Positions 1-37,197 of a DNA stretch of 37,197 nt are shown here, one piece after another (within the stretch, counting starts at the first letter, position 1; each line of letters opens with the position of its first letter). Origin of the DNA: Dehalococcoidia bacterium. GTDB taxonomy: Bacteria; Chloroflexota; Dehalococcoidia; Bin125. The position numbers were made by a program, and so were the translations under genes. The DNA lies in contig RKRS01000234.1 of the NCBI GenBank assembly GCA_007571275.1, forward strand, positions 1-37,197, read 5' to 3'. A model generated the notes under the pieces. It was not told the origin of the DNA and did not search any database. It was given only the letters and a program-made list of their open reading frames with translations.

Positions 1-23
1 GTGGCGGAACCGCCGGGGTGGAG

Positions 24-902
24 TTAGATGTTGTCGGGACCCGCATAGAACACGGCAAGATCAAGCGGCCCGCCGGGCGCGGACAGCGCCGCTCGGTCGG
101 GGAACGATACCGGGAGCGGTTCCCACAGACGGCGACCATCGACCTCGGGTGGATTGACGAGGCAACCGAGGACAAGCTCCTGGTAGGGATATCCGTTTCT
201 TGGACCGGCACAGTCATAGATCGGGCGGAACGGATCGTTGTTGGGGTGTGATGGGTGATTGATACCCGCCCAGCCGTTGTAGGCCCAGAGCGCGTAGTAC
301 CAGGATTCGATGTAACTCGGATCGTTCGCGCCGACGATCGGATACAGCGGTTGGTTCCACTTCTCTACCAGGATGCGCGCGCCGGCCGCGATGTTGTAGG
401 CGAAGTGGGTTCCCACCAGCGCCTCATAGCGTGACGGCAACCCGCCATCGTTGATGATGCTGCTGGTGACCTGCATGAGTCCGTAGCCGCAGTCGAACGA
501 GACCAGCGCCGGGCCCAGATCGCCATATGGGACCTCGATGGACGTTTGATTGGTTTTGCTTTCGATCCAGCCGATCGCGTAGAGCAGTTCCGCTGGAATG
601 ACGCTGGAGTCATCTTCGATGCGCTGCGCGCCGACGGTGAGCGTCAGCAGCCGGAACTCGTCGTCGTCGGGAAACAGCTGGTTGACGGCCGCGAGCCGCT
701 GCGCGTCCAGGTACAACTGGCGAGCCCGATCCGCCTCGAAGGACTGGAGCGAGAATGCAGGCCCTCCCCCGCTGTAGGGGCAACTCGATGGCGCGGCCTG
801 CGAGGTATGACCTCTGAGCCACTGTCCGACGACATACCCGCTGCCAAGCAGGATGGAGGCAAGCAAGACGAATCCCAGCAGCCCAGACCTCACGCGGCCC
901 AC
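24..902 (-). CDS. Secreted or membrane-anchored lytic transglycosylase-like (SLT/lysozyme-like) protein
   Basis: 292-aa ORF with an N-terminal hydrophobic signal/anchor (LLGFVLLASILLGSG). SLT-like motifs occur in order: IGWIESK (catalytic Glu-Ser), GYGLMQV, LWAYNGW. Confidence 0.6.
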   Translation of the reverse strand: MGRVRSGLLGFVLLASILLGSGYVVGQWLRGHTSQAAPSSCPYSGGGPAFSLQSFEADRARQLYLDAQRLAAVNQLFPDDDEFRLLTLTVGAQRIEDDSSVIPAELLYAIGWIESKTNQTSIEVPYGDLGPALVSFDCGYGLMQVTSSIINDGGLPSRYEALVGTHFAYNIAAGARILVEKWNQPLYPIVGANDPSYIESWYYALWAYNGWAGINHPSHPNNDPFRPIYDCAGPRNGYPYQELVLGCLVNPPEVDGRRLWEPLPVSFPDRAALSAPGGPLDLAVFYAGPDNI

Positions 903-2005
903 CAGCCGACAAATCTGATTCCTTCAGGCGCTTCGGACAGTTCGTTGCCCGGACCGCGCAAGACGAGACGTTCGGCTGTCACGTCGCCCGGACCAGCGCC
1001 GCTCAATGACCGTAGCGCCAACCACTGTCCGTTCTCATGCCAGGCTGCGGGTAGGGTGAATCTCTCGTCAGCGTCAGACCAGCTACCGATCTCGAGCGTC
1101 CCGTCAGTGCGCCAGACTGGCGAGGCGCTCTTCACGTACGATCTGTGCGCTGTTGCGGCGGCCTGATCGTCTGCCAACCATCGCTTCGAGACCCAGGGCT
1201 CGCTGGTGTTGGCGGTCGGTACGACCGAGACGTTCAGGCTGAGGCCGCGTTGCTCGGTGAATGCGAGTTGATTGCCGTCCGGCGACAGGGTCCAGTCACG
1301 GGTCATCTCTGCCGAGACTCGCTGCTGATTCAACAATGTCAGGCCGCCACCGTCCAGCTGGAGCTGTGCGACGAATGTGCCGCCGGAACCGAGCAGCGCG
1401 AGCCACAGCATGTCGCCGCGCATCGCAATCGAGTGTGCGCTGCGAACGCCGGGAGGCAGCCAAGCGCCGATCTCCCGACCGCTTTCGGTCTCGATCACTG
1501 CAATCGCGCGGTCGCGGCGAACGACCACCCGCTGACCGTCGTCCGACCACACGACTCCACCTCGTAGATCGAGACCGCCGGCAACCTGCCGCGCGCCCTG
1601 CGCGTCGATCAGCAGGAGCGCTGCGTGCTTGGCCGGATCCCAGCCGGCTGGTGGGATGGTCAGCGCGGCGATCGTTCGGGTATTGAGGTTGACCGCGGCT
1701 GCAATGTCCCAGCCGTTGGCGTGAGGAATGTCGCTTACTTTGATGCGCTTGCCGTCGAGATCGTCGGCGGCTATCAGCCAGAGCGTGGTGTAGGTTCCGT
1801 GATACTCGGACGCGACGAAATGCGCCGCCGACTGTTCATTGTCAGCTCGGAACAGTGAACCGTGACCGAACTCGATCTTGGTATCGGCGCGCGGTACGAG
1901 AAAGCCCAGCAGGGTACCGATGAGCAGGAGCAGCGCGAGCGTCAGCCACACGAACCACTGTCGCCGACCGCGCGGCTTGAATTTCGAGGTATCCACTCTC
2001 AACAT
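890..2005 (-). CDS. Membrane-anchored hypothetical protein, probable beta-propeller (TolB/WD40-like) ectodomain
   Basis: 371-aa ORF with an N-terminal basic stretch and a TM helix (WFVWLTLALLLLIGTLLGFLV). The remainder is repetitive beta-strand-rich sequence with repeated W/D/G patterns. Its 3' end overlaps the next gene's start by 13 nt. The fold call is only pattern-based. Confidence 0.4.
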   Translation of the reverse strand: MLRVDTSKFKPRGRRQWFVWLTLALLLLIGTLLGFLVPRADTKIEFGHGSLFRADNEQSAAHFVASEYHGTYTTLWLIAADDLDGKRIKVSDIPHANGWDIAAAVNLNTRTIAALTIPPAGWDPAKHAALLLIDAQGARQVAGGLDLRGGVVWSDDGQRVVVRRDRAIAVIETESGREIGAWLPPGVRSAHSIAMRGDMLWLALLGSGGTFVAQLQLDGGGLTLLNQQRVSAEMTRDWTLSPDGNQLAFTEQRGLSLNVSVVPTANTSEPWVSKRWLADDQAAATAHRSYVKSASPVWRTDGTLEIGSWSDADERFTLPAAWHENGQWLALRSLSGAGPGDVTAERLVLRGPGNELSEAPEGIRFVGWWAA

Positions 2006-2127
2006 CGGCTCGTCGGCCCCGCCAAGGCCCGCGCTCCGACTCTACCACGAACTCTCAGGCCGCCGGCGCTGTGACGATCACGCTGCGATACTGTGAGCGT
2101 CAACCAGGGCGTGGACAGGAGGTGCGC

Positions 2128-3156
2128 GTGGCGCGCATTGCAATCATTGGCTTGGGGTACATCGGCGGCTCGATCGGGCTCGGATTGCGTGCGGCGAAGC
2201 TGCGCGACACTGAGGTCGTCGGGTTTGACGACTGGCGCGCCGCGCGCAGTGCCGCCAACAAACAGAACGTCGTCGACAACGTTGTCGGGAGTCCCCGAGA
2301 AGCTGTCGATGGGGCCGGACTGGTCATTCTCGCGACGCCGCCGGCGGCGACGTCGGAATTGCTCGAAGAGATCGCCCCACACTTGGGGCGCGGCGCGGCC
2401 GTGACTGACACCGCCGCGTCCAAAAGCAAGATTGAAGGCTGGGCCGACCAGCACCTGCCCCGCGGCGTGTCCTTCGTCGGAGGGCATCCGATGGCTGGTG
2501 ACGCCTCCGCATTCGGGATCGACAACGCCAGCGCCGACCTGTTTCGGGGCAAGCGCTGGTTTGTCAGTCCGTCGCCTTCGGCCTCAGACAACGCCGTGAA
2601 ATCCGTCCTGGGCATGGTGCGCGAACTGGGCGCGACGCCACACTTCCTCAACGCTGTTGAGCATGACTACGTCATGGCTGGCGTTTCGCACTTGCCCCTG
2701 ATCGTTTCCTCGGCGCTTTTCACGATGCTGCGCGGATCAGACAGCTGGCCCGACTTTGGTCGCGCCGCTGGCGAGACGTTCCGCTCGATGACCGCGTTCA
2801 ACTCGGGCGACCCCAGCATGACGACCGAGATCGCGGTGACCAACAAGGAACAGGTCCAGCACTGGATCGATCGGTTCGTGCTGGAACTGAATCGTGTTCG
2901 CAATCTGTTGGACGAGGAGGAAGAGCAGGTCTTTCTCGAGTACTCATCGGCGCAGATCAATCATGCGAAGTTCCTCGGCGGGGATGATCTCGATCCTGAC
3001 GCCGGAGCAACGCCCGATATCCCCGACGCGACATCCCAGATGGCGGCGCTGCTGGTCAGCCCGCGCCTCTACGACAAGGTGCGAGAAATGACCAGGCGCA
3101 GTGAGGAGAAAGAAAAGCAGCGCGAGGCGCGAGGTCGCCGTTGGGGACGCGGATAA
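2128..3156 (+). CDS. tyrA: Prephenate dehydrogenase
   Basis: Rossmann motif IAIIGLGYIGGSIG and the GGHPMAG signature. The likely true start is GTG 2128, preceded by AGGAGG at 2117-2122. The track ORF starts at 2071. Confidence 0.85.
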   Translation: MARIAIIGLGYIGGSIGLGLRAAKLRDTEVVGFDDWRAARSAANKQNVVDNVVGSPREAVDGAGLVILATPPAATSELLEEIAPHLGRGAAVTDTAASKSKIEGWADQHLPRGVSFVGGHPMAGDASAFGIDNASADLFRGKRWFVSPSPSASDNAVKSVLGMVRELGATPHFLNAVEHDYVMAGVSHLPLIVSSALFTMLRGSDSWPDFGRAAGETFRSMTAFNSGDPSMTTEIAVTNKEQVQHWIDRFVLELNRVRNLLDEEEEQVFLEYSSAQINHAKFLGGDDLDPDAGATPDIPDATSQMAALLVSPRLYDKVREMTRRSEEKEKQREARGRRWGRG

Positions 3157-3160
3157 TTCG

Positions 3161-4465
3161 ATGGTCGACAGCATCATGGTCGAACCCAGCGGTCCGTTGC
3201 GCGGCGTGCTGAAGGCGCCGGGCGACAAATCGATCTCGCATCGCGCTCTGATCTGCAACGCGCTCGCTCGGGGCGAGGCGCAGATCAGCGGATTGCTCGA
3301 CAGCGCTGACTGCCGTTCGACCATGTGCTGTTTGCGCCAGTGGGGCGTCGAGTTCGAGGAGAGCGGTGACCGCGTCGTAGTCCGAAGCCCGGGACAGAGC
3401 CAATTTCAACCGCCCAACGGAGTGCTCGATTGTGGCAACAGCGGCACCTCGATCCGGCTGCTCAGCGGAGTCGCGGCGGGCCTGCCCTTCCGTAACCAAT
3501 TCGATGGGGACGCATCGCTACGTAAGCGACCGATGCGTCGGGTGTTGGATCCTCTCTCGCGTATGGGGGCAAGAGTCAGCGACGCGGATACCGCGCCGTT
3601 CTGGGTGGATGGCTCCGCAGGAGCGCTGTCGGGATTTGATGGTGAGATTGCGGTCGCCAGCGCGCAGGTCAAGAGCGCCATCGTCTTTGCTGCGTTGCGA
3701 GCCGAGCAACCGAGCAGGATCGTTGAGCCGGGACCCTCACGTGATCACACAGAGCGAATGTTGATCGCAATGGGCGCGGATATCGAGGTTGGCGACGCGA
3801 CGATTCTGGTCCGTCCCGGCGCGGAGCTGGAACCACAGGATGTCGAGGTGCCCGGCGATGTGAGCGCCGCGGCGTTCTGGATGATTGCTGCCGCAATGAC
3901 TCCCGGCTCGGAGGTCGTGTTACCGAACGTGGGGGTGAATCCGCGGCGGACTGGTGTGATTGAGGTGCTACGAAGTATGGGGGCAACGATCGACACGACG
4001 AATCCTCGTGCAGTCTCGGGCGAGCCGGTCGCCGATGTCGTTGTTCATGGATCGCAATTGCACGGGACGATGATCAATGGCGACATGATCGTTCGTGCGA
4101 TTGATGAAATTCCCGCATTAGCGGTCGCCGCCGCTGTTTCGCAGGGCGTGACCGAGATTCGCGACGCCGCCGAATTGCGAGTCAAAGAGTCGGACCGGAT
4201 CGCGACGACGGCAGAGCTGTTGCGGGCGATGGGCGTCACGGTCAGTGAGCAGGACGACGGGATGCGGATCGTCGGTGGTGATCTGCGTGGCGGCACGGTT
4301 GACTCCCATGGCGACCATCGACTGGCGATGGCCGCGGCGGTCGCTGCCTTGGCTGCGGACCCGGAATCCGGCCCAACAATGATCCAGCACGCTGCCGCCG
4401 TCGACATTTCCTATCCCACCTTCTGGCGCGATCTGGATGCATTGCGACATGTCCCAGCTCTCTGA
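3161..4465 (+). CDS. aroA: 3-phosphoshikimate 1-carboxyvinyltransferase (EPSP synthase)
   Basis: LKAPGDKSISHRALI N-terminal signature, full-length similarity pattern, about 434 aa. ATG 3161 lies 5 nt after the tyrA stop. The track ORF start at 3101 overlaps tyrA. Confidence 0.9.
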   Translation: MVDSIMVEPSGPLRGVLKAPGDKSISHRALICNALARGEAQISGLLDSADCRSTMCCLRQWGVEFEESGDRVVVRSPGQSQFQPPNGVLDCGNSGTSIRLLSGVAAGLPFRNQFDGDASLRKRPMRRVLDPLSRMGARVSDADTAPFWVDGSAGALSGFDGEIAVASAQVKSAIVFAALRAEQPSRIVEPGPSRDHTERMLIAMGADIEVGDATILVRPGAELEPQDVEVPGDVSAAAFWMIAAAMTPGSEVVLPNVGVNPRRTGVIEVLRSMGATIDTTNPRAVSGEPVADVVVHGSQLHGTMINGDMIVRAIDEIPALAVAAAVSQGVTEIRDAAELRVKESDRIATTAELLRAMGVTVSEQDDGMRIVGGDLRGGTVDSHGDHRLAMAAAVAALAADPESGPTMIQHAAAVDISYPTFWRDLDALRHVPAL

Positions 4466-5069
4466 CAGCGCGCCAATGGCGGTGGTCATTTCCGGGCCGT
4501 CAGGCGCGGGCAAGGACACGGTCATCCGCGCGGCGTTGAAACTCGATGCTTCCCTGGCGACCGTGGCGACCGTCAAAACGCGTCCACCGCGACCTGGCGA
4601 GATCGACGGTGTGCATCAGGTCTTCCTGAGCGAGGAGGAGTTCGACCAATGGTTGGCGGATGACAAGCTGCTGGAACATGCTGAGGTGTACGGGCATCGC
4701 AGTGGAGTGCCTCGTGACGCTGTTGCAGCGCTGTTGGCCGCAGGCCGAACGGTGCTCATCCGCACCGATGTGCAAGGCGCTCGTACGTTGAAGCAACGGC
4801 TGGATGAGCCGCTACTGATATTCATCACCGCGGCCAGCGCGGAGGCGTTGGAACGCAGGATGCGTGACCGCGCCGGAGACTCCGAGCGCGAGATGGCGCA
4901 CCGGTTGGCGGTGGCCGAGGCCGAGATGGCGGAAGCGGAGTGGTTTCATGTGATCATCACCAACAGCGACGGCGAACTACAGCGGGCTGCGAGTGAGTTG
5001 GTCCAGGCCATTCAGGCGGCGCGGCAACGACGAACTGCATGTAGCGCATCTGTGTTGCCCGAGCGTTGA
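4449..5069 (+). CDS. gmk: Guanylate kinase
   Basis: P-loop ISGPSGAGKDT, TRPPRPGEIDGV, EHAEVYGH..G.PR and DVQGA motifs. The start is ambiguous (ATG 4437, 4449 or 4476). The first two overlap the aroA stop at 4463-4465. Confidence 0.8.
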   Translation: MSQLSDSAPMAVVISGPSGAGKDTVIRAALKLDASLATVATVKTRPPRPGEIDGVHQVFLSEEEFDQWLADDKLLEHAEVYGHRSGVPRDAVAALLAAGRTVLIRTDVQGARTLKQRLDEPLLIFITAASAEALERRMRDRAGDSEREMAHRLAVAEAEMAEAEWFHVIITNSDGELQRAASELVQAIQAARQRRTACSASVLPER

Positions 5070-5093
5070 CAACGCTGGTATCTCCCCTAGCAT
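5066..5093 (+). promoter_or_regulatory. Putative sigma70-type promoter of the trp operon (TTGACA, 16 nt spacer, TAGCAT), with the palindrome AGCGTTgacAACGCT (5062-5076) over the -35
   Basis: Exact TTGACA at 5066-5071, a 16-nt spacer, then the TANNNT hexamer TAGCAT at 5088-5093. It sits about 190 nt upstream of the trpE ATG, in the only sizeable gap (215 nt) of the operon. Confidence 0.4.
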
Positions 5094-5284
5094 TCGTATG
5101 AGAACGGGAGTGGGCAATGCCTGCGATGGCGCCGCGAAGCAACGTGATCACGCTGACGCGTCCGTCCGCCCACTGCCACACATCGGGCGGGCAAGGGGTC
5201 TGGCGAGGCGCACACTGAGTCGCCACGCCTCGAGGTGGATGAATCGATGTTTCCTCCACCCCTGATCCCAAGGAGCCCGTTCCC

Positions 5285-6789
<1,505 letters not shown>

Positions 6790-6790
<1 letters not shown>

Positions 6791-8055
6791 TGCCGGAGTC
6801 GCTGATCATTGGCTACGGCGTCGTCCTGGATGACGACGGCCGCGTGCTGTTGTTGCGGAGACGGGCGCATGAATCGCTCTGGCCAGACGCGTGGTGGCTG
6901 CCGGGCGAGGTCACCCCGCTCGAAGAGGAGCCGGATGACACGGTCCCGCGCATATTCGAGCGCCTGCTGCGTCAACGGATCCGCGCGGACTACGCCTGCA
7001 CTGTCTACGGTGAGGAGCCATCGAGCGGTCGACACACGGTGCACAATGCCTATGTGGTGACCGTCGCAGCAGCGCTCGATGGAGCGCCGACCGACGAGGC
7101 GAATCCATTTGACGCGATGGAGTGGTGGGACGTGCCCGCGGCGATCGCGGAACTACCACCGGCGCAGGCTGAGCTGTTGACCACAGTCATCCAGCAGCTG
7201 GAGTCGGGTTGGGACTTTGCGACCGACTCCACCCTCGACGATCTGTTCGGTGAGGATGACGCGCCTCCGTCGCCCGCATTACCGCAGCGAACCCACGCCG
7301 AGCGTCGCATCGCAGGCGACGCTATTCTCTCGGAGCTCACCGGTCAAGAGCGCTTCGCCGACGTCATCGAAACCCGCATGGGCCCGTTTGGCTCATACCT
7401 CGTCGATCACATCTGGGGTGATATCTGGCAGGACGGGCTGCTCTCGCGCCGCGATCGCAGCCTCGCTGCCATGGCGGCCGCTGGCGCCCTGATGCAGATC
7501 GACGGCTTCGCATTCAATGCTGCCATTGGCGAGCGCAATGGACTGACCTGCGAGGAGATCGTCGAAGTCTGTGTGCAATTGAGCGTCGAATGCGGATTTC
7601 CGCCCGCCAATCTCGCGTTGACCCGCGTGCTGTCCGATTGGGCCAAAGCAGGAAGTCCATGTGAACCGATTCCCGCGATCGGTAAGGATGACACGCAGCG
7701 ACGGCAAGACGCTGAAAAGGTTTCGCAAGCGCTCACGGGCCGCCACATGAGCGCGCAGACCATCGCCGATGATGCTCAGCGACAACTCGGTTCGCTCGGA
7801 CGGCTGACGGTCGACTGGTCCTGGGGTGACGTCTGGAGCCGCGACGCCCTGCCTCGCAGAGATCGAGCACTGGCAACGCTGGCGATGCATGTTGCAATCG
7901 GACGAGAGCGAGAGCTTGAGTCTGACTTGCAGACCGCTTACCGATTGGGCTGCTCCTGGGACGAGCTGGACGGCGTCATCGCGATCGTCTCGGCCTTCTG
8001 TGGATTACCGCGGGCCTCGGATGCTGCGAGGATTCTGCAGCGACTTCGTGGTTGA
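6790..8055 (+). CDS. Fusion protein: N-terminal Nudix-like domain (degenerate Nudix box) plus two carboxymuconolactone-decarboxylase (CMD/AhpD-fold) repeats
   Basis: ATG 6790 shares one nucleotide with the trpE TGA (TGATG). The N-terminus reads GVVLDDDGRVLLLRR...PGEVTPLEEEPDDTVPRIFERLL. This matches G-x5-E, but the REUxEE glutamates are not conserved. Two CMD repeats follow, each with W-G-D-[IV]-W...[SP]RRDR[SA]L and a C-G-[FL]-P motif. Confidence 0.75.
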
Positions 8056-8118
8056 TGCCGCCTTCGTAGAATGCGCGCGAACAGACGGCCGCAAACACCT
8101 AAGAAACGAGGAACTGAC

Positions 8119-8914
8119 ATGGCGACTCACTCGGAACGACGCAACGCGGGTAGTGAGTTGTTGGCGGAGATGACCGGTCAGCCGCTCGGCTTCGCTTCGG
8201 CCGCCGAGCAGCGCACCGGCGCGTTCGGGAGCTACGTCGTCGATTACATCTTTGGCCAGGTATGGCAGGGCGCCGAGTTGTCGCGCCGTGACCGCACCAT
8301 CGTCGCGTTGTCGATGCTGGGCGCGCTCGAGCGTTTGCAAGCGGTCCAGTTCCATGCCAGTTTCGGGCCGGCCAACGGTGTTTCACGCGAAGAGATGGTG
8401 GAGATCGCGCTGCAGATCGCCGGGTACTCCGGCTTCCCCGCGGGCAACGAGATGGTCAACGTATTGATCACCATGTGGAGCGAGGCTGACGGCACGCCAT
8501 ACCGGATTCCGCCAGCCGCATACAAGGACGACGATCAGCGCCATCGCGATGCCGTCGACGTGATGCGCACGCTCAATGGGCAGGAAGAGGCGGCGGACCC
8601 CGCCGAAGCGTTGGCCGGGATGGAGCGGATCGGGCCGGTCGGCAAACTCGCGTTTGAGTTTGCCTTCGGTGATCTCTGGTCGCGGACGCAGCTTTCGCGC
8701 CGTGACCGATCGCTGGTCGTGGTCTCGATCCTGGTCGCGCTGACCAAGCCCGATGAGCTGCAGTTCCACATTCCCGGGGCGCTTAACCATGGCGTCACTG
8801 TGGAAGAACTCGAGGGAGTCATGGCGACCGCCGCGCCGTACTGCGGATTTCCGCGCGCGGTCGAGGGCTTCCGAACGCTACGCCGCATTCTGCGCGAACG
8901 GGAGGCTGCCAACG

Positions 8915-8925
<11 letters not shown>
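8119..8925 (+). CDS. Double CMD-domain (carboxymuconolactone decarboxylase family, AhpD-like fold) protein, paralogue of the C-terminal two-thirds of the preceding gene
   Basis: ATG 8119 is preceded by GAGGA. The two repeats read FGQVWQGAELSRRDRTIVALS...GYSGFPAG and FGDLWSRTQLSRRDRSLVVVS...YCGFPRA. The 3' end overlaps the trpG start by 11 nt. Confidence 0.75.
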
Positions 8926-9515
<590 letters not shown>

Positions 9516-9523
<8 letters not shown>

Positions 9524-10583
9524 CGCTGATGTCGGCGATTTGGGACAGGCTCTGGCTGCGGTGATTGACGTGCGTCGCGGCCTCACTGACCGTGAAGCGT
9601 CGGTCGCGATGGATGCACTGATGTCGGGTGAGGCGGATGAGATCCAGGCCGCAGCCCTGCTGGCCGGTCTGCGAATGAAGGGCGAGTCAGTCGACGAAGT
9701 GGTCGGCCTGGCCCGTGCCATGCGTGAGCATGCGCTGCATGTCGATCTCGCCGATCTACCGCGACTGGCCGACACCGCCGGCACTGGTGGCTCGGGCAAG
9801 CACACGTTCAACTCATCGACGGCTGCCGGATTCGTGCTCGCTGGCTGCGGCGTGCCAGTGGCTAAGCACGGCAATCGCGCGATGTCTTCGAGTGTCGGCA
9901 GCGCCGACGTGCTGGAAGCGCTTGGCGGCCAGATCGCGCTCGGCCCCGAGCAGGCAGCGAAGCTGATCCGTGAAGTGGGTTTCGGATTCCTGTTTGCGCA
10001 ATCGTTTCACCCTGCGATGCGATTTGTCGCGCCGATTCGGCGACGGATTGGTGTGCGAACCGTGTTCAACATCCTCGGTCCGCTGACCAATCCCGCGCAT
10101 GCGACGCATCAATTGATCGGCGTCGCCCGACCCGAGTTGGGCCCGCTGATGGCGTCGGCGCTGGGCCGACTCGGTGTTCGGCGAGGTCTCGTCGTGCACG
10201 GACACGAGGGTCTTGATGAAGTGTCACCGAGCGGTGAGACGTCCTGCTGGCAGATCGACGGCGACGAGTTGACCGAATTCACGGTGTCGCCGCAGGACTT
10301 CCAGATTCGTCCGGTGCCGCTCACCGCTGTGCGAGGTGGAGAGACCGCCGAGGCGTCCGCGAGCATGATGCGCGAAGTGTTGGGCGGCAAGACATCGGCG
10401 CTGACAGGATTCGTGACGCTGAATGCGGCTGCCGGTTTGTTGGCTGCTGAAGAAGTGCCCACGTTCGCCGAAGGCGTAAGTCGCGCGGCGGAATGTATTG
10501 ACGATCAGCGCGCGCTGCGCAAGCTGGAACTGTTCGTCCAATGCTCGCAATCGATCTCCACCGAATCGCTGGGTTCGACATAA
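9516..10583 (+). CDS. trpD: Anthranilate phosphoribosyltransferase
   Basis: DTAGTGGSGKHTFN(S)ST, KHGNRA, FNILGPLTNPA motifs. ATG 9516 overlaps the trpG stop. Confidence 0.9.
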
Positions 10584-11368
10584 TGCCATCAGTGCTGGAA
10601 CGTATCGTCGCCGACACTCGCGCCTCGGTCGCTGAGCGTCAGCATAGGATGCCGCTCGAAGCGTTGAGTCAGCTCGCCGCTCAGCGAACTGCACGCAACG
10701 ATTTCGTTGCGGCGCTGCATCAGCCGGGCGTTGGGCTGATTGCCGAGATCAAGCGCGGCTCTCCATCCAAAGGACTCTTCGCGCCCGACCTGTCGCCGGC
10801 GAACCTCGCCCGGACCTACCGCAGCATCGGCGCGATTGCCGTGTCCGTGCTCACCTCAGCGGCGTTCTTTGCCACCGACGATGATCTGCGCCAGACGGCT
10901 GAAGCGCTCGCGGATAGCGCGCTGCCGCTACTGCGTAAGGAGTTTCACGTTGACGCGTATCAGGTGGTGGAAGCGGCGGCGCTGGGCGCCGACGCCTATC
11001 TGCTGATCGCCAAGACACTCAGCGCTGCCGAGCTGTCGGAGCTGTCACAGGTTGGAACAGCGGTTGGCTTGACCGCGTTCGTCGAAGTGACCGATGAACG
11101 CGAAGTGTCGATGGCGCTCGAGGCCGGCGCGGCGGCGATTGGTATCAACAACCGAAATCTGCATACATTCGAGGAAGACCTGGGCACCACCGAACGTCTG
11201 CGTAACCAGATTCCGTCCTCAGTCCCGGTCGTGGCGGCCAGCGGCGTGCGGACTCGGGAGGATATGCAGCGGATGGAAGCATGTGGCGTCAACGCGGTGT
11301 TGATCGGCGAAGCGCTGTCCTCAGCTGCTGACCCGCGCGGCAAGGCGCGAGAGTTGTTGGGACGATGA
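10583..11368 (+). CDS. trpC: Indole-3-glycerol phosphate synthase
   Basis: IAEIKRGSPSKG, LRKEF, GINNRNL motifs. The ATG overlaps the trpD TAA (TAATG). Confidence 0.9.
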   Translation: MPSVLERIVADTRASVAERQHRMPLEALSQLAAQRTARNDFVAALHQPGVGLIAEIKRGSPSKGLFAPDLSPANLARTYRSIGAIAVSVLTSAAFFATDDDLRQTAEALADSALPLLRKEFHVDAYQVVEAAALGADAYLLIAKTLSAAELSELSQVGTAVGLTAFVEVTDEREVSMALEAGAAAIGINNRNLHTFEEDLGTTERLRNQIPSSVPVVAASGVRTREDMQRMEACGVNAVLIGEALSSAADPRGKARELLGR

Positions 11369-12048
11369 CGTTCGTCAAGATCTGTTCCGTTCGAGCGGTT
11401 GAACACGCGGAGTGGGCGCGCGAGGCCGGCGCGGATGCGATTGGCATGATCTTTGCTGACGCGCCACGGCGGATTGAGATGAACGTGGCCAGGGCCGTCA
11501 GACGCGCGCTGGGCCCGCGTGTCGAGATTTTGGAATCAAACATCGAGACTATCGAGCGTGAGCGCCGCGCCGCCGACCAACCGCTGCTGGTCGGGGTGTT
11601 TGCCAGGCAGTCGATCGATGAGATTGAGCGCGTGCTCGATCAGGTTGATCTCGACCTGGTGCAGTTGAGCGGCGGTGAGCACCCGGCCCTGGCTGGTCGT
11701 GTGCGGCGCATCGTGGTACGCGCCGTGCATGTATCTGAGGGCATGAACGCTCGCTCCGTTCTGCGCGAAATCGAACGCGCGCCGAACACCATCGCGCATC
11801 TGGACGCGAAGTCGAAACAGGGCGGTGGAACCGGACAGCGGATCGATTGGTCCCTGGCAGCCGAGGTTGCCGCCAAACGACCGCTTGTGCTGGCCGGTGG
11901 ACTGAATCCCGAAAACGTCGGCGAGGCGGTCCGATTCGTTCGTCCGTGGGCCGTTGATGTGTCGTCCGGGGTTGAGACCAAGGGCGAGAAGGATCGAGAC
12001 AAAATCCGTGCGTTTATCGCGGCGGCGAAAGGCGGCGATGCGTCGTGA
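11365..12048 (+). CDS. trpF: Phosphoribosylanthranilate isomerase
   Basis: [39 protein letters not shown] and [13 protein letters not shown] overlap with trpC. Confidence 0.85.
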
Positions 12049-13226
12049 CGAAAGAAAGCGGGGCCTTTGGGCCGTTCGGCGGTCAGTTTGCGCCCGAGAC
12101 GTTGATGCCAGCGCTGTTTGAGCTGGAAGCAGCCTGGTCAGAGGCTCAGGCTGATGCTGAGTTCCTCGCAGAGCTTGACAGTCTGTTGCGTGACTATGTT
12201 GGTCGTGAGACGCCGCTCACTCATGCTGCCCGCCTCTCGGAGCAGCTTGGCGGCGCACAGATTTGGCTCAAACGCGAAGACCTGGCCCACACTGGGGCGC
12301 ACAAGATCAACAACGCGCTCGGTCAGGTACTGCTGGCCAAGCGCATGGGCAAGCCGCGGATCATCGCCGAGACCGGCGCTGGTCAGCACGGCGTCGCCAC
12401 GGCGACGGCCTGTGCGCGCTTCGGCCTCGAGTGCGTCGTCTACATGGGCGCCGAGGATGTGCGACGGCAGGCGCTGAACGTCTTTCGCATGGGACTGCTG
12501 GGCGCTGAGGTCGTGCCTGTCGACTCCGGCGCGCGGACGCTCAAGGACGCGATCAATGAGGCGATCCGCGACTGGGTCACCAACGTGCGCACGACGCATT
12601 ACCTGATCGGCAGCGCGATCGGTCCGCATCCCTACCCCGTGATCGTGCGCGAATTGCAGTCCTGCATCGGACGCGAGGCCAGGCAGCAGCTACAGGAGAA
12701 GATCGGCAGGTTGCCTGATGTCGCCATCGCCTGCGTTGGCGGCGGTAGCAACGCGATCGGTCTGTTTCATCCACTCATCGATGATCCTGTCCGCCTGATC
12801 GGTGTTGAGGCTGCAGGCGAAGGCTTGGCGGCGCGTCACGCGGCGACCCTCTCCGCAGGATCGCCCGGAGTGCTACACGGCACACGCACCTACGTCCTTC
12901 AGGATGAACACGGCCAAATCACGGAAGCGCACTCGATCTCCGCCGGTCTCGATTACCCCGGCGTTGGCCCCGAGCACGCCTGGTTGATGTTGACTGAGCG
13001 AGCCGAGTATGTCTCGGTGACGGACGACGAAGCGCTCGAGGGGTTGAAACTCCTCTCGGAAACCGAGGGCATTATTCCTGCCCTGGAAACCGCGCACGCG
13101 ATCGCCTACGCAGCAACGTTGGCTCCGACCATGAGTTCGGATGAGACGATCCTGATCGGACTGTCAGGTCGTGGCGACAAGGACGTCGAGATCGTTCGCG
13201 ACGCATTGACGCTTCGCTCATCGTGA
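12045..13226 (+). CDS. trpB: Tryptophan synthase beta chain
   Basis: [16 protein letters not shown] (PLP Lys), [20 protein letters not shown]. The GTG start overlaps the trpF stop (GTGA). Confidence 0.95.
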
Positions 13227-13972
13227 CAACCGGTGACCCGCAAGTAACGCAGCCTGTCCCCCAGCCCGAGGACCGCGGGATGGCCGGCTTCCGACTGATC
13301 GGCTGGGGATTGCTGTGCGCGCTGGGTTGGTTCGTGGTGTTGTTGGTCACTGGGTGGATCGTCGCAACCATCGATGGAGAGACCCCAGCGACCAGCGAAG
13401 CGGGAATGCTCGTTGAGGTGATCGGACAGGGAGTCGGAGGCATTGTCGGTTGGCTGGTGCTACCGAAGCTGGTTCTGCGGCGGCTCGGACAGTCTGCGCT
13501 CATCTCATGGCGACGTCCACAGCGCGCTGATTTCGCTTGGGCCGCCGGTGGACTGCTGGCGATCTATGCAGTGCTGTATGTCTACACGGCAATCGTCAGC
13601 GCCGCGGGTCTGGAGTCGCTGGAGCCGCAATCGACGATTGACGAAAGCCGACTGTACGTCCATACGTCAGTCATGGTTGGGTTGGGAATCCTGGTCATCG
13701 TCTGCGCGCCGATCTATGAGGAGGCCTTCGCGCGCGGCCTCCTGCTCGGAGGGTTACGACCCCACTGGGGTATGATTCCCGCGTTTCTCGTATCGTCATC
13801 AGTGTTTTCCGCGTTGCATGCCGATTTGGGCAGCCTGATTCCCTTTACCCTCGCCGGGGTGATACTGGGGGTCGTGTACTTGCGCAGCGGATCGCTGACC
13901 GCAGCCTCAATGACGCATGTCAGCTTCAACGTAATCGGCTTCTCCGCGACGCTGGTACAGCAACTTGGTTGA
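13223..13972 (+). CDS. CPBP family (CAAX/Abi-type) intramembrane glutamic metalloprotease
   Basis: 249 aa with multiple TM helices. The three CPBP motifs occur in order: EEAFAR (EExxxR), FSALHA (FxxxH), HVSFN (HxxxN). GTG 13223 overlaps the trpB stop (GTGA), and the ORF ends 21 nt before trpA. Confidence 0.75.
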
Positions 13973-13993
13973 CGCAATGTTGGATGGCACGGG

Positions 13994-14869
13994 ATGACTG
14001 AACTGGGCAGGCGCTACCGGGAGGCTTTTGATGCATCAGAGGCTCAGGGAGACGGCCCGTTGGTCTTTCCCTTCCTGGCTGCCGGATTTCCGTCGCCGGA
14101 GGAGACGCCGGACCTGGTTCGCGCCGCGCTCCGAGGCGGCGCTGGCGGACTGGAAATCGGCGTCCCGTTCTCAGACCCACTTGCCGATGGCCCCGCCCAT
14201 CAGCGGGCGTACACGGTCGCTCTCGCTGCGGGAGCGGCCCTGGAGACCGCGCTCGAGGCGGTCCGCTGCGCTCGTGAGGCGGCGCCCGATGCGCCGATCA
14301 CGCTGATGGGCTATCTCAATCCGTTTCTGTCCTTCGGAGCGTCGATCCGTAGCGCTATCGGTACACCCGGTGACGCAGTCGGTCAGCCGTTGGATGCGCT
14401 GGCGCAACGCATGGCTGAGGCAGGCGCTGACGGTGTAATCGTCGTCGACCTGCCGGTGGATGAGTCGGACGCGGCGCGTGAGGTCTTCGCCAGGCACGGA
14501 ATCTCGATGATCTATCTGCTGGCGCCTACTTCGACCGAGGAGCGGATTGCCGCTGTGGCGGAGCGAGCCTCAGGTTTCATCTACCTCGTCTCACTCACCG
14601 GAGTGACCGGCGCTCGCGAGCAGGTCGCCGCCGATTTTGAGGCGTTTGTCGGTCGGGTTCGCGCCTTGACTGATGCGCCGTTGGCAGTTGGCTTCGGCAT
14701 CAGCCGTCGCGAACATGTCGAAGAGGTCGGGAGATTGGTTCCTGCTGCTATTATCGGCTCAGCGCTGACCACAGCGATTGCGTCAGCGCCGAGCGATGGT
14801 CGCGTTGCGGCTGTCGAGCGATATCTCGAGGTGGTCACTGGCCGCCGGAGTGAAGAGACCAGCGAATGA
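13994..14869 (+). CDS. trpA: Tryptophan synthase alpha chain
   Basis: FLAAGFPS, LEIGVPFSDPLADGP and GFGIS motifs. 291 aa. Confidence 0.9.
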   Translation: MTELGRRYREAFDASEAQGDGPLVFPFLAAGFPSPEETPDLVRAALRGGAGGLEIGVPFSDPLADGPAHQRAYTVALAAGAALETALEAVRCAREAAPDAPITLMGYLNPFLSFGASIRSAIGTPGDAVGQPLDALAQRMAEAGADGVIVVDLPVDESDAAREVFARHGISMIYLLAPTSTEERIAAVAERASGFIYLVSLTGVTGAREQVAADFEAFVGRVRALTDAPLAVGFGISRREHVEEVGRLVPAAIIGSALTTAIASAPSDGRVAAVERYLEVVTGRRSEETSE

Positions 14870-15049
14870 ACAACCGCACCCAATCGGGACAGCCACTGTT
14901 CATCAGCTGCGTCTATATCTCCGCGGCCGGCGTCTTTGAGGCCGGTCGCTAGATCGCGTGCCGACGAGTCACGTTGGCGCGTTGATCGCACTGCTGCATC
15001 ACCCACCTGCCCCCACTCACTACCGCACGGAACCACTGAGCACCTGACG

Positions 15050-15454
15050 ATGCCGAACCATGAGCCTGAGGCTGTCTGGCGCTTGCGAGGCATTCGCGGC
15101 GCGACGACCGTCGCAACAAACTCACGCACCGACATCCTCGACGCTACCGAAGAGCTGTTGGGCGAGATGATCGTTCGCAACCGGATCGACGGCGGCGAAG
15201 TCGCCTCGGTCTGGTTCACGACCACGCCCGACCTCAATGCCGAGTTCCCGGCGGTTGTCGCGCGTCGCACGTTCAACTGGACGGACGCCGCGCTCATGTG
15301 CGGTCACGAGATGCAGGTACCCGGTTCGCTGTCCTCCTGTCTGAGGATCCTGCTACACGTCAATACGCCGCTGCGTCAGGATGAAGTCGAGCACGTCTAC
15401 CTGCGCGGGGCGCGAGTGTTGCGACCGGACTTGGCAGCGAATACCGGTGATTAA
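15050..15454 (+). CDS. aroH: Chorismate mutase, AroH class
   Basis: RGIRGATTV...[11 protein letters not shown]...VYL..A.VLRPDL is near-colinear with the Bacillus subtilis AroH pattern. ATG 15050 gives a protein of about 134 aa. The track start at 14936 is an upstream extension. Confidence 0.85.
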
Positions 15455-15527
15455 CGTTCAGTGGCGGCATGGCTGCCAAGATCCAGAAAGAACACGGTCA
15501 CAAACCGAGGAGCGAGAAGGTAACAAG

Positions 15528-16577
15528 ATGCTGATTGTCATGAAAATGGGCGCGACCGACGAGCAGGTTCGCGGCGTGCTCGCCAGGCTGAAGGAAGCCA
15601 ACCTCGAGGGTCATCTGTCTCCGGGCAAGGAGCGAGTGGTGATTGGCGCCGTCGGCGTCATCGGCGATCCGGACATTCGCTCCCAGATGGGACGCATGAG
15701 CGGTGTCGAGGAAGTGATCGCGATCTCACGTCCCTACAAGCTGACGGGTCGTGAGTTCCAGAAGAACGACACGGTGATTGAGGTCGGCGGCGTCAGGATC
15801 GGCGACGGCTCGATGGTCGTGATGGCCGGTCCCTGCTCGATCGAGAATGAAGAGCACATGGTCACGACCGCCAGGGCTGTGGCCGCCTCGGGCGCGCAGG
15901 TTCTGCGCGGCGGGGCCTTCAAGCCTCGCACGTCGCCGTACGCCTTCCGCGGGCTCGGGGAAGAAGGCCTGCAACACCTGGCCGCGGCTCGTGACGAGAC
16001 CGGCCTCCCGGTGATTACTGAGGTGATGGAAGCGCGCGACGTGGAACTGGTCGCGCGTTACGCCGACATCCTGCAAATCGGCACGCGCAACATGCAGAAC
16101 TTCATGTTGCTCGATGAGGTTGGACTGGCGCGTAAGCCAGTCATGCTCAAGCGCGGTCTCTCGGCCACAATCGACGAGTGGCTGCTGGCTGCCGAGTACA
16201 TCATGGCCAAGGGTAACCGCGACGTCATCCTCTGCGAGCGTGGTATCCGCACGTTTGAAACGTCGACCCGCAACACGCTGGATCTGTCCGCGATCCCGGT
16301 GGTCAAGCGACTGAGCCACCTGCCAATCGTCAGTGACCCCGCGCATGGCACCGGTCACTGGTATCTGGTCGAGCCGATGGCTCGCGCCTCCATGGCGGTC
16401 GGCGCCGATGGCCTCATGGTCGAAGTACATCCCAACCCTGACCACGCGCTGTCTGACGGTCCGCAGTCGCTGACGTTCGAGAACTTCGACTCGCTGATGC
16501 GTTCGCTCGATCGGGTCGGCGAGGCGGTCGGTCGTCCATTGGCGGCGCAGCCACAGCTGGCCGCGGTCGGTGACTAG
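15528..16577 (+). CDS. 3-deoxy-7-phosphoheptulonate (DAHP) synthase, class I-beta, with N-terminal ferredoxin-like/ACT regulatory domain
   Basis: The N-terminal ~70 aa ([23 protein letters not shown]...) resembles the Thermotoga-type regulatory domain. The catalytic core shows [42 protein letters not shown] 15528 has an upstream GAGGAG. Confidence 0.9.
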
Positions 16578-16628
16578 GACAACAGCGTCGCGCGCAAATG
16601 TTCACGCCGATGAAAGCTGCTCGCCCCG

Positions 16629-17096
16629 CTACACCTCACTGGTCAGAGCGCGGCGGGCAGCCTCATCGCGTTGTTCGACGGCCTGCGAGCGTTCGCCCTG
16701 TTCGAGCTTGACTTCCAGCTGAGTGACCGCGGACGTGACCGAGGTCTGCATCGTGCGTAGCTGATCGTTGAGCCGCCGTAGCATCTCCAACGAGTATCGG
16801 TCTGCCTCCAGCGCCTGCGAGACCGCTTCGGCGGTCGCCTGTCCGCGGACCGCCGCGGCTTCCTGATTGGCGCGTGTGATGGTTTCCGTTGCTGACTGGT
16901 GAGCCTGGTCGACAATGCTCTGCGCCCGCGTCTCGGCTGCCTGCACCAGTTCGTGTACGGAAATCTGTTGCTCAGCGTCCTGTCTGGCCTGCTCGGCAAG
17001 GATGGCGGCCTCTTCCTGCGTATGACGAAGTAAACGCTCGCGTTCCTCGAGCAAACGTTGGGCGTGGTCGGCTGATGCTGGCGCAGCCATTCGCAA
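16629..17096 (-). CDS. Coiled-coil protein (Gln/Ala/Glu-rich). The coding frame probably extends N-terminally to about 17216 (see findings)
   Basis: 155-aa ORF from TTG 17096 with heptad-like Q/E/A/R composition. The same frame stays open to 17249 and encodes a plausible conserved N-terminal segment. Confidence 0.6.
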   Translation of the reverse strand: MRMAAPASADHAQRLLEERERLLRHTQEEAAILAEQARQDAEQQISVHELVQAAETRAQSIVDQAHQSATETITRANQEAAAVRGQATAEAVSQALEADRYSLEMLRRLNDQLRTMQTSVTSAVTQLEVKLEQGERSQAVEQRDEAARRALTSEV

Positions 17097-17288
17097 TTGG
17101 TCGATGAGGTCGAGCAGTTGCTCGCGGTCGATGGTCCAGCCCGAGCCAAAACGGCTACGCCGCCCGGCGAGTATCGCCGCTTCGATCTGGTCGATCAGTT
17201 CTAGGAGGTCGATGATGAGCTCCTGCTCAGAATCCCGCCAGTACTGACTCTAGCGCGGGCGCGAGCGTGCGGATCAGTCAGGCAGATA

Positions 17289-17771
17289 TCAGCGCCGTGG
17301 AGGGCCGTATCTCTCGATCAGCGCTTCGGCGACGTTCGGCGGTACCAGGTCATCGACTGGATGCTTGAGGTAGGCAAGCTCGCGAATCCGGCTCGCGGAG
17401 ATGAACAGATGCTCATGTCCGGCCATCAGGAACACCGACTCGATGTGCGGGGCCATTTTCTTGTTCATCAGAGCCATATCGAACTCGGCTTCGAAGCCGG
17501 TGACGGCCCGAATCCCACGCACGAGCACGCTGGCCCCAACCTCATCGGCAAAGTTCACTACGAGTCCAGTGAATTTGGCCGCGCGAACGTTGTGACAATG
17601 CTTCGTCGCGCCTTCGATCATGGCAAGACGCTCATCGACACTGAAGGTTTCGCTTGAGCGTGGGTATATGGCCATCACGACCTCATCAAACATCCCTGCA
17701 GCGCGCTGCACGATGTCGAGATGACCGTTCGTGATGGGGTCGAAGCCGCCTGGGTAGAGCGCGATCGTCAT
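17289..17771 (-). CDS. coaD: Phosphopantetheine adenylyltransferase
   Basis: YPGGFDPITNGHLDIV (T/HxGH motif), 160 aa, ISASRIRE. Confidence 0.9.
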   Translation of the reverse strand: MTIALYPGGFDPITNGHLDIVQRAAGMFDEVVMAIYPRSSETFSVDERLAMIEGATKHCHNVRAAKFTGLVVNFADEVGASVLVRGIRAVTGFEAEFDMALMNKKMAPHIESVFLMAGHEHLFISASRIRELAYLKHPVDDLVPPNVAEALIERYGPPRR

Positions 17772-18349
17772 GTCAAGGCCTCCGCGCGATACGTGTCGAT
17801 AGCGCCGTCACCATAGCGCCGTTGATCAATTCGTACTAGTCCACCGATCTGTTCTGGCGGGGGTGGCACGCCTCCCGAGGCTCTCATCAGTCGTCGCCAG
17901 ATGGCGATCGCGCCTTCAGGAAAGTTTGCTCGTTCAACAAGCGTCTCAATCACCGGGCGCGCGTCGACGCGATACGGCGGGTCGATGAAAATCAGGTCAG
18001 GATCAAGTGGGATCCGAGAGAAGCAACGCTCGACCGGCAGTCGATGAACCCGCGCCCGCTCGCTGAGGTCGAGCCCGTCGAGATTACGCCGAATCACGGC
18101 GCAGGCGGGGCCGTTGCGCTCCACGAAATCGACCGTCGCCGCTCCGCGGCTCAACGCTTCGATACCGAGATATCCGGCTCCTGCGTAGAGATCAAGAACG
18201 CACGCGCCCTCAACGAGATCACGGATCTCGGGGCGATCGAAGATGGCTGATCTGAGAATCGCTGTGGCTGGTCTGGTGCCGTTCGCAGGCGAGCGCAGCC
18301 GCCGGCCTGCCAGCGCTCCGCCCACAATCCGCGGATGTGACTGTGACAC
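17768..18349 (-). CDS. rsmD: 16S rRNA (guanine966-N2)-methyltransferase
   Basis: RPATAILRSAIF, LDLYAGAGYLGIEALSRGA (SAM motif I) and FIDPPY motif IV. ATGA overlap with coaD. Confidence 0.85.
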   Translation of the reverse strand: MSQSHPRIVGGALAGRRLRSPANGTRPATAILRSAIFDRPEIRDLVEGACVLDLYAGAGYLGIEALSRGAATVDFVERNGPACAVIRRNLDGLDLSERARVHRLPVERCFSRIPLDPDLIFIDPPYRVDARPVIETLVERANFPEGAIAIWRRLMRASGGVPPPPEQIGGLVRIDQRRYGDGAIDTYRAEALT

Positions 18350-20206
18350 TTACTCCTGCTCCTCTGTGCGGACAGGAACGGTGATGACGTGTCCCACGCG
18401 AACATCGCCGTCGGAAACGATCAGCTGCGCGCGATAGTCCCCCGCTATTGCCGGCAAGTCCCAGAACTGCCAGCCATTGCCGCTGCTGCCTGAGAGTTCG
18501 CCAGCTTCCACGCTGAAGACCGGATCGAACAGGATCGAGTTGGGTCGCCGTAGGTCAGGAATGCCCGATTCGAAGAACGCGGCAATCGCTGGCCAGAGAT
18601 TCGCGTTGCCTGCGTCCGCTGAGACATTGCTGACATACACGCCGCCCAACTCCCAGTCGGAAACGACCCGCAGTTGAAACGCCGCGCTGAAGCGGTTGTG
18701 AATCCAGATGGTGACAGCAGACCGATTCTGATCGGGATAGGTGAAGCTCACCACATGGTTGAGGTTGTCCCAACGCAGTCCGCTTGCCTGATTGTCCAGC
18801 ATGATCGAGTTGCCCTGCAGCGTCACGCGAGTGCCTGGACGGAATGGGCCGGGCTCGCGGATGCTGAGTAGCGACGCGATCTCCAGTGCGTCTCGCTGCG
18901 AGATCTGGCTGAATCCTGTCGCTGTGCGAACGATCGAATTGGACTGTAGGGCCAGGAGCAATTTGTTCGATTCGATCCGTTCCAGCAGGGTGGGCAGCGA
19001 TGCGTCGATCGAGGCCTGAAACGCGGTGGGGTCGAGCGGCGGCTCGATCACAATGAAGTCAGCGGACGCTCCGAGCTGCGAGAAGTCGTATGCCCCCTCT
19101 CCGGCGCCCCCGGATGCATTAATCGGAATGTGCACCGAGATCCCGCGATCGTCACGATGTAGCCGATCGGCGAGTTCGCTGATGAACGATGTGAACTGCG
19201 AACGCAGCGATGGCGCGACGTTCAGATAGTGAATGTCGACCCCGTCGTGCTGTCCGTGTTGGATCGCGTGCTGAATGTTGGCAATGTGCTGTCGGCGTAG
19301 ATCGTCGGAAGCCAGGATGTCGTTGACCAACTCAGCCTGATCCGCGTCGGCGTAGACCGTGGGCCAGACGTTTTGCGCGATCACCGCAGCCGGCAAATCA
19401 ACCTGACCCAGTACTGAGCCGTCGGCAGCCGGCTGCCAGCCATCGGGGTGGAGAATGGTCAGCGAGCCGGCGAGGATCGATTGCGGTTCTTCCCCGCGCG
19501 GCACACGACCGGCGATAACGTCACGGAATTGAAGACGGCGCAGAATCACCAGGTTGTCCGGCGTTTCTGGCAGCACGATCCGCGCCGAAATGCCATCACT
19601 GCTGAGCGTGGCGTCGCCGAGGCGCACCCAATCCTCGCCGTTCCAGGTGTACGCGCCGAGGTTTCGGGGGTCCTGAGTTGGAGTCGTCAGGCGAAGCGTG
19701 AATTCGAATGGACCGAGCTGTCCATCGGGCACGCGCAGCTCGTAGATCGGCGAGGCGACGCCAAGTATGTCAGGAACTGGTGGCGCCTCTTGATGTAGCC
19801 ATCCCTCATAGGATGCCGGCGCGAGCGTCGCGGTCTCGCTGACTTCGGCGACTGCGGATGACTGGTCGCCCGAATTAAAGCCCGTCTCGACCAGACCGGG
19901 CTCGAAGAACAGCACGATCACCGCAGCGACGAGCAGCGCGGCGATGAGCATGATCAGCAGAACGCCAAACCCACGATTGGCAGGTTGGCTTGCTCGCGGT
20001 GGGTAGCGTCTGCCTGGACTGCCGGACTGGCGTCTCTGCCGCGGAGCTTCAGGTACTGGCGGTGGAGGCTGTTCCGGGGGAGGATCGAACGGCGCCGGTG
20101 CGGGAGGGCGCCGCGCGCGTTGTGGACGTCGCGCAGGCTCAGGCGGTGGTTCACCAATTCGTCGTACCGGTCGCGGCTGCCAGTTGCCGCCTTCTGGGGT
20201 CGTCAC
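18350..20206 (-). CDS. Membrane-anchored protein with Pro-rich cytoplasmic N-terminus and GH18-like (chitinase-fold) ectodomain lacking the catalytic DxDxE
   Basis: 618 aa. The N-terminal ~85 aa are Pro/Arg-rich, followed by a single TM helix (FGVLLIMLIAALLVAAVIVLFF). An internal block HDGVDIHYLN aligns to the GH18 signature DG[IVL]D[IL]D[WF]E but has H and L at the acid positions. The GTG start overlaps the upstream protease stop. Confidence 0.55.
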   Translation of the reverse strand: MTTPEGGNWQPRPVRRIGEPPPEPARRPQRARRPPAPAPFDPPPEQPPPPVPEAPRQRRQSGSPGRRYPPRASQPANRGFGVLLIMLIAALLVAAVIVLFFEPGLVETGFNSGDQSSAVAEVSETATLAPASYEGWLHQEAPPVPDILGVASPIYELRVPDGQLGPFEFTLRLTTPTQDPRNLGAYTWNGEDWVRLGDATLSSDGISARIVLPETPDNLVILRRLQFRDVIAGRVPRGEEPQSILAGSLTILHPDGWQPAADGSVLGQVDLPAAVIAQNVWPTVYADADQAELVNDILASDDLRRQHIANIQHAIQHGQHDGVDIHYLNVAPSLRSQFTSFISELADRLHRDDRGISVHIPINASGGAGEGAYDFSQLGASADFIVIEPPLDPTAFQASIDASLPTLLERIESNKLLLALQSNSIVRTATGFSQISQRDALEIASLLSIREPGPFRPGTRVTLQGNSIMLDNQASGLRWDNLNHVVSFTYPDQNRSAVTIWIHNRFSAAFQLRVVSDWELGGVYVSNVSADAGNANLWPAIAAFFESGIPDLRRPNSILFDPVFSVEAGELSGSSGNGWQFWDLPAIAGDYRAQLIVSDGDVRVGHVITVPVRTEEQE

Positions 20207-21387
20207 GGCGCTCGCAAGTCCGGTGTGATGCTGAGCTGGTAGTCCTCGCCGCCACGATGAATCTGCACGAGCACCGGCACATTCGGTTTAATCGTCGACA
20301 GGGCGTTCAGGTATGGCGTCTCGGCGTTGATTGCAACCCCATTGAGCACTCGCAGGACATCACCCGGCCTGATCCCGGCCTGGGCGAACGCTCCCACCCG
20401 CGTCAGCTCGATGATGAACGATCCCTCGGTCACTTCCAGATCCAGCTGCGCCGCCGCCGCGGGTGTCAGGAGGCGCTCGTTCACGACGCCGAAGGTGGGG
20501 CGAGGGTAGAAGCCGTCTTCGGCGATCGCACGGGCCACTTCGAGCAGCGGGTCAATCTGGATGGCGAAGCCGACGCCATCGACAAAACCACCGTCATGGG
20601 TCTCTCGAGCAATCACCGCGGTCATGCCAACAATGTCGCCATCAAGATCGACCAGGACGCCGCCGGAGTTGCCGTGATTGAGCGCAGCATCGGTCTGAAT
20701 CAGGTTGTCCTGCTCATATCGTTCGCGGAAAAACGTGGTATCAGGATCGCTGACGACCCCGGACGTAACAGCGATTTCCTCTCCTAACAGGGTATTGCCG
20801 ATCGCTAGCACCGTCTCACCGGCCTGGACCGTTTGCGACTGCCCAAAGCTTGGCACCACCAACGGCTCTGCCGTTTCATCGACTTCGATCCAGAGCACCG
20901 CGACATCGGAAAATGGCCGATCATCACTGACTCGTTGCGCCGCATGGCGCTCGCCATTGTGCAGGATGACCGTGAAGCTGGTCATGCCCTCCAGCACGTG
21001 GGCCGCGGTCACGATGTGTCCCGCCTGATCGAGCACAAAGCCGGTCGCCAGCGCGGCAGGAACGACCACCACGCCATCCTCATTGGTGCGCTCTGGTCCT
21101 TCGGCGTCAATCACTACGACTGACTTCGAGATCTGTTCAAAGATCTCTGCGATCCGATACTGCTGAGTAGTGACCGCGCTATCGAGCTGGGCCTGCAATG
21201 CGCTGGTCGATCGTTGAGCCGCCTGTTCGACAGCCTGCTCCACCGCTGTCTCCACCGACGCCGCAATCGCGGCGTCCAGTTCTTCTGGCGTGATCTCGTT
21301 GCCAGGGGAGAGAATCGAGGCGATCACAGCCCCGCACACTGCCCCGATCAACGCTGAAACCGTGACGATTGTGAAAATGTGACGCAC
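20203..21387 (-). CDS. HtrA/DegP-family trypsin-like serine protease with C-terminal PDZ domain
   Basis: N-terminal TM anchor, TAAHV (His), GNSGGVLVD (Ser), and a PDZ-like GIRPGDVLRVLNGVAI. Confidence 0.85.
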   Translation of the reverse strand: MRHIFTIVTVSALIGAVCGAVIASILSPGNEITPEELDAAIAASVETAVEQAVEQAAQRSTSALQAQLDSAVTTQQYRIAEIFEQISKSVVVIDAEGPERTNEDGVVVVPAALATGFVLDQAGHIVTAAHVLEGMTSFTVILHNGERHAAQRVSDDRPFSDVAVLWIEVDETAEPLVVPSFGQSQTVQAGETVLAIGNTLLGEEIAVTSGVVSDPDTTFFRERYEQDNLIQTDAALNHGNSGGVLVDLDGDIVGMTAVIARETHDGGFVDGVGFAIQIDPLLEVARAIAEDGFYPRPTFGVVNERLLTPAAAAQLDLEVTEGSFIIELTRVGAFAQAGIRPGDVLRVLNGVAINAETPYLNALSTIKPNVPVLVQIHRGGEDYQLSITPDLRAP

Positions 21388-21475
21388 GTTACAGGACAGT
21401 CTCAGTGTCAGAGACGGGATTGCCGATCTTGGGTGCTATCGTAACCTGCCATAAGTCGTTCGACTTTTCGAAGGT

Positions 21476-21976
21476 TTGAATGGTCAGGTATCACCCGTGG
21501 TACTCAGAAGATCAGTGCCCATTACAGCAGATGGTCTGCAGCGGTTGCGGGACGAGTTGGTCAATCTCAAGGAACGCCGCCGCGAAACAGCCGAGCTGAT
21601 TCAGCAATCTCGCGAGGATTCCCCCGGCGCCCGCGACGAAGGCGACGGCAACGAGACCAAGAACGAGCAGGGCTTCATCGAAGGCCGGATTCGCGAGATC
21701 GAGGCGATCATCGCTGCGGCCGAGGTGATCGACGAACAGGAAATCCAGGGATCGGACGTGGTCCGGCTCGGATCGACTGTCACGGTACGACCACTACCGA
21801 AGCGTACAGATGTCAACTACCGAATCGTGGGCCCCGCGGAGGTCGACCCAAAGAATGGGTTCCTCTCGGATGAATCGCCCGTCGGCAAGGCCCTGCTCGG
21901 CGCCAAAGTTGGCGACACGGTGGAAGTCGCGACGCCAACCGGCGTGCGCAAGTTCCGGGTCAAGGCAATTTCTTAG
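21476..21976 (+). CDS. greA: Transcription elongation factor GreA
   Basis: ITADGLQRLRDEL coiled-coil N-domain. The C-domain reads RLGSTVTV...YRIVGPAEVDP..G.LSDESPVGKALLGAKVGDTVEV. The start is uncertain (TTG 21476, GTG 21497 or GTG 21515). Confidence 0.85.
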   Translation: MNGQVSPVVLRRSVPITADGLQRLRDELVNLKERRRETAELIQQSREDSPGARDEGDGNETKNEQGFIEGRIREIEAIIAAAEVIDEQEIQGSDVVRLGSTVTVRPLPKRTDVNYRIVGPAEVDPKNGFLSDESPVGKALLGAKVGDTVEVATPTGVRKFRVKAIS

Positions 21977-22075
21977 TCGAGTGCGGTCTCCCCACTCAGC
22001 CTCGATACGGCGGTCGGGAGACCGCCCGCAATCACGAGGCGTGCGCCAGATGGTCATGTCAAGGGAGCATCCAGG

Positions 22076-23623
22076 ATGAGCACGACTGACTCTGAAGCGA
22101 TATCTGAAATCGTTCAGCACGCAGAATCTTCGGTGGCGGAGAGTCGTCGACTACGCGAAATCATCGCCGAACGCCAGGCCAAAGCGGATTCACTGCGTGA
22201 GAGCGGCATCGATCCGTATCCCCAGCGCAGCGCTCGAACCCATACGCTCGGCGAGGCAATTGACCTCTTCACGGCTCACGAAGCAGAGTCGCCTGAGATG
22301 GACGGGCCGAGGGTCACGCTGGCCGGTCGGATCAGCGCCATGCGCAACATGGGTCGCATCGCGTTCCTCGATCTCGAGGACGACTCGGGCCAGATTCAGA
22401 TTCTTGCGAGTAAGCGTGCGCTCGGTGAATCCTGGGGGTTGTTGGACACGCTCGATCTTGGTGACTTCATTGAAGCCTCGGGGCCACTGATCCGTTCACG
22501 TCGGGGCGAAATCTCAATTCAATCCGATTCCGTGGTCATCCTCAGCAAAACCCTCCGGCCGCCTCCCGAGAAGTATCACGGCTTGCAGGATGTTGAGACC
22601 AGGTATCGGCAGCGGTATCTGGACCTGATCGCCAATGCTGAGGCGAAGGAAGTACTGCGTACGCGCTCTCGAATTGTCTCAGCGATGCGGCGGTTTATGG
22701 AAGAACGGGGCTTCATCGAGGTCGAGACGCCGGTTCTCCAACCGCAGGCGGGCGGCGCCGCGGCGCGACCGTTTCTGACACACCTGAATGCGCTGGACGA
22801 GCCTCGTCAGCTGCGCATCGCGCTGGAGCTGCATCTCAAGCGGCTGATCGTCGGTGGATTCGACAAGGTCTATGAGATCGGCCGGGTCTTTCGCAACGAA
22901 GGCGTCGGTAACCGTTGGAATCCCGAGTTCACCATGCTCGAGAGTTACGAGGCCTATACCGACTACCACGGCGTCGCCGAGATGGTTGAGGCCGCGCTTT
23001 CCCGGATTGCGACCGAAGTCATCGGCTCTACCCGCGTGCCCTGGGGCGAGGGCGAGATCGATTTCACCCCACCCTTTGCTCGCGTGACGATGCTGGACGC
23101 AGTCCATCAACACATCGGAGTTGACTTCCGCGATTATCCGACCGTCGAGGCGATGGAGGGTCTATTGCGCGATCACGGCGTGGCAATTCCTCCCGACGCC
23201 GGCTGGGGCAAGCTGTTTGATGAGCTCGTCTCAGAGCGGGTGGAGCCGCACTTACAGCAGCCGACCTTCCTGCTCGATTACCCGCTTGCCATCTCTCCGC
23301 TGGCCAAACGGACCGAGTATGACGACACGCTGGTCGAGCGCTTTGAGTTGTTCGTCGGCGGCTGGGAGCTCGCCAATGCCTACACCGAGCTCAACGATCC
23401 GGTCGATCAACGTCAACGCTTCGAAGCGCAGCTGCGTCTGAAAGAGGCTGGCGATGACGAAGCGGAGCTGCTCGATGAGGATTTCATCATCGCACTCGAG
23501 CACGGCATGCCGCCGACCGGCGGGCTCGGCATGGGGATGGATCGTCTGGCGATGCTGCTCACCAACTCTCAGTCGATCCGCGACGTGATCCTCTTCCCGC
23601 AAATGCGCCGGTTGTCTGTCTAG
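22076..23623 (+). CDS. lysS: Lysine--tRNA ligase, class II
   Basis: OB-fold N-domain (RVTLAGRI...GRIAFLDLED.SG.IQ), motif 2 (FRNEG...NPEFTMLE) and motif 3 (GGLGMGMDRLAMLL). Confidence 0.95.
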   Translation: MSTTDSEAISEIVQHAESSVAESRRLREIIAERQAKADSLRESGIDPYPQRSARTHTLGEAIDLFTAHEAESPEMDGPRVTLAGRISAMRNMGRIAFLDLEDDSGQIQILASKRALGESWGLLDTLDLGDFIEASGPLIRSRRGEISIQSDSVVILSKTLRPPPEKYHGLQDVETRYRQRYLDLIANAEAKEVLRTRSRIVSAMRRFMEERGFIEVETPVLQPQAGGAAARPFLTHLNALDEPRQLRIALELHLKRLIVGGFDKVYEIGRVFRNEGVGNRWNPEFTMLESYEAYTDYHGVAEMVEAALSRIATEVIGSTRVPWGEGEIDFTPPFARVTMLDAVHQHIGVDFRDYPTVEAMEGLLRDHGVAIPPDAGWGKLFDELVSERVEPHLQQPTFLLDYPLAISPLAKRTEYDDTLVERFELFVGGWELANAYTELNDPVDQRQRFEAQLRLKEAGDDEAELLDEDFIIALEHGMPPTGGLGMGMDRLAMLLTNSQSIRDVILFPQMRRLSV

Positions 23624-23651
23624 CGACCAGGCGATCAGGGCAGCGCGCGGG

Positions 23652-24938
23652 CTAGATCGCATCTCGCGTGAGTCCGGCTTGGACGAACTCATCGATCTGC
23701 GCTTGCTCAAAACCGAGTTCACTCAGAATCTCGCGTGTCTCGCTGGCGAATGGTTTGGTCGCCGGCGGCTGCTGAAAGCCGTCGCGATCCAGCGCGACCG
23801 GCGGCGCGAGGATGCGCACATGACCGAGCTGCGGATGATCCAGGTCGTAGAGCATGTCATTCGCAGCTACTTGCGGATCGTCAAGAATTTCGAATGGCAA
23901 GAGCACGCGAGAGGCCGGCACACCTGCCCGGGCTAACACGGTTTCCCACTCAGACGTTGTGCGCTCCGATAAACGTTGCTCCGCGGCCTGCTGGAGCCTG
24001 GGGTAGTAGTCGGCATCCTTGACCTCATCGCCAGCGTGTGGGTCGTTGAGGCCGATTGCTTCGATAAAGGCGGCGCGAAGCTTGCGGCTTCCGCAGGCGA
24101 CCGCCAGCCAGCCGTCAGCAGTCGTGTAGGTACGGAAATAGATGTCAGCCATCGTCCGAGCGCGAGCCGATGGCTGTGCAGAGCGTTGCTCGTCGTAGCT
24201 GGCGCCTCGCGCACGCAGCTCCGATAGCAATTGTCGGGACTCGTCGTGGATCGGTCCATCCGCCGATTCGACGCGCAGCATCTGGTTGTTGTTGAGTGTC
24301 ATCGCTGCCTGCATCAACGACGCGTGCACCTCGCCGCCCTTGCCGGTCATCGTGCGACGATAGAGAGCAGAAGCGATGCCGAAGGCCAGCGACATCGCCG
24401 CCATATAGTCCGCGCTGACCGGGTCGCCGCTGAGCGGACGACCATTTTCTTGGCGTCCATTGGCGACCATCAGTCCACTGCGTGCCTGGACCACGATATC
24501 CATGCCGGCCAGACCAGCGTCCGGGCCGTAGCGACCGAATGGCGTGACCGTCGCGATCACGAGTCGCGGATGTTTCTCGCGTAGCGTGTCAGCATCGAGT
24601 CCGAATTGTTCAGCCAATCCGGGGCGAAAGTTCATCAACGCCACGTCGGCACGGCTGAGGAGCGCCTCGATGATCGTCGAGGACTGTGGATGTCGAAGAT
24701 GCAGAGGGAGCGAACGCTTGCCTCGGTTGCGAGACAGATAGATGCGTGATTCCATCGGCGCGAGTTGCGCTAATCGACGCGTCGGGTCGCCCTCCAACGC
24801 TTCGATCTTGATGACCTCTGCGCCTCCCTCGGATAACAGCTGCGCGGCGAACGGCACAGCGACAAACTGTCCGAATTCCACCACCCGAATACCATCGAAC
24901 GGCTGCTCGCCGACTGCATCCGACGCATTACTGGACAT
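23652..24938 (-). CDS. Family III CoA-transferase (CaiB/BaiF type)
   Basis: GIRVVEFGQFVAVPFAAQLLSEGGAEVIKIE N-terminal signature and the typical length. ATG 24938 is the likely start (the track starts at 24980). Confidence 0.85.
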   Translation of the reverse strand: MSSNASDAVGEQPFDGIRVVEFGQFVAVPFAAQLLSEGGAEVIKIEALEGDPTRRLAQLAPMESRIYLSRNRGKRSLPLHLRHPQSSTIIEALLSRADVALMNFRPGLAEQFGLDADTLREKHPRLVIATVTPFGRYGPDAGLAGMDIVVQARSGLMVANGRQENGRPLSGDPVSADYMAAMSLAFGIASALYRRTMTGKGGEVHASLMQAAMTLNNNQMLRVESADGPIHDESRQLLSELRARGASYDEQRSAQPSARARTMADIYFRTYTTADGWLAVACGSRKLRAAFIEAIGLNDPHAGDEVKDADYYPRLQQAAEQRLSERTTSEWETVLARAGVPASRVLLPFEILDDPQVAANDMLYDLDHPQLGHVRILAPPVALDRDGFQQPPATKPFASETREILSELGFEQAQIDEFVQAGLTRDAI

Positions 24939-24995
24939 TCGGCACTCCATTTCGTCACGCTTCGAATGCGACGCTAGCACCTGGACCCGAAATAC

Positions 24996-27446
24996 ATGAA
25001 CGATCGCTACGCCGAGGTCGCCGTTCTCACTGGTAGCCCGCAGCGTGGATCGTTCACGTATGCCGTCCCCGAGGGGATGGATCTGCGTCGCGGCATGTCG
25101 GTCGTTGTGCCCTGGCGGAGCAGATGGGGGCTGGGGATCGTGCTGGAAGTGGTGTCGGAATCAGCGATTGGCGATCCACGACAGATTGAGCGCGTCCTTG
25201 ATGCTGAACCATTGCTCACGTCGGGCCAGTTGGAGCTTGCTGACTGGATCGCGTCCCGTTACCTCGCGCCTGTCTCAACCTGCGTTGCGCTCTTCCTCCC
25301 GCCGGGCGCTCCTGCCCGAGCTCGCAAATCGGCAGCCAGCTTTCGTCCACTCGTGCCCGCCATCCCGGCGATGCCCACGCGACTCATGCCCGCCATCACG
25401 AGTAGCCAACTTCGGGCAGTGATCGAGCATTGGCCCGGGAGCAAGAACTCGAGACCAGCCAAGCTGTTGACACTGTTGGCGAACGCAGACACGTCCATGC
25501 TCGAGGCCGCGCAGCTGTTCGGTGGACGCAAGGCGCTGGATGAGTGGTTGGCCACGACCTCGATGGTCGTTCGCCTCGATGACTCGCTCAGGCTCGCTGT
25601 TTCCTCTGAAGACGCGAGATCAGCTGCCGATTCCCTGCGCCGCACCGCGCCGGAACGTCGCCAACTCTCGTTGCTGCGTCTGCTCGAGGCCGGTGAAATA
25701 GACGAGTCGCAGGCCAGGCGTCAGAGCGGAGCGACTGGCTCCGATATTGATTCCCTTGAACAAGCTGGCTATCTGAAGCGGATCGAAGATGTTCCGCAGC
25801 CCAATAGCGATATGCAGGCTGCGCTATCGCCCCCCGTACTGACCGAAGAGCAACTCGCTGCCACCAATGAGATCCTGGGGGCGCTCGACGAACCGGGCGG
25901 ACAGACCTTCTTGCTACACGGCGTTACCGGCAGCGGCAAAACCGAGGTCTACCTGTCCGCAACGGAGCGGGCGCTGGCTGACGGAGGCGGCGTGATCGTT
26001 CTGGTTCCCGAGATTGCCCTGGCGCCGCAAACGATCGCTCGATTTGCAGCGAGATTTCCCGGCCAGGTGGCCGTGCGACACTCGCGCCTCTCGCGGCGTG
26101 ACGCTCAAGAGCAGTGGAGACAGGTCCACGCCGGTGAGAAACGCATCCTGATCGGCGCGCGTTCCGCCCTGTTCGGGCCGGTCCGCGACCTGCGTCTGAT
26201 CATCGTCGATGAAGAGCATGAGTGGACTTACAAGCAGCAGGATCCGCAACCCCGTTACCACACGACCATGGTCGCCCGAGAGATGGCTCGATCCTGGGGT
26301 GCGGTCACGGTACTCGGATCAGCGACGCCCGACGTCGTCTCGATGGCGCGCGCTCGCTCCGGGCGCGACCGTCTCTTGAGCTTGACCATGCGAATCCACT
26401 CTGAAGGCCGCCGACCGGTGGTCATTCCGCAGCCGGTGGTCGATGTGGTTGATATGCGCGATGAGTTGGCCGCTGGCGTACGCTCCGTCTTTAGTCGAGC
26501 GATGGACGCCGCGATCTCTGAAGCGCTACAGCGAGAGGAGCAGGCGCTGCTGTTCCTCAATCGCCGTGGGATGTCGGCGTTGGTCTGCCGGGCTTGTGGC
26601 GTGGCGGTCGAGTGCGAACGCTGCTCCATTGCGATGACGCTCCATCGACCGGGACCATTCCTGCAGTGCCATGAATGCGGTCAACGACAGCCAGCGCCGG
26701 AGCAATGTCCCACATGTTTTGACCCGCGCATCGGCGCAATGAGTTTCGGCACGGCGCAACTGGAGTCTGAGCTGCGCCGCCGTTGGGGAGATGTGCCGAT
26801 CACTCGCTGGGATCGGGACACCACATCCGCGACTGGCTCGCATGAGGCGTTACTCAAGGAGTTCTCAGCGGGACGCTCGCAGGTGCTGATTGGCACGCAG
26901 ATGATCGCCAAGGGGCTGGACTTGCCGAGAGTGACGCTCGCGGGAATCATCAACGCGGATCTATCGCTCCGCGAGTCGGATTACACGGCGTCGGAGCGGA
27001 CGTTCCAGCTGCTCGCGCAGGTGGCCGGTCGGGCAGGACGCGGCGCGCTGGGCGGGCGCGTGATTATCCAGACGTACGCGCCCGATCATTTCGCCATCGT
27101 CGCGGCGGCCGCTCATGACTACGACGCGTTCTATCAGCCCGAGATGCGCTTACGCGCAGCGCTCGACTATCCGCCGTTCGGCCGCCTGGCCAGATTGACC
27201 GTTGCACGTTCCACGATCGCAGAAGCGGACGCCGAAGCTGATCGCGTGATTCGAGAGTTGACAGCGTTGCGCGACCACACTCCCGGCGCAGTGGCGGAGG
27301 TCATCGGTCCGGCGCCAGCGACGCCGGCCAGGCGGCGAGATCAGTGGCGGCGACAGGTGTTGCTCAAGGGCGATAATCCAGTTGCATTGCTTGTCCGTCT
27401 GGAGCTTGCTCGTGGTTGGTCGGTTGACATCGACCCAGTTGGTTAG
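24996..27446 (+). CDS. priA: Primosomal protein N' (replication restart helicase PriA)
   Basis: Walker A HGVTGSGKTEVY, the DEEH box, Cys-rich zinc region (CRACG...CERC...CHECG...CPTC), and a helicase C domain. Confidence 0.9.
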   Translation: MNDRYAEVAVLTGSPQRGSFTYAVPEGMDLRRGMSVVVPWRSRWGLGIVLEVVSESAIGDPRQIERVLDAEPLLTSGQLELADWIASRYLAPVSTCVALFLPPGAPARARKSAASFRPLVPAIPAMPTRLMPAITSSQLRAVIEHWPGSKNSRPAKLLTLLANADTSMLEAAQLFGGRKALDEWLATTSMVVRLDDSLRLAVSSEDARSAADSLRRTAPERRQLSLLRLLEAGEIDESQARRQSGATGSDIDSLEQAGYLKRIEDVPQPNSDMQAALSPPVLTEEQLAATNEILGALDEPGGQTFLLHGVTGSGKTEVYLSATERALADGGGVIVLVPEIALAPQTIARFAARFPGQVAVRHSRLSRRDAQEQWRQVHAGEKRILIGARSALFGPVRDLRLIIVDEEHEWTYKQQDPQPRYHTTMVAREMARSWGAVTVLGSATPDVVSMARARSGRDRLLSLTMRIHSEGRRPVVIPQPVVDVVDMRDELAAGVRSVFSRAMDAAISEALQREEQALLFLNRRGMSALVCRACGVAVECERCSIAMTLHRPGPFLQCHECGQRQPAPEQCPTCFDPRIGAMSFGTAQLESELRRRWGDVPITRWDRDTTSATGSHEALLKEFSAGRSQVLIGTQMIAKGLDLPRVTLAGIINADLSLRESDYTASERTFQLLAQVAGRAGRGALGGRVIIQTYAPDHFAIVAAAAHDYDAFYQPEMRLRAALDYPPFGRLARLTVARSTIAEADAEADRVIRELTALRDHTPGAVAEVIGPAPATPARRRDQWRRQVLLKGDNPVALLVRLELARGWSVDIDPVG

Positions 27447-28255
27447 AGCGCTTCAAATGCGACCCTGACCGCGACGATCAGCATGCCGATTGCCAGCAGG
27501 CGGGAGAGCATGGACTCGCGCAGTCGCGCAGCGACTCGCAGCCCGATCGGGTTCGCGAGCATCGCTCCAATCAGTAATGGCGGCACGTCGTTGAGCGGAT
27601 CGCCAAAGTGCTGCGTCGCCGTGTGATAGATCACCACGACAAACGCGATGCTGGTGACGATCGCGTGGGAGGCGGGCACACCCAGCCAGGCGGGCATACG
27701 CATCACGCGAACCGTGATCGTGGCGAAGAACAGCCCCCCACCGATGCCAGCCAGCGAGGTCAGCACTGATGTCAGGCCGACGATCCCCAGCGAACGCCGG
27801 ACCGGAATCCAGTAGAGATACAGATCGCCGCGCCCGTCGCGAATCATCCGTCGCCAGCCACGTTGCCCGAGTGTGCCCGCATTCCCGGTCGGTCGCAGGA
27901 TCAGATAACCGCCGAGTCCTGCGAGCAGGACGGTGAGCCCGGCGGCGAAGATCTCGCGCGGCAGCTGCGCGGTACCGGTTGCCCCGACCAGGCCCGCTGG
28001 CGCCGCGATCGCCGCAGCCATGCCAACGGCGCGATAGTCGATCCGCTTCTCCCGCGCGAGCCGTACGGTCGCCAGCCCTGACGAAGCGAGCACCAGGCAC
28101 ATCGAGGCAAGCGCCACCTCGGCCGGGCTTGTTTCTGGGTGTCGGGTCAGCAGCACGGGCGCGAACAGGAAGCCGCCGCCGGCTCCGACGGCGGTGGCGT
28201 AGACGCCGACAGCGATTCCCACGCCAATCAGCGCGACGAACTCCAGTGCATCCAT
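27443..28255 (-). CDS. TauE/SafE family sulfite/anion exporter-like membrane protein
   Basis: 270 aa, about 8 TM helices, with repeated GxGGG(F/L) motifs (GAGGGFLFAP, GIGGGLFFA). Its stop overlaps the priA stop (convergent). Confidence 0.75.
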   Translation of the reverse strand: MDALEFVALIGVGIAVGVYATAVGAGGGFLFAPVLLTRHPETSPAEVALASMCLVLASSGLATVRLAREKRIDYRAVGMAAAIAAPAGLVGATGTAQLPREIFAAGLTVLLAGLGGYLILRPTGNAGTLGQRGWRRMIRDGRGDLYLYWIPVRRSLGIVGLTSVLTSLAGIGGGLFFATITVRVMRMPAWLGVPASHAIVTSIAFVVVIYHTATQHFGDPLNDVPPLLIGAMLANPIGLRVAARLRESMLSRLLAIGMLIVAVRVAFEAL

Positions 28256-28298
28256 CTGTGCAGGCTAGGACGCGCTTGCCCGGCGCCGGGTCATCGCG

Positions 28299-28967
28299 CT
28301 ACTGCTTGGGAATCCTGGGGAGCAGCCAGCTGAGGAACGCGTCCTGGCTGCGCGTCTGCATGTAGAACCGGCCCGGACCCTCCAGCTTGCAGACTAGCCC
28401 CTCGCCTGAGAGCAGCGTCGTCTTCCAGCCGCCTGAACGGCCGACGCTGTACTTGACCGATTCATCAAAGGCGACCATATGTCCCGTATCGACGGTGTAC
28501 TCCTCGCCGACCCGCAATTCCTTCAGATGAATCGCACCGTAACTGGATAGGAAGAGCAGACCGTAACCGCTGCAGCGAAGCAGGATCAGTCCTTCGCCGG
28601 AGAAGAAACTCTTGGCTCCGCCCCACGATGTATCGACCTCGATGTCGGTCGTAGCCGCCAGAAACGAGCCTGACTGCACGAGCACCGAGCCGCCGTTCAT
28701 CTCGATGACCTCGATGTCGCCTGGCAGTCCAGGAGCGATGGTGACCTCGCCTGTCTGCTCGGCGGTGAAGGTGTTGATGAAAAAGCTCTCGCCGCCAAGC
28801 ACAGAGCGTTTGAGGCCGCCGAGCAGCCCGCCCCTCATTCCGGTATCGATCGAAATGCTGGCCGACATCGAAACCATCGCTCCAGCTTCGGCCTGCAACT
28901 GTTCGCCCGAGGCCAGTTCAATGCGTCCGAGCGCATATGACGGTCTGTGAAGGATTTCGTATCGCAC
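28299..28967 (-). CDS. AIM24 / TIGR00266 (DUF124) family protein
   Basis: 222 aa with an MRYEILHRPSYALGRIELASGEQLQAEAGAMVSMS N-terminus and the family's Gly-rich beta-rich repeats. Confidence 0.7.
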   Translation of the reverse strand: MRYEILHRPSYALGRIELASGEQLQAEAGAMVSMSASISIDTGMRGGLLGGLKRSVLGGESFFINTFTAEQTGEVTIAPGLPGDIEVIEMNGGSVLVQSGSFLAATTDIEVDTSWGGAKSFFSGEGLILLRCSGYGLLFLSSYGAIHLKELRVGEEYTVDTGHMVAFDESVKYSVGRSGGWKTTLLSGEGLVCKLEGPGRFYMQTRSQDAFLSWLLPRIPKQ

Positions 28968-29012
28968 GATGTACTGATTCCTGTTCTAAGCCGGGTCGTT
29001 CACCCGATCTTG

Positions 29013-29873
29013 TCAGCTGTAGTCACGCATGAATTGGCGGATCGCCTCGAGCGTGGCGGGAAGCTTCTCGGGCGAGCGGGCGTCAACATCGAGGCAGCGG
29101 GCATTTGGAGCCTCATTGCAGATGCGATGTCCAATGCCGGTGGGATGGAACGGGTCAGCGCCGGGGATCACGAGCATCGGCGAGTACGTGCGCTGCACGG
29201 CGACCTCATTCACGGCGAAGTACGGCGGGTTGGCCGGCCACATGCCGTCGCGGAACTCGACCACCAGCGCGATGTATCCCTCACGCCGAATACTGCGCAC
29301 GGCATCGGCGAACAGCGGCTCGTCGTGGATACGCTGGGCGAACGGTCCGGCCTCGTTGTTCTGCATGAAGATCGGGTCGCGCTGCGCCGCCTCGATCACC
29401 GCTTCCAATCCCTCCGCGCGACAGAGACGGATGGTGGGATTGAACATGTCGTAGAAGGTCTCGGGCGAGTTCGTCTGATCGAGCCCGACCGGGTCTTGCA
29501 TGATCACGCCGGCAATCCTCGCGGGCGCCTGGTCCGCGATTCGCAGCGCGTAGGCGCAGCCGATGCAACCGCCCATGACGTGCGCTCGCTGAACGCCCAG
29601 ATCGTCGAGCACCGCAATCTGGTCTTTCATCGCCTCGTCATAGCTGAAGGCGGTGAGTCCGGTCCTGGACTGTCCACAGTGCCGCTGGTCCATCCCAATC
29701 ACGGTGAACTCATCTGAGAAGGACGCAATCGGATTGATAATCGAGCGCCGCCAGAATCCGATCTGCGAGTTCACACCGCCTGGCGCGAACAACAGCAGGG
29801 GAATCTCGCTGTTGCCCTCACCAAACACCTCGTAGTGAATGGTCGTGCCGTCGGGTCGCATGACTTCAGCCAT
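29013..29873 (-). CDS. Alpha/beta-fold hydrolase with a G-x-C-x-G nucleophile elbow
   Basis: 286 aa. LLFAPGG oxyanion region, and HVMGGCIGCAY at the position of the usual GxSxG elbow. Confidence 0.7.
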   Translation of the reverse strand: MAEVMRPDGTTIHYEVFGEGNSEIPLLLFAPGGVNSQIGFWRRSIINPIASFSDEFTVIGMDQRHCGQSRTGLTAFSYDEAMKDQIAVLDDLGVQRAHVMGGCIGCAYALRIADQAPARIAGVIMQDPVGLDQTNSPETFYDMFNPTIRLCRAEGLEAVIEAAQRDPIFMQNNEAGPFAQRIHDEPLFADAVRSIRREGYIALVVEFRDGMWPANPPYFAVNEVAVQRTYSPMLVIPGADPFHPTGIGHRICNEAPNARCLDVDARSPEKLPATLEAIRQFMRDYS

Positions 29874-30024
29874 CAGTCGCCTCCTGCATGTGTGCTCAAC
29901 TCAGACGTTGGTCAGATCGTGCGCCGCGCGCCGAGAAGTCGATCAAAGTCTAAAGTGACGACGTTATCCTGTGACTGAGGAAGCGCCGCCCGAGCGCTGT
30001 CTCGCCAACATGTGGAGAACCGAC

Positions 30025-31350
30025 ATGGTGATTGCCGAAGTCCCCGCACTGACAGTCGACACGGTCGATATCACTGACTCCGATCGCTATCGCGATGTTG
30101 GCTACCCATGGGCCGAGTGGGATTTGCTGCGCCGGGAGGCGCCGGTCTATTGGTATCAGCGGCCCGGCTTCGAGCCCTTCTGGGCGATCACCAAGCACGC
30201 CGATATCCGCTTCATCTCGTCGCATCCGGATCTGTTCTCCAATACGCAGATGTTGCGTCTGAACACGGCCAAGAAGCTCGGTTCGGCTCAGCGCCAGCGC
30301 ACGGCCGGCACAAACCGCACCGGTGGTCACCCGGACGATCCGCCTGACTTCATCTACATGGACCCGCCGGAGCATCGTCAGCATCGCGGTCTGGTGGCGC
30401 GACACTTCACGCCGCGGATGATGAAGATGTTGGAGGACCACTTCGCCGAGATGGCGGAGAACTACGTCTCCGACTTCGCCGACAAAGTCGTCGCCGATTT
30501 CGCGGAGCGTGGATCAACGTCAGCGGTCGATGTGGTGCACGAGCTCTCGGCCAAACTGCCAGTCGCCGCGATCTGTTCGATGGGTGGCGTGCCGGAGGAA
30601 GACTGGGACCAAATTTTCAAATGGACAGAGGTACTGGTCGGCGCGGACGATCCGGAGTATCGACTGCCGGGAGAGACGCCAGGCCAGGCGACGCAGCGCA
30701 TTGCGGTTGAGTGGTTCCACTACAACAACAACCTGATCGAAGAGCGCAAACGCAACCTTGGCGATGACCTGCTCAGCGACCTGCTCCGCGCCGAAGTCGA
30801 TGGCCGCCAGCTGACGCCCGCCGAGATTCACGGCTACTTCGTCCTGTTGCTGGCAGCCGGTAACGAAACGACCCGCAACTCGATCTCCGGCGGGGTTAAG
30901 GCGCTGATCGACCACCCGGAGCAGATGCAGATGCTGGTCGACGACGCCTCGCTGGTACCCTCGGCGGTCGAGGAGATTCTCCGCTGGACATCCATCGTGA
31001 TCCAGTTCCAGCGCACCGCCGTCGAGGATGTCGAGCTGCGCGGTCAAACGATCCGCAAGGGCGAGTCGGTCGTACTCTGGTATCCCTCAGCCAACCGCGA
31101 TGAAGATGTCTTCGCAGATCCCTACAAGTTTGACATTCTGCGGCATCCGAACGATCACTTCGCCTTCGGCGGCTACGGCGAGCACTTCTGTCTGGGCGCC
31201 AATCTCGCCCGTTGGGAGATGCGCTCGATCTTCCACGCCCTCCGACCGATTCTGCCCCAGCTGGAGCTCACGGCAGACCCGGAGCACGTGATCGGGTTCC
31301 TCCACGTCGGCGGGATCAAGCGTCAGATGGTCCGCTACCGCCCTCGGTGA
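30025..31350 (+). CDS. Cytochrome P450 (CYP124/125-like), paralogue 1
   Basis: I-helix LLLAAGNETTRNS, ExxR (EEILRW), heme loop FAFGGYGEHFCLGANLAR. ATG 30025 was chosen by colinearity with paralogue 2 (MVIAEVPALTVDT vs MVTAERPTLTLDT) and has GGAG upstream. The track start is 29971. Confidence 0.9.
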   Translation: MVIAEVPALTVDTVDITDSDRYRDVGYPWAEWDLLRREAPVYWYQRPGFEPFWAITKHADIRFISSHPDLFSNTQMLRLNTAKKLGSAQRQRTAGTNRTGGHPDDPPDFIYMDPPEHRQHRGLVARHFTPRMMKMLEDHFAEMAENYVSDFADKVVADFAERGSTSAVDVVHELSAKLPVAAICSMGGVPEEDWDQIFKWTEVLVGADDPEYRLPGETPGQATQRIAVEWFHYNNNLIEERKRNLGDDLLSDLLRAEVDGRQLTPAEIHGYFVLLLAAGNETTRNSISGGVKALIDHPEQMQMLVDDASLVPSAVEEILRWTSIVIQFQRTAVEDVELRGQTIRKGESVVLWYPSANRDEDVFADPYKFDILRHPNDHFAFGGYGEHFCLGANLARWEMRSIFHALRPILPQLELTADPEHVIGFLHVGGIKRQMVRYRPR

Positions 31351-31379
31351 GGCGGTCGCAGAAACAGAGGCGACAAGCA

Positions 31380-31952
31380 ATGAGCAGGGTCCCTCGACTC
31401 AAGCAGTTCGAATTTCATCGCGAGAAGCTCGCTGAGCTGATCCTGTACATCTCGGAGCAGTGTGCCGATGATCCTGCGTACGGCGCTGTGAAGCTCAACA
31501 AGATTCTCTACTACGCAGACTTCGACGCTTATCGGCTCTTGGGCGCTCCGATCACCGGTGCGCAGTACCGCAAGCTTTCCGAAGGTCCGGCGCCAAGAGA
31601 TCTGGTCGAAGTCAGGATGGAGCTTGAGGACGCGGGTCGGTTGCGGCTTGAGGAGCGGCAGTGTTTCAATCGGATGCAAAAGCGGCCGGTCGTGGTTGAG
31701 GGTCAAGGGGCGAACGTCGAGCTGTTTTCCCGGGAAGAGTTGAGCGCGGTTCAGGATGTAATCGCGTTCTTTTTCGGCAAGTCAGCCCGCGAGGTTTCCG
31801 ACTACTCGCATCGGGAACCCGGCTGGATTCTGGCTGAGGATCGCGAGGACATCCCTTACGAAACGGCTTGGCTGGACGGTGATCCAATCGATCAGGAGAC
31901 GGAGGAGTCCGCCGTGAGAGTCGGAATGGAATTGCTCAAAGCCCGCAGATAG
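31380..31952 (+). CDS. Panacea-domain (DUF4065, SocA/GepA-like) putative antitoxin
   Basis: 190 aa from ATG 31380. KLNKILYYADFDAYRLLGAPITGAQYRKLSEGPAPRDL matches the DUF4065 core (KLxKLLYxxD...G.P...xYxxxxxGPxP). The later block reads LSAVQDVIAFFFGKSAREVSDYSHREPGW. The track ORF start at 31212 is an out-of-gene extension overlapping the P450. Confidence 0.7.
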   Translation: MSRVPRLKQFEFHREKLAELILYISEQCADDPAYGAVKLNKILYYADFDAYRLLGAPITGAQYRKLSEGPAPRDLVEVRMELEDAGRLRLEERQCFNRMQKRPVVVEGQGANVELFSREELSAVQDVIAFFFGKSAREVSDYSHREPGWILAEDREDIPYETAWLDGDPIDQETEESAVRVGMELLKARR

Positions 31953-31963
31953 GAACATCGACC

Positions 31964-32236
31964 TTGGCCTATGGCAGCGGATGGGAAATTGAGGAATCAG
32001 ATCGATATCTCAGCAACTATGAGGAGCATATTGCCGGTAGTCCAACAGTTGAGGACATGATTGAGGGTTTCATCTGGGCGCTGCGGGCCGACCCGACTGC
32101 CGGTCCAGTTCGAAAACACGTGGTCGGCAACTTCTAGTACACCACCTTTGTTGGTCCTCCGTCCTTCTGGCTCTTTTTCGAGATCGATGAGGATGCCAGG
32201 CGCATCACACTGGACTTTCTTACCCCTCCGCTGTAG
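31964..32236 (+). pseudogene. Small toxin-like ORF (RelE/ParE-like C-terminal signature) interrupted by an in-frame TAG at 32135-32137
   Basis: TTG 31964 has AGGA 9 nt upstream. The frame reads LAYGSGWEIEESDRYLSNYEEHIAGSPTVEDMIEGFIWALRADPTAGPVRKHVVGNF*YTTFVGPPSFWLFFEIDEDARRITLDFLTPPL*. It totals about 89 codons, typical of a type II toxin, and sits directly downstream of the Panacea gene. Local GC is visibly lower than the flanks. Confidence 0.4.
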
Positions 32237-32332
32237 CTGCGCTTGCCCCTGGTACCCTAACGACTGCCCCACGAGATTCGTTATTTCGTTATCCTGTGCG
32301 CGTCTCCCGATGTTTGCAGACTGGATAGAAGC

Positions 32333-33661
32333 ATGGTTACCGCTGAACGACCGACATTGACCCTTGACACCCTGAACATCACCGACACCGACCTCTACGT
32401 GCAGCATGGCTACCCGTGGGAAGCGTGGGACATTCTGCGTCGCGAGGCGCCGGTCTACTGGTACCAGCGGCCCAACTTTGAGCCGTTCTGGGCGATCAGC
32501 AAACATGCCGACGTCCGCTATATCTCCTCGCATCCCGATCTCTTCTCCAATACTCAGCTGTTGCGAATGAACGACACCGAGTCGATTGGCATCGGCGAGC
32601 GCGGGCGCGAAATCAACGCCAATCGCTACGGTGGACATCCCTCCGATCCGCCCGACTTCATCTTCATGGACCCTCCGGAGCACCGACAGCATCGCAGTCT
32701 GGTGGCGCATCACTTCACGCCACGGATGATGAAGAAGCTGGAAGATCACTTCGCCGAGATGGCGGACAACTACGTCTCCAACTTCGCCGACTCGATTGTG
32801 AGCGACTTCGCCGAGCGTGGCTCGCGCTCAGCGATCGACGTCGTGCATGAGTTGACGGCCAAGCTGCCGGTGGCCGCGATCTGCGACATGGGCGGCGTAC
32901 CTGAAGAGGACTGGGACAAGATCTTCCACTGGACCGAGACGGGCATCGGCGCGGCCGATCCTGAGTTTCGTCTGCCTGGCGAGGATCGCGAGCAGACGAT
33001 TCGCCGCGTCAATCTCGAGTTCAACCTGTACAACGAAGGACTGGTGCGGGATCGTCAGGCGAACGGGCTGGGCAACGACCTGCTCAGCGACCTGCTCCGC
33101 GCCGATATCGACGGCGTCAAGCTGACTCCGCGCGAGATCTCGTCCTACTTCCGTCTGTTGCTCGGCGCGGGCAATGAGACGACCCGCAACTCGATCACCG
33201 GTGGAATCACGGCGCTGATCGAGCATCGCGATCAGCTCGACGATCTCGTCGCTCACCCGGAACTGATCCCCTCCGCGGTGGAGGAGATTCTGCGCTGGAC
33301 ATCCATCGTGATTCAGTTCCAGCGTACGGTGACGCAGGATCTCGAGCTGCGTGGCAAGCAGCTGCGCAAGGGCGACTCAGTGGTCATGTGGTATCCGTCC
33401 GCCAACCGCGACGAAGAGGTCTTCCCCGATCCCTACAGGTTTGACATCCGTCGCGATCCGAACGACCACTTCGCGTTCGGCGGCTACGGCGAGCATTTCT
33501 GTCTGGGCGCCAACTTGGCCCGTTGGGAGATGCGCGCCATCTTCCACGCGCTGCTACCGATCCTGCCCCAACTGGAGCTGGCCGGCGAAGCGCAGATGGT
33601 GCCCAACTCGCTCCACGTGGGCGGGATCAAACGGCAGATGGTCCGCTACCGGGCCCAGTAG
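32333..33661 (+). CDS. Cytochrome P450 (CYP124/125-like), paralogue 2
   Basis: 442 aa, colinear with paralogue 1 at roughly 75% aa identity by eye. Shares GAGNETTRNS, EEILRWTSIVIQFQRT and FAFGGYGEHFCLGANLAR. Confidence 0.9.
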   Translation: MVTAERPTLTLDTLNITDTDLYVQHGYPWEAWDILRREAPVYWYQRPNFEPFWAISKHADVRYISSHPDLFSNTQLLRMNDTESIGIGERGREINANRYGGHPSDPPDFIFMDPPEHRQHRSLVAHHFTPRMMKKLEDHFAEMADNYVSNFADSIVSDFAERGSRSAIDVVHELTAKLPVAAICDMGGVPEEDWDKIFHWTETGIGAADPEFRLPGEDREQTIRRVNLEFNLYNEGLVRDRQANGLGNDLLSDLLRADIDGVKLTPREISSYFRLLLGAGNETTRNSITGGITALIEHRDQLDDLVAHPELIPSAVEEILRWTSIVIQFQRTVTQDLELRGKQLRKGDSVVMWYPSANRDEEVFPDPYRFDIRRDPNDHFAFGGYGEHFCLGANLARWEMRAIFHALLPILPQLELAGEAQMVPNSLHVGGIKRQMVRYRAQ

Positions 33662-33681
33662 CGACACAGACGCGCCACAAC

Positions 33682-33709
33682 GCCGATGGGGGCGGCCGCC
33701 TCCATCGGC
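33682..33709. terminator. 28-nt near-perfect palindrome between the convergent P450-2 and ferredoxin genes (probable bidirectional terminator hairpin)
   Basis: GCCGATGGGGGCGG/CCGCCTCCATCGGC forms up to 14 bp with one G-U pair. It lies 21 nt after the P450 stop and 4 nt before the ferredoxin stop. There is no strong U-tract. Confidence 0.5.
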
Positions 33710-33712
33710 GGC

Positions 33713-33904
33713 TTAATCTTCCACGGAGATCGCCGCGCGCGGACAGGTCCGCACGGCGCGCAGCACATTCGCCTCTTCATCGTCTGGCACGACATCGACC
33801 AGGACATGGGAGAGGTCGTCGTCGCGGACTTCGAACACCACCTCGGTCGCTTCCATACACTTCGCGTGCCCCTCGCAGAGGCTCGTGTCGATCTTGACTT
33901 TCAT
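33713..33904 (-). CDS. Small 3Fe-4S-type ferredoxin (P450 redox partner type)
   Basis: 63 aa with the CxxHxxC...CP cluster motif (CEGHAKC ... CPRAAI), as in actinobacterial P450-associated ferredoxins. Confidence 0.85.
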   Translation of the reverse strand: MKVKIDTSLCEGHAKCMEATEVVFEVRDDDLSHVLVDVVPDDEEANVLRAVRTCPRAAISVED

Positions 33905-33957
33905 GGCGGCCTCCTATCGATCGGTTCGTTCGGTTGCGCTGGATCGCGAACCATATT

Positions 33958-34965
33958 CTACCGAAATCTGGGCATCACCTCCCGAGCAAAGAGCTCGATG
34001 CTGCGCCGCGCCAACTCACGTGACGCCCCCGGCGGCACTGGCGACGTGATCAAGTGATCGGCCGGGATCCAGTTGAGCGTTCGCTCGATTGCCGCCGCGA
34101 CCTCGTCTGGCGTGCCGGCCACGAATCGGGCCTGCAGATCCTCATCAGTCTGGCTCAACAGTTGACCCAGAGGATCCAGCTCGCCCAAGTCTGACGCATC
34201 GTGGTACCACTTGCCGTAGGTGTCGCGCAGATAGCGTTGATGCGGTTTGAGTTCTTCCCAGAGCGCTTCCGGATCGTCGCTGACAAAACCACCTGCTGAG
34301 AGCAGTACTTCGAAGTCAGACGGATCATCGCCCTGCTCACGCAGCGTGTTTGCCCAGGTGTCGTAGACCGGGCGGTCGGCCACGATCATCAGATTGGCGC
34401 GGAAGCGAGCTGCGCGCCGCGCGGCTGCGTCCGATCTCGCCCCGACCCAGAGCGGAAACGGCTGCTGAATTGGCGGCGGAGTGACCTGCACGTCTTTGAC
34501 TTGATAGTGGCGTCCGTCCAGTGAGACCGTTTCGCCAGCCAGTGTCCGTGTGATGATCTCGAGCGATTCATCCATCAGACTCGCTCGAGATCGTCGGCTA
34601 ATCCCGAATCCCTCAAACTCCTCAATCCGATAGCCAAGCCCGACGCCCAGGTCGAAGCGACCATGCGAGAGAATGTCGACCGTCGCAGCGTCCTCAGCTA
34701 CGCGGATCGCGTTGTGCAACGGCAGTAGCAACACCCACGTACCGATTCGGATTCGTGAGGTTAGCCGCGCGATTGCGGCGGCAATCGGTAGCACCGACGG
34801 TGTATAGCCGTCGTCGATGAAGTGATGCTCGGTGATCCAGACGTGGTCGTAGCCCAGCTCCTCGGCGTAGACGATCTCCTCAAGCAGCTCGTCATAAAAC
34901 TGCGCCCACGGTTTGCGCCACTGCGGTGGGTTGCGGAAATCGTAGATCAGACCGAATTTGGGCAT
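33958..34965 (-). CDS. LLM-class (luciferase-like) flavin/F420-dependent oxidoreductase
   Basis: 335 aa with an N-terminal FGLIYDFRNP...AEELGYDHVWITEHHF pattern typical of luciferase-like monooxygenases. Confidence 0.85.
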   Translation of the reverse strand: MPKFGLIYDFRNPPQWRKPWAQFYDELLEEIVYAEELGYDHVWITEHHFIDDGYTPSVLPIAAAIARLTSRIRIGTWVLLLPLHNAIRVAEDAATVDILSHGRFDLGVGLGYRIEEFEGFGISRRSRASLMDESLEIITRTLAGETVSLDGRHYQVKDVQVTPPPIQQPFPLWVGARSDAAARRAARFRANLMIVADRPVYDTWANTLREQGDDPSDFEVLLSAGGFVSDDPEALWEELKPHQRYLRDTYGKWYHDASDLGELDPLGQLLSQTDEDLQARFVAGTPDEVAAAIERTLNWIPADHLITSPVPPGASRELARRSIELFAREVMPRFR

Positions 34966-35885
34966 CAGTAGAGACCAATCCGTCCACCGAGCGGGATGTC
35001 GAGTAGCTCGGAGCGTGGGGCGACGTGGTTAAGCTCGTTCTTGACCGGAGCCAACGAGTCAGGACCTGTCATGTCATGCGTCATCGGCGGCATCCAGTCA
35101 TCATGATGTCCGAGCACAATCCGCGGCGCACGCAGCATGTCCGACATCCGACCTACGAACTGAGCCAGCGAGCCTTGAATCGGTTCGCCGTCGATGTTGG
35201 GGCGTCCCGCCATCGCGACAATCGCTACATCTGGCCGCATGTTCTGGACGACGCCGGTCCAGCAGCCTGAGGTGTCGTGGTAGAAGATCGAGCCGTACGG
35301 CGTATCGATCAGGTAGGCAAGCGCGCCGCCGGTGTCGTTGGAACCCAGACAGGTGGCGACGTGATCCATCATCTGTGTGTGCGCCTCGGGACCCAGGTCC
35401 TGGGAACGTTCGCCGAGCGAGCCGCCAATATCGATTGAGCCGCGATTCCCCCAGCGCTCTTCCTCAGTCAGGCCATATTGGCCGAGCACTACCTTGCCCG
35501 GATCCCACGATCCCTGTGTCCAGATGCATGAGTGCAGACTGGGGAAGACCTCGACCGTCACGTCCTGGCTAATGCGGTGACGCTCGCCGCCCTGTGATCG
35601 GAGCAGCTGGCCTGCGGGGATGCCTGCCTCGAGCAGCACTCGCGCCGACTCATTGGAGCCAATCACCGGAGACCCAGTGTTGGCGGCGATCACTTCTGCC
35701 CCGGCGATGTGATCGAAATGTGAATGTCCGACCAGGACGGCGTCAGCTCGGGAGATGTCCGAGGCGGTCAGCCCGACATCAGGAGCGGACGGCACACGAT
35801 CGATGTATGCGTCGAGCATGAGCACGGTCTCGTCGACCTGCAACCGAAAGGTCGCGCATCCGAGCCAGTCGAGAGTGATGGTCAT
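34965..35885 (-). CDS. MBL-fold metallo-hydrolase
   Basis: 306 aa from ATG 35885, with GGAGG 7 nt upstream. MTITLDWLGCATFRL..., HSHFDH metal motif (HxHxDH) and later GHHDDW. Its stop overlaps the LLM start (TGATG). The 487-aa track ORF is an artefactual 5' extension. Confidence 0.8.
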   Translation of the reverse strand: MTITLDWLGCATFRLQVDETVLMLDAYIDRVPSAPDVGLTASDISRADAVLVGHSHFDHIAGAEVIAANTGSPVIGSNESARVLLEAGIPAGQLLRSQGGERHRISQDVTVEVFPSLHSCIWTQGSWDPGKVVLGQYGLTEEERWGNRGSIDIGGSLGERSQDLGPEAHTQMMDHVATCLGSNDTGGALAYLIDTPYGSIFYHDTSGCWTGVVQNMRPDVAIVAMAGRPNIDGEPIQGSLAQFVGRMSDMLRAPRIVLGHHDDWMPPMTHDMTGPDSLAPVKNELNHVAPRSELLDIPLGGRIGLY

Positions 35886-35934
35886 GGGTTGCCTCCGATG
35901 GTTGTGCTCGGAGGCTAACGGGTGGCGGCGTCTG

Positions 35935-36867
35935 TTATGCGGGAACGATGCGGAACCATTTGCGACGTCCGACGCGCAACACTGATCCGCTCCGAATCTC
36001 GGCGCTGAGTTCTTTGACGACCGCGTCGTCGATGCGCACTGCGCCCTGCGTGACCAGACGTTTCGCTTCGGCACGGCTCGCGGCGGCGCCGATCTCGTGC
36101 AACAACACAGGTAGCGCCACCTCGATGGCGTCAGCGCCGCCAAAATCGAGCTCCGCCTCGGGAATCTCGTCCGGCGCGTTGCGCTGCGAGAAGGTACGCG
36201 TCCACTGCTCTTCGGCCGATTGTGCTGCCGCGTCGCCATGCCATTCGGCGACGATCGCTCGCGCGAGACGCCGTTTGGCGTCCATCGGCTTGACTGCTCC
36301 AGACTTGAGGTCAGCCTCGATCTGGTCAACCTCCGCATCGGCGAGATTGGTGCCGTAATCGAAGAAACGGACGATGGCGTCGTCCGGGATCGACATCGCC
36401 TTACCGTATTGCGCGTTGGCTGGTTCATCGATACCGATGTAGTTGCCGGTGCTCTTGGACATCCGTTGCTTACCGTCCGTGCCGACGAGGATGGGCGTCA
36501 GTACGGCGATCTGCGGCGGTTGTTCGCCACGCTCCTGGAGCGTGCGGCCGCACATGATGTTGAAAGTCTGGTCGGTGCCGCCCAACTGCACATCGGCTTC
36601 CAGCGCACCGCGCAGTTGCTGGGCAGCGCGGTCAAGCGCTTCCTCCGGTGTCTCCCTCACGTCGTTTGTCTGTTCCGGCGTTTCTCCCTGGTCGGGGGAC
36701 GGCGCCGGCACTTGCTTTTTCCATTCGGCGTAAGCCGGATACCCTCGAAGCACTTGCTTGTCGATGCGAGAGGGTGTCCGGGACAACAGGCGCTTACCTT
36801 CAGGCATCAGCCGATACACGCCGCGCTTTTCCTGTTGGACAACGGCATCCCGGCGGCCCACTTTCAT
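35935..36867 (-). pseudogene. Chimeric ORF: Mrr-type restriction-protein N-terminal (winged-helix tail plus linker) fragment fused in frame to the C-terminal half of tyrosine--tRNA ligase
   Basis: Residues ~94-310 read [12 protein letters not shown]...[14 protein letters not shown] (KMSKS) plus a C-terminal S4-like domain. This is TyrRS from just after the Rossmann N-half, so the HIGH region is absent. Residues 1-93 ([14 protein letters not shown]...[21 protein letters not shown]) match the end of the Mrr_N wHTH and its linker. Confidence 0.55.
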
Positions 36868-36940
36868 GCAGGCCTGCCACCGGAGACCAAGTATGTTGAA
36901 TTCTGAATTACGTGGCTCGTTGAACTGGGGCTAAGCCAAG

Positions 36941-37197
36941 CTAGTGGTCGGCGAACGGCACGACTTCGCCAATGCTGGGCGCGCGAAGCGCGATCATAGC
37001 CCGCCGGTCCAGGCCGATCGCGACGCCGGCGCAGTCGGGGAGGCCGTGTTGCATTGCGGCCAGCAGGCGCGCGTCCGGTTCCATTTCCGGCTTGCCGCGT
37101 TCGCGACGTTGCTGATTGTCGCGGCGCATGCGCTGGCGCAGCTCTTCTGAGTCGGTGAGTTCGTAGTAGCCGTTGGCCAGCTCCAGGCCGCCGGCCA
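36941..37197 (-). CDS. epmA: EF-P--(R)-beta-lysine ligase (EpmA/PoxA/GenX), 3' end. The gene continues beyond the window
   Basis: GLELANGYYELTDSEELRQRMRRDNQQRRERGKP...GLPDCAGVAIGLDRRAMIAL...VVPFADH*. This has class II motif 3 and the short EpmA-type C-terminus. The frame is open to the window edge. Confidence 0.75.
   Translation of the reverse strand, partial: AGGLELANGYYELTDSEELRQRMRRDNQQRRERGKPEMEPDARLLAAMQHGLPDCAGVAIGLDRRAMIALRAPSIGEVVPFADH

Follow-up and report, generated by a model that had tools for sequence, protein, structure and literature searches.

Few two-subunit enzymes have been studied as thoroughly as anthranilate synthase, and the genes for its two components are normally adjacent or fused. 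AhpD, of the CMD superfamily, carries two CMD-like halves in a single chain, while non-catalytic Nudix-fold domains occur as the C-terminal domain of MutY, the ligand-binding domain of NrtR and the NUDT9-H domain of TRPM2. According to PMC3141380, the AhpD of Mycobacterium tuberculosis is a trimer, and neither the catalytic residues nor the active site of PcaC have been established; our literature search returned no relevant paper on those residues either. The structure 4G9Q, from structural genomics, was deposited as '4-carboxymuconolactone decarboxylase', and we found no functional study of it or of the tandem-CMD family in the literature. Relatives of the 4G9Q type sampled from rhizobial plasmids stand alone or are fused to a cupin, and the neighbourhood read for one of them, H3, is without trp genes. 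Unexplained genes inserted in trp operons have been reported before, for example between trpB and trpA of some Flavobacterium and Burkholderia species (PMC2395257). As in those cases, the locus described here has non-trp genes lying among trp genes and sharing their orientation, but the insertion is between trpE and trpG, its genes come from the Nudix and CMD families, there is translational coupling on either side, and the content varies between lineages. Our search returned no relevant paper on CMD or Nudix genes in trp operons, or on tryptophan synthesis in sponge Dehalococcoidia.

In the window, meaning the whole 37,197-nt stretch of Dehalococcoidia DNA analysed, two genes on the + strand, ORF1 (6790-8055, 421 aa) and ORF2 (8119-8925, 268 aa), form extra coding sequence that separates trpE (5285-6790) from trpG (8915-9523), as a sequence-only reading had proposed. 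TrpE (anthranilate synthase component I, 501 aa, + strand; Pfam Chorismate_bind 5e-89, Anth_synt_I_N 5e-29) matches the M. tuberculosis TrpE 5CWA over its full length (6e-111) and has no extra segments; its translation contains LLES and NPSPY, which we take to be the Trp-feedback motifs. TrpG (glutamine amidotransferase, 202 aa, + strand) has a canonical Pfam domain and is preceded by the Shine-Dalgarno sequence GGGAGG (8900-8905). The two overlaps that the same reading had described are both present: the trpE stop (TGA, 6788-6790) and the ORF1 start (ATG, 6790-6792) share one nucleotide in TGATG, with a Shine-Dalgarno GAGG at 6780-6783, and ORF2 (stop, 8923-8925) ends 11 nt inside trpG (ATG at 8915). 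A 63-nt spacer (8056-8118) with the Shine-Dalgarno GAGGA at 8108-8112 lies between ORF1 and ORF2; in most relatives this spacer measures 9-126 nt, and in four loci (L006, L007, L046 and L047) the genes overlap by 4 nt. The start of ORF2 is most likely ATG 8119, in agreement with the public protein collection and all homologues, and the in-frame ATG at 8071 is without support.

Downstream, on the same strand, follow trpD (9516-10583), trpC (10541-11368), trpF (11365-12048), trpB (12045-13226), an Rce1-like/CPBP gene (13223-13972) and trpA (13994-14869). A promoter-like site upstream of trpE (TTGACA-16-TAGCAT, 5066-5093, + strand), recognised by consensus match only, agrees with the consensus at 10 of 12 positions and is the sole such site within 2000-17000. 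We found no terminator-like site on the + strand within 6790-8925, no match in Rfam and tRNA scans of the window, and no recognisable leader or attenuator upstream of trpE. The overlaps with trpE and trpG imply that ORF1 and ORF2 are co-transcribed and coupled with the Trp genes, as had been suggested, and a single predicted transcript would span trpE-ORF1-ORF2-trpG.

ORF2 consists of two CMD repeats (8119-8523 and 8524-8922). Pfam PF02627 matches it in two stretches (2e-29, 101.9 bits against a cut-off of 23), and the AlphaFold2 models of ORF2 (pLDDT 95.7) and of ORF1 (pLDDT 89.5) both show the all-helical CMD/AhpD-like fold, with Foldseek probability 1.0 to 4G9Q and to the PcaC-annotated 2AF7. 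The best match of ORF2 in sequence and in fold is 4G9Q (E 1.8e-21; Foldseek E 3e-10, TM 0.77), which is also the best match of the C-terminal part of ORF1; the two-repeat architecture of about 270 residues is the same, while identity is 23-24%. Aligned end to end with 52 family members, ORF2 keeps all invariant columns, that is, every residue invariant across the 53 tandem-CMD proteins, and also His79 and His217. The repeat motif that had been described for all four repeats holds except in repeat 1 of ORF2, which reads FGQVW instead of WGDxW. In the N-repeat of ORF2, WSR has become WQG specifically in this clade, whereas the rest of the family, sister-lineage CMDs included, is conserved there.

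Both proteins belong to the same superfamily as AhpD, but the AhpD CxxC/His proton-relay site is missing from all four repeats; neither protein has a CxxC or the His/Glu relay of the AhpD type, and ORF2 has a single Cys. With PcaC (PF02627, TIGR02425, 2AF7) they share the all-helical CMD fold without cofactor motif or CxxC, and the pattern (W/F)G(D/Q)xW ... RRDR(S/T)(L/I) ... H ... GxxxEE ... (Y/F)(C/S)G(F/L)P. PcaC, however, has one domain, some 125 residues long, and its gene belongs to pca operons, whereas here there are two repeats per chain in a trp operon and the scores stay below the equivalog level. The best NCBIfam models (PcaC, PcaDC and PcaCD) all fall below their cut-offs, and against the PcaC equivalog TIGR02425 the two repeats summed give 99.2 bits for ORF1 and 122.8 for ORF2, compared with a cut-off of 155.7. 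PcaC-like rather than AhpD-like, as first proposed, is thus how the pair is best described. No pcaB, pcaD or pcaGH was found among the annotated genes of the window, and no pca genes among the called genes of five related loci (Pfam tables). ORF2 looks like a working PcaC-like enzyme, and its conserved residues suggest that it may be catalytically active.

The N-terminal part of ORF1 (residues 1-146, 6790-7227, + strand) has a Nudix fold with a dead Nudix box. Pfam PF00293 detects it marginally (2.1e-4, 21.7 bits against a cut-off of 21.1; up to 28.8 bits in homologues with a short form of ORF1), PF14815 (NUDIX_4) matches weakly, and Foldseek assigns it to MutT-type Nudix hydrolases (probability 1.0, TM about 0.7), with MutT, RppH, DR1025 and NrtR among the matches. 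The Nudix and CMD identities, which had been read from the letters, therefore stand on Pfam models above cut-off, marginally so for NUDIX, and the predicted folds agree. The box, with G39 and D/E40, reads (G)D/E-x5-E46-x7-R54-I-F-E-R-L-L-R-Q62. We aligned the domain to three canonical relatives (P0225, P0227 and P0231); P0225 and P0227 retain R-E-L-R-E, and P0225 the entire Nudix box. Since R-I-F-E-R-L-L-R-Q stands in place of the R-E-L-R-E-E-L-G-I of the nearest canonical relatives, all three REUxEE glutamates are lost; E55, E58, E59 and G61 are replaced clade-wide. ORF1 thus departs from the catalytic signature GX5EX7REUXEEXGU with its three metal-binding or catalytic glutamates, and the degeneracy noticed at first sight is borne out. 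The nearest relatives outside the clade have a canonical box and are fused to a SAM methyltransferase. The likeness to the MutY, NrtR and NUDT9-H domains would be that of a Nudix fold under selection without these glutamates, but ORF1 has no sequence-level membership in those families. The domain appears to be a newly recognised pseudoenzyme that has kept its Nudix fold.

A disordered linker (residues 147-161, 7228-7272, + strand; pLDDT <50) connects this domain to the CMD part, and the pTM of the model (0.61) leaves the orientation of the domains relative to each other undefined. Two CMD repeats follow on the + strand, WGDIW...SRRDRSL...ECGFP (7273-7674) and WGDVW...PRRDRAL...FCGLP (7675-8052), matched by PF02627 in two stretches (7.6e-25, 87.2 bits against a cut-off of 23). 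The architecture is that of a tandem CMD, but the family-conserved His is missing in both repeats, replaced by Asn in the first and by Asp in the second. Because the catalytic residues of PcaC are not established, the distinction between an 'active' ORF2 and a 'dead' CMD part of ORF1 is drawn from conservation.

The 47 species representatives differ in the extent of this CMD part. A full tandem CMD ends ORF1 in 31 of them and is the sister paralogue of ORF2, in keeping with the paralogy claimed earlier; in the other 16 there is only a remnant of about 55 residues, which hhalign relates to the CMD core (probability 95.4%, E 1.7e-8). Every ORF1 among the 47 ends in a CMD-derived module. The short form is not a recent random truncation, since short forms share a conserved tail, which is homologous to the CMD core. 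The CMD part, present only as this remnant in 16/47 species, appears dispensable, and in L002 a second, independent ORF2 duplicate is fused to a Nudix domain. That such fusions arose more than once speaks for a tie, whether physical or functional, of the Nudix-like domain to the CMD protein. The loss of the Nudix glutamates, the absence of the conserved His from both repeats and the reduction of the CMD part all argue for ORF1 as a non-catalytic partner; contrary to the first reading, ORF1 is probably not an enzyme. When ORF2 residues were tested for co-variation with the form of ORF1, long or short, the lowest p was about 1e-3 without correction for multiple tests, and no residue reached significance.

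The trpE-ORF1-ORF2-trpG layout occurs in 47/47 species-representative genomes found, each carrying a Dehalococcoidia or Chloroflexota label, and in additional contigs from metagenomes, so that the pair is neither a chance association nor an assembly artefact. The linkage to trp genes is thus conserved and not unique to this assembly, and none of the outcomes named in advance as refuting the first reading came about. Recurrence across phyla was not seen: the pair is restricted to one Dehalococcoidia clade, and a metagenome scan with the Nudix-like profile added just two loci of the same type. Isolate names of relatives point to sponges as the habitat of the clade. The trpE/ORF1 overlap is kept in 33/47 species and the ORF2/trpG overlap in 43/47, and both persist despite saturated synonymous sites. 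ORF1 and ORF2 are under purifying selection as strong as that on the trp enzymes, whose dN/dS spans 0.03-0.21: the ratio is 0.06-0.12 in ORF2, 0.08-0.16 in the Nudix part and 0.06-0.15 in the fused CMD. TrpE, TrpG and TrpB have the same dN as ORF2 (about 0.06). Conserved synteny within a single clade partly reflects shared ancestry.

In sister lineages the same junction carries other genes. Five loci were sampled, with TrpE 65-78% identical, and these contain a methyltransferase with a CMD, a CMD alone (two loci), a methyltransferase alone, and a fusion of a Nudix-like domain to a P-loop kinase. The three CMDs share only 43-45% identity with ORF2 or among themselves, and that of L061 is closer to broad-family members (61-70%) than to ORF2; divergent tandem CMDs at one junction suggest repeated recruitment or replacement. 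The difference in cargo and the absence of a CMD gene from two of the five junctions argue that chorismate-to-tryptophan chemistry does not need a CMD step. Since sister lineages carry different genes at this junction, we tentatively prefer, at somewhat less than even confidence, to see ORF1 and ORF2 as lineage-specific accessory cargo in a variable slot, with ORF2 as a working enzyme and ORF1 as its non-catalytic partner, outside the core Trp steps. ORF2 would be a tandem-CMD, PcaC-like protein of the cofactor-independent decarboxylase/isomerase type, acting most likely on a small carboxylated molecule that matters while anthranilate synthase is made; a side product, analogue or inhibitor of the chorismate/anthranilate step would be a candidate. 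ORF1 may bind a ligand or protein through its dead Nudix fold, carried on the flexible linker, with its CMD-derived module tethering it to an ORF2 oligomer. Binding of ORF1 to ORF2, and a connection of the pair to anthranilate synthase beyond co-expression, are what we infer from the locus. The closest solved relatives of the sister-lineage methyltransferase are small-molecule, natural-product methyltransferases, which we count in favour of a small-molecule theme.

Variable cargo would also fit genes unrelated to tryptophan. The pair might serve general stress response or detoxification, using the expression of a strongly conserved operon and kept by inheritance, and we regard this as somewhat unlikely. 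Besides the lineage-specific cargo, other junctions hold unrelated genes (trpB and trpA are separated by an Rce1-like gene everywhere, and trpG and trpD by GGACT or unknown genes in L062 and L064), the inserts cited above offer a precedent, and broad-family tandem-CMD genes elsewhere are not trp-linked (3/3). Four broad-family loci, L003, L055, L056 and L060 (rhizobial plasmid), have no shared theme and no trp genes. Such hitch-hiking sits poorly, however, with divergent tandem CMDs at this very junction in the window clade and three sister lineages, with overlaps maintained despite synonymous saturation, and with a constraint on ORF2 equal to that on TrpE and TrpG.

Alternatively, anthranilate synthase could have both proteins as non-catalytic subunits that regulate or scaffold it, the Nudix pocket sensing a nucleotide, PRPP or an aromatic compound and the CMD ring docking to TrpE/TrpG to tune activity or feedback. 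The genes do lie exactly between the two subunit genes and are coupled on both sides, ORF1 is under purifying selection yet without the catalytic residues of either domain type, and the change to WQG in ORF2 is specific to the clade. We nevertheless consider this unlikely: TrpE is of canonical length with no extra docking segments and the TrpG domain is canonical, the sister cargo comprises unrelated enzyme families or lacks CMD or Nudix, which would be odd for a subunit, and the family-invariant residues kept by ORF2 suggest that the family activity is retained.

A bolder proposal, which we hold to be improbable, is that the trpE-trpG junction is a modular accessory locus, where a Nudix-derived adaptor of common origin, fused to a methyltransferase, P-loop kinase or CMD module according to lineage, works with a tandem-CMD enzyme, and where the interchangeable modules dock on, or act beside, anthranilate synthase as a regulator or as an antimetabolite 'guard' that modifies or neutralises small molecules aimed at the chorismate/glutamine site. 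The N-terminal domain of L065 may be related to the Nudix-like domain through BLASTP to canonical relatives (E 2e-8, in a six-sequence set), while its direct hhalign match to the Nudix-like profile is weak (probability 4.5%). If true, an enzyme of amino-acid biosynthesis would here have swappable accessory subunits, a class not described before. Finally, a true 4-carboxymuconolactone decarboxylase, an AhpD-type peroxidase partner or an active Nudix pyrophosphatase (acting on, e.g., PRPP or dihydroneopterin triphosphate) is scarcely credible, because the PcaC-type family models and the annotation of relatives as '4-carboxymuconolactone decarboxylase' or 'NUDIX hydrolase' are contradicted by the sub-cut-off scores, the lack of pca genes and CxxC, and the replaced glutamates.

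The conserved pair and the changing content of its position point to an unrecognised accessory function at the first committed step of Trp synthesis, or else to a natural example of operon passenger swapping, in uncultured organisms of one clade. The locus also offers a concrete way into the large tandem-CMD family, whose gene contexts showed no consistency.

Some further observations concern the surroundings and composition of the genes. GC content is flat across the region (0.62-0.63), and a recent horizontal transfer was rejected on this ground. A guanylate-kinase gene that was considered as an oddity passes the NCBIfam guanylate-kinase cut-off, and the usual remA-gmk pair is seen in sister lineages. 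ORF1 is rich in tryptophan, with 13 residues (3.1%) compared with 0-4 (0-1.3%) in each enzyme of the same operon, and one may speculate that its own synthesis serves as a read-out of tryptophan supply.

ORF1 (6790-8055) and ORF2 (8119-8925) lie on the + strand in an aromatic amino-acid supra-operon of uniform orientation, made up of genes for a tyrA-type prephenate dehydrogenase (2071-3156), AroA (3101-4465) and guanylate kinase (4437-5069), then trpE (5285-6790), the gene pair, trpG (8915-9523), trpD (9516-10583), trpC (10541-11368), trpF (11365-12048), trpB (12045-13226), an Rce1-like/CPBP membrane protease gene (13223-13972), trpA (13994-14869), an AroH-type chorismate mutase gene (14936-15454) and a DAHP synthase gene (15381-16577); a promoter-like site lies at 5066-5093. 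When the overlaps, domains and motifs described in the sequence-only reading were re-examined, all of its statements about the sequence held. ORF1 indeed begins at the trpE stop, with one base common to both (TGATG, 6788-6792), and ORF2 ends inside trpG, its stop (8923-8925) reaching 11 nt beyond the trpG ATG at 8915. Every downstream start is preceded by a Shine-Dalgarno sequence of its own within the upstream gene or spacer, GC content stays flat across the insertion (0.62-0.63), and no terminator-like sites were found on the + strand within ORF1 or ORF2. We placed the ORF2 start at ATG 8119, not 8071, because it is the one used in the public protein collection and is common to all homologues. 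The guanylate kinase gene, which passes the NCBIfam guanylate-kinase cut-off and lies between aroA (29-nt overlap) and trpE, is probably ordinary housekeeping, since sister lineages carry remA-gmk in the same place.

Searching with ORF2 gave a tight group at 72-92% identity, followed by a gap to 48% or less. When one genome per GTDB species was scanned, 47 loci emerged, every one labelled as a Dehalococcoidia or Chloroflexota MAG and many with isolate names that look sponge-derived. By tblastn, every one of these carries trpE, the Nudix-like gene, the tandem CMD gene, trpG, trpD, trpC, trpF, trpB, the Rce1-like gene and trpA, and further ENA, Logan and JGI contigs have the identical layout. 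The 1-nt trpE/ORF1 overlap is retained in 33 of the 47 loci and the 11-nt ORF2/trpG overlap in 43. Nei-Gojobori dN/dS values, calculated with synonymous sites near saturation, were 0.06-0.12 for ORF2, 0.08-0.16 for the Nudix part of ORF1, 0.06-0.15 for its fused CMD part and 0.03-0.21 for the trp enzymes, and at the protein level ORF2 changes as slowly as TrpE, TrpG and TrpB (dN about 0.05-0.06). The data show ORF1 and ORF2 to be a real, selected and, judging from sequence, co-expressed module.

The domains proposed earlier were recovered with Pfam, which placed CMD in two stretches in each protein and gave a marginal NUDIX match in ORF1; the CxxC motif of AhpD, reported as missing, was absent from both. 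In the ORF1 structure model (pLDDT 89.5), residues 1-146 adopt a Nudix fold, 147-161 are a disordered linker and what follows is a helical double-CMD body. Foldseek matches of this model are MutT-type Nudix enzymes for the N-terminal domain and the tandem-CMD structure 4G9Q for the remainder, while the ORF2 model (pLDDT 95.7) matched 4G9Q and 2AF7, both annotated as 4-carboxymuconolactone decarboxylases. ORF1 is also the richest in tryptophan among the proteins annotated in the window, with 13 residues (3.1%, where the window averages 1.24%; binomial p 0.003), including an invariant tandem W35-W36; TrpG and TrpD contain a single tryptophan each, and TrpE, TrpC and TrpA lack it altogether. Such a composition might make ORF1 synthesis sensitive to tryptophan supply.

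ORF1 looks like a pseudoenzyme in both of its parts. An exhaustive search of 1.84 billion cluster representatives with the Nudix-like domain profile returned just 16 clusters with E under 1e-10, roughly twelve belonging to this clade. The nearest relatives outside it, P0225, P0227 and P0231, are canonical Nudix domains, fused in the latter two to a class-I SAM methyltransferase. Aligned with them, the window box reads R-I-F-E-R-L-L-R-Q in place of R-E-L-R-E-E-L-G-I, and the degeneracy first noticed in this one sequence extends to the whole clade, the three glutamates and the glycine of REUxEExGU being lost throughout; the rest of the domain is highly conserved. In the CMD repeats, a histidine present in 2AF7, repeat 2 of 4G9Q, both ORF2 repeats and 90% or more of the 53 sequences in a family alignment, which would correspond to His137 of the AhpD proton relay, is replaced by Asn in repeat 1 and Asp in repeat 2 of ORF1. 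Because the active site of PcaC is not determined (PMC3141380), the point rests for the CMD part on conservation only.

ORF1 occurs as a long fusion (387-432 aa) in 31 of the 47 species and as a short form (222-254 aa) in the other 16, the two being interleaved in the Nudix-domain tree. The tail of the short form is conserved among short forms, and a profile comparison identifies it as a homologue of the three-helix CMD-repeat core (probability 95.4%, E 1.7e-8; alignment with ORF2 residues 51-95); the CMD part is dispensable, yet never wholly absent. The Nudix-like domain would appear to need a CMD-type module attached to it, the probable reason being that such a module takes part in the ORF2 oligomer. 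Neighbour-joining places the fused CMD units, on longer branches, as the sister group to ORF2, pointing to an old duplication inside the lineage; the deeper sub-clade has lost the WGD and GFP motifs from the second fused repeat. One locus (L002, 1303-2703) encodes a 466-aa Nudix-like fusion whose CMD part, 72% identical to the window ORF2, nests inside the ORF2 clade and not with the usual fused paralogue; this is a second, independent duplication and fusion.

Beyond the clade, the content of the junction changes. Among TrpE relatives below the clade's 81% identity floor, we examined the genomic context of five. Between trpE and trpG, L061 (TrpE 78%) has a SAM methyltransferase (269 aa) followed by a tandem CMD (279 aa), L062 (75%) and L063 (73%) a tandem CMD only (276 and 283 aa), L064 (70%) a methyltransferase only (262 aa), and L065 (65%) a 326-aa protein containing a P-loop kinase domain (AAA_33/CPT). 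In the latter, the first 140 residues show similarity to the canonical Nudix relatives (35% over 83 residues, E 2e-8 when a small set was compared), but their profile match to the window domain is weak. Of the Nudix-methyltransferase fusions, P0231 is the closest to the window Nudix-like domain; its methyltransferase half shares 74% identity with the L061 methyltransferase and 65% with that of L064. P0396, a fusion in the same 90% cluster, lies on a 289,490-bp contig, and the longest contig with the TrpE P0318 is also 289,490 bp, no more than a hint that this fusion too may sit at the trpE-trpG junction. The sister-lineage CMD proteins are 43-45% identical to ORF2 and to one another, through either fast divergence or repeated acquisition or replacement; that of L061 is nearer to broad-family members (61-70%) than to ORF2. 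No trp linkage was found among the broad-family tandem-CMD members sampled elsewhere.

At the trpG-trpD junction, L062 has a GGACT/AIG2-like gene and an unassigned 168-aa gene (9944-10948), and L064 an unassigned 226-aa gene (9972-10652), so more than one junction of this operon takes cargo. Unlike the trpE-trpG cargo, the Rce1-like gene, between trpB (4-nt overlap) and trpA, is constant, occurring in each of the 47 species and, wherever the locus extends to trpB-trpA (L061 ends before), in the sister lineages too, as far as 65% TrpE identity. A second tblastn match in about half of the listed loci (at least about 20) suggests that it is duplicated there. In L065, the most distant of the sister lineages sampled, a gene for a class-I tRNA synthetase (tRNA-synt_1b, 5979-7004; probably TrpRS) runs 4 nt into the start of trpE, and upstream there is a second PALP (TrpB-like) gene.

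The CMD gene is absent from the junction in two of the five sister lineages and the Nudix-like gene in four, which argues that the module is not a required chorismate-to-tryptophan step. ORF2, the constant partner, retains the invariant residues of the tandem-CMD family; we read it best as a putative active PcaC-like enzyme, with ORF1 as its non-catalytic partner. That the two are passengers unrelated to tryptophan we consider rather unlikely. A regulatory or scaffold role on anthranilate synthase, to be judged by the position of the pair on one side and its replacement in sister lineages on the other, is slightly more doubtful still. The sequence contradicts the classical activities, whether of PcaC, AhpD or a Nudix hydrolase.

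That trp operons can contain inserted genes of no known role is already established (PMC2395257); our literature search found nothing that connects CMD or Nudix genes with these operons. The arrangement is clean, conserved and unusual, at a textbook enzyme; the fusion of apparent Nudix and CMD pseudoenzymes is new, and there is evidence for a swappable cargo slot at trpE-trpG. The arrangement is confined to one uncultured clade. The other cargo offers a lead, though not a result: the closest solved relatives of the methyltransferase are small-molecule methyltransferases, and this, together with the chloramphenicol-phosphotransferase-like kinase, suggests a small-molecule-modifying theme. Among the NCBIfam models are one for fusions of ArsM-type methyltransferase and AhpD/CMD domains (NF041537) and one describing a CMD-family "arsenosugar biosynthesis-associated peroxidase-like protein", a lead that methyltransferase-plus-CMD pairings recur elsewhere; the L064 methyltransferase and the CMD proteins score far below the cut-offs of those models.

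Elsewhere in the window, two cytochrome P450 genes (29971-31350 and 32333-33661) stand on either side of a SocA/Panacea antitoxin-like gene (31212-31952), followed on the opposite strand by a luciferase-like monooxygenase gene (33958-34965) and a metallo-beta-lactamase-fold gene (34965-36428).

Follow-up and report, generated by a model that had tools for sequence, protein, structure and literature searches.

The 310-residue open reading frame (ORF) near the end of this contig, in which a piece of an Mrr-type restriction gene reads directly into the 3' part of a tyrosyl-tRNA synthetase (TyrRS) gene, is likely to be a chimeric contig end arising from assembly or from library preparation. Comparison with related sequences indicates that the organism very probably has no such gene; almost certainly it carries a single intact tyrS, divided in two by the assembly. 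The window, that is, the whole stretch of 37,197 nucleotides analysed here, comprises contig C252 in full. The bin to which it belongs (G000) is fragmented, with 287 contigs, 2.47 Mb of sequence and 88% completeness, and holds no contig below 2.5 kb, the smallest being 2515 nt. A first-pass annotation of the window had offered a decayed defence gene, an assembly chimera and a repurposed RNA-binding module as explanations; the chimera is the one of the three favoured here, given a complementary tyrS piece on a second contig (C108), a foreign tail and sharp breakpoints.

The ORF is present as that annotation described it, with part of an Mrr-type gene running in frame into a tyrS that lacks its 5' portion, beside the end of an epmA gene. 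It occupies 35935-36867 on the minus strand, with its ATG at 36867 and its stop at 35935-35937. Upstream of the ATG the frame stays open to a TAG at 36931-36933, 7 nt past the epmA-like stop at 36941-36943, and the earlier placement of the frame's upstream stop next to the epmA stop is thereby confirmed. The contig end falls into three blocks: tyrS up to 36606, an Mrr island of 238 nt, and a final 372 nt comprising a spacer of 115 nt and the epmA-like end (Table 1). The join between the Mrr and tyrS blocks lies 590 nt inside the end of C252.

Table 1. Features at the right-hand end of the window.
Feature	Coordinates	Strand	Basis
Native tyrS 3' part, to its stop, with RMSKS and S4-like domain	35935..36606	-	TIGR00234, Pfam, genus identity, downstream synteny
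Junction 1, 19 nt, GCGCTGGAAGCCGATGTGC, ALEADV codons plus 1 nt	36588..36606	-	Fits both the Mrr and the tyrS parent
Mrr-type fragment, final Mrr_N winged-helix strand (RGVYRL...) and acidic linker	36588..36825	-	Amino acid and blastn homology
115-nt spacer with the ORF ATG (36867-36865) and in-frame TAG (36933-36931)	36826..36940	-	Random-level identity to Mrr
EpmA/GenX-like 3' end, 84 codons plus stop, leaving the contig end	36941..37197	-	TIGR00462 positions 225-304

The larger part of the ORF is TyrRS. In a profile search, residues 88-307 match TIGR00234 positions 183-403 of 406 (E 3e-41); at 141.9 bits the match clears the cut-off of 113.8, and because the match is partial the ORF represents a fragment. 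Pfam tRNA-synt_1b (PF00579) matches at model positions 148-291 of 292, and the S4 domain (PF01479) matches residues 252-296 (E 9.2e-8). An RMSKS loop of the KMSKS type is present and the HIGH signature is absent from the ORF, the LHIGH being carried by a 148-aa piece on C108. Motif check and Pfam therefore agree with the original observation that the HIGH half of TyrRS is missing while RMSKS and an S4-like domain are kept. The TyrRS part shares 76-86% amino acid identity with intact tyrS genes of the same genus, and the downstream genes are syntenic. To the left of 36606 the window shows 76-95% amino acid identity to same-genus genomes; at 36606 this homology ends in tblastx comparisons with the relatives.

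The missing half of the gene resides in the same bin. A family search places it at C108:1-354, where it matches TIGR00234 positions 15-133 and runs off the contig end. This piece forms an ORF of 148 aa, has a proper start and follows directly upon a ribF-like gene; the latter (316 aa, within the C108:1-1397 region) stops 2 nt ahead of the tyrS start, in the arrangement TAG CC ATG. The order ribF, tyrS, MBL hydrolase is kept in the two same-genus genomes inspected. The bin holds a third tyrS-family match, a weak paralogue on C109 that scores 24 bits and falls under the cut-off. The earlier expectation of a second tyrS elsewhere is thus not borne out, since a search of the bin finds no second copy.

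To examine collinearity, C108 and the window were compared by tblastx with 18-kb regions of two complete same-genus genomes (G017 and G003). In L017 coordinates, base 1 of C108 falls at 8451 and window position 36606/36607 at 8599; in L018 coordinates, the corresponding values are 8900 and 9048. The gap between C108 and the window is exactly 147 nt (49 codons) in both relatives, and the flanking genes are collinear. A protein alignment shows the two tyrS pieces to be complementary, and their divergence from G017 is similar, at 84% and 86% identity. Eight same-genus genomes were tested, and each has a single intact tyrS, in an open frame of between 422 and 588 aa. It is this combination, two pieces that are complementary, collinear and equally diverged together with relatives that are single-copy, which points to one intact tyrS in the organism. 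Native tyrS sequence displaced from the junction thus lies elsewhere in the assembly, and synteny with G017 and G003 is restored, with the 147-nt gap, when C108 and C252 are taken together. The idea that led the first-pass annotation, a decaying defence gene that deleted part of tyrS, is not supported: the N-terminal half closes contig C108, which in the relatives is collinear with the window.

In a large protein collection, the N-terminal part of the ORF shares 45-66% amino acid identity with proteins of ~309 aa that combine Mrr_N, PF22722 and Mrr_cat. Pfam yields no match in residues 1-114 of the extended frame at E<=1, and the Mrr_N model does not score. Of the two ORF parts for which separate searches had been suggested, the TyrRS part is recovered with both TIGR00234 and Pfam; the N-terminus, missed by Pfam, is recognized through its protein homologues. 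The original Mrr assignment holds for residues 15-93, which are homologous at the identity given above, but not for the residues encoded outside the 238-nt island. What is retained is just the last ~15 residues of the Mrr_N domain, ahead of the linker, with the first ~75 codons gone. Mrr_cat is absent, in keeping with the earlier statement that the endonuclease domain is missing: the Mrr alignment stops after ALEADV, where TyrRS begins.

Closer examination of the DNA locates the limits of the island. Mrr loci matching it in full do so with 65-76% blastn identity, from 36825-36826 (36828 in one case) down to 36588. Read in register, the 30 nt just within the island show an identity of 0.80 to Mrr genes, and the successive 30-nt bins beyond it 0.35, 0.26 and 0.23; natural Mrr genes share 0.65-0.84 DNA identity among themselves over that stretch (22 loci, 30-nt bins). 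On these comparisons, the edges of the island are abrupt on both sides. The 115 nt upstream of 36825 were considered as a diverged Mrr_N sequence and rejected, their identity being at random level where the natural genes are conserved. At the protein level, this spacer shows only a weak resemblance, and it has no Pfam match.

The best matches of the Mrr fragment are Mrr genes in metagenome-assembled genomes (MAGs) of other phyla, for example Alphaproteobacteria and Bryobacterales; among 24 genomes of the genus, there is one weak match (34%). The ~309-aa Mrr protein occurs at 68 loci (L028-L095, each matching at ~4001-4290) and is tightly conserved across MAGs of many phyla, with hosts in the Alphaproteobacteria, Gammaproteobacteria, Bryobacterales, Binatia, Nitrospirales, Gemmatimonadetes, Rhodothermales and Poriferihabitaceae. 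Several of these MAGs have sponge-type isolate names. The distribution suggests that the family may have spread horizontally, recently and within one habitat. The bin itself contains three other open frames with Mrr_N (C237:1065-1304, C192:366-587 and C260:1420-1677; L004-L006) of 458, 221 and 355 aa, respectively, and restriction-type genes seem frequent in this genome. These three genes, unrelated in sequence to the fragment in the window, were considered as the source of the island and set aside, as a tblastn search with the ORF recovers no match to any of the three.

The TyrRS and Mrr homologies overlap at the 19-nt junction, Mrr reaching down to 36588 and TyrRS beginning at 36606. The exact 19-mer occurs in one natural Mrr gene (L056), with near-identical forms in other Mrr genes; same-genus tyrS genes carry it with two to three mismatches, as third-position differences. 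In the bin, the 19-mer is unique. A search of the genus with a pattern allowing three mismatches was noisy and is informative at tyrS sites only. The first-pass annotation had recognized that a motif is common to both parents, but underestimated its length: the shared element is ALEADV (6 codons, 19 nt), not A-D-V. Nineteen shared nucleotides are certain, and a twentieth would be added if the lost preceding tyrS codon ends in T. Because both parents read the ALEADV codons in the same frame, a crossover within them yields an in-frame fusion automatically, and the open frame of the fusion is therefore no evidence of selection.

This last point weighs on the reading of the ORF as a functional new protein, in which the anticodon-binding and S4 RNA-binding modules of TyrRS were placed under a new N-terminus. 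The frame does offer 310 open codons with an ATG, and its S4 and alpha-helical anticodon-binding parts are intact. However, the TyrRS part begins inside the Rossmann fold, at Pfam position 148 of 292, the Mrr part amounts to the last winged-helix strand and its linker, and the open frame comes free with the shared codons. Moreover, no protein sharing the Mrr-TyrRS architecture is found among ~15 billion proteins, where the fusion is a singleton from one contig. For a singleton with both parts cut within domains, a working product of this kind, including the repurposed RNA-binding module proposed earlier, is extremely unlikely.

Beyond the spacer, codons 36944-37195 of the epmA-like tail correspond to TIGR00462 positions 225-304; the score of 99.3 bits is below the cut-off of 286.9, the gene being cut by the contig end. 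The tail shares 69-79% identity with 280-aa PF00152 proteins, of which the four named ones all come from Gammaproteobacteria MAGs. Its identity within the genus is 35-42%, to LysRS-length frames (5 genomes), and within the class it reaches at most 49%, mostly to LysRS-length frames (200 genomes). The bin lacks the remaining 220 codons of the epmA-like gene. Taxonomic affinity thus differs between the two sides of the junction, with genus matches to the left and matches in Gammaproteobacteria and other phyla to the right. Base composition does not discriminate the 590-nt tail (GC 0.64 against 0.63 for the genome, with 37% of 590-nt windows at or above the tail). In the donor, the 115-nt spacer probably flanked the epmA-like gene on its 3' side. 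Natural Mrr loci have no epmA-like sequence within 4 kb (0 of 68); one Pseudomonadales MAG holds both epmA-like and mrr genes, ~215 kb apart. Neither among the 68 Mrr loci nor in the Pseudomonadales MAG did we find a donor with an Mrr remnant after epmA. Exact-word scans of JGI metagenome contigs with an Mrr-linker 26-mer and a conserved-tyrS 35-mer give no match.

Two side observations concern this family. First, the closest relatives of the tail (P0024-P0054) are uniformly ~280-284 aa and carry PF00152 only, and the named EpmA/GenX proteins further down the list are 310-345 aa; judging by these lengths, Gammaproteobacteria MAGs may contain an EpmA-like subfamily of short proteins. Second, the window encodes a full-length lysS (515-aa ORF, 22076-23623), which besides the epmA-like tail is the sole match to class II Lys-type synthetases on C252; when genomes of the relatives are queried with the epmA-like tail, the matches returned are lysS.

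The location of native and foreign sequence around the join also allows for an integrated element that targets tyrS and brings its own replacement 3' half, the Mrr and epmA sequences being island cargo and the native 3' half a leftover at the far end. In agreement with such an element, the native tyrS 3' half sits beside its native downstream genes with foreign DNA upstream; moreover, islands often fail to bin, and a bin that is 88% complete could hide a second C-terminal half. The bin, however, shows neither a second TyrRS C-terminal half nor an integrase beside the join, and the crossover falls in ordinary conserved Mrr coding sequence that does not resemble an attachment site. A cargo that includes 223 codons of the target gene would be unusual, and none of the 24 genomes of the genus has the arrangement. 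We consider an integrated element very unlikely.

Somewhat more plausible, although still unlikely, is that the genome itself was rearranged, in the cell or in a fraction of the population, an epmA end and an Mrr remnant having recombined into tyrS at the ALEADV 19-mer. The C108 reads would then come from cells whose allele is intact, and the ORF would be a dead Mrr-TyrRS pseudogene. The join does lie on 19 nt of microhomology, as used by illegitimate recombination; the Mrr family, present in MAGs of many phyla with several sponge-type names, seems horizontally mobile; and the Mrr piece is cut on both sides in the manner of a decayed gene. Against this stands the single-copy state of tyrS in all eight relatives, with no second copy in the bin, so that a disrupted tyrS should be lethal. 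The N-terminal half is moreover present, equally diverged and collinear, the junction falls where its contig ends, and this contig alone encodes the protein. On balance, we regard as improbable a sponge-associated Dehalococcoidia strain that bears a genuine in-frame Mrr-TyrRS hybrid, built from gammaproteobacterial and Mrr-family DNA, beside an intact allele.

A chimeric contig end remains the favoured reading, and the following course of events would account for it. The true locus would read ribF, one intact tyrS, MBL-fold hydrolase. The assembly would have broken within tyrS, leaving 148 codons at the end of C108 and losing 49 codons (147 nt), and the remaining 223 tyrS codons on C252 would have been joined to ~590 nt from other community members, namely 238 nt out of an Mrr-type restriction gene and an epmA-like 3' end of gammaproteobacterial type. 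The crossing would have taken place at the 19-nt ALEADV word, either in a small-k de Bruijn graph or by template switching in library preparation. The short true continuation of tyrS would then have been dropped, the bin being devoid of contigs below 2.5 kb. We infer that the crossing occurred in silico or in vitro, and not in the cell.

Several features of the sequence count against this account. The smallest k in common use is 21, and the 19 nt (possibly 20) shared by the two parents stand at or just under that value; a purely graph-based join is therefore not guaranteed, and the route to the artefact is one that we infer. The tail contains two breakpoints within 610 nt, so that spurious joining would have had to occur twice, unless an Mrr remnant already lay beside epmA in the donor; the second breakpoint may be a further artefact or go back to an old deletion in that donor. 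Finally, C108 terminates 147 nt before the join and not at the join itself. A search for repeats of at least 16 nt elsewhere in the bin that would account for the contig ends or the junctions yielded none, its output being mostly noise.

These results have practical consequences. The 310-aa "protein" in the public database is unfit as evidence that this lineage has a fragmentary TyrRS, an Mrr fusion or an epmA gene, and the tyrS of the bin should be regarded as split across two contigs, not as missing. The case shows that unrelated genes with six identically coded residues can yield a seamless in-frame chimera. On CAMI data, 69% of the near-complete MAGs built with MEGAHIT are reported to contain interspecies chimeric contigs, and misassembly-correction tools ignore the last 1 kb at contig ends (bioRxiv 10.64898/2026.10.15.759294), the zone in which the probable chimera described here lies. 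Were the junction real, it would be a modest curiosity in illegitimate recombination and would show a microhomology-mediated gene disruption by foreign defence-gene DNA caught in the act.

Comparison with known systems places each segment of the ORF and its surroundings. Relative to bacterial TyrRS (TIGR00234; PF00579 and PF01479), residues 88-310 are the genuine C-terminal 223 residues, including the anticodon-binding helices, and the ORF lacks model positions 1-182, which contain HIGH and the tyrosine pocket. Relative to Mrr-type restriction proteins (PF14338, PF22722 and PF04471; ~309 aa), residues 15-93 align through ...LRGALEADV, in a fragment without the first ~75 residues and the entire nuclease domain. 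The last 84 codons of the tail are up to 79% identical to the 280-aa form of EpmA/GenX (EF-P lysine aminoacylase, TIGR00462), of which the 3' end alone is found here and for which the genus of the window has no counterpart. The contig end as a whole is most similar to the interspecies chimeric contigs known from MAG misassembly. It differs from these in its two breakpoints within 610 nt, and in that the chimera is here proposed from sequence comparison; it shares with them the abrupt change in affinity, the break near a contig end at a short shared sequence, and the complement of the broken gene at the end of another contig in the bin.
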